A stretch of 64,000 bases of DNA from assembly GCA_964384105.1 (NCBI GenBank), contig CAYLJV010000002.1, positions 648-64,647 on the forward strand, in the 5' to 3' direction. The position numbers and the translations under genes are program-made. This document shows positions 1 to 64,000 of the stretch, one piece after another (position 1 is the stretch's first letter; each line of letters starts with the position of its first letter). The notes under the pieces are model-generated. The model saw only the letters and a list, made by a program, of their open reading frames with translations. It did no database searches and was not told the DNA's origin. The stretch comes from Candidatus Hadarchaeota archaeon (GTDB lineage: Archaea > Hadarchaeota > Hadarchaeia > Hadarchaeales > JAGGTB01).

Positions 1-905
1 GCCGGTTATCCTTCGTTGACGCTGCTATAGACAGGGGGGTGGAACTGGATTTCGATCTGGTGGATGGACAGAGCTTCCTCGCCTATCTGCCAGCCTACGG
101 AATAGGCGAGAGAAAGAGGGCGGTGAAGGTCGCCACCTATCACGAGACCTGGATCGGAGACTGGATCGAGAACAAGGGGCTGATCACCGGGATAGGTGGG
201 GAGATATGGGAGCGTCTCTCCCTGGGTAAGGACTGGGACCGGATACTCTCCGTGAGTGAGTTCACTAAAAACAGGTTGGTCGAGAGGGGTGTGGATGGTC
301 AAAAGGTGGACGTCGTTCCCAACGGGGTTGACCTCTCCGAGTTTGAGGAGGTCGAGGTCGAAAAGACGGAGGAACCCACCGTCTGTACCGTTTCGAGGCT
401 GACCGAGAAGAAAAAAGTCGATCTGGTCATGAAGGCCTTTGAAAAGGTTTCCGAAAAGTTCCCCTCCTGCAAGCTTAGGGTGGTCGGTGACGGGCCTGAA
501 TACGACAAGCTGGAGAGGTTGGCGGATGAGCTGGATGCTGATATTGAATTAGTAGGCTACGTTCCTGACAAGAGGGATGTTATAAGAATCATGAAGGAGT
601 CTCACGTTTTTGTATCAGCTTCTGTTCTGGAGGGTTTCGGGGTTTCGGTTATAGAATCTGCCGCCTCCGGGACGCCTTACGTAGTTTCCGATATTGAACC
701 GCATGTTGAGGTTACCAAGGGGGAGAAGGGTGGGTTGGTTTTTAGAAGGGACGATCGGGAGGATCTTGAGGGGAAGATTTCTAGACTCCTAGAGAATAGG
801 GAACTTTACGAGGAAAAGAAGAAGGAATGTAGGTCCTTGGCAAAGGAATACGACTGGGGAAAGGTTGTGGATGGGTTGGAGAGAATTTATTCTGATCTTT
901 TGTGA
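1..905 (+). CDS. Glycosyltransferase family 4 (GT1 fold), C-terminal part; 5' end lies outside the window (open frame continues to position 3, annotated start is GTG at 39)
   Basis: Typical GT4 C-terminal domain residues (E..G.PVV-like segment 'SVIESAASGTPYVVSD', KVD/VVGDGPE pattern). Frame is open to the window edge. Confidence 0.6.
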   Translation, partial: RLSFVDAAIDRGVELDFDLVDGQSFLAYLPAYGIGERKRAVKVATYHETWIGDWIENKGLITGIGGEIWERLSLGKDWDRILSVSEFTKNRLVERGVDGQKVDVVPNGVDLSEFEEVEVEKTEEPTVCTVSRLTEKKKVDLVMKAFEKVSEKFPSCKLRVVGDGPEYDKLERLADELDADIELVGYVPDKRDVIRIMKESHVFVSASVLEGFGVSVIESAASGTPYVVSDIEPHVEVTKGEKGGLVFRRDDREDLEGKISRLLENRELYEEKKKECRSLAKEYDWGKVVDGLERIYSDLL

Positions 906-985
906 TCCTTTACAATTCTCTCATTTGTTCAATTGTCAAAAATTCTTCTTCTGATTTTATTCAAAGTATTAATAACAGTCAAAAA

Positions 986-1963
986 TCAGTCAAAATAACC
1001 CAGATCTTTCAATCTCTTTTTTATCTCCTCTTCCTCATCACCTTGGAAATCTTCCTCTTCATCCTGTTCCTCCAGTTCTCCGTGAGCGTACTTCTCAGAG
1101 TCAAAATCCCCTGAGAGGATTTCCTTGATTATGTCGTAAAAATCTGTCATTTTCGGATTTTTCAAACCTAGTTCAACGCTTGAAGAGTAGAACCCGTAGT
1201 TCATGTCGGTGTGGTCCCCGTAATTTCCTAATCTTTTCATACCGTGATCAGAAACGATCAAGACCAGACCATCGAATCGATTCTTTACCGTGCCAGCTAG
1301 ATCATTCAAAACGCTGTATGTCTCCTTCATCACTTCCATATTTCCTCGATAGACGTGACCCATCCAGTCAGCGGGTCCGAACCAAGCCATGACCAAGTCT
1401 TTATCGAGGTTTTGCAACAGTTCCTTCTTTGTTTTTTTGAAACAGTTCCATACCCCCTCTTGGAACTCGCTGTCTGATATTTTGTCCTCAATCATCTCCT
1501 TCATACTCGTCTCCTTAGACCTCTTTTTGCTGAAGGATGGAATATTTATACCTATCGAGTCACCCACGTTATCAAAAATAGTTTTCTTTTTCAGATCCTT
1601 CGAAACATTTTGACTTTTTACCGTACCCTTGACTCGATCTACGAGACCGAGCTTTCCAAGATGGTGTTTCGTGGATACTGCTATTTTTCCAGAAACGTTC
1701 TTCTTTAGAAATTTGTATGGGGAACGGAAAATCTTCTTAAGAAATCCCGATCCCTCCTCTTCACGAAAATAAGGCTCCAAATTCTCCCCTGTAAGAAAGG
1801 AACCCCAAAGTATGGGCGTGAATACTGTGTAGAAGTCCGAAATATCGACCTTTCCATACTCTTTTTGTTCTAAATTTGGGAAGTCAAACTTCTCAATCAA
1901 ATCAATCTCAAGAGCATCATAGGCTAAAATGCATATTTTTTGATTTTCTTCGATACGATCCAA
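986..1963 (-). CDS. Alkaline-phosphatase-superfamily protein, subtype B (type I phosphodiesterase / nucleotide pyrophosphatase-like). Ends in a CysD-like tail KKRLKDLGYFD after an acidic stretch
   Basis: N-terminal 'ILAYDALE...LWGSFLTGEN' and C-terminal 'VSDHGMK..GDH' motifs resemble the metal-binding / SDHGM motifs of the PF01663-like AP superfamily. Paralogue of 55173..55901. No signal peptide. Confidence 0.5.
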   Translation of the reverse strand: MDRIEENQKICILAYDALEIDLIEKFDFPNLEQKEYGKVDISDFYTVFTPILWGSFLTGENLEPYFREEEGSGFLKKIFRSPYKFLKKNVSGKIAVSTKHHLGKLGLVDRVKGTVKSQNVSKDLKKKTIFDNVGDSIGINIPSFSKKRSKETSMKEMIEDKISDSEFQEGVWNCFKKTKKELLQNLDKDLVMAWFGPADWMGHVYRGNMEVMKETYSVLNDLAGTVKNRFDGLVLIVSDHGMKRLGNYGDHTDMNYGFYSSSVELGLKNPKMTDFYDIIKEILSGDFDSEKYAHGELEEQDEEEDFQGDEEEEIKKRLKDLGYFD

Positions 1964-2063
1964 TTGTAATCGAACCTCTTTTGGAACTTTCCAATTTGTT
2001 TAAAACTAGCAGGCCTTATAAGATAACTCTAACTGGCGTGCCTGAATGAACAGCTTTTAACTC

Positions 2064-3647
2064 TTGGAGACCTATCTAAACCCGAATCTGAGGATGAACG
2101 AAATGGGGGAAGACGAAAGTATTGCTCAGCAGATTTTCAAGGGTTCCTCAGTCACTTTCATAGGACAGATCGTGGTAGGAGCATCGACATTTCTTCTGAG
2201 AATTTTTTTAGCACGTGGTCTCACCACCTCAGAGTTTGGACTCTTGTTTGCCGTGATTAACCTCATTGGGTTTACAAATGTATTTTCCCATCTGGGGTTA
2301 AATGCAGGAGTCAAAAAATTTGTTTCAAAATACATGGCCAAGGGAAAGCCGGATTTAGCTCGATCTTCTATAATATCCGCGCTTGTTATAGTAACCATAG
2401 CATCTCTGATAGTATCATCCGCTTTTATATTTGCTTCCAACTTCCTTGCCAACTCCTACTTCGGCACGGGGGACGCTGTCCCCATAGTAATAATAATGAG
2501 CATTTGGTTCTTCTTCATGTCCTACTACCATCTCCTAGCCAATGCCCTGCAAGGATTCAAGGACTTTACTGGGAATATCATTGGAAGTGTCTTGAGAGTG
2601 CTCACCCCCTTCCTTGGGGTTCTCATTTTAATCGCCTTTTTAGACCTCACCGCAAATATAGCTGCGTTCCTATATCTATTGGGGCCGATTCTAGCGACGG
2701 TTTTATATTACAGACTCCTTAGAAGACGACACTCAGATATAGTGATCAAAACCCAGGGGGGTTTCTCGACCGAAATAGGTAAGAAAATGATTTTCTTCGG
2801 ACTACCTCTCATCCTGTCAGGAGTTGCGACATCGGTAATAGGACAAATAGATACCATTATGCTCACCGGTCTGCGTTCATTAAGCGATGTAGGACTCTAT
2901 GAGGCGGCAAAGGTGACCAAGACGGGACTCGCTTTCCTGGGTGGCGCACTTGCCACTCCAATGTTCCCCATAGTCTCGGAACTATGGGCGAAAAAGGACA
3001 TCAAAACACTTCGGAAAACCCTCAGCTTCATGACAAAGTTCTCCTTCATCGGTATACTACCCGCAGCACTGGTGTTCTTCGCATTTCCTGAAATCGTAAT
3101 AAGGATCCTCTTCGGATCAGAGTACGTGGCAGCAGCAAACGCTATGAGGATCTTCGCTGGAGGAGCAATCTTTTGGTCTATCGAAACAGTTTTCGTGAGT
3201 TCTCTCAGTGGCATAGGCAAAACAAAGCTGGTGTTGAAAGTCAACGGCATCTCCGCTCTGTTTAACATAGGGGCAAACTATCTTCTGATTCCACTCTATG
3301 GAGCTACCGGAGCAGCTATGGCCACTGGACTTTCCTTCTTGTTAGCCTTTTTACTATCCTTCTATTATTCCAAGAGAGAGATCGGATTTCTTCCAGATTT
3401 TGCTTCCTTGATGAAGGCCGGTGCCGGGAGCCTGCTTACCCTGGGGCTTATCTTCCTTCTAAAGGAGACCTTCCCCCTCCCCACGTGGCCTCTGCTGTTC
3501 ATATCGATGGGTACTGGCCTGATTTTCTACATACTCTGGGTATTCACAACGGGCACAATCAAAAAAGAGGACCTTACAACGATCGAGGAAAATACGCCCG
3601 TTCCCAGCAAAATTATCTCGGTTTTTAGGAAGATATTCTTCAGTTAG
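2064..3647 (+). CDS. Polysaccharide biosynthesis protein / Wzx-like flippase (MOP superfamily), multi-pass membrane protein
   Basis: 527 aa, about 12-14 hydrophobic segments, typical polysaccharide-transporter organisation. Sits inside a GT cluster. Confidence 0.65.
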   Translation: METYLNPNLRMNEMGEDESIAQQIFKGSSVTFIGQIVVGASTFLLRIFLARGLTTSEFGLLFAVINLIGFTNVFSHLGLNAGVKKFVSKYMAKGKPDLARSSIISALVIVTIASLIVSSAFIFASNFLANSYFGTGDAVPIVIIMSIWFFFMSYYHLLANALQGFKDFTGNIIGSVLRVLTPFLGVLILIAFLDLTANIAAFLYLLGPILATVLYYRLLRRRHSDIVIKTQGGFSTEIGKKMIFFGLPLILSGVATSVIGQIDTIMLTGLRSLSDVGLYEAAKVTKTGLAFLGGALATPMFPIVSELWAKKDIKTLRKTLSFMTKFSFIGILPAALVFFAFPEIVIRILFGSEYVAAANAMRIFAGGAIFWSIETVFVSSLSGIGKTKLVLKVNGISALFNIGANYLLIPLYGATGAAMATGLSFLLAFLLSFYYSKREIGFLPDFASLMKAGAGSLLTLGLIFLLKETFPLPTWPLLFISMGTGLIFYILWVFTTGTIKKEDLTTIEENTPVPSKIISVFRKIFFS

Positions 3648-3766
3648 CCCAATAATATAGATATTTATCGATAATCGAAGTGAATTTACATCAAATTCTC
3701 AAAAAATTTCAAGAGACTCAATAATAATTTAGGTAAGATTTGATTAAATAAGATAAAGAATCGAAG

Positions 3767-4762
3767 GTGAGATACCTGAAAGAATTACCTAAGCAGAAGA
3801 GCCTTATATATAAGGGAGATTGGGACTTCCTAATAATATTGGACGCCTGCCGCTACGATTATTTTAAGAACTTATACAAATCGTATCTGCCCGATGGAAG
3901 TTTAACCAAAGTAGAATCGGAGGGATCCAATACTGCCCAATGGTTGATAAAAACTTTCGATAAACCGATGAGAGACACCATCTATATCTCTTCCACCCCA
4001 TGGGTAAACTCCAAAGTGCCTGTGGAACACGAAAAAATGGGGGAAATAGTAGATGTAAGAAATAGTTTTTCAAAAATTATAGATGTCTGGGATTTCGGCT
4101 GGGAAAACGGAGTAGTTTGGCCGAAAACCATGGTAGAAACTGCAAGAGTAGTTGAAGAAAAAAACTCAAACAAAAATAAAAGGAAGATAATCCATTATAA
4201 GCAGCCGCATTGTCCCTATCTTGAGGAGCTTGAAACCTATCACGGAGAAAAATATCTATCTCACCTCACTAATCTTATCGAATTACCCAACGGATTATTC
4301 AATAAGAAAAATAATGAAAAGGGGAAAAAATCAAGAAACAAGGTTGGAAAAGGAGTGGCGAGGGGAAGAATAGGCAAATTTTTAAAAAACACCTTTGGAA
4401 TGGAATTCTTCACAGAACTCAAAGAGTTTTTAAGATTACCGTCCAGAACTACCGGAGAGGTCATGAAAAGAAAAGGAGTAAAAGGCTTACGAAGGCTTTA
4501 TAATGAAAACCTTAGAAGAGTTCTTCGATCAGTAGCCGAGCTTAAGGAAATATTGGATGGAAAATTAGTGATCACTGCAGACCATGGTGAATTTTTAGGA
4601 GACGTATTTTATGAGGATCTAACGTCCAGACAAAGAAGGCAACTTAATGGCTTTAGAGGTAAGAATAATCAAAATTCGGACAAAAATGTAAAAGGTCCAC
4701 TTTCAGGCCATTCAATCGTAGAACATCCCATACTAAGAGAAGTTCCGTGGTGTATCGCTTAA
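3767..4762 (+). CDS. Alkaline-phosphatase-superfamily protein, subtype A (sulfatase / phosphoethanolamine-transferase-like core), with Lys/Arg-rich insertions
   Basis: 'ILDACRYDYF', 'SEGSNTAQWL' and 'ITADHGEFLG...HPILREVPW' motifs are shared with 4910..5728 and 12325..13176. The ADHGE.LGE motif resembles the sulfatase / EptA-type C-terminal metal site. No signal peptide. Confidence 0.5.
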   Translation: MRYLKELPKQKSLIYKGDWDFLIILDACRYDYFKNLYKSYLPDGSLTKVESEGSNTAQWLIKTFDKPMRDTIYISSTPWVNSKVPVEHEKMGEIVDVRNSFSKIIDVWDFGWENGVVWPKTMVETARVVEEKNSNKNKRKIIHYKQPHCPYLEELETYHGEKYLSHLTNLIELPNGLFNKKNNEKGKKSRNKVGKGVARGRIGKFLKNTFGMEFFTELKEFLRLPSRTTGEVMKRKGVKGLRRLYNENLRRVLRSVAELKEILDGKLVITADHGEFLGDVFYEDLTSRQRRQLNGFRGKNNQNSDKNVKGPLSGHSIVEHPILREVPWCIA

Positions 4763-4909
4763 ATTAATAAGATCAATTAAACGATATTTCTACTCATTTC
4801 AAGATTCTGAATAAATTAAGATAAAAATAAGTTGGTGATAATATCACCTTTCCCAATAGGTATCTGTTTGTATAAAATTTTTTATCCAACGCCAAATAGG
4901 TGTTAAAAC

Positions 4910-5728
4910 ATGAGATCTCAGAAAAATCTTATATACAGAGAAGATTGGAGTTGTCTAATAATTTTGGATGCTTGCCGATACGACTACTTTGAAAACCTTT
5001 ATGAGGATTATCTCCCACGGGGAAGACTTAAAAAAGTTCTTTCCGAGGGAAGCTCTACGGCTGAATGGCTTAGAAAAACATTTAATGACAATAATCTTGA
5101 GGACGTCATATATGTTTCCGCAAACGCTTTTATCAACTCTCAAGGCGCCAACATAGCCGGTTTCGACGGCAGAAAGCATTTTTTTAACGTGATAGACGTG
5201 TGGGATAAATATTGGAACAACGATCTAAAGACGATCCTGCCTGAAAAAGTCAGGAAAACAACCCTTCTTACCAAGGCAAAATTTCCCGATAAAAGAATTA
5301 TCACCCATTTCATGCAGCCACACTATCCTTATCTTTCGATTGGACCTGTTGAAGGAGGGTTAGGGGCTCCTAAAGCCGCCAAACAAAAGGGACTATTAAT
5401 AAAGACCCGGAGGAAAATAGGAAGATTCATAAGAAGAACAGCAGGTTTAGGAGTTTACAAGAAAATAAAAGAATATATCGTTGGCACACGAGAGGCAGGA
5501 AAATTGGAAAAAATAGTACAAGAATATGGAGAATATGAACTGAAACAGGCTTACATGAAAAATTTGATTAGGGTTCTTAAAGAAGCTAGAAAAATCTTGG
5601 AAAGATATCCCGGGAAAGTAGTTATTACCGCAGATCACGGTGAACTACTGGGGGAAGACGGATACGGACATCCTACAGACTCAAATCACCACATTTTGCG
5701 GGAGGTTCCTTGGTGGGGACCTGATTGA
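4910..5728 (+). CDS. Alkaline-phosphatase-superfamily protein, subtype A, tandem paralogue of 3767..4762
   Basis: 'IILDACRYDYFENLY', 'SEGSSTAEWL', 'VITADHGELLGEDGYGHP...HHILREVPWW'. Confidence 0.5.
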   Translation: MRSQKNLIYREDWSCLIILDACRYDYFENLYEDYLPRGRLKKVLSEGSSTAEWLRKTFNDNNLEDVIYVSANAFINSQGANIAGFDGRKHFFNVIDVWDKYWNNDLKTILPEKVRKTTLLTKAKFPDKRIITHFMQPHYPYLSIGPVEGGLGAPKAAKQKGLLIKTRRKIGRFIRRTAGLGVYKKIKEYIVGTREAGKLEKIVQEYGEYELKQAYMKNLIRVLKEARKILERYPGKVVITADHGELLGEDGYGHPTDSNHHILREVPWWGPD

Positions 5729-5785
5729 GTTGAGACTATCATATTTGTCAACTTTTAATTTGACTTATTTTATCCTTGATTTTCT

Positions 5786-6613
5786 TCATCTCAGAAAATA
5801 TTCCCGTTCTTCCTGAGCTTTCTCTACCAGTTCTTTAACAGATTTTTTGAAATTCTCCTCTGCCCTTTCAAAGGTGTATTCAGAGGCGACTTCTTTGGCC
5901 TTTCCCGACATTTTTTGCATTTCTTTTTCATCTTTGTCTATCAGTTCATTTATCTTACTATAGTACTCAACCACCTCGTTCTGTAACACGAGTTCAGGAC
6001 TTACTTTATGGACCATGTTTTTATTCCCCGTATTTTCGCTCACGATTGGAATCAGGCCGGCAGCCATGGCCTCCAAAACGCTATTGGGTGCTGCATCAAA
6101 ACGGGCAGGGTGAACATAAAATGTGGATTTTTTTAGGTAAGGTTTTGGATCAGTATAGCCGATGAGATGAAACTTCGGTTCTTTGACTTCATATTTTTTT
6201 ATATAGGACGGGATTCCTTCCTTTGAACCTAAGATATATGTTTCTCCACTAAAGCCGTCTTGTCGCAATTTCTTATCGACTTCCATCAAAATATCGTTCC
6301 CCTTTCTTGGATAGTGGGTTCCTATAGATACAACATTTGAGGACAGCAAATCCGGTTCAATCTCCAGAAATGACTCTTTCATTAGAAAGGGGTCTACCTT
6401 TCTGCAGAGACATTCGCTGTTTTTCTCCACATATCCTTTTATCATGTCTGAGACTGCAATCACCCCGTCTATATGTCTAGACATCCATCGATGCAAAATC
6501 TTTTGATAACTCGGAAAAAATTCGAAGTCAAAAAATCTGTCATTCGACCTTACAATTAAGATTATTTCTTTACCAAGAATGGCTTTTCGAATAACTATAG
6601 GTAGAATAGCCAT
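5786..6613 (-). CDS. Glycosyltransferase family 4, C-terminal domain. The upstream reading frame stays open to about 6832 without a start codon (possible disrupted gene)
   Basis: GT4 C-terminal motifs ('EAMAAGLIPIVSENTGN'). 73 in-frame sense codons lie upstream of the annotated Met with no ATG/GTG/TTG. An out-of-frame ATG follows a GGAG at about 6823. Confidence 0.5.
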   Translation of the reverse strand: MAILPIVIRKAILGKEIILIVRSNDRFFDFEFFPSYQKILHRWMSRHIDGVIAVSDMIKGYVEKNSECLCRKVDPFLMKESFLEIEPDLLSSNVVSIGTHYPRKGNDILMEVDKKLRQDGFSGETYILGSKEGIPSYIKKYEVKEPKFHLIGYTDPKPYLKKSTFYVHPARFDAAPNSVLEAMAAGLIPIVSENTGNKNMVHKVSPELVLQNEVVEYYSKINELIDKDEKEMQKMSGKAKEVASEYTFERAEENFKKSVKELVEKAQEEREYFLR

Positions 6614-7299
6614 TGTATGGCCCGTACTCAGATAGATATCGTGGTCTGGGAGAACAAAAGCATTTTTTATACATTGTAAAATATCATAGACTTTGTTTCC
6701 AGTTAGGGTTGGATAATTAAATGGACTCGGTGAAAGAGTGTCTGCTACCTGTGTGAAGGCAGAATGCCCGTCAGTCCTTCCTATATCAAGCGTTTCGATC
6801 TTAAAAAATTCTAGCGTATGATCATCTCCTTTCTAATTATTATGGATTACTTTTTCTGGAAATCCTATATTTACTAGACTGTGAATCTATTTGTATTTGA
6901 AAAATCCAAATTTTAAGAAGCTATTGGATTCTTTCTAAAGCTAGTTTGTTAGAGCACTAATAAAAGTGAACACTCAACCTAATCGGGATCTTGAGGTTAG
7001 CCAACATTTCTTTTAAACAAACTCGGCAGGTCCTTCAATATATTTTCCATTTGCTCTCGTAATCAGTTTCAAGTCTTTCAATCATTATAAACAAGGTAAG
7101 AGTAAACATACTTACCGCCCTAAGTTTTCTACAAAGAGTCTACTCAAAGAGAGATAACAACAAAAACTGTAAAATCTGAGACAGATTCCCAACCAAAAAA
7201 TGATTTTTGGATAATAAATCAGTAAGATTCTCTCTAGTACGAACTTTGCATGAAAGCTCAAATAAGTATATCTTCAAATAAATAAAAAGGTGGAAATCC

Positions 7300-7983
7300 G
7301 TGAACCTCAAAAATTTAGAAAATAAGTATATCGGGGATAAAGTAAATAATTACGACAAAAGAAGAAGAAATACAGTACAATGGAAATTAGAACAAAAAAA
7401 GATTGAAAAAATTTTAGAAAAAATCCGAAATAACAAAAATGGGCATTTGAAAGTTCTGGACATCCCCGTCGGAACCGGCCGATTTTTCAAGTCATATAAA
7501 AAACTTGGTTTCAAAGTAACAGGAGTGGATATATCACAGGATATGATTAAGCAAGCAGAAGATCGAAGCAAAGAACTTAATCTGAATGCGAAATTTGAAA
7601 AAGGGAACATATTTAGTATCCCTCACGAAAACAACAGTTTTGATTTATCGGTTTGCACGAGATTTATGAATCACATCGATTTTGACAATTTTAGAAAAGC
7701 GCTAAAGGAAATAAAGAGAGTATCAAAATCTTACATAATAATCGATCTCAAGATTTGGAAGCCATATAACATTTTTACATATTTACTAAAATGCTACAAT
7801 AAAATTAGGGAAATAATAAATTTAGAAAAAAATTTTGACCATCTTCACCGAGAAAGCCAGGTTAAAGAATGTTTTTCCGACAACTCTCTATCAATACAGG
7901 AAACCAAAAAGCTGGAATATGGCAACCTAAGTTTTGACCATTTTATTTTTCATCTGAAAAAAACAAAATACAACGGTCGATGA
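7300..7983 (+). CDS. Class I SAM-dependent methyltransferase
   Basis: Motif I 'VLDIPVGTGRF'. Very AT-rich gene inside the glycan locus. Confidence 0.6.
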   Translation: MNLKNLENKYIGDKVNNYDKRRRNTVQWKLEQKKIEKILEKIRNNKNGHLKVLDIPVGTGRFFKSYKKLGFKVTGVDISQDMIKQAEDRSKELNLNAKFEKGNIFSIPHENNSFDLSVCTRFMNHIDFDNFRKALKEIKRVSKSYIIIDLKIWKPYNIFTYLLKCYNKIREIINLEKNFDHLHRESQVKECFSDNSLSIQETKKLEYGNLSFDHFIFHLKKTKYNGR

Positions 7984-8336
7984 AAGTTGTAAATCTAAAT
8001 GGCATAAATATATCCATCAAAACAATGTAAATTTTGTGCTTTTCATTTGGATGCTTAAATCTGCTACAAAATATTGTTTCCTTTTAAAGAACGATCTGAA
8101 TATTCAATCAATTTGATTCAAAAACAAACCCTTCACCTCCTATCGAAAAAATTTTGGATAATTTATCAGTGACATTCATCTTTTGCTAACATCCTAAATA
8201 ATTCAGGAAAAGATTTTATATCTTTGAAGAGAAAATCTCCTACTCCTTTGCTTCCTTTCTACAGATACTGAATTTCTACAAAAATATAGACGGATTTTTC
8301 AAGATATATGACACATATGAAAATTGAGGAAAAGAT

Positions 8337-9353
8337 ATGAAAGTTTGCCTACTCTCAAGATTTTTCGACCTAAGAAACGGTGGGGTCGGCCGATATTCCA
8401 TGGAGCTATTGAAAAGGCTACAGAGAGAGAAAGATTTAGAAATAAAGACTGTCGATCAAGAGGACGGAATACCATTAGGCGAAGGAATGGCAAAATACCT
8501 CCTGTTCTCCTTTTTTGAGTCACGTTTCAGAATCCCTTCGGCAGATGTCTATCATGCTTTATCGCCCCTGGAAGCCTTACACGCTCCCGCCCCACTTCTC
8601 ACGACCTTCCACGATCTTATCCCAATTCTGAACCCAGGGAAAGTCACAGGGAATCACTTTGGGAGCGTTCTAGAAAGGACAATCAGATCTAATTATTTTA
8701 AGATGGCCTGTTCCCGAGCTATAGATAAATCAGATTTATTAGCTTCAGTCAGTCGACAGACAAAGGAACAACTGGTCGAAGAGTTTGGCGTCGACGAGCA
8801 AAAGATTGAAGTTATCAGACACGGTATAAACCCCAATTTGGAGCCGGAACACAAAAAGGAAGAAATCTTCAGAATCGGAACGCTCAGCTTTCTGGGACCA
8901 AGAAAAAGAATCGACTTACTTATAAAATCATTTCTGGAAGCAGACGTCGACGGAGAGTTGACGATAGCTGGAAGTGGAAGGATGATAAAAGAGCTAAAAA
9001 GGGTAGCAGACGGTGACAATCGTGTGAAGTTTCTCGGGTTCGTCCCGGAGGAAGAAGTTAAAGACTTTTATAATTCCCTTGATGTTTTTGTTTTTCCTAC
9101 GAAGTTTGAGGGCTATGGTCTACCGATAGTGGAGGCGATGGCATGCAAGGTTCCTGTAGTGACACTTTCAGACGCCATTATTCCGTCAGATATCAAGGAG
9201 AAAACAATTGTTACGGATGATCTAAGAAGTTGGCTCAAAAATCCCAGCTTTTCGGAAATAAATCTTGATGAAAACTATGAATTCGCCGAAAAGCATGATT
9301 GGGAAAAATGTGCGAAAAAACATAGAGACATTTACGAGAAACTTCGAAAATGA
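8337..9353 (+). CDS. Glycosyltransferase family 4
   Basis: 'FVFPTKFEGYGLPIVEAMACKVPVV' is the canonical GT4 E-x7-E region. Confidence 0.65.
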   Translation: MKVCLLSRFFDLRNGGVGRYSMELLKRLQREKDLEIKTVDQEDGIPLGEGMAKYLLFSFFESRFRIPSADVYHALSPLEALHAPAPLLTTFHDLIPILNPGKVTGNHFGSVLERTIRSNYFKMACSRAIDKSDLLASVSRQTKEQLVEEFGVDEQKIEVIRHGINPNLEPEHKKEEIFRIGTLSFLGPRKRIDLLIKSFLEADVDGELTIAGSGRMIKELKRVADGDNRVKFLGFVPEEEVKDFYNSLDVFVFPTKFEGYGLPIVEAMACKVPVVTLSDAIIPSDIKEKTIVTDDLRSWLKNPSFSEINLDENYEFAEKHDWEKCAKKHRDIYEKLRK

Positions 9354-9404
9354 CTAAATTAAAAGGGACTAAAAAATAGTATCAAAAAGCTTCATGATGG
9401 TAAA

Positions 9405-10670
9405 ATGAAAGTATTGTTTCCGACAGAATATTATCCTCCTTCTGTAAAAGGAGGCGCCGAAATCAGTGCAAAACTGCTTGCTGAGGGATTGACAAATCAA
9501 GGCGTTGAGGTTCACGTGCTCACTCCAAAATACGATCCATCTAAAAACGATTTGTCGAAGGAAGATGGCGTCACGGTCCACAGATTTGAAAGCCCTAGAA
9601 GAATTTTCTTCAAGGGGCAAAAAGTAGCGGAAAGTGCTTACTCTAAAAGAAGAGCTCTTTATTATCTGGCTATAAACAGATATATTAGATTATCTTCCCG
9701 GGAATTTAGTAAAAAAATTTCTGAACTACAATCAAAAGAGAAATTTGACTTAGTGCACGCACAAAATGTAGAGTCAGTCTTCGGCTTAAATATGGCAGAC
9801 ATAGATGTTCCCAAAATAGCTCATATCAGAGGACTTCAATATTTTTGCATAAGCGGATCCAAGCAATTTGAAGGAGATTATTGCGAGGGTTGCTCAGTAA
9901 AAAAACTAAAGAGTTGTCTAGAAACAAATTTTCTCTTAGCAAAGTTAATTCAACGAGAGGTCGCATGGAGAAAAGAACACATTAAAAACTTTGACCACTA
10001 CATCTGTGTAAGCAAATACATAGCTCAAAAACTGTCCGAAGAGGGACTTCCAGCAAGAAGAATTACTGGTTTACATAATCCCATCGATAAAGATCATATT
10101 TCCGGTCTTAATAAGAACGAAGCAAGAAACAGGCTAGATTGGGATTATGAAAAAATTATTCTATATGTCGGAGGACTCACAAAGAACAAAGGAGTGGAAT
10201 ATCTTCCGGAAGTCGCTCAAAAAGTTCCAGAAGCGGACCTTGTTATTGTAGGGGGTGGCCCTCTTGAAAACTGGATATCCAAAAAAGCAGATTCTATTGA
10301 TAATCTCCACTGCAAGGGTCAATTCCCGTTCAGAGAGGTCAAACACTGCTATCGAGCAGCAGACATTTTATTCGTATCCTCAACTTGGCAAGAACCCTAC
10401 CCTCGAGTGGTTATAGAAGGCCAGTCAAATGGAGCCTGTGTAGTAGCATTTTCGGTAGGTGGAATCCCAGAAGCTATTGAAAATGGTAAAACGGGCTATT
10501 TGGTAGGGAGAGGAAACATTACAGAAATTGTAAACATTATTAGAAAGTTGTTTGAAAATAAGAATTTGATAGAAAGGATCGGTAAAAGCGCGCAAAAGAA
10601 AGTTTTGAGGCGAAATATAAAAGAAGAATTTGCCAGAGACGTAAAGGAAATTTATGAGTCGTTGAGTTAA
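9405..10670 (+). CDS. Glycosyltransferase family 4
   Basis: N-terminal 'PPSVKGGAEISAKLLAEGLTNQGVEVHV' and C-terminal 'EPYPRVVIEGQSNGACVVAFSVGGIPE'. Confidence 0.65.
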   Translation: MKVLFPTEYYPPSVKGGAEISAKLLAEGLTNQGVEVHVLTPKYDPSKNDLSKEDGVTVHRFESPRRIFFKGQKVAESAYSKRRALYYLAINRYIRLSSREFSKKISELQSKEKFDLVHAQNVESVFGLNMADIDVPKIAHIRGLQYFCISGSKQFEGDYCEGCSVKKLKSCLETNFLLAKLIQREVAWRKEHIKNFDHYICVSKYIAQKLSEEGLPARRITGLHNPIDKDHISGLNKNEARNRLDWDYEKIILYVGGLTKNKGVEYLPEVAQKVPEADLVIVGGGPLENWISKKADSIDNLHCKGQFPFREVKHCYRAADILFVSSTWQEPYPRVVIEGQSNGACVVAFSVGGIPEAIENGKTGYLVGRGNITEIVNIIRKLFENKNLIERIGKSAQKKVLRRNIKEEFARDVKEIYESLS

Positions 10671-10771
10671 ATTCGGCGGGATTTAAAAAACTTGGATTTC
10701 TATAAAACCTCCAATTATTACCATAGAAAAATAAAACATATTCTGCCAAGTCACCCCCCACCTATAATCTC

Positions 10772-11800
10772 TTATTTCTGGAGATTTTCATAAACATTCA
10801 AATACTTATCTGCAACTTTCCTCGGGTTGTGCTTTTCTTTTATTTCCCTGAACGCATTCTTTCCCAACTTCCTCCTGAGATTCGGGGAGTCAAGTAGTTT
10901 AATTATTTTTTTTGCTAAATCTGCAGTATCTCCTGGCTCAATCAAAAATCCGGATTCATTATCCCGGATAGTTTCTGGTATAGCACCAATTCTTGTACTT
11001 ACGATCGGCTTTGCGTGAGCCATAGCCTCCAAAAGGCTAACCGGAACGGATACAGGATCATGGGTTAAATATGGATAAGTAGCAATAGTGGCCGCTTCAA
11101 GTAGATTGTAAATTTCCCTCTCTTTCAGAAATCCGTAAAATTTCACCCTTTTTCTAATTCCGAGGTTTTTGGCTATTTCCTTATATTTTCGTTTGTATTT
11201 TGAAAGCGAATAATGTTTACAAGCTATAATAAATTCCACGTCCGGATGTTCTTCTAAAACCTTAGGAGCAGCTTTCAACACCTGAACTTCCCCTCTTTCT
11301 CTAAATTTTTTACCTGTGAATAATATCTTTTTATTATTTCTAAAAGAAATAGAAGACAGCTTCGAGCCCTCAACCGCAGGAGGTATCACCTGTAAGTTTC
11401 CTACTAAATGATGATCTTTTAAGAAATTCTTAAGAAACATGCAGGTCACTACACCTTCTATGTTAGGAGTTTTTGGCCATCTAAAGATAGGTGGAAGGGT
11501 ATTGAGCATGGTTTTGGAAAAAAGCATTGGCATTTTCGCAATATAATGTGAGGGGTTTAATTTTAACTTCTTCCAAATAGTTTTAAAATCATATCCCAGG
11601 GGGCCATAAAGTGTATATATATCAGGCCTCAGATTTAGCAAATCAGTAAGGGTATGGATATGGGCGTGATTTATGAAGTATTGCTTTGATTTATCGGAGA
11701 CCGATACTTTGTTACCTCTCTCCCTTAGAGCTTTGACCAGCTGGTTCGTACAAGTTCTAAGTCCCCCTCTCCGATCTCCAACTATCATATTAATTTTCAT
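10772..11800 (-). CDS. Glycosyltransferase family 4
   Basis: 'TYPYLTHDPVSVPVSLLEAMAHAKPIVSTRIGAIPE'. Confidence 0.65.
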   Translation of the reverse strand: MKINMIVGDRRGGLRTCTNQLVKALRERGNKVSVSDKSKQYFINHAHIHTLTDLLNLRPDIYTLYGPLGYDFKTIWKKLKLNPSHYIAKMPMLFSKTMLNTLPPIFRWPKTPNIEGVVTCMFLKNFLKDHHLVGNLQVIPPAVEGSKLSSISFRNNKKILFTGKKFRERGEVQVLKAAPKVLEEHPDVEFIIACKHYSLSKYKRKYKEIAKNLGIRKRVKFYGFLKEREIYNLLEAATIATYPYLTHDPVSVPVSLLEAMAHAKPIVSTRIGAIPETIRDNESGFLIEPGDTADLAKKIIKLLDSPNLRRKLGKNAFREIKEKHNPRKVADKYLNVYENLQK

Positions 11801-12324
11801 TATAACACTCGTCTAAATTTTTATTTCTTCTGAAGATGTAAGTGGAGATTCATTAAATAAATTTCTAATCTCAATAATAGGTTTCACGTACTTTTCCCAA
11901 ATATCCACTTTTGGAATCTTTCTCATTTATTATTTCTAATTTCATCCCTTAAATGGAAAATAATACCATATCTAACTTATTTCCCCAAACAAGATCATAG
12001 ATTCTGAACAGATAGTCATAGGATGGAATAACGAAAGAAACACAGAGGTTCTTCAAAGGTCTAAAAGGCATTTTTGAAGACATTATTTGAATTTCCAAAG
12101 AACCAGAAGTCTCAAAGATTGAAAAAGACTCGCGAGTGCGACAATAACGAAAATAAATGTTAAGATGACTATTTTTATTACTAACGCTCAGAGAAATAAC
12201 TGGTTGTAGACGAAAAGTTTTATCTATTTTGATATCAAGACAGCATTTTAAATGAAAGGCATTCTTTATAAATGTTCAAAACTTGTGAAGCTTATCCCAT
12301 AAAAATTGAATCAGGCGATTAAGA

Positions 12325-13176
12325 ATGAAATCCCAGAAAAAACTAATTCAAAATAGAGAATGGGATGTATTGATACTGCTAGATGCATGTCGATATGATA
12401 TCTTCAAAAAATGCTTTAAAAGGCATATTGAAGGCACTTTGAAGAAAGTGATTTCTGAGGGGTCCTGTACGCTTGATTGGCTTAAAGGAACTTTTAAGGA
12501 GAGCCATTTTAACGACGTTGTATATGTATCTGGAAATCCTTATATCAATTCTAAAGGAATCAGTATTCATGGATTCGATGGAACTAATCATTTTTATAAA
12601 ATTATTGACGCGTGGGAAAGTGGATGGATAGACGAGATAAAAACTGTTAAACCAGATGTAATGGGAAAAAAGACCCGACTTGCTAGGGCTAAGTACCCTG
12701 GTAAAAAAATAATCTCCCATTTCGCACAACCTCATTATCCATATCTATCGGAAAAGCTTGTCTATATGGGAGGCTTTACCGACGCTTTTTACAAAGCAAC
12801 AAATGAAAGAAATAGAATCGGGCTATTTTCACAAAAAATTAGAGAAATAATCGGGAGGATAATGAACAGAGTTTTAGGTTGGAGACTTACCCAAATGATA
12901 AGAAAAAAACTAAGCTTGATTGAATTAATTGGTGATCCTAGATTAAAAAAGTTCGCCCAAAAATATGGAACGACTTATCTTAAAAATGCATATGAGGAAA
13001 ATCTCATACTAGCTCTTACTGAAGTTCAAAATATTATTGATCGACTTCCCGACAATAAAATCGTAATAACATCTGATCACGGAGAATTACTGGGAGAAGA
13101 TGGAATCTATGGTCACCCAGAAGGACTGAATCATAACATACTGATTGAGGTTCCCTGGTTGGAAATAAATCACTGA
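12325..13176 (+). CDS. Alkaline-phosphatase-superfamily protein, subtype A
   Basis: 'LILLDACRYDIF', 'SEGSCTLDWL', 'VITSDHGELLGEDGIYGHPEGLNHNILIEVPW'. Confidence 0.5.
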   Translation: MKSQKKLIQNREWDVLILLDACRYDIFKKCFKRHIEGTLKKVISEGSCTLDWLKGTFKESHFNDVVYVSGNPYINSKGISIHGFDGTNHFYKIIDAWESGWIDEIKTVKPDVMGKKTRLARAKYPGKKIISHFAQPHYPYLSEKLVYMGGFTDAFYKATNERNRIGLFSQKIREIIGRIMNRVLGWRLTQMIRKKLSLIELIGDPRLKKFAQKYGTTYLKNAYEENLILALTEVQNIIDRLPDNKIVITSDHGELLGEDGIYGHPEGLNHNILIEVPWLEINH

Positions 13177-13285
13177 AAGTTTGGCTGTTTTGAAACTTTA
13201 TTTTTGATATTTTTGGCCACCTCCCCTATCAAAATCATAAAACAGATAGAAGAATATTCTTACACAAAAATAGTTAAATGAGAAA

Positions 13286-14226
13286 TCAGACAACATTTCT
13301 AAACCACTCAATAAACTCCTCAAGACCTCTCCCCAAATCGTAAACCGGCTCCCAGCCTAACTCTTTTTCAGCATTGGAAACGTCTGCCCAAGTGTGCCTA
13401 GCATCCCCCTCCCTCTGTTGAGTATGAACTACCTCACAATCACTTTCAGTGAGATTCCTAATCCTATCAACTAACTCGTTTACCGAAATACTCTCTCCAC
13501 TCCCAATATTATAAGCCTCCCCATCACTCACTTTTCTCTCCAAACAAAGGTTCTGAGCATCCACAATATCCTCAATATAGGTGAAGTCCCTCGTCTGCTC
13601 CCCATCTCCAAAAACTTTTATCTTCTCCCCCTTCAACGCCCTCCTAGTGAAAATAGATATAGCTAAATCAGGCCTCATTCTAGGTCCGTATACAGTAAAA
13701 TACCTCAAAGAAACTGTCGGAATCCCATAAATTTCACTGTAGACCCTCACGTAATTCTCCGCCGCGAGCTTTGACACCCCGTAGGGTGATACAGGAATCT
13801 TTCTGGACCCCTCCTTGAAAGGTAAATCTGGACTCCTGCCATAAACACTACTTGAAGAAGCAAACAAAAAGTGTTCTACCCCCTTCTTCCTAGCCGCTTC
13901 CAGAAGATTCAGGGTACCCCTGTGTTCACAGAGTGAGGCTTCTCTGGATTCTCGACCGAAACCCTGACCCCAGCCTGAGCCGCCTGATGATTAATAGCGT
14001 CCACGTCTTCCACAAGCCCAAAAACCAAATCCCTATCTCGAATGTCACCCCTCACGAACTCAAATGAATCGTAATCCCCCAGAATATCTAAATTCCTTTC
14101 CTTCAACAAAACATCGTAATATGGATCGAGATTATCCAAACAAACAACTTCATGTTCCTTCTCCAAAAGAGATTCACAGGTGTGACTTCCAATAAAACCG
14201 GCTCCTCCAGTAACCAGTATCCGCAC
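13286..14226 (-). pseudogene. NAD-dependent epimerase/dehydratase (UDP-sugar 4-epimerase family) split by a -1 frameshift in a GGGG run near 13868-13912 (pseudogene or homopolymer sequencing error)
   Basis: N-terminal ORF 13909..14226 carries '[11 protein letters not shown]'. C-terminal ORF 13286..13867 starts 'FASSSSVYG'. The intervening bases read [19 protein letters not shown] in the C-terminal frame, and one extra G in 'acagggg' would join the two frames. Confidence 0.7.
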
Positions 14227-14228
14227 TC

Positions 14229-15011
14229 TTAATCCTCGCCGAAGTGGTTATCGTCTCCCTGCGCAAGCCGATCAGCCTCCGCAAGTGACTCGAACGTCCC
14301 TATATCGTATCGATTGCCCTCGAATACATAACCGTAAAGCCCTCCCTCTCCCTTTCTAAGGGACTCAACCGCGTCCGTAAGCCACAGTTCTCCGCCTTTT
14401 CCGGGCTCTATCCTATCTATATATTTGAACAATTTTGCATTAATTATCATTAGACCGGCGATATTCAACCAGTGGTCATCCCTCCTGTAGGGTTGAGCCT
14501 CCTCCATGGTCGGCTTCTCGATCATCCCCACCACCACATTCTCCTCAGTGAGTTTAACCACTCCGAACCTCTTTGGGTCATCCACGGGATGAAGCACCAG
14601 CGTTCCACTTCCGTTCTTCTCCTCGTGAAACCTAACTATGTCCTTCATCGCACTGTAAGGGGAGATATAATTGTCCCCATACATTATAGCGAAGTCCTCG
14701 TCCTCTTCTACGAAGTCTCTAGCCAGAGAAACAGCGTGAGCCGTACCCCTTGGCTCTTCCTGAACCCGGTAGTAAATATCCAAATCCAGTCGCTCTCCAG
14801 AACCGAGATAATCAATTATCGCCTGCTTCTTCCTCCCCACAACAATGAGAACATCTTCCACACCACCGTGCTTCAGTACGTTCAATACGTGCTCTATCGT
14901 GGGCTTCTTCCCAACCCGAACGATCTCCTTTGGAATCGCATAAGTTATGGGTCTCAAACGGGTGCCCTCCCCCGCCGCGAGAACGACAGCCTTCTTAACC
15001 ACCCAAATCAC
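14229..15011 (-). CDS. Sugar-1-phosphate nucleotidyltransferase (glucose-1-phosphate thymidylyl/uridylyltransferase-like)
   Basis: '[23 protein letters not shown]' matches the G-x-G-T-R-L-x-P-x-T signature. A 4-nt overlap with the upstream gene suggests an operon. Confidence 0.7.
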
Positions 15012-15892
15012 TCCCTCACACCATATCTCTCGGCCATGTACTCATTGATTTCCTCGACAGCCTTCAACAGCTCAGGCTCCTCCCCCACTTCCTCTTCTGC
15101 AAAGGCTATAAGTGCCCTCAAATCCTTCGGCAGACACTTACCACCAAAAGCCATCCCGTAAACCGTACCATACTTACCAATTCTATGGTCCATAGCCACG
15201 GCCTTTGCAACCCTGTCCGAATCTATATCTAATTCTTTACAGATCTTGAAAATCTGATTCCAATACGAGATCTTGGTCGCCAACATACAGTTGCTGGCAT
15301 ATTTTATCATTTCAGCTTCACTAAGTTCAGTTCTCACGATAGGAACATCAAGCCTTTCGTAAACTTTCTCCAGTTCGTCTCCCGACCTATCATCGTATTC
15401 CCCTATCACTATCCTGTCCGAGGAAAACCCCTTCTCGAATCTCCTTTCATCAGTCCAAGTGTCCGAGATCTCAGTCAAAAACTCCGGATTCATACAGACC
15501 CCAATATCCTCACCGATCTTTTTATCAGAAATCTTCTCGAGAACAGGAATAACAAGTTCCTCGGTCGTGGTCGTAACCACGGTACTTTTGACGACAACGA
15601 GATGATAGTCGTCCTTCTCTCTCAGTACCCTTGCAAGGTCTTCAACCGCTTCCTCCAAGTAATCTAAGTTAATCTTACCCTCTTCGGTAGGTGTGGGAAC
15701 GCAGAGAAAAGTGACATCGGAATCGAGAACGACTTCTTCCAGGTCAGTAGAGGCTTCATAACCCTGTTGGTTCAACGCTTCTACCCTTTCTTCAGAAATA
15801 TCATGGAAAACGACATCGTGTCCAAGACTAATCAGGCCCTTTCCCGTTTTCTCACCGACCCAACCGCTCCCAACGATGCTTATTCGAGTCAA
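15008..15892 (-). CDS. UDP-glucose / GDP-mannose dehydrogenase family protein with N-terminal and central domains only (no C-terminal UDP-binding domain)
   Basis: 'ISIVGSGWVGEKTG' NAD-binding motif and catalytic Cys motif 'FGGKCLPKDLRAL'. 294 aa versus about 430 aa in full-length UgdH. The stop overlaps the next gene. Confidence 0.6.
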   Translation of the reverse strand: MTRISIVGSGWVGEKTGKGLISLGHDVVFHDISEERVEALNQQGYEASTDLEEVVLDSDVTFLCVPTPTEEGKINLDYLEEAVEDLARVLREKDDYHLVVVKSTVVTTTTEELVIPVLEKISDKKIGEDIGVCMNPEFLTEISDTWTDERRFEKGFSSDRIVIGEYDDRSGDELEKVYERLDVPIVRTELSEAEMIKYASNCMLATKISYWNQIFKICKELDIDSDRVAKAVAMDHRIGKYGTVYGMAFGGKCLPKDLRALIAFAEEEVGEEPELLKAVEEINEYMAERYGVRE

Positions 15893-16046
15893 ACAGACAC
15901 CATCAAATCACTTGCTTAAATATCTAATAAAATCATTGTCCAGTAAGTTTGAACCACGACTCAAAGACAACTGCCCAATCCAAAAAAATTAAGCGGCCAC
16001 CGATTCTATTAATAATCAGTACGAGCACGATTACAGGGCGAGAAAA

Positions 16047-16277
16047 ATGAGAACCAAAAACTGGATCAAGATATTCAGCCTCTCCATCATCACGGGAATA
16101 TGGACACTTGGAGTTCCTGTATTCGTCAACCTTTCCACCAAAGGACCACTGGACCCAGATCACCACTTGACCACCATGGGGCTTGCCTGGCTAATAATCA
16201 CCCTAATACTTCTCGGAGCACTATTTTTCGTAGGATATCGAATATACAAGAAATCCACCAAGAAGAAGAAACAGTAA
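16047..16277 (+). CDS. Small predicted membrane protein (two hydrophobic helices, Lys-rich tail)
   Basis: Hydrophobicity pattern only. Confidence 0.25.
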   Translation: MRTKNWIKIFSLSIITGIWTLGVPVFVNLSTKGPLDPDHHLTTMGLAWLIITLILLGALFFVGYRIYKKSTKKKKQ

Positions 16278-16349
16278 AACAAGGCAAATTATCAAACTCC
16301 GAGAAAAACATCCAAAGATAGTTAAGAGCCACCAACTCACTAAAATTCA

Positions 16350-17237
16350 ATGCCAGAAGAAGACACCACCTTAGAAAAGCTCAAAGAATCCTTCCCAATA
16401 AGCCAAGAGGAGGCAGAATCTCTTTTAGAACACCTGAAGACCTCCTGGAGATCGGAGGAACTAGTACCCCAACCGGAAGGCTACATCCTGGTTCCAACAA
16501 AGAGAATAGTCGAACCGGAACACCCGATAAGAGAGAACCCGGGGAACCTGAAACCCATCGCAAAATCGATAGAAAGAGAAGGAAACCTCCAGCCGATCTG
16601 CCTCAGACCACTGGACGAAGAATGGAGAAAGTTCACCCCAATAATAGGAAGAAGACGGTTCAGAGCCTGCACAGAAATATTGGGCATGAAGGAAATACCG
16701 GCCTACATTCGAGAAGTAGAGGAGGAAGAAGTGCCATCGATAGCTCTTGAAGAAAATATATTCCGAAAGAACCTGGAACCCTCCGAGCTCCTGAACGCAA
16801 TGCTCGAACTCAGGGAACTGGGATACGCACAGAAGGGGATAGCCGAGGTGGTCAACATGAGTCAGCCCGAGGTCTCGACCTACCTGAGAGTTCCAGAACT
16901 ACCCGACGATATTCGAGACGCCTTCTTTTCGGGAAATATATCGCTGGAGCACATCAAGGTCCTCCTCAAGATGAAAGGGAAGAGCAGGGAGAAACTCTTC
17001 GGTAGAATGATGGAAGAGAACCTGAGTGTCAACGACTCTAAAGCAATAGCGAAGCTGATGACCGGCGAGTTCGAGGTACCCGAGTTCTTCGACGGAGAGG
17101 AGTTCGAGTCCCGATTAGGGAGAAGCGTCGATTACAAAAGCACCAGCAGGAGCGCAAGGTTATCGGTAAAAGCAGAAAACGAGGAGAAACTGGGCGAGAT
17201 ACTGATGGAAATCCTGAAAGTAAAAAAGATAGAATAG
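16350..17237 (+). CDS. ParB/Srx (ParB N-terminal nuclease-like) domain protein with C-terminal HTH
   Basis: 'NLQPICLRPLDEEWRKFTPIIGRRRFRACTEI' resembles the ParB box region. The 3' end lies inside a ~90 bp repeat. Confidence 0.5.
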   Translation: MPEEDTTLEKLKESFPISQEEAESLLEHLKTSWRSEELVPQPEGYILVPTKRIVEPEHPIRENPGNLKPIAKSIEREGNLQPICLRPLDEEWRKFTPIIGRRRFRACTEILGMKEIPAYIREVEEEEVPSIALEENIFRKNLEPSELLNAMLELRELGYAQKGIAEVVNMSQPEVSTYLRVPELPDDIRDAFFSGNISLEHIKVLLKMKGKSREKLFGRMMEENLSVNDSKAIAKLMTGEFEVPEFFDGEEFESRLGRSVDYKSTSRSARLSVKAENEEKLGEILMEILKVKKIE

Positions 17238-17311
17238 CCTTCCTTTAGAAAATAAAGCAATTTTAGGAGATTTAGTATAGGTGACCTATAATCGATAACT
17301 CGAAGATTTTT
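17220..17311 (+). repeat. Direct repeat copy 1 (~90 bp, ~85-90 % identical to 17953..18047), includes the 3' end of the ParB-like gene
   Basis: Alignment by eye: ...aaaaaaga..gaaatag.c.tc.tt...aaaataaagcaattttaggagNtttagtataggtgacctataatcgataactcgaagatttt. Confidence 0.7.
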
Positions 17312-17357
17312 TCTTTAAAAGGGGACTGGTTCTAAATGGTTTTCAGGATAATACGGT

Positions 17358-17606
17358 ATGAAAATAGTCTTTTCCAATCATTCGCTGAAAAGATTGAAGC
17401 AAAGAAATATCTCGAGGAGAAAAATCGGGGGAATTCTAAAAAATCCAGATGAAACTCGAAAAGGAAAATACGGAAGAAAAATTGCACACAGGTGGGAAAA
17501 CGACAAATTAATTCGGGTAGTCTATATTAAAAAAGGAGAAAGAAGATACGTTATAACAGCCTACAAGACAGAACCAGACAGATATGGTGATAAAAAATGG
17601 AAATAA
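17358..17606 (+). CDS. DUF4258-family protein (toxin-like)
   Basis: 'SNHSLKRLKQRNISRRKI...LIRVVYIKKGERRYVITAY' matches the DUF4258 pattern. Overlaps the DUF2283 gene. Confidence 0.55.
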   Translation: MKIVFSNHSLKRLKQRNISRRKIGGILKNPDETRKGKYGRKIAHRWENDKLIRVVYIKKGERRYVITAYKTEPDRYGDKKWK

Positions 17607-17803
17607 GTTACGACCCAGAAGTAAACGTCCTAAACATACAATTACAAAAAGGAAATTATGAAAAAAGCATAGAGGTAGACGACAGAATCATAATCGACTA
17701 CTCAACTGATGGAAAGATAATGAACATCGAGATACTAGACGCAACAGAAAGAATATCCACAAAAACCATCGAAAACATGAAAAAACGAAAATCCATAGCA
17801 TAA
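17597..17803 (+). CDS. DUF2283-family protein (partner of DUF4258)
   Basis: 'YDPEVNVLNIQLQKG...DGKIMNIEILDA'. Confidence 0.6.
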   Translation: MEISYDPEVNVLNIQLQKGNYEKSIEVDDRIIIDYSTDGKIMNIEILDATERISTKTIENMKKRKSIA

Positions 17804-17836
17804 TCTCTCGTAAAATATATTTCTAAGAATACAAGG

Positions 17837-18016
17837 ATGAAGAAAAAACTAGAACAGAGTATACAAAAAACCATGAAAAAAATGCTGAAGGAAGAATTCG
17901 ACAGATGGGAAGCAACGTTCAAACTGGTCAAAGACAGGGCTATCCAAGAGAAGATAAAAAAGAGCCGAAATAGACTTCTTTCCAAAAATAAAGCAATTTT
18001 AGGAGTTTTAGTATAG
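17837..18016 (+). CDS. Small basic ORF (59 aa) whose 3' end lies in the second copy of the ~90 bp repeat
   Basis: ATG-initiated ORF just below the 60-aa track cut-off. Its 3' end is paralogous to the 3' end of 16350..17237. Confidence 0.2.
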   Translation: MKKKLEQSIQKTMKKMLKEEFDRWEATFKLVKDRAIQEKIKKSRNRLLSKNKAILGVLV

Positions 18017-18047
18017 GTGACCTATAATCGATAACTCGAAGATTTTT
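17953..18047 (+). repeat. Direct repeat copy 2, includes the 3' end of the 59-aa ORF
   Basis: Same as above. The core 63 nt is identical except for one base. Confidence 0.7.
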
Positions 18048-18084
18048 ATCTCCTATTAAAAAACTCTCTCAAAATATTCAATCG

Positions 18085-18474
18085 ATGAGAATTATTCACG
18101 AAATCCCGATTCTGAATCTCAAGGAAATTTTTTATACGCTCAAAGTACATTTTTTAAACGAGAAAATGCTGAAATCGAAGGAACGTGGGACCCCGATAAG
18201 GGAAGTCTTTGGGAATTCTCCAATGGTAAAAGTATTGGACACGTTGATAGAGAATCCAAAGCTCGACTACACAAAAAAGGAGCTTGCCGAAGCCGCCGGA
18301 ATAAGTAAGTCTACACTCTACAAGCTGTGGAACCAGCTAGAAGTAAATGAAATAATAGAGGAAACCCGAAGTATAGGGAACGCCACCCTGTACAAATTAA
18401 ATGAAGACTCGAGGATCGTACAAGAACTCGTCAAGTTCGAAAAAAGACTGCTTCAACTTCAAGAAGATCGGTGA
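18085..18474 (+). CDS. Winged-helix transcriptional regulator
   Basis: 'KKELAEAAGISKSTLYKLWNQLEVNEIIEE'. The true start may be the internal Met at about 18162. Confidence 0.5.
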   Translation: MRIIHEIPILNLKEIFYTLKVHFLNEKMLKSKERGTPIREVFGNSPMVKVLDTLIENPKLDYTKKELAEAAGISKSTLYKLWNQLEVNEIIEETRSIGNATLYKLNEDSRIVQELVKFEKRLLQLQEDR

Positions 18475-19098
18475 AAGCGTAATGCCCCAAGAAAGCGATT
18501 TGGTCTCTCCAATCCTATTCCACCTCTACAGAAGAAAACTCTGAGGATCCCCTGTACCCCAAAGGAAAAAGCCCTGAGCAAAATCCCAAAAAGACTAAGA
18601 GGAAAGGGAATGAAAACCATCGAGACACTCGTCAAACGAGGCATACTCTTGGAGCACAAAAAAGGAAAATGCGCTTCCCTGAACACAGGAAGAAAAGAAG
18701 AGATCATAGAAATCATGAAAAACTACTATCCCGATTACTATTTCTAAAGAACTTTTCAGACCAAAATTCCACACTAATGAGAGGGAATTGGTATCGGAAT
18801 CTCAAATATAAAGAATCTTTTATAGAAGCTCGAGAAGTAAAAAGGTCAAAATAACCCTCTTTGCGAAATCGAAAAAATCAGTTGACGAAGTAATCGACCT
18901 AAGAGATACATCTGACGAAATTTAATCGAGAACTTTCTCTCAAATAGTCTACCAAATTTTCTCTTAAAATTTGAAAAAGGAAGTTGTTTTTTACTTTTCT
19001 AAAAAAGACCTTCGCGAAATAATTAATTGATGAGGGATATTTTCGGAATTTCAACTAAAAGTCTCGCTAGAAAGAAAACGGACCGGGGAGACTAATAT

Positions 19099-19383
19099 AT
19101 GTATGAACATACACAGATACACATAGATAGGATGGGTTCAAAGAACATAAGTCTGAAAAAATCCGCTTACGAACGTCTAGCCTCTCTGAAAAAAGAAGAC
19201 GAAAGCTTCAGCGACGTCGTAGAAAGACTCACTAGAGACCAAGCGCCAAAGTACTCGGACCTAGCGGGAACACTCTCAAAAGACACGATCGAAGCCATTG
19301 AAAATACCAGGAAAGAGAGAAAAAAGCTGGATAAAGCCGGATTTAAAATAATAGCGAGAAAATTCGAGGAAGAGAAAAGATGA
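19099..19383 (+). CDS. Putative antitoxin (VapB-like, RHH-type family with an ESFSDVV motif)
   Basis: 'ISLKKSAYERLASLKKEDESFSDVVERL'. 4-nt overlap with the downstream PIN gene. Confidence 0.5.
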   Translation: MYEHTQIHIDRMGSKNISLKKSAYERLASLKKEDESFSDVVERLTRDQAPKYSDLAGTLSKDTIEAIENTRKERKKLDKAGFKIIARKFEEEKR

Positions 19384-19775
19384 TAGCGGATACGGGATAC
19401 CTCATAGACGTTCTGAAGGAGGAAGAAAGGGCGATCGAAAAGAGCTCCGAACTCGCGGAAGAGACCCGCACCCAAAACCTCTGTACACCTGTAATATACG
19501 AGATAATGACAGGAATAGAGTACACAAGGTCAAAAAAAGAGCGTGTAAAATTTGAGTCCATGGTGGGAAGATTCACGGTTCTCCCCTACGATGAGAAATC
19601 GGCCTGTCTATCGGGCGAGATACATGCTGAGCTGCTCAGAGAGGGTCAAAAGCGCGGAACCGTCGATATCCAGATCGCGAGCATAGCCCTTTCCAACGAC
19701 GAAACAATCCTGACGAACGACTCTGATTACGAGATAATCTCGGAGATATTTGGTCTAAAAACAGAAGGGTACTGA
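19380..19775 (+). CDS. PIN-domain ribonuclease (VapC-like toxin)
   Basis: N-terminal 'IADTGYLIDVL' with acidic residues spaced as in PIN domains, and a C-terminal 'TNDSD' motif. Confidence 0.6.
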   Translation: MIADTGYLIDVLKEEERAIEKSSELAEETRTQNLCTPVIYEIMTGIEYTRSKKERVKFESMVGRFTVLPYDEKSACLSGEIHAELLREGQKRGTVDIQIASIALSNDETILTNDSDYEIISEIFGLKTEGY

Positions 19776-19875
19776 ACGCCTCCACACACGAATTATCCGG
19801 CCGGAAGTTGTTTACCACTAAAATTCCAATTAATGAATTGAAGACGGTGATACACTGGATTTCAAAAAGGGAAAA

Positions 19876-20448
19876 TTGAAAATCAACAGAGAGCTCTCCA
19901 AACTAGATAAAATGGCTCTAGACTTTATTCAAAATCTGAAAAAGATGAACGTTAAGTACGTGATAGTAAGCGGATATGTAGCAATTCTCACAGGCAGATC
20001 TAGAAGCACGGAGGACATCGACGTGATCATCGAAAAATTGAGTAGAAACAAAACCGAAGGGCTCGTAGAAAACCTCCAAAATGCCGGATACTGGTGCATA
20101 AACGCCGAGACTTCAGGAGTCTACGAGATGCTAAATGAAGGACTCACCCCCAGGTTTGCAGAAAAGGGAAAAGCCATCCCCAATTTCGAGTTGAGTTTTC
20201 CTAGAGACGAGATCGAAAAGACCGCCCTAAGGAAAAGTCTCAAAGCGGAGATTGGTACAAGCATCATCAAAGTAAGTCCTTTGGAACTTCAAATCGCCTA
20301 CAAGCTATATCTAGGATCAGAAAAAGACTGGGAGGACGCTCTACACCTCTACAGTCTCTTTGAAGATAGGCTTGACAGAGAGGAGCTGGAGTATTATTCG
20401 AGGGAATTAAGGGTTAGAGGTGATTTAGATAAACTTAGAAAAGCTTGA
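19876..20448 (+). CDS. Nucleotidyltransferase-fold protein (minimal NTase / AbiEii-like)
   Basis: 'SGYVAILTGRSRSTEDIDVII' fits the hG[GS]x(9-13)DhD NTase motif. Confidence 0.4.
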   Translation: MKINRELSKLDKMALDFIQNLKKMNVKYVIVSGYVAILTGRSRSTEDIDVIIEKLSRNKTEGLVENLQNAGYWCINAETSGVYEMLNEGLTPRFAEKGKAIPNFELSFPRDEIEKTALRKSLKAEIGTSIIKVSPLELQIAYKLYLGSEKDWEDALHLYSLFEDRLDREELEYYSRELRVRGDLDKLRKA

Positions 20449-20758
20449 GGAAAAGCGAAAAAAGAACAAAAAGCAGAGAATAGAATTCATAAAATTCTGG
20501 GCGGACTACATCAAGAAACACAACGACGAGACGTGGTCGAAACAACAAAACATTCTAATCGACTCCCAGATCCCAGATAAAAAAGACAGCGAAAGCAGTC
20601 GATAGAGAAATTGTTAAAAACATCGAAGGATTGTCAAAGAACCCACGAGCGCAAAATCCGATATGGAAAGCTCCAAAACGCATTTGGGTGGGATAATATG
20701 TTACCTATGATCGGGAAAGTCTTTTCTTCTATTAAAGATCCTTCGATGGAATAATTAA

Positions 20759-21136
20759 TTGATGAAACCCAGCGAAGATCCACTACCTGATTCACCCGAA
20801 AAGAAATCCAAGAAGGAATCTTTATTAGTAGATAGTAGAAAGTGGAAAGTAGAGGGAGAACCGATGCGCTCAGTAAAAATAAAGGAACCCCAAGCGGACA
20901 TGGTCAAGGACCTAAAGAGATATCTCAAGGAGAAGGAAGACCTCAGCACGACCGAGGCCGAGATACTGAGCCGATCAGTCGACATAGCCGTGAGAAAACA
21001 CTACGATGAACTGGTCGAGGAACTCAAGTCCTCCGAAAAAAAGGAGAAGAAAGGAGTAATAGACTACATTCTCGAAAATCCCAAAGCGGGAGAGAAAACT
21101 GACGCGGCAGAGGACCACAGCGTGGTGGAACCTTGA
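20759..21136 (+). CDS. Hypothetical protein, possible antitoxin partner of the downstream PIN protein
   Basis: ATGA overlap with 21133..21534. Charged and helical composition. The true start may be the internal Met (MRSVKI). Confidence 0.3.
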   Translation: MMKPSEDPLPDSPEKKSKKESLLVDSRKWKVEGEPMRSVKIKEPQADMVKDLKRYLKEKEDLSTTEAEILSRSVDIAVRKHYDELVEELKSSEKKEKKGVIDYILENPKAGEKTDAAEDHSVVEP

Positions 21137-21534
21137 TCTTCGTGGACTCATCCGTCTGGGACGCCAGCTTGAATGAGAGAGACGAAAATCACGACTTGAG
21201 CAGGACCATCCTCAAGGAAGTGAAGAACGGCGAGTACGGAAAGATCATAGTTACCGACTACGTCATCGACGAAGTCCTGACATGGATCAACAGGAAAGTG
21301 GACCACGATACAGCCGTTGAAATCTCAGAGGAGTTCTTCGAAGACCCGACAATAGAAACAGTCAAGGTAAACTGGGCGGTAATCCACAGAGCGAGGGAGC
21401 TCTTTTCCGAAAGGGACTACCTTTCCTTCACCGATGCGACAACGGCCGTAGTCATGAACACCAGAGACATCCAAAGAATCGCGACTTTCGACTCCGACTT
21501 CAGTAAAGTCGGCTTCGAAGTAATCAGCGGGTAA
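21133..21534 (+). CDS. PIN-domain protein (VapC-like)
   Basis: 'MIFVDSSVW..', 'VTDYVIDEV', 'FTDATTAVVM', 'IATFDSDF' acidic quartet. Confidence 0.6.
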   Translation: MIFVDSSVWDASLNERDENHDLSRTILKEVKNGEYGKIIVTDYVIDEVLTWINRKVDHDTAVEISEEFFEDPTIETVKVNWAVIHRARELFSERDYLSFTDATTAVVMNTRDIQRIATFDSDFSKVGFEVISG

Positions 21535-21674
21535 TGCTGGAAACACAAACTAAATTCTCTCAAAATTTGAAAACACGATTTATTTCGATGTTAAAACATA
21601 ATGGACGATGACTTATTTAGTGGGAAAATCAAAATTAATACCCAAAATTCTAAATATGTGGGATTTTAGACAAT

Positions 21675-21935
21675 ATGTGGGACAAAATGCCGGTGGTTTC
21701 CGTCGACGACAGAGGAAGGATCACCCTCCCGAAAGAAACGAAAATTCGGGGAGGAAAGGCCGTGATAATTTCGGCAGGTTCATTTTTCAACATCATTCCC
21801 ATCCCCGAGGACCCGGAAAAATACGCGGAGGGATGGTTGGATTCCAAGAAAAGCAGAAAAGAACTGAAAGAGCTCGCAGAGAAAAAGGCTAAGGAGGACG
21901 CAAAGAGCAGATCGAAACGGAGAGATCAGCTTTGA
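21675..21935 (+). CDS. AbrB/SpoVT/MazE-type antitoxin (VapB-like)
   Basis: 'MPVVSVDDRGRITLPKETKI' swapped-hairpin motif. 4-nt overlap with the downstream PIN gene. Confidence 0.6.
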   Translation: MWDKMPVVSVDDRGRITLPKETKIRGGKAVIISAGSFFNIIPIPEDPEKYAEGWLDSKKSRKELKELAEKKAKEDAKSRSKRRDQL

Positions 21936-22351
21936 TGATAGAAACGGACGTTCTCTACGCTTATGTTAAGAAAAAGGACTGGCTGAAACCGACCGCAGTA
22001 AAACTGATTAGAGGTACGGCAAATGGTGAGTACGGAGAAGTTCTGGCTTCGAGAGAGTGTCTCCACGAGTTATATTACGTTTCAATGGAGGAAGGAGTCG
22101 ACCTAGATGAAGTTATTTCCAGGTTCGGAGCTTTAACTGCAATTGACAACCTTTCCTTTCCCGAAACGACTCCAGAACTCGACTTGGTCGCACTGACGCT
22201 AATGAAACAGTACAACTTTTCTTCGATTTTCGATGCACACCATGCAGCGGCGGCACTGGAACAGGACGAGGAGAGAACAATTATCTCTACGGACGACGTC
22301 TACGACAGAGTTCCCGGCCTGAAAAGAAAAGATCCTAGAGACTTGGTTTAA
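21932..22351 (+). CDS. PIN-domain protein (VapC-like)
   Basis: 'MMIETDVLYAYV...' with 'DAHHAAAAL' and a C-terminal 'STDD' motif. Confidence 0.5.
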   Translation: MMIETDVLYAYVKKKDWLKPTAVKLIRGTANGEYGEVLASRECLHELYYVSMEEGVDLDEVISRFGALTAIDNLSFPETTPELDLVALTLMKQYNFSSIFDAHHAAAALEQDEERTIISTDDVYDRVPGLKRKDPRDLV

Positions 22352-22880
22352 AAAATTCGTCAACGGCTATTTTCAAATCGGACTTCATCCTGTCCGTAAT
22401 TTCCGGGAATCTCTTCGGGACCAACCCTCCAAAAACGAGTTTTTCAGCTTCTGAAACTTCCTCAAACCCCAAAATATCGATTACGAAAAGTATACCAAAA
22501 AATAGGTTCTTTGACGGATAGTGAGACTTGAAATGTTGATGGGCCGAAAAATCATCTGTGAAGAAAGGAAGATCAAGCTCAAAAGAAAGGTGTAAAACCT
22601 GAACATCACAATCAGTTATCCCTCCCGATCCCAGACCGAGAGTTCTCTTCTCCTCTTCAAGAGCATTATCAGAAAGGGGGTCTTTTTCAACTGTAACCCT
22701 CTCGAGGGCCTCCGTGGCCCTTTTTCCTAAATAATCACCATGTTTTGAAAAATCCAATAATTCCTTTTTTACACACTCAGAAACTACTATTTCCCAATCT
22801 TTGAGTTCTTCTCCGCTCAAATCGAGAGCCGAAAAGAGAGTTAACACGGCTGAGGTATCTAAGACCGCTCTTCTCTCCAT
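22335..22880 (-). CDS. PIN-like domain protein with a C-terminal extension
   Basis: 'AVLDTSAVL' N-terminal motif and 'TDCDVQVL', 'FFTDD' motifs. Confidence 0.4.
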   Translation of the reverse strand: MERRAVLDTSAVLTLFSALDLSGEELKDWEIVVSECVKKELLDFSKHGDYLGKRATEALERVTVEKDPLSDNALEEEKRTLGLGSGGITDCDVQVLHLSFELDLPFFTDDFSAHQHFKSHYPSKNLFFGILFVIDILGFEEVSEAEKLVFGGLVPKRFPEITDRMKSDLKIAVDEFFKPSL

Positions 22881-23170
22881 GCCTTGTACTTCCTCGTAGT
22901 GGTCACTATATTCGATATCTGATGAGCCCTTTCGGGACCCAAAGTTTTCACAAGTTCCCCATAATCAATCAGGCCTAGAGAGTAAAATCTGGAGAGAATC
23001 CTTTCCTCGATGTAATAGCCCGGATTGTCTTCTATATTTTCTAGAACAAAGTTTACATCATCCAACAGCATGTTAACAAAGGTGCTTCTAGGAACACCTA
23101 TCCGATCCAGCACCTCATCTATCTTCTCAACCTTATCCTCATCCAAAGACATCTGTACCTTTTTCTTCAT
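22859..23170 (-). CDS. Ribbon-helix-helix (CopG-like) protein, probable antitoxin partner of 22335..22880
   Basis: 'KVQMSLDEDKVEKIDEVLDRIGVPRSTFVNMLL' RHH pattern. Overlaps the downstream gene. Confidence 0.4.
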   Translation of the reverse strand: MKKKVQMSLDEDKVEKIDEVLDRIGVPRSTFVNMLLDDVNFVLENIEDNPGYYIEERILSRFYSLGLIDYGELVKTLGPERAHQISNIVTTTRKYKAWREERS

Positions 23171-23269
23171 TTCAATCGATGTTGATTTTCACGATTATAA
23201 TATATAAGATTAACTTATAATTTCAACATTCTAATCATGACATCGGGAGAGGACCCCTTAAAAAAACAT

Positions 23270-24199
23270 TCACTCCAGAACCTCGATATCGTCGGTCTTC
23301 CCGTCACCGTCCCGGTCCAGACCCTTAATCACACGATAGAACTCGTCATCGACCTCGTAGTCCTTCAGAATCTCCTCATGTTCCTGAGTTATTCCCAAAA
23401 TGCACGTCTTCGTCCCCTTAAAATCCAGCCCCGAGAACAGTATCCTCGCGAGACCGTCCTTGTGAACCTTCGCTATCAGTCCCAGGTTCTCACCAGAGTA
23501 CCTGCTGCCAGTCCTTTTCGAGACTATCTCCCAGGTCTTCTGCTCCCAGTCGAAACGGACGTCCAAGTCCTCGTTCAGGTCCCTTGAGATCATATTGGTA
23601 ATTGGACCGCCGATCATCATCAGGTGGCGATCGGTGGCTCCCTCGGCCTTGACCTCGGTATCCAGCTTAACAACGAACCTCTTCTCAAGGTCGCAGAAGC
23701 TACCCAGAAATATACCCAGCTGGACAGCGTAGTGGCCGTCCCTAGCCGATGTCATGAAAGGCCCGTGCTCCTTGGGGGAACCGACGACGATTGACCCCTG
23801 AAAGACGCCTTCTCCGACAAACTCAGAGAAAAAGTCCAGGACTTTGCCGGAGAGCCCGGCCTTGTTCATCCTGACCTTCTTCCATTCATCATTCAGGGAA
23901 AACCCGAAGGCCTCGGAAGTGGGCCTGTAGAACTTGCAGAGGGCCCCGCCAACCTTCTCACGTTTATAAACCTCTATCAAACCCGCCTCCTCCAGCTTCC
24001 TGACGTGGTAGTAGACCTTCTGCTCGTGAATCCCGAGCTCGTCTGCTATCATCTTGGGATAGCCCCTCTCCACTGAGATCTTCTTCAGAACTCTGATAGT
24101 CTGCTCGTTCAGGTTCTTGAGGCTCTCCTCGTCAAGGAGCTCGATATCCTTAACGTAGTGGTCGCCATCCTCGGTTCTGAGCAGTTTATCCGTCATCAT
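23270..24199 (-). CDS. Transcriptional regulator with an N-terminal winged HTH and a ~200-aa C-terminal domain of unknown function, divergent from glmS
   Basis: 'YPKMIADELGIHEQKVYYHVRKLEEAGLIEVYKRE'. Confidence 0.5.
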   Translation of the reverse strand: MMTDKLLRTEDGDHYVKDIELLDEESLKNLNEQTIRVLKKISVERGYPKMIADELGIHEQKVYYHVRKLEEAGLIEVYKREKVGGALCKFYRPTSEAFGFSLNDEWKKVRMNKAGLSGKVLDFFSEFVGEGVFQGSIVVGSPKEHGPFMTSARDGHYAVQLGIFLGSFCDLEKRFVVKLDTEVKAEGATDRHLMMIGGPITNMISRDLNEDLDVRFDWEQKTWEIVSKRTGSRYSGENLGLIAKVHKDGLARILFSGLDFKGTKTCILGITQEHEEILKDYEVDDEFYRVIKGLDRDGDGKTDDIEVLE

Positions 24200-24264
24200 A
24201 TACCTCTTTATAAAAAAGCCATTATAAAATTTTTTGTAATAGTAAAAGTAATTGTTTAATATTT

Positions 24265-24272
24265 TTTATAAG
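24265..24272 (+). promoter_or_regulatory. Putative TATA box (TTTATAAG) about 35-40 nt upstream of the glmS ATG
   Basis: The only AT-rich TATA-like element in the divergent intergenic region. The nearest SD-like AGGAG is too far (22 nt) from the ATG, consistent with a short leader. Confidence 0.25.
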
Positions 24273-24305
24273 TATCTTAGGAGAAAATACCAAGCGTGAG
24301 AGACA

Positions 24306-26036
24306 ATGTGCGGCATAACTGGTTACTATGGACACCGCGACGTGGGAAAGTACGTTCTGGACGCCCTGAAGAGGCTCGAGTACAGGGGGTACGACTCGGC
24401 CGGAATAGCAACTCTCTCCAATCCGGGTATCAAAATAGCGAAGGACACCGGAAACATAGACGAGATCCGGGGCAAGCTGGACCTTTCAGAGATGAAGGGA
24501 AGAGCAGCCCTGGGCCACGTAAGGTGGGCCACGCACGGAGGCGTCACGAAGGAGAACGCACATCCACACTGCTCCTGCGACGGAAGGTTCGCAGTGGTTC
24601 ACAACGGGATAATAGAAAACTGGGAGGAAATCAAAAACCGTCTAAACGGCCACGAATTCGCCTCAGAAACCGACTCCGAGGTCATAGCCCACTACATCGA
24701 AGAGAACTCCAAAGACATGACCGTCGAGGAGGTCATTCAGAAGTTCCTCAAGGAGGCAGAGGGGAGCTTCGCCGTGGTCCTGCTCGACTCGAAGGACGAG
24801 AGAATGTACGCCTTCAAGAGGGGATCCCCCTTGGCACTGGGTATCGGGGAGAACGAAACCCATCTAGGTTCAGACATCTACTCATTCTCACCTTACACGA
24901 ACGAGGCCATATTCTTCGAGGACGACGAGTACGCGATAATCGACGAGAACGGCTTCGCCTTCAGGAACTACACAGGTGAAACGATAGAGAAGGTGCCCGA
25001 GAGATTCGAGTGGAACCAGGAGGAGTCCGAAAAGGGCGAACACGAGCACCACATGAGAAATGAGATCGGGGAGATACCCCAGTCTCTGAAAAGGCTCCAG
25101 ACCTCATTTGACACATCCCAGAAAACGGCCCTCGAGGACCTCGTCAAAGCTCTGAAGGAACACAAAAGAGTCATATTCACGGCCTCCGGAACCAGCTATC
25201 ACGCCTCGCTTCTGGGTGTTTTCTTCCTGAACCGTGTCGGGATAGACGCTCAGACCCTCATAGCCTCAGAATTCCAGAACTACGAGAGGGTGGACGAAGA
25301 GACGCTCGTGATCGCGATATCACAGTCTGGGGAGACCAAAGACGTTATAGACGCCATAGAGTTCTCCAGAAACAGGGGAGCCGACGTCGCCTCGATAGTG
25401 AACGTCCCCTACTCCACGATAGAGAGGATATCCGATATCAATCTCAGGATAGAGGCGGGTCAAGAGGTCTGCGTGGCCGCGACCAAGACGTTCACGAACC
25501 AGCTCTACACACTCCTGAATGTCGCCCAAGAGCTCGGATACGACGCCCACCTCGACGACCTGCCGGAACTCATCGAGGAAGTAATAGAGAAAAACGAACC
25601 CAAAATCCGCGAACTAGCCAAGGAACTCAAGGACGAGAGGGACATCTACATTATCGGCAGAGGGCTGACCTACCCCGTGGCCAGAGAGATAGCCCTGAAG
25701 CTCAAAGAGATCCCCTACGTTCATGCGGAGGGAATGATGGGAGGGGAACTGAAACATGGGACCCTGGCCCTGATAGAGGAGGGGACACCGGTAATCTCTC
25801 TGATTCCCGAGAAAGACTCCGAGATTAAGTCGAACGTGAAAGAGGTTGAGGCCCGAGGTGGCAGGATTATCAAGATCTCGCCATGGGAAGGTGACTTAGA
25901 GATTCCCTCGAAGAACTCAAACTTCGCCTTTTTCGCTTCCATAATAGGATTCCTGCTCTCATATTGGATTGCTTACGAGAAAGGGCTTCCAGTGGACCAG
26001 CCACGGAACCTCAGCAAGTGTGTGACGGTTCGATAA
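24306..26036 (+). CDS. glmS: Glutamine--fructose-6-phosphate aminotransferase (isomerizing)
   Basis: N-terminal 'MCGITGY' class II amidotransferase nucleophile and two SIS domains ('SQSGETKD'). Confidence 0.9.
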   Translation: MCGITGYYGHRDVGKYVLDALKRLEYRGYDSAGIATLSNPGIKIAKDTGNIDEIRGKLDLSEMKGRAALGHVRWATHGGVTKENAHPHCSCDGRFAVVHNGIIENWEEIKNRLNGHEFASETDSEVIAHYIEENSKDMTVEEVIQKFLKEAEGSFAVVLLDSKDERMYAFKRGSPLALGIGENETHLGSDIYSFSPYTNEAIFFEDDEYAIIDENGFAFRNYTGETIEKVPERFEWNQEESEKGEHEHHMRNEIGEIPQSLKRLQTSFDTSQKTALEDLVKALKEHKRVIFTASGTSYHASLLGVFFLNRVGIDAQTLIASEFQNYERVDEETLVIAISQSGETKDVIDAIEFSRNRGADVASIVNVPYSTIERISDINLRIEAGQEVCVAATKTFTNQLYTLLNVAQELGYDAHLDDLPELIEEVIEKNEPKIRELAKELKDERDIYIIGRGLTYPVAREIALKLKEIPYVHAEGMMGGELKHGTLALIEEGTPVISLIPEKDSEIKSNVKEVEARGGRIIKISPWEGDLEIPSKNSNFAFFASIIGFLLSYWIAYEKGLPVDQPRNLSKCVTVR

Positions 26037-26114
26037 ATAATATTTTTTATCGAAATAAAGTCTTCAGTGTTTTATATAATTACTAATGAAGGATCTAAGC
26101 ACTACTGAAAAAAA

Positions 26115-26333
26115 TCAGACTTTTGTCTTTTTCCTTTTATTCTTCAAAATTGGCTCCAAAATGGAGAGGGCGGTCTCGCTAGCATCCAATATCTCTATCT
26201 CAACAGGTTTTCCGTCCTTTGAATAGTGGTTGATTATTGGTCCTGACTGTTCCCCGTATTCCGGTTTTTCATCAGATATCGTAATGGTGAGTATGTCTGT
26301 CTCCGGATCATAATCATATCTCATACCGTTCAC
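26115..26333 (-). CDS. DUF2283-family protein
   Basis: 'YDYDPETDILTITISDEKP...DGKPVEIEILDAS'. Confidence 0.6.
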   Translation of the reverse strand: MNGMRYDYDPETDILTITISDEKPEYGEQSGPIINHYSKDGKPVEIEILDASETALSILEPILKNKRKKTKV

Positions 26334-26550
26334 TCCTCGCTTTATATACTGTGATTATAACGTTTTTATCTTTCTCTTTTTGGAAGATAATTCTCAAAAT
26401 ATGACCATTAAGTCTTTTTTGAGCTATCTCCCTTCCCAAATCCCCCGGCACAACACTATCCGGGTCTTCAAAACCCTTATGGACAAGATTTCTAGAAATA
26501 TCGTACTGCATCATTCTTTCTCTCGCATGTTTTGTAATCTTTAAATTCAT
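26314..26550 (-). CDS. DUF4258-family protein
   Basis: 'ITKHARERMMQYDISRNLV....ILRIIFQKEKDKNVIITVY'. Overlaps its DUF2283 partner. Confidence 0.55.
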   Translation of the reverse strand: MNLKITKHARERMMQYDISRNLVHKGFEDPDSVVPGDLGREIAQKRLNGHILRIIFQKEKDKNVIITVYKARSERYEI

Positions 26551-26644
26551 TAAACTCCCCCAAAACCTTCTTGCCTCTAAATTACAGTTAGAAGGTTTTT
26601 AAATCAATAAATAATCGAATTTCATAAAAAGTATCTTCATTAAT

Positions 26645-27811
26645 TTATTTCTTGAATTTGAGGTTACTGAAAAGGAACATCAACGAGAGGACCAGTCCAC
26701 CTAAACCGACGAAAAAGGCAACCATAAAGACCCGGCCAACTCCCAACCAACCGGCAAATGGAGCGAAGGCTATAGGAGACAGAAACTGACCGAGGAACCC
26801 GAACGTCGAAAGGTACGAACTGAACCTCCCTAGGAATGATGGAGAGACAACGTCTCCAATCCAGAGCATGACCGTAGGAAGGGCCAAACCCTGTCCTATA
26901 CCAAAAAGAACCACCGATAAACCGTAAGTCCAGATAGACGATCCGAAGAAGGCGACACCGAAACCGATGCTCCAAAACAAGAAAGATATTGGAACGATCT
27001 TACGGTAGTGCAATCTCTCCTTCACCCAATCGTACCGAGAGGCTACTATTCCTGCCGAAACACCCATTGCGGTCAAGAAAAGACCAACGCGGAAAGTGCT
27101 GGTGACACCCACGCCCTCCAGAACCTCCGGGAGATAGACTACGTTCGCGTAAAGAAGCAGATTCGTCAGGAGCATAAACCCATAAATTCCGAACAAAACG
27201 GTCTTCTCCCTGAAAACTGTAAATATCGACCCCTCATCCTCCCCGATAACCCGTTCGACATCCGGCATCAAAACGAGAGCCAAGAGACCGAGCGGCAAGG
27301 CCATTAGGTAAACACCAAAGGGCAGATGCCAAGAGATCGTTCCAAGAGCACCACCCACTAGGGGCCACACTGCAGCGCCGAGGCTGTTAGCGCTACCCCT
27401 GAGACCCATGGCCCTATTCTTCTCCCTACCTTCGTAAAAGTTCAGGATCATTACAGTGATAGAAGTAAACATAAGCGCAACCGCTACGCCGAGAAAAGCC
27501 CTGCTGACGAGAAGAAGCAAGTAGGAATTGACAAACAGACCAGCGCCACCGGCGACACCATAGAGAAAAAGACCGAAAACGTAGGGACGCTTCGATCCAA
27601 TCCTATCGATCAAACTACCGGCGAGAGGGCTAAGAAGAAAGACGAAGACACCGTGCATAGTGATGATCAGACCCGCGGAAGACGGATCCACACCCAACCC
27701 AATCCCTATGTCTCTGACCACAGGCCCTATGATCGCTCCAGCCATCACAGTCAATGTCGATGAAGCAAGAATGATCCAGAGGGCGTTCTTTTTAGAAATC
27801 GCGGGACTCAT
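26645..27811 (-). CDS. MFS transporter
   Basis: About 12 TM segments with the D-R-x-G-R-K/R-like loop 'SLIDRIGSKRP'. 4-nt overlap with the upstream MarR gene. Confidence 0.75.
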   Translation of the reverse strand: MSPAISKKNALWIILASSTLTVMAGAIIGPVVRDIGIGLGVDPSSAGLIITMHGVFVFLLSPLAGSLIDRIGSKRPYVFGLFLYGVAGGAGLFVNSYLLLLVSRAFLGVAVALMFTSITVMILNFYEGREKNRAMGLRGSANSLGAAVWPLVGGALGTISWHLPFGVYLMALPLGLLALVLMPDVERVIGEDEGSIFTVFREKTVLFGIYGFMLLTNLLLYANVVYLPEVLEGVGVTSTFRVGLFLTAMGVSAGIVASRYDWVKERLHYRKIVPISFLFWSIGFGVAFFGSSIWTYGLSVVLFGIGQGLALPTVMLWIGDVVSPSFLGRFSSYLSTFGFLGQFLSPIAFAPFAGWLGVGRVFMVAFFVGLGGLVLSLMFLFSNLKFKK

Positions 27812-28257
27812 TTCTCGCTCATCTCCTTGAGGACTCTACATATTCTCTTTAAATTAAGAAGGAGATTTTCGATGTCGCCTCTAAGGAGTTTTTCCTTAAT
27901 CTCGTCGTCCACCGACTCGAGAACCTCGCGGAACTCGGACCTTCTCTCTCTCGCTTTAGCTGTAAGGTATACGACCTTCCTCCTACGATCATCCTCATCC
28001 TCCTCTCTCCGAACATAACCCTTCTTCTCTAGCCCCTCAAGCCTTCGAGCCATGGTCGCCTTGTCCAAGTTGAACATGTCACCAAGCTCCTTCTGCTGTC
28101 GGCCATCCCTTTTGTAAAGAGCCAACAGGAGGTGAAGTTCCTCAGAATCAATCTCGTGATCCCTCAATCTATCGTCCAACACCGAAAAGAAAGACCTGTA
28201 GGCGACTGAAAGATACCTACCCAGTGGTTCCGATTCTTTTTCCTTCATTTTCATCAT
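27808..28257 (-). CDS. MarR-family transcriptional regulator
   Basis: 'LHLLLALYKRDGRQQKELGDMFNLDKATMARRLEGLEKKGYVRRE'. Confidence 0.7.
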   Translation of the reverse strand: MMKMKEKESEPLGRYLSVAYRSFFSVLDDRLRDHEIDSEELHLLLALYKRDGRQQKELGDMFNLDKATMARRLEGLEKKGYVRREEDEDDRRRKVVYLTAKARERRSEFREVLESVDDEIKEKLLRGDIENLLLNLKRICRVLKEMSEK

Positions 28258-28375
28258 ATAGTTGAAATTGAAAACGTTTCATATGAAACTATTTTCCGGA
28301 ACTTAAAAAGATTTCTTCTGCTGAAATGAATCCACAGAGAATTTTTATAAGCTGTAATAAGCTACTTATTAAAAA

Positions 28376-28585
28376 ATGTCTACTAGCATTCCCATCAAGA
28401 AGAAAACACGAGACGAACTCAGGCGCTATGGAAAAAAAGGAGAGACGTGGGACGAACTCATAAATAGGCTCCTCTCAGAAAACCTCCCCCGTCAACCAGC
28501 GAGCTTGGAAGAACTAAAGAAACGAAGAGAAGAAGGAGAATATGTGCCCCTCGACGAAGCAATAAAAGAGCTCGAGAATATATGA
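28376..28585 (+). CDS. Putative antitoxin of the RelE/ParE pair
   Basis: Small basic protein ('IPIKKKTRDELRRYGKKGETWDELINRLL'). 4-nt overlap with the toxin gene. Confidence 0.45.
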   Translation: MSTSIPIKKKTRDELRRYGKKGETWDELINRLLSENLPRQPASLEELKKRREEGEYVPLDEAIKELENI

Positions 28586-28833
28586 AAGTCGAGATCCATC
28601 GGGAAGTTCAGAAGCACCTCGCAAAAATCTCGGCTAGGGCCCCGAAGGATAAACGAAGATGTCTAGAAGCACTGAAGAAACTTGAAAAAGACCCATATCA
28701 CAGTCGGTCCGGAGTGGACATTAGCAAATTGGAAGGCCCAGAGTTTGATTATAGGCTAAGAGTTGGCCGTCATCGCTTCGGATATAGAATTGATAATCAA
28801 GTAGTTCTAGTGGACGATGCCTGGTTTAAATAG
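28582..28833 (+). CDS. RelE/ParE-family toxin
   Basis: 83 aa. 'FDYRLRVGRHRFGYRIDNQVVLV' is the typical RelE/ParE C-terminal pattern. Confidence 0.6.
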   Translation: MKVEIHREVQKHLAKISARAPKDKRRCLEALKKLEKDPYHSRSGVDISKLEGPEFDYRLRVGRHRFGYRIDNQVVLVDDAWFK

Positions 28834-28869
28834 ACATGATATTTCCAAAACAAAAAACTTAGTCTCCTA

Positions 28870-29196
28870 CTAAGATCTACCTTCCAAATTTTTCCTTCTT
28901 CTGTCATACTCTTCTTCATCAATCTCGCCCCTAGCGTATCTTTCCTCGAGAATGTCGAGCGCACTCCTTCTATTTCGAGGACCAACATCACTTCCAGATC
29001 TTAGTATCCACCAGACTAGAAGAACTATTCCAATTACCACGAAAGCCCAGAAGAGAGCGGTGAGGAACCAGCCAAGCCAGCTCGAACCACCCATCATATG
29101 ATTGGGAAAGTCCATCCAGTCGGACATATGATGATGCCATCTATCTCCTATATTTTCATGCATCAGAATTCGATCAATTGAGTAATCAAACATCAA
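28870..29196 (-). CDS. Membrane protein with a C-terminal SHOCT domain
   Basis: One TM helix followed by 'ALDILEERYARGEIDEEEYDRRRKNL'. Confidence 0.6.
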   Translation of the reverse strand: MMFDYSIDRILMHENIGDRWHHHMSDWMDFPNHMMGGSSWLGWFLTALFWAFVVIGIVLLVWWILRSGSDVGPRNRRSALDILEERYARGEIDEEEYDRRRKNLEGRS

Positions 29197-29340
29197 CTCG
29201 CTCCACCTTCCGAACTATTACTCTGTTATACGTCTTATTTAAATATATCTGAATATGATATATGGATTGAGTCCGGTAGTACCTATTTCTAGAGAATAAA
29301 TGCCCCTAAGGAGATCGAAAAAAGATCAAATATTGCTTCG

Positions 29341-29372
29341 AAAAATAAAAAGAAAATAAAAAAAGAAAAAGG
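29341..29372 (-). terminator. Oligo-T tract (on the minus strand) downstream of the thermosome stop; candidate archaeal terminator
   Basis: The minus-strand sequence reads CCTTTTTCTTTTTTTATTTTCTTTTTATTTTT within 50 nt of the TAA stop. Confidence 0.35.
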
Positions 29373-29389
29373 AAATCTGTAAATTCGCT

Positions 29390-31048
29390 TTACATCATTC
29401 CTGGTGGCATTCCACCGGGTCCTCCAGGCATTCCGCCAGGTCCGCCTTCGGGTCCACCGCCGGAACCACCCTTAGAGGCTATCACGTCGTCTATTCTGAG
29501 AATCATGACCGCTGCTTCACTACCGGAACTCACGGCCTGAGTCTTTATCTGAACTGGTTCCACGACTCCTTCCTTGAACATGTCCTTCACTTGTCCATCG
29601 TAGGCGTCGAGTCCGAACGAGGCTCCGTCCTTACCATGTTTGCTTCTCAGTTCGACTATCGTGTCGATGGGATCGAGTCCAGCGTTGTTTGCTAGAGCTC
29701 TGACGAGCGACTCAACTGCGTTTGCAAAGGCCTTCACTGCCAATGCTTCCTTACCACCTATGCTATCTGCATAGTCTGAAAGTTCCATGGCAAGTTCAAT
29801 CTCAGTAGCTCCACCGCCGGGAACTATCTTACCGCTCTCGACTGTTCTAGCTACAACACACATAGCATCTTCGAGACTTCTATCAGCCTCATCAACGATG
29901 TGCTTCGTTCCACCTCTAACGAGAATACTGATGGCCTTCGGGTTCTGACACTTCTCCACGAAAGTCATATCCTCACCGGAAATCTTACGCTCTTCAACGA
30001 GTCCTGCTTGACCGAGATCCCCTGGGCTTATATCGTCTATATCTGTGACGACGTTACCCCCTGTGGCTCTAGCCAGCTTCTCCATATCGGATTTCTTGGC
30101 TCTGCGAATTGCGAAGATTCCTTCCTTAGCGAGGAAGTGCTGGGCCATGTCGTCGATTCCCTTCTGGCAGATCACCACATTGGCACCCGCCTTCTTGATA
30201 TTCTCGACCATTTCTCGGAATTCACCTTCCTCCTGATCGAGGAACTTCTGCAGTTGGTCGGGATCACTTATTCTAATTTCACTATCCGTTTCCGTCTTCT
30301 TGATTTCCATTGCTGCATTAAGAAGAGCTATCTTAGCGTTCTCGACTTTTTTGGGCATTCCTGGATGAACTCTGTCCTTTGTAAGAATTATTCCATCTAC
30401 CATAATACTATCGTCGACACTTCCGCCTTCCTGCTTTTCCATTCCTATGTTGTCGAGATCTACTTCGTAACTGCCGTTGGTTTTTTCGGCGACCTGCTTC
30501 ACAGCCTTCACGGCCATGTCTGCGAGGACACCTATGTTGGCCTCAACTCTCTTTCCAGTCATCGCAGTAGTGGCGACCTTCCTCAGCATCTCTTCATCCT
30601 CAAAGCCAACGTCCTTGGTCATTCCTCTGAGGAACTCCTGGGCCTTAGCAGCGGCCTTGGAGTAACCCGAGGCTATAGACGTCGGGTGGATTCCCTGATC
30701 GAGAAGCTCCGAAGCTTCTTCGATGAGTTCAGCCGCAAGAACTACAGCAGTAGTGGTGCCGTCTCCGACCTCTTCCTCCTGCGTTTCAGCGACTTCCACG
30801 ATCATCTTCGCTGCGGGGTGCTCGATATCCATCTCCTTAAGGATCGATGCTCCGTCGTTAGTTATCACAACATCTCCGAGGTTATCGACGAGCATTTTGT
30901 CCATTCCCTTTGGTCCCAGAGTCGAGCGAACTGCTTCACCTATAACCCTAGCGGCCCGGAAATTGGACTCCTGAGCGTCTCTACCTCTATCTCTCTTCGT
31001 ATTCTCAGAAAGTATGAAAATTGGTTGTCCATTTGGCATTTGTTTCAC
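29390..31048 (-). CDS. ths: Thermosome subunit (group II chaperonin)
   Basis: 'GPKGMDKM', 'GDGTTT' ATP-binding motifs and a C-terminal GGM-rich tail. Strong SD (AGGAGGTGA) upstream. Confidence 0.9.
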
Positions 31049-31246
31049 CTCCTATTACACTTATTTAGAGCTTGATTCGTAGTCGATTCTACTTCGACTT
31101 GGTATTTCTCAGCTTCTTATTAAGCTTTACTCTAATTACGCAAGATTGTTCTCCTATCTTAAATAAGGAGATGTTGAAAAAGCCCAAAAAGGAGTAAAAA
31201 TTGCGATCTTAGCGGCTAAATCTCCCGAACAGAGCGGTCAAAAGTA

Positions 31247-32713
31247 TTAATCCTCTTCTTCCTCGAGAATAACCGGATGTCTTATCCTCCTGCTGACGGT
31301 TTTCCACTTCCCTGTCTTAAAGCGCCAAGTACTGACAACGGCAGGGACGAAAAGCCCACTCAATATTCCAATGAAAACGGCCTCTATTCCGAAACCGAGA
31401 GCTATCCCAAAGATGTAGGATATCGGAAGCAAGAATCCGTACGTCCCCAAAATCATCCCGTACATAGGCCACCTTGTGTCGCCGGCACCCCTGAGACCCC
31501 CTCGTATAACCCGGTCCACCGCGAATCCAAAGACGCCGATGGCATAGACCCAGATGAAGGTCCTGCTGAGTGAAATGACTTCGGGCTCGGTGACGAAGAA
31601 CCCAGCTATAGGCCTAGCAAAAATGGCTATCACGACCCCAACCGACACCATCACGACAGCCGCAAGCTTCAGGGTATCCCAGCCGTACATCTCAGCCTCG
31701 TCCTCCATCCTAGCCCCCAGAGACTGACCCACGAGCGTGCTCGAGGCAGTAGCAAAACCCCAGGCAGGCATCAACGCGAAGAACATCACTCTCTGACCGA
31801 CCTGGTAAGCCGCCACGGCCCCGGTACCAAAAGTTGCCAGAATCCAAAGTAGAGGAAACCTTCCCAGAACTCTGGCCAATCTCATTCCAAGCAGGGGGAG
31901 AGAAACTGTGAAAATCTGCTTTACCACATCGAAGTCCCACTGTTTTCCACCCAACTCGAATCTGACATCGTACCTATCGGATAGAAGCAATGCACCGAAG
32001 ATCGCGGCGATTCCTACGTTGGTTATAGCTGTTCCGATTCCCGCACCCAGGACCCCGAGCTCGGGAAATGGTCCGATACCAAAGATCAGGAGCCAGTTCA
32101 GGATAATGTTTGAGGGTACTCCAACCGCACGGACGTACATAGGCCTTACAGTGTCTCCGGCGCCGGCGAATCCACGGGCCGATATCAGAGAGAAGAAACG
32201 AAAGAACACGCCCAGCATCAAAACTTTCAGATAGGGCGCTCCCATCTCTATCACGTCCGGAGCCGCTCCCAGAATCCCTATCATCTCTTCGGCGTAAAAC
32301 CAGGTAAACAACATCAGGGGAATGGACATAAGCACGGCGATCCAGGTGGATTGTTTTATAACGAAGTAAGCCTCGTCGTACTCCTCGGCCCCGAAGTGCT
32401 GAGAGACGAGGCTGAGCGTACCGCTGGAGAGTGCCAGAGCAAAAGCGAAGCCGATGAAGTAGAACTGGAATCCGAAACCAACTGCCGCAACTCCCGCCGC
32501 CCCCGCGGCCATCCCAACCATGAGAAAGTCCGAGAGACGAAGGGTCACTCTCAGAGCCCCCGTAGTTATAACCGGCCAGGCTAGGTCCATCGCCTCTGTG
32601 CCTCGACGTTCATCAATCAGACCGATTCTAGAAAGAAATCTCGGGAGAGATTTCAAAACAGAATTATGATCCTCCTCACTCTGGGAATTATCGAAAGCCA
32701 CCATTATCACCAA
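31247..32713 (-). CDS. MATE-family efflux transporter
   Basis: 488 aa with 12 TM segments and MATE-like internal duplication. Confidence 0.75.
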   Translation of the reverse strand: MVIMVAFDNSQSEEDHNSVLKSLPRFLSRIGLIDERRGTEAMDLAWPVITTGALRVTLRLSDFLMVGMAAGAAGVAAVGFGFQFYFIGFAFALALSSGTLSLVSQHFGAEEYDEAYFVIKQSTWIAVLMSIPLMLFTWFYAEEMIGILGAAPDVIEMGAPYLKVLMLGVFFRFFSLISARGFAGAGDTVRPMYVRAVGVPSNIILNWLLIFGIGPFPELGVLGAGIGTAITNVGIAAIFGALLLSDRYDVRFELGGKQWDFDVVKQIFTVSLPLLGMRLARVLGRFPLLWILATFGTGAVAAYQVGQRVMFFALMPAWGFATASSTLVGQSLGARMEDEAEMYGWDTLKLAAVVMVSVGVVIAIFARPIAGFFVTEPEVISLSRTFIWVYAIGVFGFAVDRVIRGGLRGAGDTRWPMYGMILGTYGFLLPISYIFGIALGFGIEAVFIGILSGLFVPAVVSTWRFKTGKWKTVSRRIRHPVILEEEED

Positions 32714-33080
32714 TTACAAACTTGTTAGCACAGTTTTCTCGTAAAAAAGTACCATTTTAACCTTAAAGGTTAAGCCTTGACATTCTATTAGAACCGCCAA
32801 TCACTTCTCTAAAAAGTGAAAATAGGCGTCATCTCTTGAAGATCTAAATTTGGCCTTTCTGAATAGGGTTATCGATTTGAAAAATACAAATTTTTCCCTT
32901 TGGACCATATAGGAGTAAATAAGAACTATTTTACTAATTTAAACGGTTTAAGAACATTATTCTTGGTTATCAATAAATAAAGAGCTCCAATGGTTGTTAG
33001 AATTCAACTCGTAAACGGTAGTTAGAGATTTTTTAAATAACCCGACAAGGGAAAGTAAATCCAAACTGAGCTCAACGGAG

Positions 33081-34364
33081 GTGAAAATTATGAACAGAAA
33101 AATCAAAAAATTTGGTATGATATCATTGCTGCTAGTATTAATTATAGGAACCAGCCTTTTCACCAACTCACCAATAAATGCACAGGATAACAGAGTGCAA
33201 CCACCTGACGGTGTATTCGAGAATCGAAACCTGAATAAACCAATACAAATCGACGGCGATATAACCATAGAAGGGGATATCGGGCCTGACGGAAACGTGA
33301 ACGGGAATGGGAATCTAACTATCGGAGGAAACGTCGAAGGAACGATTAGTATCAATGGAAACGTAAACATAGGTGGTTCAATCGAGCCCGGGGCAAATAT
33401 TTCCCTCGAGACTCCAGGAACCACTTTGAACGTAGAAGCCGGAATGAATGGAGGAAACATTGAAGTAAGTGCAGGAAATGTCGAGATTAACATCGAAGAA
33501 AACTTAGAGGCCGGAAATATTTCTGCAACAGGTGAAAATTCCAGAGTAAATATAGGTGATTCCATAGGTCCAAATTCCAGAATAGAGGGTATTGCCTCAG
33601 TTAACGTATCCAAAAACGCTTCGGGCGAAATTGATGTATCAGGTGAAATTTCGATAGGTGAAAATCTGAAAGAAGAAGGTAGATTAGTATCGGAAGGTAA
33701 CATCTCAATTGGCGGAGACTTAGAAGAAGAGGGATCAGTAACATTGGAAACTCCTGGAAAAACCTTGGAAATTGGAAGAACTTTGAGAGGAAGGGCAACG
33801 GTAACTGAGAACGCAAAAGTCTCAATTGGAGATATTCCAGCAGAATCTCCTGTCAACGTTTCAGTAAATGCTTCGCCTCTTGATGGAGTAGAAATCTCCG
33901 TTCAGAACTACATATCAGATCTAGATATAGATATTTCTAATCTTAAAGGAGATGTTAACGTAGCGATAGAAAAACCGGAAGGAGAAGTCTACAACATTCA
34001 ACAGATAGACGTAGAAACCGAGCAGACAACAATTTCCGAAGATGAAATAGAAGAAGCAAAAATTGTAGTCGATGTGGAAAAATCGTGGTTACAGGAACAC
34101 GGAATAGAAGCTGAGACTGTCAGAGTTAATAGATTCTTAGAAGATGAAGGAGAATGGAAAGAACTTCCAACGGAAGTAATAGGGGAAAACAGCACTCACG
34201 TGAAACTTGAAGCAGAAACTCCTGGATTCTCAACATTCTCGATTACTGGAGAAGCCAGTCCAGAAGAAGGCGCTGCAGAAGAATTACCATGGTTGTTAAT
34301 CGGGGGAGTAGTAATCATAATTATAGTGATTATAATGGCAATTGTGGCAATTTCGAGAAGATAA
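33081..34364 (+). CDS. Secreted, cell-surface-anchored repetitive (beta-helix-like) protein with an N-terminal signal peptide and a C-terminal TM anchor
   Basis: Signal peptide 'MISLLLVLIIGTSLFT', degenerate G-N/D-I-x-I repeats, and a C-terminal 'LPWLLIGGVVIIIIVIIMAIVAISRR' reminiscent of PGF-CTERM-type archaeosortase signals. Confidence 0.5.
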   Translation: MKIMNRKIKKFGMISLLLVLIIGTSLFTNSPINAQDNRVQPPDGVFENRNLNKPIQIDGDITIEGDIGPDGNVNGNGNLTIGGNVEGTISINGNVNIGGSIEPGANISLETPGTTLNVEAGMNGGNIEVSAGNVEINIEENLEAGNISATGENSRVNIGDSIGPNSRIEGIASVNVSKNASGEIDVSGEISIGENLKEEGRLVSEGNISIGGDLEEEGSVTLETPGKTLEIGRTLRGRATVTENAKVSIGDIPAESPVNVSVNASPLDGVEISVQNYISDLDIDISNLKGDVNVAIEKPEGEVYNIQQIDVETEQTTISEDEIEEAKIVVDVEKSWLQEHGIEAETVRVNRFLEDEGEWKELPTEVIGENSTHVKLEAETPGFSTFSITGEASPEEGAAEELPWLLIGGVVIIIIVIIMAIVAISRR

Positions 34365-35059
34365 TTGCCAGTGCTACTCTATCAAACAAAACCACTAAAT
34401 CTCTTTTTTTCTTTTTTATGAAAAATCGAATCTTAGGCTTTTAGTTAATATAGACAAACAGAAAACACAAGGTATTTAAAGGAAATATAAAATTCAGTTA
34501 AATTTACTTTCAAAAATTAATTTCGGTAAAAAATGGTCTCTTTCAAATCCTGTTAACAGATATAGATTAGAAAATCTCTGGAATCTTTTTAAAAATCCCA
34601 ATAAATTCCTAAACTAAAAGGTCGCTGTTTTAGAGATGATAAATATCACAAGATTATCTGGTGTTAAAGTCTAGCATCTTGCCAGATTCTGGATCGATAA
34701 GGACCCAAAAGGATACTCCAACTGGTTCTTCGAGTCCCTTCACTCGAACGCATTCTCTAAGGTCCCCAGGTTTCACCTCGACCTCCTCGAGGCTCCGCTC
34801 GTAGATCTTAGCAGATGTATTACTGGAATCGAAAAAATCTTCTAATGCGATAGGTTCCCCAACATCCTTCTTGAGAACTATCAAGCTCCTACCATCTTTC
34901 TCGAGGACTATCTCATAATCCTCGATTCTAAAGAAAACGGTAAACTGCTCCCCTCTTTACTATGTCCTACTCATTCCTTTTATGGAATTCTCCAATTTTT
35001 GTTACACCCATAACAAAAAATCCCGAAAACAAAAACTACCAAATCGAAGCAATATTTGC

Positions 35060-35084
35060 CGATTTAATATAGGTCACCTATAAT
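35060..35084. promoter_or_regulatory. Third copy of the palindromic motif GATTTA-R-TATAGGT-S-ACCTATAAT (also at 17266..17290 and 18004..18027)
   Basis: 25-nt match with 2 mismatches to the repeat core. The TATAGGTNACCTATA core is dyad-symmetric and intergenic. Confidence 0.35.
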
Positions 35085-35199
35085 TTGAGAACGAATCCAA
35101 ATCCATCGTAACCATTAATCAGTTCTAGGATTAGAAAAAACTCTCAACTGGTTTATATCCACAAAGAAATACCCGATGACAGATGGAGGTAGAAATAAT

Positions 35200-36159
35200 C
35201 TATAAATCCTTAACTAGACCTTCTCTAAGGTCCTTCTTCTGAATCCGAGTTCCATCACCGACTATCGTGTCTATAATAATAGAATCTTCAATATCACAAT
35301 TCTCGAAAATTATCGAATTTTCTATCTCGGAATTTTTAACCTTACTTCCCTTCAAAATAGTTACGTTATCACCTATATCTGAGTTTTCGACATCGCCCCA
35401 TACTATATTTTCCTCTCTTATCTCCCTCTCGGCCCTCAGGTACCCAACGCGAGTTCCAACATCCACCCATTTACCCTCGAAGGGATAAGCGTAAACGTCA
35501 TAGTTGTCAACAGTCCACTGGATGAACCTTCCCGGCTCGTCTAAATACTGTTCTCGTGGTATTCTACCCTCCCAGTAATCAACGTATCTATCAAAGACAT
35601 TCAACATTTCTTCGGGAATGAAGTAACAAGCGGTCGAGGCCATTCTAGATTTGGGATTTTTAGGTTTTTCCTGGAAGTTGGAAATCATCTTGTCTTTCCC
35701 GAAGTCCACAATACCGTAGTTCTTTGCCTCTTCAAGGCTTTTCACGCGAAAGCATGCGTTTGCGATACTTCCTTTTTCCCTTGCAAAATCTAGAAAATCT
35801 TGAATTTTGAAGGAGTAATAGTTGTCTCCACCAATTATCAGGTAATCCCCCGACTCCCTTTCCTTGATCACATTCATCATGCCACCAACGGCTCCATACT
35901 TCTCCTCCTCAGCACTCTGTCGCTCTATAATAAGCTCGTATCTTTCACCTTCTTTCTCAGAGAGGTATTCTCCGAAGGAATCCTCAAACCGCTCGTTAGT
36001 GGTTACATATATCTTATCCGCATCTTCTATCTGCTCAAGTTCATCCAGAATATAATCCAAGATAGGTTTACCACCTAAGGGCAGAAGCGGCTTTGCCTTC
36101 TTCTTGGTTATGGGCCAGAGTCGAGTCGCATATCCACCTGCAAGTATCAGTACCTTCAT
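35200..36159 (-). CDS. Sugar-phosphate nucleotidyltransferase with a C-terminal left-handed beta-helix (hexapeptide) domain (GlmU / mannose-1-P guanylyltransferase-like)
   Basis: 'KVLILAGGYATRLWPITKKKAKPLLPLGGKPI' and C-terminal 'IENSIIFENCDIEDSIIIDTIV' hexapeptide repeats. Confidence 0.7.
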   Translation of the reverse strand: MKVLILAGGYATRLWPITKKKAKPLLPLGGKPILDYILDELEQIEDADKIYVTTNERFEDSFGEYLSEKEGERYELIIERQSAEEEKYGAVGGMMNVIKERESGDYLIIGGDNYYSFKIQDFLDFAREKGSIANACFRVKSLEEAKNYGIVDFGKDKMISNFQEKPKNPKSRMASTACYFIPEEMLNVFDRYVDYWEGRIPREQYLDEPGRFIQWTVDNYDVYAYPFEGKWVDVGTRVGYLRAEREIREENIVWGDVENSDIGDNVTILKGSKVKNSEIENSIIFENCDIEDSIIIDTIVGDGTRIQKKDLREGLVKDL

Positions 36160-36339
36160 TTTCGTACCTTTTTTATATTGGATTGGCCGTATTTCAGTTC
36201 TACCCCTTCAAAAGCCTGTTACGCTTAGTCGCCTGCGATATAAACAGCACTACTGAAACCTAAAAGTCCGGATAGATTAATTAAACAATCCGCAGAAATA
36301 AGGTAACGATTATCGGAATAGGTTTTGAATGAAACTTGA

Positions 36340-37710
36340 TTGGTGTTAAAATTGGTTGATGTTGTAATTGTAGGAGCTGGACCCGCTGGGCTTTTTGCGG
36401 CAAAAGAACTTGCCGAGAACTCTCAGCTTTCCATAAAGATCATAGAAAAAGGCAAGTCCGTCCAGGAAAGAAAAAAGTCAATGGAAAAGTGGCAACTTCA
36501 GTCAGGGTCCAGAGGGGTTATGCAGGGAGTAGGGGGAATGTGTTTGCTCTCGAATGGCACACTCAATCTCGATCCCAAAGTGGGAGGAAGACTGACAGAC
36601 TATGTTGAAGAAGATAGAGCAAAGAACCTCATAGAAAAAGTAGATTCAGTATTTCAGGACTTCGGAGCGTCCTCTGAAATATATGGTGAACAGAGCGAGG
36701 AAACGGATGACCTATCCCGAAGAGCTAGCGCTGCGGACGTAAAATTCCTGCTGATCAAACAAAGAAGAATAGGACTAGAGAATATTCCAAAGATCATCTC
36801 CTCCTTCAAGGACTATCTCGAGGAAAATGGTGTCGAGTTTAAGTTAGGTGTAAAGGTGAAAGAGATAGAAAAAGACGGTGTTATTCTAGAAAACGGGAAA
36901 AAAATAAAGTCAAAATATATTATAGCAGCACCTGGAAGGACCGGGGCCAACTGGCTTTTAGATCAAGCGGAAAAGCTGGGACTGACAATAAAGCACGGGG
37001 CCATAGACGTTGGAGTTCGAGTAGAAGTTCCATCTGTAGTCATGAGTCGACTCATTAAGATAAGCCGTGATCCAAAATTCTACATCAGAACAAAAACCTT
37101 CGATGACCTAGTCCGGACATTTCAAATAAACCATCAAGGTTTCGTGGTGAAAGAGAGGTACGACGACGACATCGTCTGTGTGAACGGGCTCGCCCCGATA
37201 TCGGAAAGATCAAAGAATGTGAACTTCGCATTACTCACCCAGATAACCCTGACCGAACCGGTAACCGATACCACCGCATACGGAGAATCTATAGCTCGTC
37301 TCGCGACCACCATCGGAGGAGACCGTCCGGTCGTTCAGAGATTGGGAGATCTTAGAAGCGGTCGAAGGTCAACGGAATCGCGAATAAACCGATCAAACGT
37401 AGAACCGACCCTTAAAGACGTGACACCCGGAGACATCTCCATGGCCCTACCCAACCGAATAGTCATAGGTCTGCACGAGGCACTCGAGCAACTAGATGAA
37501 ATAATACCTGGAATCGCATCGAACTCCACCCTGCTCTACGCTCCCGAGATAAAGTTCTATGCTGGACAAGTTCAGGTCGACGGAGACATGAGAACGGAGC
37601 TAGAGAATCTTTATATCGCCGGGGACGGTGCGGGACCGGCCCACGACATAGTTAACGCGAGCGTAACTGGAATGATATCTGCTCAGAGCATTCTGAAAGA
37701 AACTGAGTAG
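36340..37710 (+). CDS. FAD-dependent oxidoreductase (COG2509-like)
   Basis: 'VVIVGAGPAGLFAAKELAE' dinucleotide-binding motif and C-terminal 'YIAGDGAG'. Confidence 0.55.
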   Translation: MVLKLVDVVIVGAGPAGLFAAKELAENSQLSIKIIEKGKSVQERKKSMEKWQLQSGSRGVMQGVGGMCLLSNGTLNLDPKVGGRLTDYVEEDRAKNLIEKVDSVFQDFGASSEIYGEQSEETDDLSRRASAADVKFLLIKQRRIGLENIPKIISSFKDYLEENGVEFKLGVKVKEIEKDGVILENGKKIKSKYIIAAPGRTGANWLLDQAEKLGLTIKHGAIDVGVRVEVPSVVMSRLIKISRDPKFYIRTKTFDDLVRTFQINHQGFVVKERYDDDIVCVNGLAPISERSKNVNFALLTQITLTEPVTDTTAYGESIARLATTIGGDRPVVQRLGDLRSGRRSTESRINRSNVEPTLKDVTPGDISMALPNRIVIGLHEALEQLDEIIPGIASNSTLLYAPEIKFYAGQVQVDGDMRTELENLYIAGDGAGPAHDIVNASVTGMISAQSILKETE

Positions 37711-37770
37711 GTTAATTTTTTCTAAATTCAAAAAGAGGACTTCTTTTCTAGGAAAATCAAACTAAGACTT

Positions 37771-38358
37771 CTAGAACACGAAAAAAAGGAGAAAGCCAGT
37801 TAATCCCAACAGAACTGCACCTATCTTTGGCCTCCAGTTGAATATCTTTTTTCCGTCCAACGGCGGAATCGGCAGTAGATTGAAGAAGGCCAGCCAGAGG
37901 TTTATTATCACTCCAAAGTAACCGATCGATCCCAAAAGCCCTCCGAAGGTAGCGAGAGGATAAAAAAGCCCGGCTATCAGGAGGTTCGTGAGGGGACCTG
38001 AGACACTTATCCTACCGTTTTCCTCTACAGATATATTGCCGCCCTGAATCATGACTGCACCAGGAGCGGCAAAGAGGAAGCTCCCGCTGGAAACTATCCC
38101 GATCAGAAGCGCCATCATCAAACCCTGCGGCCACATTCGAAAGAAGGACCTGTACCCGTAGCTAATGGCGACTCGCTTGTGAGCCATCTCGTGGAAGAAG
38201 AAAGCGGTGGCAAGCGGGATAAAAACCGAAGCCAAGTTGGTCAGGATAGCCCCGGAACCCCTCCAGTTCGGACCTATGCCTGAAACGGCCACGGCCAGAA
38301 CCACGATCGAGATCAGAATATCCCTTATCTCTACTTTATCGAACTTCATGGTGGTCAA
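37771..38358 (-). CDS. M50-family (site-2 protease-like) membrane metalloprotease
   Basis: 'HEMAH' HExxH motif in a TM helix plus the 'NLLPIPPLDG' motif. Confidence 0.55.
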   Translation of the reverse strand: MTTMKFDKVEIRDILISIVVLAVAVSGIGPNWRGSGAILTNLASVFIPLATAFFFHEMAHKRVAISYGYRSFFRMWPQGLMMALLIGIVSSGSFLFAAPGAVMIQGGNISVEENGRISVSGPLTNLLIAGLFYPLATFGGLLGSIGYFGVIINLWLAFFNLLPIPPLDGKKIFNWRPKIGAVLLGLTGFLLFFVF

Positions 38359-38497
38359 TTAATATCTCTTCTTTAATTAAAAACCCGAGACATTTTTTGA
38401 AAACCGTTCGATTATTCCAAAATTCGAGGGGAACAATATCAATCGGAAATAAATTACTATATCCTCAAAAACAATAGAAAACCAGAGAGAAGCAAAA

Positions 38498-38896
38498 ATG
38501 AAAAAGTGGATTTTGATCTGCGCTCTCGGGGGAATCCTCATGATCGCAGGCTCGACGAGAGGCGATATATCTTTTTACAGAACTATTTTCGAACTCGCCT
38601 CGGACTACATAGGAGGTGGGTCCTCCCAAATATTTTCGATCATCCTACTCATACTCGGACTAATGGCCGCAGGCGGCGGGTTTACCGTCCTTATCGGAAC
38701 GGCGGTAATAGCGTCAGATCACAGGCTGACCGGAAAAGTAGTAGTGGCCCTAGGGGCAGGAATGGGGATAATTGGATTCTCTATATTCATGATTAAGGGA
38801 ATTCTAACTGGAACTCTGGTTGAAGATTTTCTCTCCATATTAGGACCGGGTTTTCTAGGAATCATCCTCACTATAATTGCTCGATTGAAATTATAG
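38498..38896 (+). CDS. Hypothetical membrane protein (about 4 TM)
   Basis: Hydrophobicity only. Confidence 0.35.
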   Translation: MKKWILICALGGILMIAGSTRGDISFYRTIFELASDYIGGGSSQIFSIILLILGLMAAGGGFTVLIGTAVIASDHRLTGKVVVALGAGMGIIGFSIFMIKGILTGTLVEDFLSILGPGFLGIILTIIARLKL

Positions 38897-38923
38897 AATT
38901 TAAAAATAAGAAATCGGGAGCGA

Positions 38924-39805
38924 TCAGATAACTCCCAGCAACTCGCCGACTTTACTCAGAGACTCATCATCGACATCGAAATCCCATTCTTCAACCAGAA
39001 TTTCTTCTAGAATATCCATGTCTTCTTCACTGGGGTCAATGGCGGAAATAAATCGTTTGTATATGTCCGGAGTGACGTTGTAAACGTGGATGAGATCATC
39101 AATACCATACTCCATCTTCTTTACATCCCTAGGCGTGGCCATGCACTTCTGTGCCATCAGGGGACAGGTTATAGAATCTCTCTGAATTGAAAATTCGAAG
39201 AACTTCTGGCACATGGGGCAGTAATACTTGCCCATCGGACTATCGCCAAGTATAGAAACCTCGTCAAATTCTATCTCCTGAGAAACACCTAACCTTTCAG
39301 CCAGCTTGGGAACCGCCTTCTTGAGTATAGAAAAAAGTTTTCCGCTCTCCCAAATTTTCTCGGAGTCGGTCACGACAAACCGAACCTTCTCCTCGTTCAC
39401 CCTCTGAGCAGTCTCACATCCGCTGGCTATTATTATGAAACTCTTCAGGGTCTGGAGCGGTTGCTCTCTGTACTGAACGTTCCAATCTTCCAAAAAGTCC
39501 AGATATATATCCACCCACTCATCTGCAATCTCCTCCAGATTACCACCGATCAACTCCGACGCCAAACTCTGTGGAATCTTGGGATAAAAAAGACCGAACT
39601 TCTCTAGAGCTTCAGTAGATTCGGGAGAAATGACCTCGATCGGGATAGGTGTATTCAGACATACTTTCGTCATGTAAGGACAGACCGGCTCATCAAGTTC
39701 GAAAAGCTTCTTACAAGTCACGCACCAGTATCTTCCCGAAGGGGACTCGCTACCTTCGGGTAGGGATTTTACTTTCTCGATTATCTTCTCTCTAGTTTTA
39801 AACAT
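38924..39805 (-). CDS. Hypothetical protein with two internally duplicated Cys4 zinc-ribbon-like modules
   Basis: 'CVTCKKLFELDEPVCPYMTKVC' and 'CPMCQKFFEFSIQRDSITCPLMAQKC'. Strong SD GGAGGTGA upstream. Confidence 0.4.
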   Translation of the reverse strand: MFKTREKIIEKVKSLPEGSESPSGRYWCVTCKKLFELDEPVCPYMTKVCLNTPIPIEVISPESTEALEKFGLFYPKIPQSLASELIGGNLEEIADEWVDIYLDFLEDWNVQYREQPLQTLKSFIIIASGCETAQRVNEEKVRFVVTDSEKIWESGKLFSILKKAVPKLAERLGVSQEIEFDEVSILGDSPMGKYYCPMCQKFFEFSIQRDSITCPLMAQKCMATPRDVKKMEYGIDDLIHVYNVTPDIYKRFISAIDPSEEDMDILEEILVEEWDFDVDDESLSKVGELLGVI

Positions 39806-39873
39806 TCAAAAATCACCTCCCACAACAATAAACTCTCCTGATGATTTAATCAGTCCAGTCTGTTGAAGTTTTC

Positions 39874-40014
39874 CTATTTTTCACCCTTCTGAAATCTCTT
39901 CATCATTCTCTCGGGCACTTTGGCTATGGATTCCTCCATAACATCCATCAGAGCTTCATTTATCTCGATATCTATGGTTACCTTGAGATGACCCTTCTTT
40001 TCTTCTTCAGCCAT
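39874..40014 (-). CDS. Small acidic ORF (46 aa) translationally coupled to 40007..40312
   Basis: SD AAGGAGGTGA 6 nt upstream. The start ATG overlaps the upstream stop (ATGGCTGA). Below the 60-aa track cut-off. Confidence 0.25.
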   Translation of the reverse strand: MAEEEKKGHLKVTIDIEINEALMDVMEESIAKVPERMMKRFQKGEK

Positions 40015-40312
40015 TACAAATCACCTCCTTGCATCCGTTAGGGAGTTTATCCAAGATACTCGAAATGCCTCTCTGGGCCTGTTCCTCCGTCAAGGTTAGT
40101 TCAAGATCGAGAGTATAGTGGCGTTTTTCGATCCTGCCAGCCTTGACTTTAAAACCGTGTATTGAACCCTCTTCCTCCTTCCTTTCGAGTTCCTTGTTCA
40201 GGAAGTAAGCCGTGAAGACCGGAATCGTCGGTTCGAAGGCCTTGAATGGCAGTTTTTTAAATGCACGCGATAAGCGCTCGAAAACCAAAGTATCAACTCC
40301 CCCTTTGTTCAA
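40007..40312 (-). CDS. Hypothetical protein
   Basis: ORF with a TTG start, first gene of a three-gene minus-strand array. Confidence 0.3.
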   Translation of the reverse strand: MNKGGVDTLVFERLSRAFKKLPFKAFEPTIPVFTAYFLNKELERKEEEGSIHGFKVKAGRIEKRHYTLDLELTLTEEQAQRGISSILDKLPNGCKEVICNG

Positions 40313-40432
40313 AATCTATAATTACGAGATAATAAAGCTTGGCTAATTTCAGAGAGAGTCGAAAAACCAAAGAATTAAACCTCGCACACAAAATAATAAT
40401 CGGCCAGTGAAAAATAATTCTGAGAAGTCGAC

Positions 40433-41203
40433 TTGGAGAAAAATCTCATGGACATTGAAATCGAAAAACTGATAGAAATAAGCAAAAGTGCCGGAGAAAT
40501 CCTCCTCAAAAACTATCGAAAAAGCAATCAGGTAAGGATGAAGGCAGATCAAACACCGGTAACTTCGACTGACATTGAATCCGAAAATTTTCTGAGAAAG
40601 AAACTTGAAGAAATAGAGCCCTCGTTCTCTATTATCTCAGAAGAATCTCCAGACCGATTGACAGACTCCCAGTTTTCCTGGATAGTTGACCCCCTAGACG
40701 GTACCTCCAACTATGTACATGGAATCCCCGTCTTCGCGACCATGTTAGCTCTCTGTAGGAAGGGAAGACCTATCATGAGCGTAGTGCACTTTCCGGTCCA
40801 AAAAGAGACATTCCACGCCGAAAAGGGAAAGGGCACATTCCGAGGAAAAAAGAGATTAGAGGTCTCGAAAGAGGGAATAGAAGGTGGCTTCGCGGTCTTC
40901 GGATCCAAGTTTAGAAGAGACGATGCATGGAGCTGCCTGGGTAAGACAAGAAAAGTATTTTCCAGAGTAAGAGCGCTCGGGTCGGCGGCGGCTAATTTCA
41001 CAAAGGTCGCGGAAGGGGAAGCAGAAGCCTGTTTGGAGTTTGGGATATCTCCCTGGGATTTCATACCACCCGCTCTGATAGTGGAAGAAGCAGGGGGAAC
41101 CGTCACTGATCTTCAAGGCGAGGAAATAGACACGAAAACCGAAAACGTCGTGGCCACTAACGGAAAAGAGCACTCAAATTTGATAGAGATATTGAACAAA
41201 TGA
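40433..41203 (+). CDS. suhB: Inositol monophosphatase / fructose-1,6-bisphosphatase family protein
   Basis: 'WIVDPLDGTSNYVHGIP' IMPase signature. Confidence 0.75.
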   Translation: MEKNLMDIEIEKLIEISKSAGEILLKNYRKSNQVRMKADQTPVTSTDIESENFLRKKLEEIEPSFSIISEESPDRLTDSQFSWIVDPLDGTSNYVHGIPVFATMLALCRKGRPIMSVVHFPVQKETFHAEKGKGTFRGKKRLEVSKEGIEGGFAVFGSKFRRDDAWSCLGKTRKVFSRVRALGSAAANFTKVAEGEAEACLEFGISPWDFIPPALIVEEAGGTVTDLQGEEIDTKTENVVATNGKEHSNLIEILNK

Positions 41204-41283
41204 CATCCTCCAATGAAAACTGTGGCAACTTGGAAGTACCAAAGACAATCAGATTTGAAAAATCCCAAAAATCTGACTTTCGA

Positions 41284-42537
41284 TTATTCTCCTGATTTCT
41301 CCAATATCCGGCTTTCTAATAATTCGCAATAATCTCTGATTTCTGATGGGGAAAGGTTCGCGGTGACCACAGTCACTGAGACGTTCTTAACCCTCAAAGT
41401 GGCTATCCGAGTATAAGTAGAACCATCTTCAATATCTATTGCCTTCGAAGCCACTATTTCATCTCCATAGCTGCGAAAATCGGTATTCTCAACTGTGGTA
41501 TCATCATAGCTATCAAAATCATTCGACCAATGGGCGTGTGAGCGATAAAGAACATCTTGAGCGTCCTCTATCGAGGAACATACGAAGTCCATAAAGGTCG
41601 TAAGCTTGTCTTCTGTGGGATGCTCCCATAAGCGGAACGCAGCACTTTCAAAAGGAACACCATCAAATTCCGACTGTTCCTCCTCCCAGCCAGCTTCAGT
41701 ATCTTCCACAAAATCATTGGGTACGTCTTCCGCAGTGAGCAGATCGGACGCCGGGTCAAGAGAAATCAGACTTTCTGTAACTGAAAATGTGGCTGTCTCA
41801 ACAAGCTCTCCATCCAAGAAAAATCTTACTTCATAATCACCAGTAGGCCATCCTTCGTAAGGCTTAGTGTAACGGACACGACCTGGACCAGTATAAAAAT
41901 CATTAATTGGAATAGGTTCGGAAATAACTTTTTGATCGTTATCTACATAATAAAGCTCGGTTTCTATCTCAGTGTCGGGGAGTGCGTTTGATATCTCACA
42001 TGTAGCATAGAAAACCTCTGTATCAGGGTTGAACTCATTAACTACCTTCACAGGTCTTCCCTCATCGTCAAGCTCTTCAGCCATTGCTACGTCGCTGATG
42101 TTGGCTTCTTCTTCCGCTTCCACAGAAAATGTGGTCGTGTCAACATGTTCATCATTCAGGAAGAACCTTACTTCGTAATCCCCAGCTGGCCACCATCCTT
42201 GATCAGGTTCATAGCTGAAAGATAGTGAACCGGATCCTCCCTCAACATCATCGCTTATGGTGGTAAACTGTTCATTTTCATTCAAGTAGTACCATTCAGT
42301 TTTTATCTCGGTGTCCGAAGGTACGTTCGACACTTCACATGTTGCATAGATCACTTCGGTAGTAGTACTGAATTCTTCTACAACCTCCACCGGCCTGTAA
42401 TCATTATCTACTTGTTCAGCCACCGCAGTATCGCTAAGGCTAGCGGTTGAAAAATTGAAACTCCCCATTAGGGCAACAATTCCTACAATCGCAATAATTA
42501 TTACTACTACTGTTACTAACAGATGCTTTTTCTTCAT
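41284..42537 (-). CDS. Secreted or membrane-anchored protein with two tandem ~130-aa repeated domains
   Basis: N-terminal signal anchor. Repeats '..RPVEVVEEFSTTTEVIYATCEVSN..GDYEVRFFLN' and '..RPVKVVNEFNPDTEVFYATCEISN..GDYEVRFFLD'. Confidence 0.5.
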   Translation of the reverse strand: MKKKHLLVTVVVIIIAIVGIVALMGSFNFSTASLSDTAVAEQVDNDYRPVEVVEEFSTTTEVIYATCEVSNVPSDTEIKTEWYYLNENEQFTTISDDVEGGSGSLSFSYEPDQGWWPAGDYEVRFFLNDEHVDTTTFSVEAEEEANISDVAMAEELDDEGRPVKVVNEFNPDTEVFYATCEISNALPDTEIETELYYVDNDQKVISEPIPINDFYTGPGRVRYTKPYEGWPTGDYEVRFFLDGELVETATFSVTESLISLDPASDLLTAEDVPNDFVEDTEAGWEEEQSEFDGVPFESAAFRLWEHPTEDKLTTFMDFVCSSIEDAQDVLYRSHAHWSNDFDSYDDTTVENTDFRSYGDEIVASKAIDIEDGSTYTRIATLRVKNVSVTVVTANLSPSEIRDYCELLESRILEKSGE

Positions 42538-42630
42538 TTTGGCTTCGTTTCAAGTACGAAAATCGACTTAAAAATCTTTAATAAAACGAATAAGAATTCA
42601 AATTCTCATGGAAAAACGTGAAATTACCAT

Positions 42631-43791
42631 CTAGAGAGCTTCCTCGTAGATCAGCACGAGCCTCCTAGCAATTCTATCCCACCTGAACTCTCTAAGTTTC
42701 TTCTTTCCTCTCCTGCCCAGTCTTCTAATTAAGTTAGGATCATCGAGGGCGAAATTATTTCCCCAGGCAAGCGGCTGGGGATTGGGCCTTGTCTTTATGC
42801 CATCGACAAAATTGTCTATGTTCTCTCCCAAACCACCAACGTTAGAAGCAACAACCGCATTTCCGGCGGCCCACGCCTCAAACAAGACCAGACCAAATGG
42901 CTCATTCCTGCTGGGGATGCAGACAACGTCGCTGGCATTGAGAAGATCAACCTTCTCTTCCTCCGAAACATAACCAGTCATTCGAACCTTATCTGAAACC
43001 CCGAGGCCTCTGATCTTATTTTCGACGTACTCTTTCATTCCCCCTTTTCCAACCATTAAGAAATTTGTATCTTCATTATAATCCAAGATATGAGGCATAG
43101 CCTCAACCAAAACATCGGGTCCCTTCTGGTACTCCATCCTACCAAGAAACATGACCAGAGGGTCCGTCTCATCGAACCCGTACTCCTCCTTTATAGTACC
43201 AGGATCAATATCCTTCTCAAGATTTTGGGCAAAGCTTCCATTGGGAACCACGTGAACTTTTTCCGAGGGGAATTCATAGAGACTCTCCAACTCCTGCTTC
43301 ATGGCTCCCGAAACGGTAACGACCTTGTCTGCGACAGAACCCGCCAACTTTTCCTTCTCAACTATATTCTTCGAAATGTCGCTAACTATCTCCCCGACTC
43401 TGCCATGCTCCGTTGAGTGAAAACTCATGATAGTCGGGTGCTCCTTGAGCCTTTCCAAAGCATCTACTACCATCCAGTCGTGACCATGAATAACGTCAAA
43501 TCTTCCGTGTTTTCGCTCCTCTCTTTTCAAGTACTCTACCAACGACTTGCACATTTTCTCCGAATGATCAAGTATACCCTCGCCGTGATCAAACTTGCAT
43601 CTATGATAACAGACCCCATCGACCTCTTCGTACTCGGATTGATCGGTATCGGCCCTCGTAAAAACGTGGACCTCATGACTGTTTTCCGCAAGTCCCTCGG
43701 ACATACCAGTAACGGCCTGAGCAAGCCCCCCTACTTTTATCGAGTGTAGGGACTCCCAAGATAGCATTCCAATTTTCAGAGTTTCAACCAA
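42631..43791 (-). CDS. Glycosyltransferase family 4
   Basis: 'VGGLAQAVTGMSEGLAENSHEVHVFT' and 'IPSRNEPFGLVLFEAWAAGNAVVASNVGGLGE'. Confidence 0.65.
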   Translation of the reverse strand: MVETLKIGMLSWESLHSIKVGGLAQAVTGMSEGLAENSHEVHVFTRADTDQSEYEEVDGVCYHRCKFDHGEGILDHSEKMCKSLVEYLKREERKHGRFDVIHGHDWMVVDALERLKEHPTIMSFHSTEHGRVGEIVSDISKNIVEKEKLAGSVADKVVTVSGAMKQELESLYEFPSEKVHVVPNGSFAQNLEKDIDPGTIKEEYGFDETDPLVMFLGRMEYQKGPDVLVEAMPHILDYNEDTNFLMVGKGGMKEYVENKIRGLGVSDKVRMTGYVSEEEKVDLLNASDVVCIPSRNEPFGLVLFEAWAAGNAVVASNVGGLGENIDNFVDGIKTRPNPQPLAWGNNFALDDPNLIRRLGRRGKKKLREFRWDRIARRLVLIYEEAL

Positions 43792-43880
43792 ATTAATTCC
43801 CTCTTAATATTATTCTCATCTAATTCTAATAACCGATAGGGAAGAAAGAAAATCTTTTGAAAACTCCCTATTAAGAAAAA

Positions 43881-44363
43881 TTAATCTTTTTGATCTTCCC
43901 AGAAAGCCCTTACTACATCATCTCTCGTAACGAGGCCAAGTAGCTTTTTGTTCTCGTCGACAACTGGAACTCTGTTTATCTCATGTTTGTTCATTATCCT
44001 CGCGATCTCACCAAGTCCAGTCTTCGGAGAGGCCGTGAAAACTTTCTTGGTCATCACGTTTTCGACCTTCTTGTTTCTTATCTCCTTGACTGCTTCAACT
44101 ACATTCTTGAGATCGTAATCGTCAACCGCTAGGTCCAACGTCAGTGGTAAATGATGTCTCAGTGGCGCCATCATATTCGGATGTTTCTCTCCAAGCTTTA
44201 TGATATCGTGCTCGCTGATGATACCCACGACCTTCCCATTCTCATCCACTACCGGTGCACCACTTATACCATGCTCTGAGAAAGTTTTGGAAACCTTAAA
44301 AAGTTCGTCATCTGGTCTGAAGGTCACGACATTCCGGATCATAATCTCTTCTGCCACTGGCAT
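43881..44363 (-). CDS. CBS-domain pair protein
   Basis: Two CBS motifs ('GISGAPVVDENGKVVGIISEHDI', 'INRVPVVDENKKLLGLVTRDDV'). Confidence 0.7.
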   Translation of the reverse strand: MPVAEEIMIRNVVTFRPDDELFKVSKTFSEHGISGAPVVDENGKVVGIISEHDIIKLGEKHPNMMAPLRHHLPLTLDLAVDDYDLKNVVEAVKEIRNKKVENVMTKKVFTASPKTGLGEIARIMNKHEINRVPVVDENKKLLGLVTRDDVVRAFWEDQKD

Positions 44364-44839
44364 TAGGTGCCACTCTCCATTATAGCTCTGATGACATCTG
44401 CACGAGCGACTATCCCCACTAACATTCCATCATCATTTACTACTGGGATATGATTCACCTTTTTGAGTTCCATAGCCTCCGAAGCCACAGAAGCTTCATC
44501 TTCCGGATGGACAACAACAACATCTTTGGTCATTACATCCTTCACTTTTCCTTCTTGAACCTCCTTTAGGAATTCGCCGGCTTCTTTCATGTCTTTCTCG
44601 AAAGCCCATCTATCCCCATATCCAGGAAACCAAGTAAGAAGCTCCGTACTCAATTCATCGTGATATTCAAGTACATCGAGCAAATCTGACTCGGAAACTA
44701 TACCTAAAAGTGTCCCCTCGTCATCGACAACAGGACCGGCACTGATTTTGTTTTCCACAAAAGTTCTAGCCACAGAAGCGAGAGAATCATCAGGTTTGAA
44801 ACTGATCACATCTTTAGTCATAATGTCTTTAACTAGCAA
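44363..44839 (-). CDS. CBS-domain pair protein
   Basis: Two CBS motifs. Tandem with 43881..44363 (1-nt overlap). Confidence 0.7.
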   Translation of the reverse strand: MLVKDIMTKDVISFKPDDSLASVARTFVENKISAGPVVDDEGTLLGIVSESDLLDVLEYHDELSTELLTWFPGYGDRWAFEKDMKEAGEFLKEVQEGKVKDVMTKDVVVVHPEDEASVASEAMELKKVNHIPVVNDDGMLVGIVARADVIRAIMESGT

Positions 44840-44974
44840 AAAATTCCCCAGTACTAATTCGTTGCAATAGTCCTAAAAAGATTTTGAAACAAATCAGAAC
44901 TAAACGGCTTTCGGTAATAAGAATTAAAAAACTTAAAGTTTATCTCATTGGCCTTAAACTCTGAAAACCGAATT

Positions 44975-45412
44975 TTACTCCTTAACGTATCTGATTCCTT
45001 CCGGTTCACTATACTTCATTTTGATAACAATAGTATTCGAAAGTCTATTAAACAATCTTAGTTTCTCACCCGACATAGCTAGCCAACCGACTAAACAATC
45101 TATTGGAAGTATGAATGCCTTTCCAAAGCTTTCTACAGCAGCCTTCTCAAGATCTATTTCATCACCTTTTCTGTCCGTCACCTTCAGGTTCAGTGCCATT
45201 TTACCTATGGACTGGCCGGTATAACCCTCGAGAAGGGTCCAATAAATAAACAGAACAACTCCGTCGATACCAAAACTCCACAAATTTGGTATACCAAAGC
45301 TCCAGAAGCTCAATGGTTTCAAAAATAAATTCAAAACAGCAGCAACGATAATAACATCAATGAGCCAAGCCCAAAATCTACTGTCCCAAGAAGCTAAGTT
45401 AACAGTCCTCAT
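44975..45412 (-). CDS. Small membrane protein, possibly RDD family
   Basis: Three hydrophobic helices and conserved R/D positions. Weak evidence. Confidence 0.3.
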   Translation of the reverse strand: MRTVNLASWDSRFWAWLIDVIIVAAVLNLFLKPLSFWSFGIPNLWSFGIDGVVLFIYWTLLEGYTGQSIGKMALNLKVTDRKGDEIDLEKAAVESFGKAFILPIDCLVGWLAMSGEKLRLFNRLSNTIVIKMKYSEPEGIRYVKE

Positions 45413-45721
45413 TGTAAAACCCGTATAGTGATCGATGGAATACCCTAAAATTCTTCCTAACTTTAATATGCATCAATTATAATCTCTGCTCTACCAGCTC
45501 GAAATACTTCAAAAAGAATTTCAAAAGCTTGAATATTCACTTAACCCACAATTTTTCTAATAACGGTGTTATTCATTAATAAAGAATGTTTTTAAAATAC
45601 TTATCCGATAACTTGAAAGAACTAAGAGGGATTAAAAATAGGAGAGAAAGTTAGTAAATCTGTTTCAGAAATAAATGAACGCATAAAGAACGGCGAGGCG
45701 GTAGTAGTAACCGCCGAAGAG

Positions 45722-47143
45722 ATGGTCGAGATAGTAAGAGAGAAAGGAGAGGCTCAAGCGGCAAAGGACGTGGACGTCGTAACTACCGGCACTTTCGGAG
45801 CGATGTGCAGCTCTGGTGCTTGGCTTAATCTGGGTCATGCAGATCCACCAATCAAACTTAATCAGCTCTGGCTAAATGATGTGGAAGCTTATACCGGAGT
45901 CGCTGCAGTGGACGCATACATCGGTGCCACCAAGCTCAGCGAAGAGAAAGGCCTTGATTACGGAGGAGGAAACGTCATAGAAGATATAGTTCGAGGAAAA
46001 GAAATTGAAGTTAAAGGGAAGGGTTTCGTAACCGACTGCTATCCTCGAAGAAATATAAAAACAACTTTAACTAAGAACGATTTCAATCAAGCAATTCTCC
46101 ATAACCCGCGAAATGCCTACCAAAAATACAATGCCGCATCAAATTCTCAAGAGGAGGCTATTTACACTTACATGGGAACTCTCTTACCCAACTATAGTAA
46201 CATCACTTTCTCTGGATCTGGGGTATTAAGTCCCCTTAATAACGATCCTAATTACGAAACAATCGGGCCCGGAACGAGGATATTCCTTGGAGGTACCCAA
46301 GGCTACGTATGCTGGGAAGGAACACAACATAATCCAACCCAAGGATTTGGAACTATAGCAGTCCAAGGAAACCTCAAAGAAATGAACTCCGATTATATCC
46401 GAGGAGCAAATATCAGAGGATATGGAGTCTCACTCTACGTGGGAATTGGAATTCCAATTCCTGTCCTAAATGAAAGGATCGCCAGAACCACAGGTATCGG
46501 AGATGAAGATATAATAACAGAAATCGTGGATTACGGTATCCCCAGCAGAAATAGACCCGGTCTCAAAAAAGTATCCTATGCCGAGCTGAAATCCGGGAGT
46601 GTAGAACTCGAAGGAGAAGAAAGGCCCGTTAGCCCTCTAAGTAGTATAAAACGAGCTAGAGAGATTTCGGAGAAGTTAAAAAAATGGATCAAAAAAGGCG
46701 ATTTCCTAATTTCCACCCCCAACGAGAGACTATCCAGAAAAAGAAGGTTCAAGCCGATGAAACAGACCTCAAAAATGCCAACTGCAAAGAATTTGATGAC
46801 CAAAGAAGTCATAACTGGAAGACCCGAAGACTCCATAAAACATGCAGCTAGAATTCTCGCTGAGAAAGGAATAGATCACCTCCCAGTTGTAGATGAACAA
46901 AAGAAACTAGTAGGAATAGTTACGTCTTGGGATATCGCAGTTGCCGTAGGTAAAGGAAAGAAGAAACTCTCCGAAATATTAACTTCTGAAGTTATAACAG
47001 CAAAAGAAGACGAACCTGTGGATTCGATAGCCAGAAAACTTCAGAAACATAAGATATCAGGAGTTCCTGTAGTGAACAGTAAAAAGCAATTAAAGGGAAT
47101 GCTCTCGGGAGAGGACCTATCAAAGCTTATTGGGGAGAGATAA
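45722..47143 (+). CDS. DUF39 (COG1900) + tandem CBS protein, putative homocysteine-biosynthesis enzyme (MA1821-like). The N-terminus probably extends upstream to about 45650 with no canonical start codon
   Basis: DUF39-like N-terminal region plus two C-terminal CBS motifs. The in-frame upstream stretch 'VSEINERIKNGEAVVVTAEEM' looks like part of the conserved N-terminus, but no ATG/GTG/TTG is present there. Confidence 0.6.
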   Translation: MVEIVREKGEAQAAKDVDVVTTGTFGAMCSSGAWLNLGHADPPIKLNQLWLNDVEAYTGVAAVDAYIGATKLSEEKGLDYGGGNVIEDIVRGKEIEVKGKGFVTDCYPRRNIKTTLTKNDFNQAILHNPRNAYQKYNAASNSQEEAIYTYMGTLLPNYSNITFSGSGVLSPLNNDPNYETIGPGTRIFLGGTQGYVCWEGTQHNPTQGFGTIAVQGNLKEMNSDYIRGANIRGYGVSLYVGIGIPIPVLNERIARTTGIGDEDIITEIVDYGIPSRNRPGLKKVSYAELKSGSVELEGEERPVSPLSSIKRAREISEKLKKWIKKGDFLISTPNERLSRKRRFKPMKQTSKMPTAKNLMTKEVITGRPEDSIKHAARILAEKGIDHLPVVDEQKKLVGIVTSWDIAVAVGKGKKKLSEILTSEVITAKEDEPVDSIARKLQKHKISGVPVVNSKKQLKGMLSGEDLSKLIGER

Positions 47144-47547
47144 TGAAGAAAAAAGTTCTATTAAAATACTCTAGAAACAAAGCGGAACGACCGATACTAG
47201 CAACCGTAATTAGAAGAACCGACATCCCCCTGAACATACTCCACGCTGACCTAAGCTCCGAAGGTGGAGAGATATTTATTGAAATGGATGGTCCAGAGGA
47301 AAATGTAGAGAAGGCTATAGAACTTCTAAGAGACAGCGGAGTAGAAGTTAAAGAGGTCAAACACGCCATCAGCCTCGACGAAGAATCTTGTGTTGAATGC
47401 GGTGCCTGCATCTCCCTCTGCCCAACAGAAGCTCTAAGACTCGAGGATGATTACTCGATAGTACTAGAAGAAGATAAGTGCGTTTACTGCAAGGAATGCG
47501 TACCCGCCTGCCCCGTCAAGGCCCTGAAAGTAAAGGATCTAGGCTGA
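47143..47547 (+). CDS. NIL-domain / 2x[4Fe-4S] ferredoxin protein (MA1822-like partner of the DUF39 protein)
   Basis: 'CVECGACISLCP' and 'CVYCKECVPACP' ferredoxin motifs. 1-nt overlap with the upstream gene. Confidence 0.65.
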   Translation: MKKKVLLKYSRNKAERPILATVIRRTDIPLNILHADLSSEGGEIFIEMDGPEENVEKAIELLRDSGVEVKEVKHAISLDEESCVECGACISLCPTEALRLEDDYSIVLEEDKCVYCKECVPACPVKALKVKDLG

Positions 47548-47553
47548 CCGAAA

Positions 47554-48312
47554 ATGCAGGAGAAAGAGTGGTCATACAAAGAAACTTTATTAAGAATCAA
47601 ATCCGACAGCGAGAGATCGATTCAAGAAGCTATCAAAGCAACAATCGAAGCTAGAAAACATTTAGGGGTATTTATTTCAGAATTCCCAGAATTTAGAACC
47701 TCTTTAGAACCCCTGAATATGGAAAGGGAAGAATACCCAAAAATAATAGATTTAATGCTGAGAGCAGGAGAAATAGCCGAAATAGGACCCTTCGCTGCAG
47801 TTGCTGGAACGATTTCGCAGATAGCAGCTGAAAAGGGGATTCAAAAAGGCGCAGATAATATTCTAGTCGATAACGGCGGAGACATAGCACTAATAGGAAA
47901 AAAAGCATTTAAGGTGGGAATTTACGCAGGAGATTCCAAAATATCTGGTAGATTACTACTATCAATAAAAGGCGAAGAACTTCCCGCGGGAATATGCACA
48001 AGTTCGAGTTCAGTAGGACATTCGATGAGTTTTGGAAATGCCGATGCAGTAGTTGTGATTTCGGATGAAGCCTCGATCTCTGACGCTGGTGCAACAAGCA
48101 TAGCAAACGAAGTTACAGGAAAGAAAGTAGAATTTTCTGTAAAAAAAGGGTTAGATAGAGCCGATGACATCCCAGAGATAAGAGGATGCCTAATTATTAG
48201 AGGGGATTATGTAGGAACTGTGGGAAAACTACCCAATATAAATCTGCTAGACGGTGAAGAAAAAGCTGAACCACCAGAGCTAACCGGCTCAAATAGAACT
48301 CTAGTCAGATAA
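47554..48312 (+). CDS. Conserved protein, possibly UPF0280 / COG2122 (ApbE-like) often linked to COG1900 sulfur-incorporation genes
   Basis: Gene order with the DUF39/NIL pair. The family assignment is from memory of sequence character only. Confidence 0.35.
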   Translation: MQEKEWSYKETLLRIKSDSERSIQEAIKATIEARKHLGVFISEFPEFRTSLEPLNMEREEYPKIIDLMLRAGEIAEIGPFAAVAGTISQIAAEKGIQKGADNILVDNGGDIALIGKKAFKVGIYAGDSKISGRLLLSIKGEELPAGICTSSSSVGHSMSFGNADAVVVISDEASISDAGATSIANEVTGKKVEFSVKKGLDRADDIPEIRGCLIIRGDYVGTVGKLPNINLLDGEEKAEPPELTGSNRTLVR

Positions 48313-48333
48313 TATCCTTTTATCTCCTCAAAA

Positions 48334-48978
48334 TCAGAAACCGAAACCAGTGAACCTTCCTTTACCCCTCAGAATATCCAAAAAAATGCCACTTTTAATC
48401 TCTCTGGAAACTTCCCTAACTTCGTAGCTCACATTATCCAAAAAGTTGACTTCTTTTTCGTATCCCTCAGTAGACTCTTCTACGTACCTCTCCTCTGTAA
48501 CTGTTTTAACAGGAGGATCTACGTAGACATCTTCCCAACCGTAAAAGTTAGCATCGGAAACTCCCACATCGGAAGGAGTAAGGTAAAGATACTCAGTACT
48601 ATCTCTCTCTACATATATCGAGGTCCCGTAATTATCTTCATTTAATCCACCGCCAGTCATATAATTGTAATCTACTTGAATATCGAAAGTCCCTTCATTC
48701 CATTCCTCCAGGTTAGAAACCCATATCTCTATATCTCCCCCTATATCTCCTGTTCTATCGGACTCCATCTCGTAATCGAACGGCTTTTCATATCGAAATT
48801 CAACCATTTTTCCTACAAAAGGACTAGGAAAAGAAACGGTCCTCTCTACGAGCACTTCATCTGTTACGGTGCGGTTATTTATCGTCACGGTTTCGTAAGT
48901 TACCGGTAACATTACGAAGATAGCGCCTATTATAACAGGAATTAATACGCCTATAGCAAGAGATTTGGCCTCAACCAT
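48334..48978 (-). CDS. Hypothetical membrane-anchored protein (N-terminal TM)
   Basis: N-terminal hydrophobic helix, then an acidic and Tyr-rich domain. Confidence 0.35.
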   Translation of the reverse strand: MVEAKSLAIGVLIPVIIGAIFVMLPVTYETVTINNRTVTDEVLVERTVSFPSPFVGKMVEFRYEKPFDYEMESDRTGDIGGDIEIWVSNLEEWNEGTFDIQVDYNYMTGGGLNEDNYGTSIYVERDSTEYLYLTPSDVGVSDANFYGWEDVYVDPPVKTVTEERYVEESTEGYEKEVNFLDNVSYEVREVSREIKSGIFLDILRGKGRFTGFGF

Positions 48979-49079
48979 TAGATCACTGTAGTTAGTAAGG
49001 TGTTTTTAGTAAATAAATTCCTAAGAAAAAACCTAATTTCGAAAATTTTTCATGTCCTGCTTTTTAAGTGAATTAATCT

Positions 49080-49358
49080 CTACCTTTCAAAAGCCTTGCT
49101 AGCGGCAAAGAGGCCCTGAAATCCACAGGTCCCTTCTACCACTTCGACCGTCTCCAATATCTCCTCCTCGGTAGCGCCCAATTCTCTTGCCCGCCTCGAT
49201 AATGTCCTTACACCATCAATATCGCCGTTTCCAGCATCGAGAGCCATCGCTATCAAAACCTTAGTTTTAGCTGTTAGCGCACCGTCGCTGAAGTTTTTCT
49301 TGTAGTTCTCAAGGAGATTGGAAGTATATTCGGGATCTTTCTCCTTCATTGTTTTCAA
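49080..49358 (-). CDS. Small AhpD-like / carboxymuconolactone-decarboxylase-like protein
   Basis: Weak resemblance to the CMD-family helical core. Confidence 0.25.
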   Translation of the reverse strand: MKTMKEKDPEYTSNLLENYKKNFSDGALTAKTKVLIAMALDAGNGDIDGVRTLSRRARELGATEEEILETVEVVEGTCGFQGLFAASKAFER

Positions 49359-49508
49359 GAAATCAGGTACTTTTTCAGTAATAGTAAATCACCTCCTATT
49401 TATCCTCATTAACCTAATCTATCCTTTAAAAGAACCAAGTCTTTAAAAAACAAAATTCTGTATTACTTTTATCTTTAAAATAGAGTAAATCAGCGACAAA
49501 ATTAAAAA

Positions 49509-50030
49509 TTACATCAAATATCGATCCTTCTTCTTGTCCATATTCAAAAAAACATCTGCTTCCCTTACAAGTTCTTCTGCAGTAGACTTTCCGAAAGATA
49601 TGATCTCAACCTGAATTCCTTTGGCTTGTAAGTGTTTAACGAGAGACACAAAATCACCATCGCCGGAGACTAATACGACAACATCGATCTTGTCCGACAT
49701 TCTTATCGCATCTATAGCGATACCCATGTCCCAGTCACCCTTCTTGGTCCCTCCGTAGAACTCCCTCAGTTCCTTTCTCTTAACTTTAAAGCCGATGTCC
49801 TCAATGGCCTCAAAAAAGTTTTCCTCATCAGGTGTGTGAGCTTCTATCACATAAGCTACCGCCCTAATAATTCTCCTGCCGTCTCTAGCAACTTTTAGAA
49901 GTTTTGCATAATCAACCTTAGAATCGTAGAGGTTTTTGGCAGAGTAATACATGTTCTGAACATCAACAAAGACTGCTACTCTTTGATCCCTAAATGAAGT
50001 TTTTCTAATAATACCACCTCTTCTAAACAA
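49509..50030 (-). CDS. NYN / LabA-like (DUF88) domain protein
   Basis: 'VAVFVDVQNMYYSA' and 'VVLVSGDGDFVSLVKHLQAKG'. Confidence 0.65.
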   Translation of the reverse strand: MFRRGGIIRKTSFRDQRVAVFVDVQNMYYSAKNLYDSKVDYAKLLKVARDGRRIIRAVAYVIEAHTPDEENFFEAIEDIGFKVKRKELREFYGGTKKGDWDMGIAIDAIRMSDKIDVVVLVSGDGDFVSLVKHLQAKGIQVEIISFGKSTAEELVREADVFLNMDKKKDRYLM

Positions 50031-50118
50031 ACTTGATTAAATATACTTAAAGAATGAATCCATCTAAAAAAGAAATCTAATAAATTATAAGAAAATTTAA
50101 CATTTTGAAGGGAATAAT

Positions 50119-50907
50119 TTACTTCGTCTTTTTCCCCATAAGCAGCCACTCATCCGATAAGAAATATCTAAGAATAGGATAAAGAGGGTTCTTTTTTCTC
50201 GATCCATAGGACAAATACTTCTTATCCTCGATAATATCAAAGTCATTCTTTCTGCACAAATCTACAATCTTCGAGGTAGGAACTCCCCCGTTATCACCAT
50301 TATGAATGTGAAAATCGCAATACTCTCTATCAATCCCATCCCCACCAGAATAAGGAGGTAGACCCAGTTCCAACCCCTCGTTCAGAAGATCACAAAACTT
50401 TATGTAAAATTTTACCCAACCGTTTTCCCTCTTTATCGGTTCGTGATCGATATAAAGAACCCCGCCTTCCCTCAAAATCCGAGATATCTCTGAAATCGGC
50501 TCTGAAAAATTAGGAAGATGATGTAAAACAGAATATGAAGTTACAACATCAAAAGAACCTTCGGGAAAGGGAAGTTCAGAAGCCTTTCCTCTGACAAGAC
50601 TCAGGTCATCTTCATTACAAGCATAGTTATCCCTAGCTCTCGAAAGCATTTCCCTCGAAAGGTCCACTCCCAATACTTCTCCAAATCGGGTTTGTAATTT
50701 TTTCAACATGTTTCCGGTCCCACAACCCACATCGAGAGCTCTCGCATCGGAACTATCAATTTCTAAATAATTATTTACCTTATCCAAGTTTGACCTTATT
50801 CGCTTCTGCTCCCACTCGTTGTAAATCTCGTATTTATCGCTCTCGTAATTCTCGGCTTCCTTCTCGTGAGACCTAAGATTTTCCTTGACGACCTTAATTT
50901 TTGACAT
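50119..50907 (-). CDS. Class I SAM-dependent methyltransferase
   Basis: 'ALDVGCGTGNMLKKL' motif I. Confidence 0.65.
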   Translation of the reverse strand: MSKIKVVKENLRSHEKEAENYESDKYEIYNEWEQKRIRSNLDKVNNYLEIDSSDARALDVGCGTGNMLKKLQTRFGEVLGVDLSREMLSRARDNYACNEDDLSLVRGKASELPFPEGSFDVVTSYSVLHHLPNFSEPISEISRILREGGVLYIDHEPIKRENGWVKFYIKFCDLLNEGLELGLPPYSGGDGIDREYCDFHIHNGDNGGVPTSKIVDLCRKNDFDIIEDKKYLSYGSRKKNPLYPILRYFLSDEWLLMGKKTK

Positions 50908-50992
50908 AAAATCATCGGGTAAAAAAACAAACTATTCTTTTAAAACTTGTGAAATAGAAAGCACCAAAAATCAAAATGTATACTTTCCTAAC

Positions 50993-51739
50993 ATGACGAT
51001 TATGAAAACTAAGAAAGTATTTATCGAAAACAAGGATGGAGAAAGAATTGCGGCAGTAATACACAATCCACTAAAAGAATCAAAAGCGACCATACTACTT
51101 CAGCATGGGCTTTATTCCAATAAGGAAGGAAGTTGGGAAAGAAGGGCAGATTACTTCGCAAAAAATGGTTTCAAATCGGTGAGATTCGATAGAAGAGGAT
51201 ACGGTGAGTCTGATGGAGAGTTTCATGAATTCAATCTAACAACCGGGATAGAAGATTCGATTTCGGTGATGAACTTCCTAGAAGGTAAGGGGAATCAAAA
51301 ATACGGGATTTTTGGTTCGAGTTTTGGTGGGCTAATAGCCATACATGCAGCTTCTAAAGATAAAAGAATAAAGACTCTAGCTTTGAGGGCCCCAGTCACT
51401 TATCATGAAAGTGTTTTTTCTAATTTAAAAGAAGAAATAGAGGAAAAAGGAAAAATAAAACCAGAAGAAATGCCAGGAGCATATATAAAAAAGAGCTTCT
51501 TCACAGATTTAGACTCATATGACACTGAAAAAGCCGCAAAAAACATAGAAGTACCCACCATCATCTTTCACGGGGAAAATGATAGTGTCGTACCCATAGA
51601 AGGATCGAAGCGTTTCTATGAGTTGATAGACACCAAGAAAAAATTTGAAAAGTTTACTAAAGAAGGACACATATTCTCAGAAAGAAAAGATAAGGTTGCG
51701 CTAGAAAAATCGGCTAGATGGTTTTTGCAAAACCTATAG
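50993..51739 (+). CDS. Alpha/beta hydrolase
   Basis: 'GIFGSSFGG' nucleophile elbow (GxSxG). The start is placed at the internal ATG 50993 to avoid overlapping the convergent MTase. Confidence 0.6.
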   Translation: MTIMKTKKVFIENKDGERIAAVIHNPLKESKATILLQHGLYSNKEGSWERRADYFAKNGFKSVRFDRRGYGESDGEFHEFNLTTGIEDSISVMNFLEGKGNQKYGIFGSSFGGLIAIHAASKDKRIKTLALRAPVTYHESVFSNLKEEIEEKGKIKPEEMPGAYIKKSFFTDLDSYDTEKAAKNIEVPTIIFHGENDSVVPIEGSKRFYELIDTKKKFEKFTKEGHIFSERKDKVALEKSARWFLQNL

Positions 51740-51760
51740 GGTTTACACTGTTAGACCGAC

Positions 51761-52312
51761 CTAGTAATACCCTGGATGGTCTCTTTTTAGGAGTCGATCT
51801 AACTCTCTAGAAAGTTCTCTCCTGAGTTCCTCTTGTCTCTCGGATATATAGCTCAAGGGACTCTTAGAAGAATAGGGACCAATCGCCATCAAACTCGGTG
51901 AGTCTGCAGAACCGAAAGGTACCGGTTCTTTTTCCATAGCTTCTCCAACTATCTTCTTCCTAAATTCGAGAAGATCTTTTTTGAACTCATCCTTTGAATC
52001 GTAATCTTCCATTCTTGGAATGTTATTAAGAAAATCCTCCGTCTCTTCCTTACTAAACTTTCTAAATCCAAAATCAGGGAGATTTTTAACTAACTGATCT
52101 TCCTCAACCTCCAACCTTGCACCGATCCCTACCGGGTTAGGAGTATAAATAGAATCTATCTTAAGGAAAAATGCCTCGTCACCCTGGATTATATACGCTT
52201 CGTAGAAACTGTCTTTTTCAGGCGGGGAAAGCCAAAAGCTCCATCCCTTCGGATCCTTCTGATAGCTCTTATAAAATTCCTTCATTACCTCTTTTGCTCT
52301 CTTCTTTTTCAT
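51761..52312 (-). CDS. Hypothetical protein
   Basis: ORF only. Confidence 0.3.
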   Translation of the reverse strand: MKKKRAKEVMKEFYKSYQKDPKGWSFWLSPPEKDSFYEAYIIQGDEAFFLKIDSIYTPNPVGIGARLEVEEDQLVKNLPDFGFRKFSKEETEDFLNNIPRMEDYDSKDEFKKDLLEFRKKIVGEAMEKEPVPFGSADSPSLMAIGPYSSKSPLSYISERQEELRRELSRELDRLLKRDHPGYY

Positions 52313-52464
52313 TCGGACACCTCCTAGATAACTAAAAATGCGTTTTCTTTCGATTATTAGCCTAAGTATCTGCTAGTAAATAATACTTCAGTCACCTCAT
52401 GTACTGCTGAAACAAATAATTATCTAAAGATCCATAAACCCATCTCAGATTCTGTTTAAAAGAA

Positions 52465-52481
52465 TTTTAATATGATTAAAA
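52465..52481. promoter_or_regulatory. AT-rich palindrome TTTTAAT-ATG-ATTAAAA upstream of the first RHH gene; candidate operator/TATA region
   Basis: Perfect 7-bp inverted arms about 16-25 nt upstream of the start. Confidence 0.3.
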
Positions 52482-52496
52482 AAATTTGGTTAGTAG

Positions 52497-52712
52497 GTGG
52501 AACAATTGGGCAAAAAAAGTATTTCAATATCTGAGAAACTATACAAAAAGATCAAAGACAGAGTCGAAGGAACAGGATTTGAGTCTGTAGAAGAATACGT
52601 AGATTACGTTCTGAGAGAAATTGTTACTGAAGACGAAGAAGAAGAAGAATTTTCTGAAGAAGACGAAGAAAAAGTCAGAGAAAGGCTCCGAGCACTCGGT
52701 TATATGGACTAA
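52497..52712 (+). CDS. Small RHH (CopG-like) protein with an acidic linker and a C-terminal RLRALGYMD tail
   Basis: 'ISISEKLYKKIKDRVEGTGFESVEEYVDYVLREI' RHH pattern. An alternative TTG start at 52506 is preceded by AGGTGG. Confidence 0.45.
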   Translation: MEQLGKKSISISEKLYKKIKDRVEGTGFESVEEYVDYVLREIVTEDEEEEEFSEEDEEKVRERLRALGYMD

Positions 52713-52836
52713 AAAAGTGAAATCGCCAGACCTAAATCAACTTCCTACTTCTATTTTACAGCAAAACTAATTATCATCTCCTGTTTTCATGTGAACAAGT
52801 TCTTAAGCAAAGTTTTTAATTACAAGTAATTAGATG

Positions 52837-52854
52837 TTAATTATAGATAATTAA
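52837..52854. promoter_or_regulatory. AT-rich palindrome TTAATTAT-AG-ATAATTAA immediately upstream of the second RHH gene
   Basis: 8-bp inverted arms 11-28 nt upstream of the ATG at 52865. Confidence 0.3.
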
Positions 52855-52864
52855 AGGTAGAAAA

Positions 52865-53092
52865 ATGGGAAAGAAAAAATCCAAGAAAACCAAATTCACC
52901 ACAGTCTCTATTCCGGTCCCTCTGTTCGAAAAGGCCAAAAAACAGATTGAAGGAACCGGCTTCACTTCAGTCTCAAGCTATGTAGGCTATATACTTCGCG
53001 AAGTAATCGCCAAAAGTAAAGAAAAACCATTCACCGAAGAAAGTGAAAAAGAAATCAGAGAAAAATTGAAAGCACTTGGTTATCTGGAGTGA
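52865..53092 (+). CDS. Small RHH (CopG-like) protein with a C-terminal KLKALGYLE tail, translationally coupled to cysD
   Basis: 'VSIPVPLFEKAKKQIEGTGFTSVSSYVGYILREVI'. Paralogue of 52497..52712. The stop overlaps the cysD GTG start. Confidence 0.45.
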   Translation: MGKKKSKKTKFTTVSIPVPLFEKAKKQIEGTGFTSVSSYVGYILREVIAKSKEKPFTEESEKEIREKLKALGYLE

Positions 53093-53913
53093 TAAACGTG
53101 AAAGAAGAGAAAAGATTAAATCATCTTGACGAACTAGAAAGTGAATCGGTCTTCATCATCAGAGAGGCCTACAAAAAATATGACAACCTGGGAATGCTTT
53201 GGTCGGCCGGAAAAGACTCTACAACGCTTGCTTACCTCGCAAAGAAGGCATTTTTAGGAAAAGTACCAATTCCTGCTATCTATATAGACACAGGATATCA
53301 CTTCCAAGAAATGTACGATTTTAGAGATAAACTAGCGGAAAAATGGGGCTTGAATTTGATAAATGCAAAAAATGAAGAAGCTGATGAGGAGGGAATCACA
53401 CCTGAAGACAAGCTGGATTGCTGCGGAAAAAGAAAAACAAAGGCCTTAAAGGACATAATAGCAAAACACGGATTCGATGCGCTATTAGTTGGAATAAGAA
53501 GAGATGAGCACGGCGTTCGGGCGAAAGAACGTACCTTCAGTCCACGAGACCGAGATTTCCAGTGGAATTACAAAGATCAACCTCCCGAATTATGGGACCA
53601 GTACAAATCAGAGAAGGAATCAGGACAGCACCTCAGAGTTCACCCACTACTTTCATGGACAGAGCTCGACGTATGGAAATATATACAGAGAGAAGACCTA
53701 CCGGTCAATCCACTCTATTTCGCCAAGAATGGTAAAAGATTCAGATCTCTAGGATGTAAACCTTGCACCGACCCCGTAGAAAGCGAAGTGAAAAGCGTTG
53801 AAGGTATGATAAAAGAGGTTAAAGAAAGCGAGATCGGTGAGAGAAGTGGGAGAGCTCAGGATAAAGAGGAGGCCCATGCTATGCAAAAGCTACGAAGTTT
53901 AGGCTACATGTGA
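53089..53913 (+). CDS. cysD: Sulfate adenylyltransferase subunit 2 (PAPS-reductase-family PP-loop protein)
   Basis: 'WSAGKDSTTLAYLAKKAF' PP-loop, 'IDTGYHFQEMYDFRD', 'RRDEHGVRAKERTFSPRDRDFQWNYKDQPPELW'. As recalled, these align closely with E. coli CysD, including the C-terminal ..LGYM tail. Confidence 0.8.
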   Translation: MINVKEEKRLNHLDELESESVFIIREAYKKYDNLGMLWSAGKDSTTLAYLAKKAFLGKVPIPAIYIDTGYHFQEMYDFRDKLAEKWGLNLINAKNEEADEEGITPEDKLDCCGKRKTKALKDIIAKHGFDALLVGIRRDEHGVRAKERTFSPRDRDFQWNYKDQPPELWDQYKSEKESGQHLRVHPLLSWTELDVWKYIQREDLPVNPLYFAKNGKRFRSLGCKPCTDPVESEVKSVEGMIKEVKESEIGERSGRAQDKEEAHAMQKLRSLGYM

Positions 53914-53935
53914 GTTCAATGAAAGTGATGTAAAG

Positions 53936-55162
53936 ATGGAAGATGAAGTTTTAAGATTTGTATTGGTTGGTCATGTAGACCATGGGAAAAGTACTCTCAT
54001 AGGTAGGCTCTTCTACGATACAGACTCTCTACCCGCAGGCAAATATGAGGAGATAAAGACGGCCTGTGAGGCAATGGGGAGAGATTTCGAATTTGGATAC
54101 GTGATGGACCACTTGGAAGAAGAGAGAACCCAAGGCGTAACAATTGATACTGCTCAAACTTTCTTCGATACTGACAAGAGAAGCTATAACATAATAGATG
54201 CCCCCGGCCACGTGGAGTTTGTCAAAAACATGATAACAGGCGCCAGTCAGGCGGAAGCGGCTATCCTCATAGACGATGTTTCCGAAGGCGTTCAAGAACA
54301 AACGAGAAGACACGCCTATATTCTAAGCATGTTGGGGCTAGAACAAGTAATCGTCGTCCTGAATAAAATGGACCTAGTAGGTTATGATCGAGAAAAATTC
54401 GAAGATGTCAAGAAAAAATTACTTCATTTCCTGAACTCAATTGGAATCGAACCAACTTACGTAATTCCCATCTCTGCAAAAGAAGGAGACTTCGTAGCCA
54501 AAAGAATAGAAAATTTGGGCTGGTACGATGGGCCAACAGTTCTCGAAGCTCTCGACACCTTCAAGAAAAAGCCATCACCAACAGAAAAACCACTCAGACT
54601 ACCCGTTCAGGACGTCTATAAGTTCAATGATACTCGTGCCGCTGTTGGAAAAGTAGAAAGTGGGATAATAAGAGAAGGAGACGAGATATTGGTAATGCCC
54701 GGAAATAGGAAAACAACCGTAAAAAAACTCGTCGAATACAACCGGGAACCCACAGAAGCCATAGCTGGAAAAAGTATAGGTATCTCCACTTCGGATAAAC
54801 TATTCCTAGATCGAGGAAATGTGATCTCCGATCCAGAGAACCCCCCCAGGATAACTGACACCATCAAAGGTCACATATTTTGGATGGATGAAAAACCCTA
54901 CGAGAATGGCGAAAGAATAAAATTCAAATGCTCAACACAAGAGGTCATGAGCGAGTTAGAAATAGAAGAAGTGCTAGACTCTTCGACCCTCGAAGTCGTT
55001 AGTGAAAACGGAGGCAATAGAATAGAAAACCGGCAAATAGCAAATGTTATCATTAAGACCTCAAAGGCCGTGGTAATTGAGAACTTTAATAATATTCAAG
55101 GCCTTGGAAGGTTCGTTCTCGAAAGAAAAGACACCTGCGCAGGCGGGATAATAACCGAGTAG
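53936..55162 (+). CDS. cysN: Sulfate adenylyltransferase subunit 1 (GTPase, EF-Tu-like)
   Basis: 'VGHVDHGKSTLIGRL', 'DAPGH', 'NKMD' GTPase motifs with CysN-like context. Confidence 0.8.
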   Translation: MEDEVLRFVLVGHVDHGKSTLIGRLFYDTDSLPAGKYEEIKTACEAMGRDFEFGYVMDHLEEERTQGVTIDTAQTFFDTDKRSYNIIDAPGHVEFVKNMITGASQAEAAILIDDVSEGVQEQTRRHAYILSMLGLEQVIVVLNKMDLVGYDREKFEDVKKKLLHFLNSIGIEPTYVIPISAKEGDFVAKRIENLGWYDGPTVLEALDTFKKKPSPTEKPLRLPVQDVYKFNDTRAAVGKVESGIIREGDEILVMPGNRKTTVKKLVEYNREPTEAIAGKSIGISTSDKLFLDRGNVISDPENPPRITDTIKGHIFWMDEKPYENGERIKFKCSTQEVMSELEIEEVLDSSTLEVVSENGGNRIENRQIANVIIKTSKAVVIENFNNIQGLGRFVLERKDTCAGGIITE

Positions 55163-55172
55163 GTGCTTAGAA

Positions 55173-55901
55173 ATGACCGTAGTATTTGCCATAGACGCCC
55201 TTGAATACAAAAAAGTCGAAGATTTTGATTGTAAAAACTTAAAGCAAACGACTTATGGTAAAACCGATATCTCCGAGTTTGATCAGCCTAGAACGATGGT
55301 TCTTTGGAGTTCATTTATGACCGGCGAAAACAAAGAAGACGAGATCCTAGCGAAAGGAGATAAGGAGATGTGGAACACCAAATTTTCAATAGAGGATACC
55401 TTCTTCTCGAGTTTCGGAGATCCAAAAATAATAGATCTCCCTGGCTTTTCATACGATCGAGAACAGCATGAAAAAGAAAGAGAACTTCTGAAGAAATTTT
55501 TCGAAGAAACAAATGATAAAGATCAAAAGAAGGAGATAAGAAAAGAGTATAACCAACATGGACTAAAACACCATAGAAAAATAAAAGAAGAATTTCTAGA
55601 GTCCCTAGAGGCCGACCATGACTTCTTGCTCGGATATTTCTCGGCCGCGGATGTCGTAGGCCATCTAAATTTTGGAAACAATACTCTCATGAAAATGATA
55701 TACGAAGACCTCGACGATATCGCATTAGAAATAAAGAAAATAAGAGATGACCACATACTTGTTCTCTCGGATCATGGAATGAAAGGAGTAGGTATGTTTG
55801 GAGACCACAGTGATTATGGTTTTTGGTCATTTAATAGCAAATGTGAATTAGAAACCCCAAAATTAACAGATTTTGCTGATTTTCTAAAAAAATTAGACTA
55901 A
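55173..55901 (+). CDS. Alkaline-phosphatase-superfamily protein, subtype B, last gene of the RHH-cysD-cysN operon
   Basis: 'VVFAIDALEY...VLWSSFMTGEN' and 'ILVLSDHGMKGVGMFGDHSD'. Paralogue of 986..1963. SD AGGTG lies 9 nt upstream, 10 nt after the cysN stop. Confidence 0.5.
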   Translation: MTVVFAIDALEYKKVEDFDCKNLKQTTYGKTDISEFDQPRTMVLWSSFMTGENKEDEILAKGDKEMWNTKFSIEDTFFSSFGDPKIIDLPGFSYDREQHEKERELLKKFFEETNDKDQKKEIRKEYNQHGLKHHRKIKEEFLESLEADHDFLLGYFSAADVVGHLNFGNNTLMKMIYEDLDDIALEIKKIRDDHILVLSDHGMKGVGMFGDHSDYGFWSFNSKCELETPKLTDFADFLKKLD

Positions 55902-55916
55902 AATTGTAGATAATAC

Positions 55917-56321
55917 TTAAAGAGACCTCACTTTTCTCTTAATCTTCTCAAAAGCATCTCCAGATTTTACCTCAGGGTTTATAGGATCCTCTATATCCCA
56001 ATTTTTTATTTTATCCGAGGAAATCTGAAAGTTATCCACCAGATATCTCATGTGATCCTCTTCCATAACTACCACAGAATCTACCCTTTCCAAAACTCTT
56101 TCCTTTATTGGCTCTGGTTCCTTTTTAGCATGCATCGAAGCATCTTCGTTCTCTAAAAGAGACATAGCACTGTCAGAGATTCTGCTCGCCGGGTGTGTAC
56201 CTGCCGAACTCACCCTTACTTTGGGCTTGTACTTTTTTGTCAAAGCCTCAGCCACAGGACTCCGGAAGCTATTCCCTGTACACACGTAAAGAACTCTAAT
56301 ACTCTCACCTCCTTTCAACAT
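55917..56321 (-). CDS. Low-molecular-weight protein tyrosine phosphatase
   Basis: 'VLYVCTGNSFRSPVAEAL' is the CX5R P-loop of LMW-PTP / ArsC-type enzymes. Confidence 0.7.
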   Translation of the reverse strand: MLKGGESIRVLYVCTGNSFRSPVAEALTKKYKPKVRVSSAGTHPASRISDSAMSLLENEDASMHAKKEPEPIKERVLERVDSVVVMEEDHMRYLVDNFQISSDKIKNWDIEDPINPEVKSGDAFEKIKRKVRSL

Positions 56322-56359
56322 TAGTGGTCAAGATAAAATCCTTTCTCATCAAATCTGAA

Positions 56360-56530
56360 CTAATTCCCCTTTCTCCACTCTATCTTTTCCTCAAGATCTT
56401 CGGCATGAGGTGGACATATCCAAGCAACTTCCTCACCTTTAATTTTCTTCTTAGTCAAGCGAAGCCTCCCTTTAGCCTTCTGAGAAAAAGTATTTTTACA
56501 TCCTTTTATGTCACAAACTTTCTCACTCAA
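56360..56530 (-). CDS. Small Cys-containing ORF (56 aa, TTG start) upstream of the LMW-PTP
   Basis: Strong SD GGAGGTGA 5 nt upstream of TTG. 'CDIKGC....CPPH' motifs. Below the track cut-off. Confidence 0.2.
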   Translation of the reverse strand: MSEKVCDIKGCKNTFSQKAKGRLRLTKKKIKGEEVAWICPPHAEDLEEKIEWRKGN

Positions 56531-56695
56531 AGTATCACCTCCAATACAAATTTAAGATCCTCTTAAGTATTCTCAGGAGTGGTTAAAACTTTCCTCAAAT
56601 CGAAAAATTGAAACCAAAAATTAAAGAAAACTCAGGTTAGTTTAGAAAATACTTTTATATTTTGCAGAAAAGTGTGGAAAGGCGGGATGCTCTAG

Positions 56696-56956
56696 ATGAT
56701 TAAAGTACACGAGATCGGTGGAACAAAAACAATGAAGTGCCCTCAATGTAACAGTTGGATGAAATACATTAGTTGTTGGGAGGAATCCTACTTCCTCTGC
56801 ATGAAGTGCAACCAAGTAGAATTCGAAGTCAGGCAAACCCAAGAAAATGACTGTGAACTTTGCAGGCACTTTGGTAGCTGTAAAAACAAATGGGACATGG
56901 AAAATCTACATGGCTCACTTGCAACATGGTGCGAGGATTTTGAAATCGCTCATTAA
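56696..56956 (+). CDS. Small Cys-rich (zinc-finger-like) protein
   Basis: 'CPQCNSW..C..C...CMKCN' and 'CELCRHFGSC' clusters. Confidence 0.35.
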   Translation: MIKVHEIGGTKTMKCPQCNSWMKYISCWEESYFLCMKCNQVEFEVRQTQENDCELCRHFGSCKNKWDMENLHGSLATWCEDFEIAH

Positions 56957-57262
56957 AACCGTTACCTAAAATATTATTCCAATAAACGGACAAATAGATT
57001 TGAAATAGTCCGAGGCTGGTCGATTGGAAAACAGGAACGAGGAGCGATTATTTTCAATAAAAGCGTTGCTAATCCTGATAATCGGTGCCATTATTATTAG
57101 TTCAATTGCCCATATTCTCCCCGGAGAAACTATATCCGAAACCTACGGGTTCCTGATTAGATCAATTTTGCTTGTAGGATCGATTTTATTCATTCTCTTC
57201 GTAATCCACTATCTTTCAGGCGGGCTATAGCTCATCCTTTTAAAACCGATATTTGGAGAAAG

Positions 57263-57336
57263 CGGGCCCGGAGGGACTCGAACCCCCGACCTACGGCTTA
57301 GAAGGCCGTCGCTCTATCCAGCTGAGCTACGGGCCC
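57263..57336 (-). tRNA. tRNA-Arg (anticodon TCT)
   Basis: The reverse complement folds as a cloverleaf: acceptor GGGCCCG/CGGGCCC, D-arm GCTC..GAGC, anticodon stem ACGGC/GCCGT with loop CTTCTAA, T-arm GGGGG-TTCGAGT-CCCTC. CCA is not encoded. Confidence 0.85.
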
Positions 57337-57518
57337 CGCAGGTAACCTAATAGCACACCCAAAGTTAAGTTTTAGCCTTTTCAAGTGCTCGCAAATTTTC
57401 GAGCAAGCACTAACAAAATTCGCAAACTTGAAATAAAAACTAGCAACCTACAAAAACGTACAATCCATGTCAATCATTCAATAATTTTAAGAAGTACTAT
57501 TATTGCCCATTAATTGCA

Positions 57519-58439
57519 TTGGGAGACCCTAAAATGTTCCTAGAAGTCATCTTACCGATCCTAGTACTACTCGTTGTAGGTCTAATAGGCAGAAAAATAA
57601 ACCTGATTACACCCTGGATAGTAAAAGTTCTCAACAAAGTTGCGTTCTACATAGGGCTACCCGCCTTGGTCTTTTATTCGATATACTCGAGAACACTTGC
57701 AGAAATATTCTCTCCATTCCTGATTCTGGGGTTTTTTGCAACACTTTTCGCTATGTTCGGAATAGGATGGATCACATTCAAAGGTGTAAAAGACAAAGCG
57801 AAAAAGAGCATATCTATAGCTCAATCCTATCATGGTAATCTCGGTTATATGGGACTCCCGATAGTGACTATGGCGTTTGGAGATATAGCAGGAGCAAAGG
57901 CCAGTCTACTATTAGGGCTTGGCTCCACCACACAGATACCCCTAACTATAATCTTGTTAGTACATCTCAACAGTATAAGAACAGATACCTCCCATAAAAT
58001 AGAACAGGTCGCCACCAATCCGATTTTAATAGCCCTCATTTTGGGCCTCATATTCTCCTTTTTCAGCATACCTATAGCAGGCACTCTTGATAGTCTCCTC
58101 GCTTTCTTATCCGAAATGGCTCTTCCAATAGCGTTACTGGCAGTAGGAGCCTCTATAAGCATAGATAAACTAGGAGGGAAATTACGGTCTGTTTCCGGCG
58201 TAGTCGGTTCAAAACTAGTCCTAATGCCGTTCTTGGGATGTATTATACTTTCGATACTAGGGGTGGGAGCAATGGACCTAAGAGCTGGCGTATTAATGCT
58301 GGGAATGCCTACAGCCGTATCTACATTCATATATGCGAAGGAACTAGGAGGGGACCCAGAACTCGCCTCTCTCAGCGTTTCTATGACTACCGTGCTCTCT
58401 ATAATTTCCATTTCAGTGTTACTGATAATCTTCGGCTGA
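57519..58439 (+). CDS. AEC-family (auxin efflux carrier-like) membrane transporter
   Basis: About 10 TM with two-repeat topology. Confidence 0.6.
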   Translation: MGDPKMFLEVILPILVLLVVGLIGRKINLITPWIVKVLNKVAFYIGLPALVFYSIYSRTLAEIFSPFLILGFFATLFAMFGIGWITFKGVKDKAKKSISIAQSYHGNLGYMGLPIVTMAFGDIAGAKASLLLGLGSTTQIPLTIILLVHLNSIRTDTSHKIEQVATNPILIALILGLIFSFFSIPIAGTLDSLLAFLSEMALPIALLAVGASISIDKLGGKLRSVSGVVGSKLVLMPFLGCIILSILGVGAMDLRAGVLMLGMPTAVSTFIYAKELGGDPELASLSVSMTTVLSIISISVLLIIFG

Positions 58440-58507
58440 TCAAAACTAAAATTCAATTGTGGAAAAATCGAAAATCTTTAACTTATAGAAAAAGGGAGAA
58501 TATTCAG

Positions 58508-59875
58508 GTGGTCCAAATAGGAGAATTATTCGGCACCTTTGGAATAAGAAAAATCGCAAATAAAGAACTATCACCAGAGCTCGCCTACGAGCTTGGACTG
58601 GCCCTAGCTACTCACCTTGGGGGAAATGGAAATGTAGCTGTAGGTTATGATCCCCGAACTAGTAGTGTTATGCTAGAACATGCAATTGTCAGTGGAATAA
58701 ATTCTGGAGGTTGTGATGCAATTAGACTTGGAATGGTTCCGACTCCCGTACTTTCCTTCGGAACAAAGCATTTTTCCTGCGACGCTGGGATAATGATAAC
58801 CGCTTCACATAACCCACCGGAATATAATGGAGTCAAATTTTGGGATGAAGATGGAGCCGGATTTGTTAGAGAACTCGAAGGAAAAATAGAGAAAATAGTC
58901 TCGGAAGGGGGTAAACCCGTAAGCTGGGATAAAATAGGAAACTCCGAAAAATTCAACGCCTTGGCACCTTACAAAGAAAAGATTATTGAAAGAGTCCCCG
59001 AGTTTGAGAAAAAACTGAAAGTAGTTTTGGACTGTGCAAACGGTGCAGGTTGTGTAATCTCACCGCATATCCTAAGAGAACTCGGATGCAAAGTGGTGAC
59101 CTTAAATTCCCAACCCGATGGACACTTCCCCGGCCGTGCTCCCGAACCAACTCCCGAAAATATTCAAGATCTGTCAAAGGCCGTAGTCTCTATGGATGCA
59201 GACCTAGGTATTGCACATGACGGCGATGCAGATAGGACTATCATAGTTGATGAGAAGGGTGAAGTTCTGACAGGAGATAGGGTCTTCGCACTTGCGGCGA
59301 TAAATTATCTTCAGGAGAAGAACAAGCCTAGAATAGTGACTCCTGTAGCTACTAGCTCCCTAATCGATGATGTAGCAAATAAACTGAACGGGAAAGTCGT
59401 GAGAACAAAAGTGGGAGAACCTGAACTCGTTAGAGAAATCAGAGACGGCGGAGGAGATATAGCAGGAGAGGAAAACGGAGGCGTTATCTACCCAGACTGG
59501 GCATTTTGTAGAGAAGGAATTATGACCGCCATCCAATTCATAGATTACATGGCAAGAACCGGAAAAACCGTATCCGAGTTAAATGAGACTCTTCCCCAAT
59601 ACTATCAATCGAAAAAGAAAGTAGAATGCCCAAACGATTTGAAAAAGACCGTTCTCAAGGATCTAGCAGAAAAACTGGATGATCACAATATCGACAAAAC
59701 CGATGGGTTAAGAATAGTCTTCGAAGAGGGCTGGCTGTTACTGAGACCCTCCGGTACCGAGCCCATATTCAGATGTTTTTCAGAAGCAAAGTCTGAGGAA
59801 AAAGTAAAAGAACTATCAGAAAAAGGAATGAAACTCCTCAAAGAAAGCGTAAAAGAAGCGAAAAAGAAAAAATAG
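58508..59875 (+). CDS. Phosphohexomutase (phosphoglucosamine mutase / phosphomannomutase, GlmM/ManB-like)
   Basis: 'GIMITASHNPPEYNGVKF' active-site Ser loop and 'GIAHDGDADR' metal-binding loop. GTG start 58508 is preferred over the long upstream ORF. Confidence 0.75.
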   Translation: MVQIGELFGTFGIRKIANKELSPELAYELGLALATHLGGNGNVAVGYDPRTSSVMLEHAIVSGINSGGCDAIRLGMVPTPVLSFGTKHFSCDAGIMITASHNPPEYNGVKFWDEDGAGFVRELEGKIEKIVSEGGKPVSWDKIGNSEKFNALAPYKEKIIERVPEFEKKLKVVLDCANGAGCVISPHILRELGCKVVTLNSQPDGHFPGRAPEPTPENIQDLSKAVVSMDADLGIAHDGDADRTIIVDEKGEVLTGDRVFALAAINYLQEKNKPRIVTPVATSSLIDDVANKLNGKVVRTKVGEPELVREIRDGGGDIAGEENGGVIYPDWAFCREGIMTAIQFIDYMARTGKTVSELNETLPQYYQSKKKVECPNDLKKTVLKDLAEKLDDHNIDKTDGLRIVFEEGWLLLRPSGTEPIFRCFSEAKSEEKVKELSEKGMKLLKESVKEAKKKK

Positions 59876-59877
59876 TA

Positions 59878-60318
59878 TCAGAGATCTTTTTCCGAAATAA
59901 CTTCTATCCCATTTCTTCTAAGAAGCGCCGCAGTTACCCCCATCCCCTTCTCTTTCTCAGTAAAACTCTTAGGAAATTTAGAAGAACCACAAGAAGGACT
60001 TTCACTCTTCAAAATGGCCTTATTTATCCCGTATATCTCCGCTATTTTGAGAGTTTCTTCAGCACCCCTAACGAACTTCATAGTAACATCTCCCCACCCC
60101 CTCATAATCACCTTCCCCTCTCCGTCCAAAACCTTCTCTCCACCCTCTGGTACTATGGAAGGATCTCTAGGAGTAGGGAGTCCTCCAAGCTGTTCGGGAC
60201 AGACCGGAATAGCGCACTCTCCTTCCTTCTTCAGCATCTCGAGCAGTTTCTCATTCCTATTATTTTCACTATCGTATCTACAATTGATGCCCATTAAACA
60301 AGCGCTAACTAGTATCAT
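59878..60318 (-). CDS. DUF523-family protein (TudS-like [4Fe-4S] thiouracil desulfurase family)
   Basis: 'ILVSACLMGINCRYDSEN' is the DUF523 N-terminal signature. Confidence 0.6.
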   Translation of the reverse strand: MILVSACLMGINCRYDSENNRNEKLLEMLKKEGECAIPVCPEQLGGLPTPRDPSIVPEGGEKVLDGEGKVIMRGWGDVTMKFVRGAEETLKIAEIYGINKAILKSESPSCGSSKFPKSFTEKEKGMGVTAALLRRNGIEVISEKDL

Positions 60319-60368
60319 TCAATTACAGTTTCCTCTTCATAAGTAAATAAAAGATTACCAGTTAGATC

Positions 60369-61292
60369 CTATTTTTCTATCTCCATTACTCTACAAAACT
60401 TACACACTCTAGTAGCAGTTGGATAACCACAATTCTCACAATTTCGGATTCCTTCCTTATCTCTTCCCATTTTCTCCTCGATTCTTATAAACGACTTAGC
60501 AAAGTTCCGCAATATCCCAGGTTTATCTGAATCTAACTTATGTAACCATTCTTTCAGCTCGTTTGTTGGAGACTCAAGACTGAGCGGACATACTCCATGA
60601 TAGTAAGGAAGGTCGTTAGTTTCAGCATAAACAAGACATTCCCGGTCCTTCAAAAAATAAAGAGGTTTGACCCTTGCAGCCATTTTATATTCTTCTATCT
60701 CCTCCAAAACAGGTTTCAATCCTCTGAAAGGAGTCAGATAAACATTTGCCAAGTTGTTAAAAGTAGAAGTGACTTGATCACTCAGATTATGCCCAGTACA
60801 AACGTAATCAAAGCCATTTTCGTAAGCGAACTTGTTCATTAAATATCTCTTAATCATTCCACAAAGGCCACACGATTTACCTTTACGTTCATTATTAACT
60901 TCGGGAATGGTTTTTCCGTACTCTTCCTTCAGGTCAATAACGTTAAAATCCAGATCGAGATAATCGCTTAACTGCTCACTTACTTCCAAAGACTCTTCTG
61001 AATAACTACCGATCCCAAGATCAATATGAAAGAGCTCGACATCTATACGATCGTAATGGGTTAACGTCTCCGCGCAGACACTCGAATCCTTTCCAGCAGA
61101 TAAAGCTACTGCAATCTTCCCGCTAACCTCATATTTATCTAGAACTTTTCCTACCTGGGCCAAAAAATATCTTCTGAAATGGTTGGCACAATATTTTTTA
61201 TTCTTCCACTTAATTTCCACAACGGCCGATTCTTGACAGTTTGAACAATTCATACCTCTTTCTAAACCTCGTAGTTTGAAAAATAGTATCAA
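60369..61292 (-). CDS. TtuA/NcsA-like PP-loop tRNA thiolation ATPase with N- and C-terminal zinc fingers
   Basis: 'IAVALSAGKDSSVC' PP-loop with CxxC...CxxH N-terminal and CxxC..CxxC C-terminal fingers. Confidence 0.65.
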   Translation of the reverse strand: MILFFKLRGLERGMNCSNCQESAVVEIKWKNKKYCANHFRRYFLAQVGKVLDKYEVSGKIAVALSAGKDSSVCAETLTHYDRIDVELFHIDLGIGSYSEESLEVSEQLSDYLDLDFNVIDLKEEYGKTIPEVNNERKGKSCGLCGMIKRYLMNKFAYENGFDYVCTGHNLSDQVTSTFNNLANVYLTPFRGLKPVLEEIEEYKMAARVKPLYFLKDRECLVYAETNDLPYYHGVCPLSLESPTNELKEWLHKLDSDKPGILRNFAKSFIRIEEKMGRDKEGIRNCENCGYPTATRVCKFCRVMEIEK

Positions 61293-61333
61293 TACGTATA
61301 TAATTACTATCTAATTTTTCCTACAGTGAAAGT

Positions 61334-62371
61334 TCAATACCCCGAGCGATTTGTATATTCACCAACAAAATTTACGTTTCTACCACATTTAGGGCATCTA
61401 CTATCCTCTAGATTATACTCAGAGATCGAAAATCCATATCTGGAAACGAGAAGCTCCCCACACTCAGGACAGTATGTGTTATCTGCCTCGTGTCCTGGGA
61501 CATTACCGATATAAACGTGTTTCAAACCCTCCTCCTTCGCTATTTTCAAAGCCATCTCAAGGGTCTCAACCGGGGTGGAAGATTTATCAGACATTTTATA
61601 GGTTGGATGAAAACGACTAAAGTGAACGGGTACATAAGGGCTCACACTCTCAGCTATCCATCTACACATGTTTCTTATTTGGCTTGGATCATCATTCTCC
61701 TCTGGAATCACTAGATTGGTAATTTCTAAGTGGACACCGTTTTCTACAGCCCACACACAGGTTTCTTTAACCGGTTCAACACTGGGGACCCCACAGATAT
61801 TTTTATAAAATTCATCGTTGAAAGCTTTCAGATCAACATTCATGCCATCCAAATAAGGCTTTAGTTCTTTCCAAGCGTCTAAATTCATGTAACCATTGGT
61901 AACGAAGACGTTGTAAAGACCACTCTCTTTGGCAAGTTTCGAGGTGTCCAAAGCGTACTCAAACCAAACCACCGGTTCAGCGTAAGTATACGCAATCCCC
62001 TGGCAGTTCGTTTCTTTTGCCATTTCAACTGCCCTTTCGGACCCTATTTCCTCAGTTCCTATTTCTTCTACACTCGCCTGCGAGATACCCCAATTTTGAC
62101 AGTGTTTACACTCGAAATTACACCCGGCAGTACTCATAGAAAATGCTTTGCTTCCCGGATAAAAATGATACAGAGGTTTTTTCTCAATAGGGTCAGGATT
62201 TGCCGAGGTAGCCAATCCATAATTAATGGAATAGAGCTCACCATCAATGTTTTTTCTTGACCTGCAAAATCCTAAAGATCCAACTGAAATAATGCAATTG
62301 CGGTCACAGAGCAAACACTTCACATTATTTTCCCCAGGACCATTCTCCCAAAATTTGGCTAATTTTCTCAT
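61334..62371 (-). CDS. Radical SAM enzyme (PFL-activase-like, AmmeMemoRadiSam-type)
   Basis: 'CNFECKHCQNW' CxxxCxxC cluster motif plus extra N- and C-terminal Cys pairs. Confidence 0.65.
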   Translation of the reverse strand: MRKLAKFWENGPGENNVKCLLCDRNCIISVGSLGFCRSRKNIDGELYSINYGLATSANPDPIEKKPLYHFYPGSKAFSMSTAGCNFECKHCQNWGISQASVEEIGTEEIGSERAVEMAKETNCQGIAYTYAEPVVWFEYALDTSKLAKESGLYNVFVTNGYMNLDAWKELKPYLDGMNVDLKAFNDEFYKNICGVPSVEPVKETCVWAVENGVHLEITNLVIPEENDDPSQIRNMCRWIAESVSPYVPVHFSRFHPTYKMSDKSSTPVETLEMALKIAKEEGLKHVYIGNVPGHEADNTYCPECGELLVSRYGFSISEYNLEDSRCPKCGRNVNFVGEYTNRSGY

Positions 62372-62500
62372 CTTAGTTATAAATAGAAACTTTTCAACAC
62401 TTTAATCTTAACTTTCATAATCTTTCAAAGCTATATCCCAGAAAAATCTTAAGTAGCTTAATACATATTAAGTAACTTAATAAAAGCGAAGGATCGAAAC

Positions 62501-63583
62501 ATGGCAGATGAAACCACACAAATACCAGTTAGAAAAGCGACTAGGCAAAAACTGAGGAATATAAGCACTAAGGGGGAAACCTACGACAAGCTGATTAACA
62601 AATTGATAACTATAAGAAAAAAGTTTGAAGATGAAGACATTGTCAGACGGTGGTTCGAGAATAATTTCGAAACCCTCGGTTTTACCGAAATAAAGGAAAA
62701 TGAAAACTCAATTTCCTCAGATTACATCGGGATAAAAAACGGAACAAAAAAAAGGATAAAAATAGAACCGCTTTCGAGCAATTTCATTAAAAAAGGCCAC
62801 GACTTCAAGGAAGTAGACCTCATAATCTGTATCCTAGCAGAAGAAAAACTTCCTATAGAAACAATAGAGATAACAGATATTTTATTCAAAAACGGAATTC
62901 CATCCATCAAAAGGAAAGACTACGAATACAAAGAAACTCTCCTTCTTTCAGAATTACTCCAAATGAATGCAAACAGAAAACCTTGTAAAATAAATTTGGC
63001 GGAACTAGCTGAGAAGATTGAAATTAATGAGGAAGCAGTTTCCAACTTGCTTGCGGAACTTTCAAAAAAAGATCTAATCGAATTTCCCGAGGGTAAAGAA
63101 AAACAAATTTTGAAAATAACTGAAAAAGGTATCGAGCACTTAAAATCTCTTCGAGATAGAATAACCGAATCCCTAGAGAAATCACTTAAAGAACTGGAGA
63201 TGGTAGGGACTTTAGTCTGTGGATTTGGAGAAGGTAGCTATTATGTAAAACAAGAGAAATATAGAAAACAATTCAGAGAAAAACTGGGATTTGATCCTTA
63301 TCCCGGAACTCTGGATCTCAAGCTTAATAAAGAATCATTATTAATCAAAGAGAAGCTGGAAAAACTACAAGGAGAAAAAATAGAAGGATTTAAATCCGAA
63401 GAGAGAAGCTTCGGAGAAGTAGAATGCTTCCCTGCAAAGATAAACTCAGAAAAAGCAGCTATCGTTCTACCCTCTCGCACTCATCACGAAAAAGATGTAA
63501 TAGAGATAATCTCACCTGTAAAAATTCGAGATAAATACAATTTAGAAGAGGGAGACGAAATTAAAGTCGAGGTCAAAATATGA
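62501..63583 (+). CDS. ribK: CTP-dependent riboflavin kinase (archaeal RibK) fused to an N-terminal wHTH and an additional ~140-aa N-terminal extension
   Basis: 'DPYPGTLDLKLNKE' archaeal RibK PGTLN motif, preceded by a wHTH ('INLAELAEKIEINEEAVSNLLAELSKKDLIEF'). The N-terminus shares 'KGETYDKLINKLI' with the 28376 antitoxin. Confidence 0.55.
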   Translation: MADETTQIPVRKATRQKLRNISTKGETYDKLINKLITIRKKFEDEDIVRRWFENNFETLGFTEIKENENSISSDYIGIKNGTKKRIKIEPLSSNFIKKGHDFKEVDLIICILAEEKLPIETIEITDILFKNGIPSIKRKDYEYKETLLLSELLQMNANRKPCKINLAELAEKIEINEEAVSNLLAELSKKDLIEFPEGKEKQILKITEKGIEHLKSLRDRITESLEKSLKELEMVGTLVCGFGEGSYYVKQEKYRKQFREKLGFDPYPGTLDLKLNKESLLIKEKLEKLQGEKIEGFKSEERSFGEVECFPAKINSEKAAIVLPSRTHHEKDVIEIISPVKIRDKYNLEEGDEIKVEVKI

Positions 63584-64000
63584 GTATAAATGATTCAATT
63601 GAGCAAATAAAAAATGGAGGATTCGTGCTAATACACGACTCTTCGAAAAGAGAAAACGAAACTGACATGGTATTTGCTGCCGAACATGCTCAACACCCAC
63701 ATATAGCAAAACTAAGACAAGATGCAGGAGGGCTGATCTGCGTTTCTGTACACCCAAAAGTAGCTGAAAAAATAAAGATTCCATATCTAGCCGATATATA
63801 CAAATCCGCGGTATTTGATTTCAAAATATTGAACTCTGCGGAAGCAGACGATATCCCATACGACGAAAGATCGGCTTTTTCAATATCCGTAAATCACAGA
63901 GAAACATTCACAGGAATAACCGACATCGATAGAGCCTTAACGATAAGAGAGCTAGGAAAGCTAAGCAAAAGGGCTCTTAAAGAAAACTTCTCGAATAACT
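63580..64000 (+). CDS. ribB: 3,4-dihydroxy-2-butanone 4-phosphate synthase, 3' end outside the window
   Basis: 'GGFVLIHDSSKRENETDMVFAAEHA' DHBP synthase signature. ATGA overlap with the ribK stop. Confidence 0.75.
   Translation, partial: MSINDSIEQIKNGGFVLIHDSSKRENETDMVFAAEHAQHPHIAKLRQDAGGLICVSVHPKVAEKIKIPYLADIYKSAVFDFKILNSAEADDIPYDERSAFSISVNHRETFTGITDIDRALTIRELGKLSKRALKENFSNN

Follow-up and report, generated by a model that had tools for sequence, protein, structure and literature searches.

A repeat element (R) that starts in the last codons of an orphan ParB-family gene of a Hadarchaeota archaeon is found again 736 bp downstream, beyond a stretch of inserted, low-GC DNA with a putative toxin-antitoxin module, and a third, partial copy lies elsewhere in the 64-kb stretch of DNA analysed here (the window). 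In the reading that accounts best for these data, to which a probability of about 40% is given, R would be a parS-like site of the adjacent ParB whose duplication accompanied the insertion of a mobile module through illegitimate recombination.

Repeat copies and their palindrome

The ParB-like gene and the copies of R are positioned as follows.

16350..17237, plus strand: orphan ParB-family gene, 295 aa (Pfam ParB_N, PF02195, 2.9e-13; HTH_ParB, PF17762, 4.6e-12)
17222..17311, plus strand: repeat copy R1, 90 nt, core at 17249-17311, overlapping the 3′ end of parB
17276..17290: candidate parS-like site in R1, a perfect 7-1-7 palindrome, TATAGGT-G-ACCTATA
17958..18047, plus strand: repeat copy R2, core at 17985-18047, palindrome at 18012-18026
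35041..35085, plus strand: third, partial copy of R; 35047-35084 match the core centre at 32 of 38 positions, and the palindrome at 35068-35082 has a central C

A repeat search of the window returned R1 and R2 with 88% identity over 90 nt, in agreement with the two copies of about 90 bp described by the first-pass annotation; the distance between them, given there as 733 bp, is 736 bp from start to start. Their 63-nt cores match at 62 of 63 positions, with the sole mismatch (A/T) at 17270/18006, which is the single base difference already reported. Each copy also contains the end of an ORF, as had been noticed: R1 includes the final five codons and stop (17235-17237) of the ParB-like gene, and R2 the final 20 codons (stop counted) of a 59-aa ORF whose stop is at 18014-18016. 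This pair is the sole long near-identical repeat within the window, where no further match to the 63-nt core was found; none of 100 shuffled sequences gave any match.

Identity is lower outside the core. In a fixed register, 17 of the 27 nt to its left are identical (empirical p about 5e-4), likeness farther upstream is not significant (p = 0.08), and the sequences right of the core are dissimilar (12/46). Since the core is 98% and the left flank 63% identical, one duplication event is insufficient to explain the pair, and gene conversion or a second assumption is required. A contig from an independent Logan assembly stops at window position 17300, one 31-mer beyond the A/T variant, which would be the branch point expected of a de Bruijn graph if the reads hold both copies.

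The R core contains the perfect 7-1-7 palindrome TATAGGT-S-ACCTATA, which in R1 starts 39 nt past the end of the parB stop codon. This 15-bp palindrome is present three times, twice less than 800 bp downstream of parB. The third copy is intergenic, between two minus-strand genes in an unrelated region 17.8 kb off, and its local alignment score of 41-46 compares with a mean of 20.4 (sd 3.0, maximum 33) for shuffled sequences. All three copies have a 38-nt centre in common, palindrome included; beyond these 38 nt the flanks of the third copy differ from those of R1 and R2, and no cassette is attached to it. A palindrome at the heart of the core that recurs at an unrelated site with differing flanks is the hallmark of a protein-binding element, and the change of the central base from G to C at the third site is as expected if a symmetric dimer recognises the site. 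A likeness between the right flanks of the third copy and R2 (AAAAAACTCTC) falls outside the significant local alignment and was discarded.

Exact-pattern scans using a 20-mer and a degenerate 22-mer of R retrieved nothing from 596 Gb of genomes or from JGI metagenomes. The single viral match of a 17-mer lies within a phage coding region and is ascribed to chance, and no close relative of the locus was found in public collections.

The ParB-like gene and its relatives

Judged by its domains and motifs, the gene product is a genuine, canonical-type member of the ParB family. The earlier naming of the gene is borne out by the two Pfam domains listed above and by TIGR00180 (94 bits against a cutoff of 58.45). 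The PDB match to Spo0J (1vz0, 1.4e-20) has an alignment that spans the HTH, and Noc and KorB were also matched. The N-domain, of the CTPase fold, carries GRRRFRA, aligned to GERRxRA (the GxxRxxA motif), together with an ENxxRxxL motif. The C-terminal region aligns with canonical ParB dimerisation domains; PF23552 was undetected in the same protein. The protein is classed as an orphan ParB because the N-terminal ParA-binding motif LG(R/K)GL is absent from the alignment of this ParB and its two nearest relatives and because no ParA occurs among the annotated ORFs of the window. The gene's surroundings are chromosomal and include glycosylation, glmS and thermosome genes and no replication gene. 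Plasmid and phage collections yielded distant bacterial ParBs only, and no DNA match.

It is established for KorB, Noc, VirB and BisD that an orphan ParB clamp can load at a palindrome and regulate genes. Archaeal canonical ParBs without ParA also exist, and to our knowledge neither a DNA target nor a role has been assigned to any of them. The orphan ParBs of archaea include proteins with HTH domains (PMC12704722).

A ParB with 82% identity is present in ENA ERZ10759774. The nearest informative relative (55% identity) comes from MSBL1 SCGC-AAA259I09. Its locus contains a different palindromic element of 27 nt that starts 2 nt past the parB stop and has a second copy (24/27 identical) 3.2 kb away; this is the longest direct repeat of the contig, and the observed count was reached in none of 200 shuffles. 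The presence in the relative of a palindromic element in the equivalent position, with a different sequence, argues for ParB as the protein that would bind R. ParB is also favoured over other candidate binders by the homologues of both neighbouring small modules, toxin-antitoxin and winged-helix (wHTH), which occur without R (see below). Against it stand the reliance on a single informative relative and the more distant ParB locus L003 (35% identity), in which there is no repeated palindrome.

DNA between the repeats

The bracketed DNA comprises a compact module followed by filler.

17304..17808, plus strand: self-contained putative toxin-antitoxin module (Pfam, BLASTN, low GC)
17306-17319, plus strand: promoter region of the module, T-rich/TATA, TTTTTTCTTTAAAA (upstream alignment)
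17358-17606, plus strand: DUF4258 toxin-like gene (Pfam 37.5 bits, cutoff 25)
17597-17803, plus strand: DUF2283 gene (Pfam 51.6 bits, cutoff 23), overlapping the DUF4258 gene by 10 nt
17809..17957, plus strand: unique filler DNA, with the 5′ two-thirds of the 59-aa ORF (17837-18016)

That this DNA was inserted, is of mobile type and is foreign to the locus is supported by its composition and by the homology of the module to DNA in other neighbourhoods. Its GC content is 34% and its GC3 0.31-0.40; the corresponding values are 49% and 0.59 in parB, and 43% and 0.50 in the wHTH gene downstream. By BLASTN, the module is 89.4% identical over 508 nt to DNA of MSBL1 archaeon SCGC-AAA382C18 and 77% and 74% identical to DNA at two further sites (L007 and L008). 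These three related modules each lie in a different gene neighbourhood, and the homology spans from the module's own promoter to the DUF2283 stop codon or just short of it. No R element or flanking repeat accompanies any of the three, apart from the 14-nt promoter motif. R1 and the module overlap by 8 nt (AGATTTTT), with which R1 ends and the module begins.

Both domain assignments made at first reading are secure, with scores above the Pfam cutoffs. The companion statement, that the repeats enclose solely this gene pair, does not hold, as about 150 nt of unique DNA with most of the 59-aa ORF is enclosed too. The filler has no similarity elsewhere. The last 10 codons of the 59-aa ORF before its stop come from the R2 core, its only match among 1.84 billion representatives is itself, and it has no NCBIfam match and no Pfam match even at E <= 10. 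It is probably not a conserved gene, and its candidacy as a third cassette gene was rejected for want of a homologue or Pfam match. A remnant of a second parB 3′ end upstream of R2 was likewise rejected, the translation in the matching frame being dissimilar and the DNA likeness beyond 27 nt insignificant.

PMC11980606 lists DUF4258, with fusions to MqsA, among the uncharacterised families of BECR toxins. Exact-protein look-ups with the window's DUF4258 and wHTH products gave no match; close variants of the DUF4258 protein (P0029 and P0030), in a cluster at an identity of at least 90%, are encoded on two contigs, from Logan and ENA.

Downstream spacer and wHTH module

Two further features follow R2.

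18048..18121, plus strand: unique spacer between R2 and the wHTH module, with a TATA-like CCTATTAAAAAAC about 27 nt before an ATG at 18085
18122..18748, plus strand: second, independent two-gene module, with a wHTH regulator and an 88-aa partner gene

The TATA-like CCTATTAAAAAAC may be a promoter. The true start of the wHTH gene is the ATG at 18166 and its end is at 18474, its homologues being 103-105 aa long; the module has its own conserved promoter, TTTTTATA, at 18131-18138. The partner gene is broken by a TGG-to-TGA change and a frameshift, which leave a 45-aa ORF at 18610-18747. At the DNA level the module is 73-76% identical to three other sites (L011, L012 and L016), none of which has R upstream.

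Alternative readings of the element

Among the alternatives, the one that survives best, although it is unlikely, takes R as the operator of another factor (the wHTH or DUF2283 protein or an unlinked regulator), copied along with a promoter region. R would then place the toxin-antitoxin operon under common control with the wHTH gene and a gene near 35 kb. Palindromes are typical of dimeric regulators, wHTH regulators are frequently autoregulated, and TATA-like boxes directly follow both R1 (17306-17319) and R2 (18052-18064). However, no credible gene that reads the same way lies downstream of the third copy, and the homologues of the wHTH (73-76%) and toxin-antitoxin (74-89%) modules keep their promoters and have neither R nor a similar palindrome. 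R as an operator of either module was rejected on the latter ground. As for the DUF2283 protein, domains of this family are present in the transcriptional activator FseA (PMC4755241).

The structure had initially been likened to an att-flanked mini-cassette or to a duplication-mediated insertion. The part of this proposal that stands is the insertion of foreign, mobile-type DNA; att sites or cassette boundaries are unsupported. Under the att reading, attL and attR, or the cassette boundaries, would correspond to R1 and R2 and be recognised by a tyrosine or serine recombinase encoded elsewhere, and the 736-bp unit could be excised as a circle. Near-identical direct repeats (62/63) around DNA of foreign composition with a mobile toxin-antitoxin module fit this view, as does the overlap of one repeat with a gene 3′ end, a frequent property of att sites; the palindrome, whose 7-bp centre is GGTGACC, might in principle serve as the core site of a recombinase. 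Yet Pfam scans found no integrase, resolvase or transposase inside or adjacent to the unit, which agrees with the remark that no integrase is inside, nor any recombinase or transposase among the scanned window ORFs of at least 110 aa (11 of them without Pfam assignment). Neither attC consensus boxes (RYYYAAC/GTTRRRY) nor terminal inverted repeats are present, and the left 27 nt of the copies are no more than 63% identical. Taken with the related modules that lack the repeat, the cassette-free third copy and the palindrome that the ParB relative has of its own, this makes the att reading improbable.

Equally improbable is an element acting at the RNA level, as a 3′ UTR or terminator of parB (a hairpin with a run of five or six T) that was copied and also terminates the inserted transcript. 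Archaeal termination relies on oligo-T, and both copies lie where plus-strand ORFs end and have GATTTTT(T) as their last bases. The palindrome of MSBL1 SCGC-AAA259I09 may itself be a terminator hairpin: it comes right after the stop, between convergent genes, and both of its substitutions are compatible with G-U pairing. R, on the other hand, folds no better than shuffled sequence (z = +0.39, -0.88 and -0.21), its hairpin has only 6 bp and is 16 nt from the T-run, and the third copy is oriented oppositely to the gene that it follows and does not include the T-run portion. Nor would a terminator explain the conserved 5′ flank. No Rfam match was found in 15-21 kb.

R could also be a small selfish or neutral dispersed repeat (MITE-like or REP-like) without a ParB link, R1 and R2 being recent subfamily copies; this too is given a low probability. 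The copies were counted in the 64-kb window alone, so that a widespread repeat is conceivable, and three copies in 64 kb with a conserved centre and variable ends are in keeping with it. Dispersal as a generic intergenic repeat, which the first-pass annotation had named as grounds for abandoning its cassette, extends to these three copies, one of them partial. On the opposite side, single copies have no terminal inverted repeats or target-site duplications, the genome and metagenome scans, degenerate 22-mer included, were empty, and two of the three copies crowd next to parB. The bracketed DNA does not end in inverted repeats, as a transposon or MITE would, and the duplicated length of 63-90 nt far exceeds known target-site duplications (2-15 bp).

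Least probable of all is a recombination site of an undescribed archaeal cassette-capture system, in which a recombinase acting in trans, or the ParB-fold protein itself as a nuclease or recombination accessory, would insert and excise small self-promoted modules at the palindromes of R; if it were true, the toxin-antitoxin island beside parB would have been built in an integron-like manner.

Proposed origin of the duplicated site

In the favoured reading, that of a parS-like site duplicated around an inserted module, both the binding of ParB to R and the route of duplication are deduced from sequence. R would be a protein-binding element at the DNA level, with the 7-1-7 palindrome and about 20 nt of conserved 5′ flank as its heart, and would belong to the gene that it follows, as the putative loading or binding site of the orphan ParB, by analogy with KorB/OB, Noc/NBS and VirB/virS. 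Two putative sites would thus follow parB directly, with a third 17.8 kb off. The foreign low-GC DNA between the first two consists of the module of about 505 bp with its own promoter, which travels as a unit between MSBL1/Hadarchaeia genomes, and of about 150 nt of filler. The module may have been joined to R via the 8-nt microhomology (AGATTTTT), which points to illegitimate or template-switch recombination and not to a site-specific recombinase. R could have been duplicated through upstream re-entry during such recombination, or its core could later have been gene-converted.

Comparison with known systems

The closest parallels are the orphan ParB-CTPase clamps (KorB/OB of RK2, Noc/NBS, VirB/virS and BisD), which share with the present protein the GxxRxxA N-domain, the HTH, the C-terminal region and the absence of a ParA motif, and whose sites are several short palindromes, each with one base at its centre, some of them beside genes or promoters. 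The KorB site is of the 6-1-6 type (TTTAGC-S-GCTAAA), compared with 7-1-7 in R. The archaeal host (a relative of MSBL1/Hadarchaeia), the unrelated site sequence and the three candidate sites in the window set the present case apart.

Plasmid centromeres such as P1 parS and F sopC resemble R in being repeated elements immediately 3′ of a parB-family gene, and plasmid stability regions in having toxin-antitoxin modules clustered alongside. They differ in that the present locus has no ParA or replication gene, is chromosomal, and has repeats 736 bp apart instead of a tandem array. Integron toxin-antitoxin cassettes are similar in having a unit of about 0.7 kb with a gene pair between similar elements of 60-90 nt that contain an inverted repeat; here, in contrast, there is no IntI, attI, array or R″(RYYYAAC)/R′(GTTRRRY) boxes, and a single unit is bracketed. 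Moreover, the palindrome of R is short and perfect, unlike the bulged, imperfect hairpin of attC, and the module occurs elsewhere without R. The gene pair is comparable to type II RelE/ParE (BECR-fold) modules with DUF4258 (PF14076) in its small overlapping genes, own promoter and patchy, mobile-type distribution; it departs from them in that the toxin-like gene comes first and that its partner is DUF2283, as opposed to the MqsA fusions listed (PMC11980606).

The locus provides an archaeal orphan ParB with a concrete candidate site, the 15-bp palindrome in three copies, and R together with the different palindrome of the nearest relative makes the question of the target of archaeal orphan ParBs directly testable by a binding assay. 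The module, promoter included, moves among MSBL1/Hadarchaeia genomes without a recombinase or flanking repeats of its own, and the enclosure of such a module by long direct repeats is therefore insufficient evidence for an att-type cassette.

A second gene pair of the same type

The window contains one more pair of these genes, reported at first reading as free of such repeats.

26115..26550, minus strand: second DUF4258/DUF2283 pair (Pfam)

Pfam confirms the pair, and there is no R element near it; the only candidate for a flanking repeat, a 12-nt match (11/12), is at chance level in AT-rich DNA. The comparison of the two pairs that had been suggested was carried out and identifies them as distant paralogues, with 30% and 45% amino acid identity.

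A palindromic element beside a ParB-like gene

The reading tentatively favoured here, with a probability of about 0.4, is that a toxin-antitoxin module, the DUF4258-DUF2283 gene pair, was inserted illegitimately and that a palindromic, probably ParB-bound element of ~90 nt (R) was duplicated around it. The region around R resolves into independent modules, whose boundaries were set by BLASTN against loci fetched through protein homologues.

Features around R (window coordinates)
16350-17237, parB-like gene
17222-17311, R1, first copy of R
17304-17808, DUF4258-DUF2283 toxin-antitoxin module
17809-17957, unique filler
17958-18047, R2, second copy of R
18048-18121, unique spacer
18122-18748, module of a winged-helix (wHTH) regulator and an 88-aa partner

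A repeat search of the 64 kb returned no long near-identical repeat other than R. As described in the first-pass annotation, there are two ~90-bp copies with a 63-nt core differing at one base; R1 and R2 are 88% identical over 90 nt, their starts lie 736 bp apart, and the cores (17249-17311 and 17985-18047) carry A at 17270 and T at 18006. The core has no further match in the window, and no shuffle gave one. Left of it, 17/27 nt are identical in a fixed register (empirical p about 5e-4), similarity farther upstream is not significant (p = 0.08), and to the right it breaks off abruptly (12/46). Each copy does include the last codons of an ORF: the final five codons plus stop codon of the ParB-like gene lie in R1, and the last 20 codons, stop included, of a 59-aa ORF in R2. 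An independent Logan contig (SRR7048220) terminates at window position 17300, one 31-mer past the A/T variant, as would be expected of a de Bruijn graph branch if the reads hold both copies, which makes an assembly artefact an unlikely source of the duplication.

The core contains a perfect 7-1-7 palindrome, TATAGGT-G-ACCTATA, at 17276-17290 and 18012-18026, which recurs at 35068-35082 with C as the central base and is the only recurring G+C-containing one among all near-palindromes in the window. This third site (35041-35085; palindrome TATAGGTCACCTATA plus conserved 5' flank) is a genuine partial copy of R in the same orientation, identical at 32/38 positions over AAGCAAT..GATTTA.TATAGGT.ACCTATAAT, with a local alignment score of 41-46 (shuffle mean 20.4, sd 3.0, maximum 33). 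It is without the left flank and the last 19 nt of the core, has no cassette attached, and is intergenic between two minus-strand genes, a 76-aa ORF (34654-34884; no Pfam match) and an NTP-transferase (35200-36159). The 76-aa ORF has no canonical start codon in the open frame upstream of its TTG. A profile search of the window returned these three copies of R and no others. A weak R-like half-site (ACCTATGATCGG) at 20687-20712, about 50-70 nt upstream of a 125-aa ORF, is not significant (nhmmer E-value 4.4).

Candidate binding proteins

Judged by its sequence, the 295-aa product of the parB-like gene is a ParB family member of canonical type: it contains Pfam ParB_N and HTH_ParB, scores 94 bits against TIGR00180 (cutoff 58.45), and matches Spo0J, ParB, Noc and KorB structures by phmmer (1e-20 to 2e-7). 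Alignment places GRRRFRA at the GxxRxxA CTP motif, together with ENxxRxxL, and lines up the C-terminal region with the ParB dimerisation domain; the N-terminal LG(R/K)GL ParA-binding motif is absent from this protein and its two nearest relatives. Scans of the bracketed and adjacent ORFs, and of window ORFs of 110 aa or more (11 of them without a Pfam assignment), revealed no ParA, integrase, transposase or Orc1. In a recent survey, orphan ParBs are widespread and the ParB-fold plus HTH architecture is present in archaea, from which chromosomal ParABS is essentially absent (PMC12704722).

Three DNA-binding candidates adjoin R, namely ParB, the DUF2283 protein, whose domain also occurs in the activator FseA (PMC4755241), and wHTH. 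The comparative data support ParB alone as candidate binder, the toxin-antitoxin and wHTH modules existing elsewhere without R; that R is the operator of another regulator is unlikely. As a candidate parS-like site, R is present and suitably positioned. The closest ParB relative (55% identity), in MSBL1 SCGC-AAA259I09, lies on a contig with a different palindromic element, TGATGTYTTCCGAAGACRTTGAAMCGG, one copy of which starts 2 nt beyond the stop codon of parB, the other lying 3.2 kb away in a convergent intergenic region. The two copies (1364-1390 and 4530-4556; 27 nt, 24/27 identical; palindrome ATGTCTTC-C-GAAGACAT) form the longest direct repeat in that contig, and their observed count was reached by 0/200 shuffles. 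The position relative to parB is thus shared by the two lineages but the palindrome is not, a pattern that co-evolution of the ParB HTH domain with its site would produce. In its 7-1-7 geometry and presumably unread central base (G or C here), R resembles the sites of KorB and VirB. A weaker third half-site lies at 2811-2824 of the MSBL1 contig.

Both changes in the MSBL1 palindrome are G-U compatible, so that it could alternatively act as a terminator hairpin. For R itself, which covers ORF ends in two copies, a role as a 3'-end RNA element is improbable; its folding is not better than that of shuffled sequence (z = +0.39, -0.88, -0.21), and no Rfam family matches it. It is equally doubtful that R is a generic small repeat.

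A more distant ParB relative (35% identity) has no repeated palindrome at its locus. Its gene directly follows a TFIIB gene on a 21-kb virus- or plasmid-like Logan contig (SRR14872663), where an AEP primase and several DNA methyltransferases are also encoded, so this ParB subfamily travels on mobile elements too.

The inserted module and the origin of the duplication

The gene pair, in which the partner is DUF2283, is unremarkable for DUF4258, an uncharacterised toxin family of the BECR, RelE/ParE superfamily (PMC11980606). Over 508 nt the module shares 89.4% identity with a locus of MSBL1 SCGC-AAA382C18 (L006); identity is 77% with a locus on a second contig of that genome and 74% with one in another MAG. 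Homology starts some 50 nt ahead of the start codon, at a conserved T-rich/TATA stretch, (G)ATTTTTTCTTTAWAA, and stops at or just short of the DUF2283 stop codon. The neighbourhood differs in every related locus, being mostly glycosyltransferase clusters, and these loci have no R, no palindrome and no long flanking repeats. GC content between the cores is 34% (GC3 0.31-0.40), against 49% (0.59) in parB and 43% (0.50) in the wHTH gene. The repeats enclose the gene pair but not only that, the unique filler lying inside as well. The 59-aa ORF was considered as a third cassette gene and set aside as probable filler, having no family match and no homologue among 1.84 billion representative proteins.

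The earlier proposal of an att-flanked mini-cassette or duplication-mediated insertion is supported as regards inserted mobile toxin-antitoxin DNA and not supported as regards att or cassette boundaries. Of the attributes of an att-flanked element, the locus has direct repeats alone; no integrase lies inside them, as had been noted, none was found among the scanned ORFs of the window, and R is improbable as an att-type site. The defining features tested for integron cassettes and MITEs are lacking.

Illegitimate or template-switch recombination fits better than site-specific recombination, given the junction microhomology, the lack of a recombinase, the 63-90-nt duplicated length and the unique filler. 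The last 8 nt of R1 (AGATTTTT) are the first 8 nt of the module as conserved in other genomes, whereas R2 has another continuation beyond these 8 nt. In one scheme, replication would have switched from the chromosome at GATTTTT to a donor segment (module plus filler) and, after copying it, resumed upstream of R, thereby duplicating R. One event does not explain the contrast between core (98%) and left flank (63%); gene conversion may later have acted on the core, or the donor may already have carried a diverged R.

A second DUF4258/DUF2283 pair (26115-26550), a distant paralogue with 30% and 45% identity to the first, indeed has no R. It is flanked by a 12-nt direct repeat, TCRATAAATAAT (11/12; 26030-26041 and 26604-26615), one copy overlapping the glmS stop codon; this is probably meaningless, as about 0.3 such repeats are estimated by chance in these AT-rich spacers. 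In L006, an exact 14-nt repeat, GATTTTTTCTTTAT (9948-9961 and 10766-10779), is found ahead of both the toxin-antitoxin module and the plus-strand gene that comes next, and probably represents a promoter motif (T-run plus TATA) typical of the lineage rather than an insertion scar.

The wHTH module and the surrounding island

The wHTH gene and its 88-aa partner (no Pfam match) occur together as a conserved pair in MSBL1/Hadarchaeia genomes, usually with toxin-antitoxin genes around them. The window module (18166-18748) is 73-76% identical to three related loci, L011 (2560-3144), L012 (1911-2489) and L016, none with R. The homologues, 103-105 aa long, have in common a conserved TTTTTATA promoter that precedes the ATG by about 35 nt. 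This places the true start at ATG 18166 instead of 18085, and the 129-aa ORF, also in NCBI (protein P0016), appears 27 codons too long. In the window, a TGG-to-TGA change and a frameshift disrupt the partner, leaving a 45-aa ORF at 18610-18747. The organism is a relative of MSBL1 archaea, its best named homologues coming from MSBL1 single-cell genomes and Hadarchaeia MAGs.

These genes belong to a co-oriented, A-rich island of small modules (16047-22351) adjoining a glycosylation gene cluster; related toxin-antitoxin modules of other MAGs are likewise placed in glycosyltransferase clusters. The island is similar to a plasmid stability region, and no replication or integrase gene was seen in it.

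Members of the island besides parB, DUF4258/DUF2283 and wHTH
19099-19775, VapB/PIN
19876-20448, DUF6036 nucleotidyltransferase
20759-21534, 125-aa ORF plus PIN
21690-22351, 81-aa ORF plus PIN

A second, weaker intergenic family comprises elements of about 44 nt, 64-70% identical and ending AATAATTAATTGATGA, at 18045-18088, 18990-19033 and 20722-20765. In each of them a TATA-like box is followed, at a distance of about 27 nt, by an ATG or TTG, and they look like promoter plus leaderless-start units heading modules of the toxin-antitoxin island.

Follow-up and report, generated by a model that had tools for sequence, protein, structure and literature searches.

The known systems closest to the present locus include the repressors MetJ, CopG and Arc, small proteins in which a beta-strand is followed by two helices and a short C-terminal stretch. 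Their genes head the operon under control, and their operators consist of 2-5 short tandem repeats on which several dimers lie next to each other. Binding of MetJ to its tandem operator is cooperative and is tuned by a pathway metabolite. In Mnt (phage P22) the C-terminal helix is a coiled-coil tetramerisation domain, with two dimers on adjacent half-operators, and in the ParD antitoxin the C-terminal helix binds the partner. Sulfate assimilation in proteobacteria is regulated by the LysR-type proteins CysB/Cbl, which respond to pathway metabolites.

Here we describe a 64-kb stretch of DNA (64,000 nucleotides, the window in what follows) in which two paralogous genes for predicted ribbon-helix-helix (RHH) proteins precede cysD and in which the C-terminal tail of the RHH proteins recurs on two enzymes. 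Its relevant features are:

52497..52712, + strand: RHH1, a predicted ribbon-helix-helix protein of 71 aa (ORF identical with public gene call P0001)
52659..52709, + strand: RHH1 tail, EDEEKVRERLRALGYMD, residues 55-71, near-invariant in the family
52815..52857, no strand assigned: putative operator, four TAATTA boxes (TAATTACAAG, TAATTAGATGT, TAATTATAGA, TAATTAAAGG) with 10-11 bp spacing
52865..53092, + strand: RHH2, paralogue of RHH1 (75 aa, 44% identity), the gene that opens the operon
53039..53089, + strand: RHH2 tail, ESEKEIREKLKALGYLE, residues 59-75, by motif match
53089..53913, + strand: cysD, sulfate adenylyltransferase subunit 2 of a short archaeal clade (Pfam PAPS_reduct, 2.1e-45)
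53863..53910, + strand: CysD tail, KEEAHAMQKLRSLGYM, residues 259-274, ending ...AMQKLRSLGYM
53936..55162, + strand: cysN, the EF-1alpha-like GTPase subunit, without an APS-kinase domain (Pfam GTP_EFTU, 3.7e-49)
55173..55901, + strand: tailless small protein of the AP superfamily (Phosphodiest type), whose gene closes the operon (Pfam Phosphodiest, 26.4 bits vs cut-off 23)
986..1963, - strand: AP-like paralogue with tail, 325 aa, unlinked, in a glycan-synthesis cluster (ORF)
989..1039, - strand: AP-like tail, DEEEEIKKRLKDLGYFD, residues 309-325, attached through an acidic linker to the catalytic core

The RHH1/RHH2 family resembles MetJ, CopG and Arc in size, in the predicted succession of strand segment, helices and C-terminal part, and in heading an operon behind short tandem repeats. 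However, met boxes are 8 bp apart whereas the TAATTA boxes follow each other at one full DNA turn, and the MetJ, CopG and Arc families have neither the invariant acidic-basic LGY tail nor a C-terminus in common with the enzymes they regulate. The order of RHH domain, linker and C-terminal helix is also that of Mnt and AmrZ, in which the helix serves oligomerisation, but the present tail is shorter (~14 helical residues), far more conserved and also found on enzymes. The antitoxins ParD/PrpA are the best full-length structural look-alikes of the RHH1 model, at non-significant scores. As in ParD, RelB and FitA, the RHH gene lies immediately upstream of the next gene and is translationally coupled to it, and the tethered C-terminal helix could fold on a partner; unlike in type II antitoxins, the downstream gene encodes a metabolic enzyme (Sat or CysD), and the partner family varies while the tail is constant. 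The cognate toxin gene that would be expected next to an antitoxin was not found: the downstream gene is Sat, CysD, AP-like or sulfotransferase in ~75 of 80 loci, and no toxin family is found among the recurrent neighbours. CysB/Cbl are dedicated transcription factors for sulfate-activation genes, which the RHH proteins would be as well, but they combine a LysR HTH with a periplasmic-binding-protein-like effector domain in ~320 aa and have no peptide in common with enzymes. As to the enzymes, the window CysD is a clear orthologue of the bacterial protein (E. coli; P. syringae, 1ZUN), with an adjacent CysN and the same ...[KR]xxGY[FM] end; the archaeal clade is, in contrast, ~30 residues shorter, has a longer helical tail (MQKLR[AS]LGYM) and pairs with a small AP-like enzyme, not with APS kinase.

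The tail of RHH1, RHH2, CysD and an AP-like protein

Translated in six frames, the window gives 1097 stop-to-stop segments of 30 aa or more, and [KR]L[KR]xLGY is matched in them four times, always C-terminally. The ORFs ending in [KR]L[KR]xLGY[MLF](D/E) are exactly RHH1 (which reads ...EEDEEKVRERLRALGYMD), RHH2, CysD and the AP-like protein at 986-1963. When the 81 non-overlapping ORFs were shuffled (3000 rounds), 0.007 matches to [KR]L[KR]xLGY were expected at any position, and 0.006 to a C-terminal LGY[MLFIVW][DE]? (maximum 1), against four observed in either case. A preliminary description of the locus had claimed that four proteins of unrelated folds share this terminal peptide; all four C-termini do read as claimed, and the folds assigned to the proteins are RHH, PP-loop ATPase and AP-superfamily.

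The tail is a helix of ~17 residues with an acidic half, then a basic half, and an L-G-Y-hydrophobic cap. Third-codon identity at identical tail residues is only 0-1 of 6 between CysD and each of the other three tails, which rules out recent DNA copying or gene conversion among the four. Among known C-terminal signals, the HbYX motif of proteasome activators has its Tyr in the penultimate position, as only CysD does (GYM), while in the RHH and AP tails the Tyr is third from the end, always preceded by Gly. Because of the variable distance between Tyr and the C-terminus, the Gly before Tyr and the net negative charge, HbYX, a PDZ/TPR-type C-terminal ligand and a membrane-targeting helix were all rejected. 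The tail also resembles helix 1 and the 'MGF/LGF' loop of UBA-like domains (pattern E-x-x-[IV]-x-x-L-x-x-L-G-[FY]), the UBA of RAD23 being the closest look-alike in the PDB. The MIM1 motif of ESCRT-III reads (D/E)xxLxxRLxxL(K/R), and one tail fragment (P0119) bears the JGI label CdvB/ESCRT-III. These likenesses remain resemblances, since the best PDB profile matches have E 0.12-1.9 and cover one helix only; a UBA fold is impossible because the proteins end 1-2 residues after G-Y, and no MIT or ubiquitin-like partner was indicated for the tail.

CysD scores 344.5 bits against NCBIfam PRK05253 (cut-off 195) and matches 1zun_A of P. syringae at 1.4e-67; its scores below the stricter equivalog models (277.6 vs 413; 264.2 vs 396.6) are consistent with a divergent short clade. 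CysN reaches 340.6 bits against TIGR02034 (cut-off 336.1) and matches 1zun_B at 1.1e-75. The public gene call starts cysD at GTG 53098 (271 aa, P0321) and not at 53089, which leaves the tail unaffected. Within that tail, M265, L268, R269, L271, G272, Y273 and M274 are invariant in 54 homologues. In the AF2 monomer model residues 251-274 have pLDDT <50, with a helix at 262-270, and the tail lies off the protein's own core; being invariant yet unpacked in the model, it behaves as would be expected of a conditionally ordered contact element.

The window CysD tail aligns with the C-terminus of P. syringae CysD (1ZUN) over ...GSMEEKKRQGY, the bacterial-type archaeal CysD ends in ...KKEGYF, and among the 120 closest CysD clusters 109 have a terminal GYM or GYF, in 108 cases as ...LR[AST]LGYM. 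Judged by these endings, a terminal GY[FMW] is general in CysD (E. coli, P. syringae, archaea), in agreement with the earlier proposal that the tail is ancestral to CysD; the E. coli ending cited in its support was right (...GSMELKKRQGYF). CysD tails agree with RHH tails over as many as 8 residues in a row, ERLRALGY in one locus (L078) and KIKERLKALGYW in another (L102). Our literature search found no account of a role for the CysD C-terminal tail.

The two AP-like proteins of the window are 31% identical paralogues. The tail-bearing one, whose neighbours are GT4 glycosyltransferases and a flippase, stays below the threshold of PF01663 (Phosphodiest; 21.8 bits vs 23) and has 506 relatives at E<=1e-3, and an exact look-up of its 325-aa sequence returned no identical record. 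The AP superfamily is characterised by an Asp near the N-terminus, a Thr/Ser nucleophile, and DxxxH, DH and H. In 35 family members D16, T58, D199, H203, D239, H240 and H251 are invariant or near-invariant, and by analogy these residues may be the metal ligands and the nucleophile. The tail is an optional add-on that follows the core end ...PKITDFYxxI in 39 of the 150 best AP-like representatives (~26%), behind linkers of very different length and charge. Tail-bearing members were found in glycan clusters (the window, L117, L120, L123, L137), those adjoining cysD have no tail, and such small AP-likes occur beside CysD in many loci. At the sequence level this shows modular gain and loss of the tail within the AP-like family.

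The RHH family, its gene context and its putative operator

Neither RHH1 nor RHH2 reaches the cut-off of any Pfam or NCBIfam RHH model. Pfam RHH_1 is found below threshold in 10 of 40 family members (best E 0.0018), profile matches to FitA-like, Arc, RelB-like and NikA-like proteins are likewise sub-threshold, and hhalign places the family on CopG in register, not significantly. The AF2 monomer model of RHH1 (mean pLDDT 81.8) has helices at 13-23, 31-48 and 54-67, the last of which is the tail helix, confidently predicted beyond the two RHH helices; the strand segment at residues 7-11, with alternating hydrophobic residues (ISISI / VSIPV), forms no strand in the monomer model. The top Foldseek matches of this model are RHH proteins (ParD, Reg576, NikR, Arc), all at E >=0.6 and none significant. 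With curated-profile scores below threshold, the predicted RHH assignment draws on secondary structure, on these weak fold matches and on the source annotations, in which family members are called CopG or Arc/MetJ-type.

All of the 55 RHH1 homologues carry the tail. A profile of the tail only (query padded with X) found 1147 clusters, of which the 120 ranking highest are without exception CopG-like proteins (105 with 61-74 aa, four shorter fragments) and come from Thermoplasmatota, Aminicenantes, Acidobacteriota and others. At least 319 loci were confirmed in a one-genome-per-species collection. We are thus dealing with a large, unnamed family of ~70-aa RHH proteins, of several hundred to more than 1000 members, with the tail as its hallmark. 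RHH domain identity is 41-65% over most of the family and up to 78% for the closest member, and the tail F[ST]KEDEEKVKERLRALGY[LMI]D does not differ between Sat, CysD and sulfotransferase-only contexts. Across 76 genes the amino-acid entropy of the tail is ~0-0.4 bits at most positions and the third-codon entropy 0.9-2.0 bits. Since synonymous sites are saturated, a regulatory DNA signal within the 3' end of the RHH gene can be rejected, and the codon comparison shows that selection on the tail acts at the protein level.

Gene context was counted in 80 species genomes with an RHH+tail gene. The next gene on that strand is Sat, a homo-oligomeric type of ATP sulfurylase, in 60, CysD in 7, a sulfotransferase in 4 and an AP-like gene in 3, and in one case TauE is followed by CysD, so that ~75 of 80 lie immediately upstream of Sat, CysD or sulfation genes, with a gap of 11-96 nt or an overlap (by the gene calls). 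In these operons Sat or CysD-CysN is followed by genes for APS kinase, a phosphoesterase of the DHH or AP-like kind, a sulfotransferase and a sulfate transporter. In the window the stop of RHH2 overlaps or abuts the start of cysD, and GGAG within the last RHH2 codons is a likely Shine-Dalgarno sequence for cysD; the arrangement with two RHH paralogues recurs in L093 and L001. A few RHH+tail genes stand in front of something unrelated, an ARMT1-like gene in L014/L073 and a sugar-nucleotide cluster in L008. When 933 neighbouring ORFs were clustered, no universal partner family emerged besides the known pathway genes, and the recurrent extra neighbours (GATase_5, UbiA, thymidylate kinase, Usp, GlmS) are housekeeping genes syntenic within Thermoplasmatota. 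The link between the RHH proteins and sulfate activation, and with it the suggested coupling of transcription control to this pathway, is upheld by gene context. An independent hint comes from Palaeococcus pacificus, in which a CopG gene (PAP_09880) adjoining sat (PAP_09885) rises together with sat on sulfur (PMC6981617). That transcriptome study gives the pair without comment (PMC6981617), and we found no paper linking an RHH protein to sulfate-activation operons.

The four TAATTA boxes end 8 nt before the start of RHH2 and precede RHH2-cysD-cysN-AP. A chain of three or more such boxes occurs at a single place in the 64 kb, 52815-52857. Counting boxes that follow each other every 10-11 bp within 100 nt upstream, we found that 55 of 67 loci have chains of at least two in front of RHH genes, compared with 26 of 1260 control windows; for chains of at least three the figures are 27 of 67 and 1 of 1260. 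A repeated putative operator near its own promoter is a genomic signature that the RHH family possesses. Bacterial members lack the array, as do some archaeal ones (L010, L091, L094, L001, L005), which makes the operator part of the model clade-specific. A scan of the operon for sigma-70 promoters and terminators was uninformative, as expected in an archaeon.

Possible roles of the regulator and of its tail

The explanation that fits best, to which we give a probability of roughly one half, is that the RHH proteins are dedicated regulators and that the tail is their regulatory or interaction module. Taken by itself, the proposal that the RHH1/RHH2 family regulates sulfate-activation operons is very likely. 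We infer that the two proteins bind DNA and are probably autoregulatory transcription regulators of sulfate-activation and sulfation operons: several RHH dimers would sit side by side on the four boxes at 52815-52857 and so control RHH2-cysD-cysN-AP. That the tail is an interaction or regulatory helix and not a passive end is probable. It would be an autonomous amphipathic helix, tethered to the RHH domain by a flexible acidic linker, and might pair with another helix of its kind or with a hydrophobic groove. In the first place it would link adjacent RHH dimers on boxes spaced by one turn, and in CysD-type organisms the same helix on CysD and on the remote AP-likes could be a handle on the regulator or on each other. 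Helix pairing or cooperativity as the specific way in which the tail works, although the mechanism we favour, is put forward tentatively. What speaks against it is the near-total invariance of the residues, exposed charges included, from Aminicenantes to Thermoplasmatota, which is unexpected for a plain oligomerisation helix; an invariant target such as a metabolite fits this better.

We rank metabolite sensing as the main rival to helix pairing. MetJ uses S-adenosylmethionine; here the tail, alone or with the RHH core or a second tail, would bind APS, PAPS, PAP or sulfate, the RHH protein would be a product-responsive repressor, and the CysD tail would be a related lid in contact with nucleotide or sulfate. 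We consider this somewhat unlikely on balance. The tail stays fixed from phylum to phylum, whereas DNA-binding domain and operator vary, and it is identical in Sat, CysDN and sulfotransferase-only contexts, which have only metabolites in common. The conserved Lys/Arg and the invariant Tyr could bind phosphosulfate and adenine, and the segment 251-274 of CysD, invariant yet disordered in the model, we take by homology with PAPS/APS reductases to be a mobile C-terminal active-site segment. On the other hand, a helix of 17 residues with net negative charge is a poor nucleotide site by itself, Sat, DHH proteins and sulfotransferases bind the same metabolites yet have no tail, and in the AP-likes the tail is optional and sits on long disordered linkers, unlike an active-site element.

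A more elaborate form of the interaction reading would make the tail a portable docking helix that wires the pathway to its own repressor. The regulator, CysD and the remote, glycan-modifying AP-likes would then pair or compete for one site, the abundance or state of the enzyme would titrate the repressor off the multi-box operator, and the unlinked AP-likes would be drawn to where APS is made, the operon type being one without APS kinase. We regard this chain of steps as unlikely; if true, it would be conditional cooperativity in the style of toxin-antitoxin systems, applied to sulfate activation.

It is also conceivable, although improbable, that the four tails have no common partner or function and are convergent solutions to capping a helix, with an acidic N-terminus, a basic C-terminus, a Gly C-cap and a hydrophobic staple, features to which a free-standing helix at a protein end would tend in any case. 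The pattern h-x-x-L-x-x-L-G-[YF] does end helix 1 of unrelated domains (RAD23 UBA, EKEAIERLKALGF, and the noise matches PG_binding_2 and TamA POTRA), APS kinases have a native C-terminal helix, ...LKExGY[ILV], the C-terminus of large AP proteins reads ...LKKLGKI, and the DNA shows no sign that the families copied the tail from one another. Such convergence is hard to reconcile with the excess over the shuffle expectation, all four matches belonging to one pathway neighbourhood or family, with the runs of 8-11 identical or near-identical residues between CysD and RHH tails, and with the lack of any further protein family with such an ending in ~1.6 Mb of fetched loci. Moreover, the residue-by-residue invariance of the RHH tail far exceeds what the stability of a helix needs.

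The preliminary description had favoured another partner, with the tail as a CysD peptide for CysN, or for a partner of CysDN, which the RHH and AP-like proteins mimic in order to compete or be recruited. The contact between CysN and CysD lies where EF-Tu contacts aminoacyl-tRNA (PMC5770160), which we counted in favour of this proposal. GY[FMW] is general at the CysD C-terminus and disordered in the monomer model, RHH2, cysD and cysN are translationally coupled in the window and in relatives, archaeal CysD tails converge on the RHH sequence RLRALGY, and the tail-bearing AP-likes are those not co-encoded with cysD. For the RHH family, however, CysN as the common partner did not stand up to gene context: Sat operons account for 60 of the 80 RHH+tail genes, CysN lies downstream of only 7, and the tail is no different. 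Three quarters of the operons thus use Sat without CysDN and have the same RHH tail, so that in this family it does not act by docking on CysN; its independence from CysN is shown by these counts. Short CysD genes without an adjacent cysN likewise keep the tail (L061, L078, L092, L098, L099, L102). 1ZUN, the only CysDN structure entry, gives no evidence of contact between the CysD tail and CysN; 204 of the 325 residues of 1zun_A are modelled, accounted for by the N-terminal core, and the C-terminal third of CysD is apparently unmodelled there. Docking on CysN as the common explanation is accordingly quite improbable. Finally, a covalent or turnover signal, in which the invariant Tyr would be modified (sulfation, adenylylation, phosphorylation) or the tail would be a common C-terminal degron for coordinated post-translational control, is wholly speculative and hardly credible: the Tyr is flanked by acidic residues, many RHH operons encode sulfotransferases and a low-molecular-weight phosphotyrosine-phosphatase-like gene abuts the window operon, but the window and the CysD-AP-CysN operon type contain no sulfotransferase, and the varying distance of Tyr from the C-terminus (GYM vs GYMD) argues against a carboxylate-anchored degron or HbYX-type motif.

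Meaning for sulfate activation in archaea

How archaea regulate sulfate activation and PAPS synthesis has hardly been described. The present analysis defines an RHH+tail family, a diagnostic 18-residue signature and a candidate operator for it. It is unusual that the most conserved element of a regulator is common to the enzyme it would control and optional in a second enzyme family. The recurrent unit of CysD and a small AP-like protein, with or without CysN and without APS kinase, may be an unrecognised route of APS use. If the tails interact, they would provide a simple and transferable means of coupling the level of an enzyme to transcription.

The tail common to four proteins of the window

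Four proteins encoded in the window end in the same tail, and their C-termini read in the sequence exactly as the preliminary description gave them. Two of the carriers are probable ribbon-helix-helix (RHH) proteins, the others are CysD and a small alkaline-phosphatase-superfamily (AP-like) protein:

52497-52712, RHH1, C-terminus ...EEDEEKVRERLRALGYMD
52865-53092, RHH2, C-terminus ...ESEKEIREKLKALGYLE
53089-53913, CysD, C-terminus ...AMQKLRSLGYM
986-1963, minus strand, AP-like protein, C-terminus ...DEEEEIKKRLKDLGYFD

The shared tail is real and lies far beyond chance. When all 1097 stop-to-stop segments in the six reading frames of the window were scanned, [KR]L[KR]xLGY was matched at these four ends and nowhere else, as against 0.006-0.007 matches expected when the 81 non-overlapping ORFs of the window were shuffled 3000 times. 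Recent copying between the four tails is ruled out, since third codon positions differ where the residues agree. A 183-residue hypothetical protein, 51761-52312 (-), divergent from RHH1 and with no match in Pfam or NCBIfam, ends in ...ELDRLLKRDHPGYY, which may be read as a loose echo of the tail, i.e. a helix followed by G-Y-Y.

The tail in CysD and in the AP-like proteins

The assignment of 53089-53913 as CysD is based on PAPS_reduct (2.1e-45), PRK05253 (344.5 bits, cut-off 195) and 1zun_A (1.4e-67); CysN follows at 53936-55162, and candidate division MSBL1 provides the nearest named relatives. The tail had been proposed to be ancestral to CysD, and the terminal GY is indeed present in the proteins of E. 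coli (GSMELKKRQGYF) and P. syringae (to which the window tail aligns over GSMEEKKRQGY), in archaeal CysD, and in 109 of the 120 nearest CysD clusters, which end in GYM or GYF, 108 of them as ...LR[AST]LGYM. Bacterial-type archaeal CysD ends in AMEDRKKEGYF, and very short CysD proteins, encoded next to a small AP-like gene without cysN, end in EIMERLR[AS]LGYW or KIKERLKALGYW. GY plus an aromatic residue or Met is thus the ancestral end of CysD, which the short archaeal clade extended to RLRALGY. Most of the remaining clusters among the nearest 120 continue past GYM into hydrophobic residues; about ten of the cluster representatives P0321-P0440 run past ...LGYM, most of them into hydrophobic sequence (e.g. 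...LGYMAIF...), which suggests read-through or fusion with an adjacent TauE-like permease gene. Residues 251-274 of the window CysD are invariant, yet an AF2 model based on 54 homologues gives them pLDDT <50. The CysD chain of the sole CysDN crystal structure has 204 of its 325 residues modelled, which the N-terminal core accounts for.

The second AP-like protein of the window (55173-55901) is a small Phosphodiest-type member of the superfamily, 31% identical to 986-1963, and has no tail. With 986-1963 as query, a full HMMER search gave 506 relatives, and 39 of the 150 best representatives end in the pattern [DE]xx[IV]xxxLxxLGY[FILMV], placed after a common core end (...PKITDFYxxI) and a linker of 8 to more than 40 residues that is either acidic or basic. 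Given this partial occurrence and the variable length and charge of the linker, the tail is an optional, modular add-on in this family. Its presence varies with gene context, in a small sample of 5 tail-bearing versus about 30 tail-less genes: small AP-likes adjoining cysD in metagenome loci (CysD-AP-CysN or AP-CysD) lack the tail, whereas the tail-bearing ones (986-1963 of the window; 2596-3483, 103-1008, 1615-2556 and 2-703 of the comparison loci L117, L120, L123 and L137, respectively) lie among glycan-biosynthesis genes, i.e. GT1/GT2/GT4, methyltransferase, DegT/sugar aminotransferase and flippase.

The glycan cluster of 986-1963 also holds three paralogous ORFs (3767-4762, 4910-5728 and 12325-13176) which have in common an N-terminal 'W..LI(I/L)LDACRYD' and the end '...H.IL.EVPW', and have no Pfam match. 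At 19099-23170 there is a run of small ORF pairs (94+131, 125+133, 94+139 and 103+181 aa) that looks like several toxin-antitoxin cassettes.

The RHH family, its gene context and a candidate operator

All 55 homologues detected for RHH1 carry the tail. A tail-only profile retrieved 1147 clusters, and the best 120 of these are without exception CopG-like. In length, 105 of them are 61-74 aa and four are shorter fragments; their sources include Thermoplasmatota, MSBL1, Aminicenantes and Acidobacteriota, and no Pfam domain is recorded for any. In a one-genome-per-species collection at least 319 RHH loci with the tail were confirmed, in many archaeal phyla as well as in Aminicenantes and Dehalococcoidia. 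The predicted DNA-binding part is 41-65% identical in most members (up to 78% in the closest), and the tail, F-[ST]-[KE]-E-D-E-E-K-V-K-E-R-L-[KR]-A-L-G-Y-[LMI]-D, is near-constant across the family. Its third codon positions are saturated in 76 RHH genes, therefore the constraint acts on the protein. AF2 models RHH1 with both RHH helices and, at 54-67, a third helix predicted with confidence. The closest structures, none of them a significant match, are those of RHH proteins, among them ParD antitoxins, in which a C-terminal helix binds the partner; curated RHH profiles match the family only below threshold. One Thermoplasmatota genome (MAG JAZKSH01, L030 and L031) has RHH-Sat-DHH at two separate loci, which shows that the system can occur twice in one genome. 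In Palaeococcus pacificus DY20341 the CopG gene PAP_09880 is numbered beside sat (PAP_09885), and both are reported to be up with elemental sulfur (PMC6981617). PAP_09880 is probably a family member in a cultured, tractable member of the Thermococcales.

In 80 species genomes the RHH gene is most often followed directly, on the same strand, by the gene of the homo-oligomeric ATP sulfurylase Sat (60/80 loci); next in frequency are CysD (7/80), a sulfotransferase (4/80), an AP-like gene and then CysD or CysC (3/80), and TauE and then CysD (1/80). The typical order is RHH-Sat-DHH-CysC-sulfotransferase-sulfate symporter, with gaps of 11-96 nt after the RHH gene in public gene calls. The stop of the window's RHH2 overlaps or adjoins the start of cysD, and a GGAG in the last RHH2 codons is the likely Shine-Dalgarno sequence of cysD.

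TAATTA boxes recur in tandem, with a period of 10-11 bp, upstream of the RHH genes, in the stretch that separates a TATA-like element from the ribosome-binding site. Chains of at least two boxes precede 55 of 67 loci but occur in only 26 of 1260 control windows; for at least three boxes the numbers are 27/67 and 1/1260. The whole 64 kb has a single chain of at least three boxes, the four-box array at 52815-52857 immediately ahead of RHH2, and the RHH2 orthologue of locus L093 is preceded by the same array. Bacterial and some archaeal members lack it, as expected if the DNA-reading strand diverged. With MetJ and CopG, several dimers line up along one face of the DNA, and dimers on the putative RHH operator would be arranged in a similar way.

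What the tail may do

The first half of the tail helix is acidic and the second basic; a single stripe of hydrophobic residues (V/I, L, L, Y, M/L/I/F) runs along the helix, which ends in a Gly cap. These properties, together with the flexible linker and the gain and loss within one family, suggest that the tail is most likely a tethered interaction helix. The preliminary description suggested that the other carriers mimic a docking element of CysD, whose partner may be CysN or a partner of the CysDN complex. For the RHH family, mimicry of a CysN-docking element is not supported: only 7 of the 80 loci contain CysN and the tail is alike in every context, and this speaks most strongly against CysN as a shared partner. 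No protein that could serve as partner for every tail carrier is encoded near the RHH loci, and Sat and CysDN are unrelated, so the target of the RHH tail must be another tail or the RHH body, a molecule present in every one of these organisms, or DNA.

We favour pairing of the tail helices, which would couple neighbouring RHH dimers on boxes spaced by one turn. The C-terminal helix of Mnt couples neighbouring dimers, and the proposed pairing may be likened to it. Where CysD and unlinked AP-like enzymes with the tail exist, the RHH tail might also pair with theirs. A serious rival is sensing of a metabolite (APS, PAPS or PAP) by the tail, since an invariant ligand better accounts for the almost complete conservation of exposed charged residues; helix pairing and sensing are not mutually exclusive. 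Convergence alone, towards an ideal capped helix, is possible for weaker look-alikes, but it leaves the runs of 8-11 residues common to CysD and RHH tails unexplained. Among the look-alikes, APS kinases in the operons of L017-L096 often end in EESVxKVxxxLKExGY[ILV](D/E), and several Phosphodiest proteins of about 500 aa in the same loci end in ...LKKLGKI; both show the helix-Gly-hydrophobic ending in a weaker form. E. coli CysC ends in ...LLRQNDIIRS.

The operon of the window (RHH-cysD-cysN-small AP-like, 52865-55901) has no APS kinase, and neither CysC nor Sat was found anywhere in the 64 kb. A low-molecular-weight phosphotyrosine-phosphatase/ArsC-like gene (55917-56321 (-), LMWPc 1.7e-18) converges on the operon end, and an LMWPc-type gene is likewise found in the short contig L016. 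The short archaeal CysD and the small NPP-type AP-like enzyme are a recurrent pair (window, L001, L063, L075, L093 and several of L103-L138), sometimes without cysN (AP-CysD in L061, L078, L092, L098, L099 and L102), and the AP-like enzyme may be a consumer of APS. Gene context bears out the broader proposal of the preliminary description, in which the tail links both regulation and the AP-like enzymes to sulfate activation, and the RHH proteins apparently represent an undescribed family of regulators with a candidate operator of their own.
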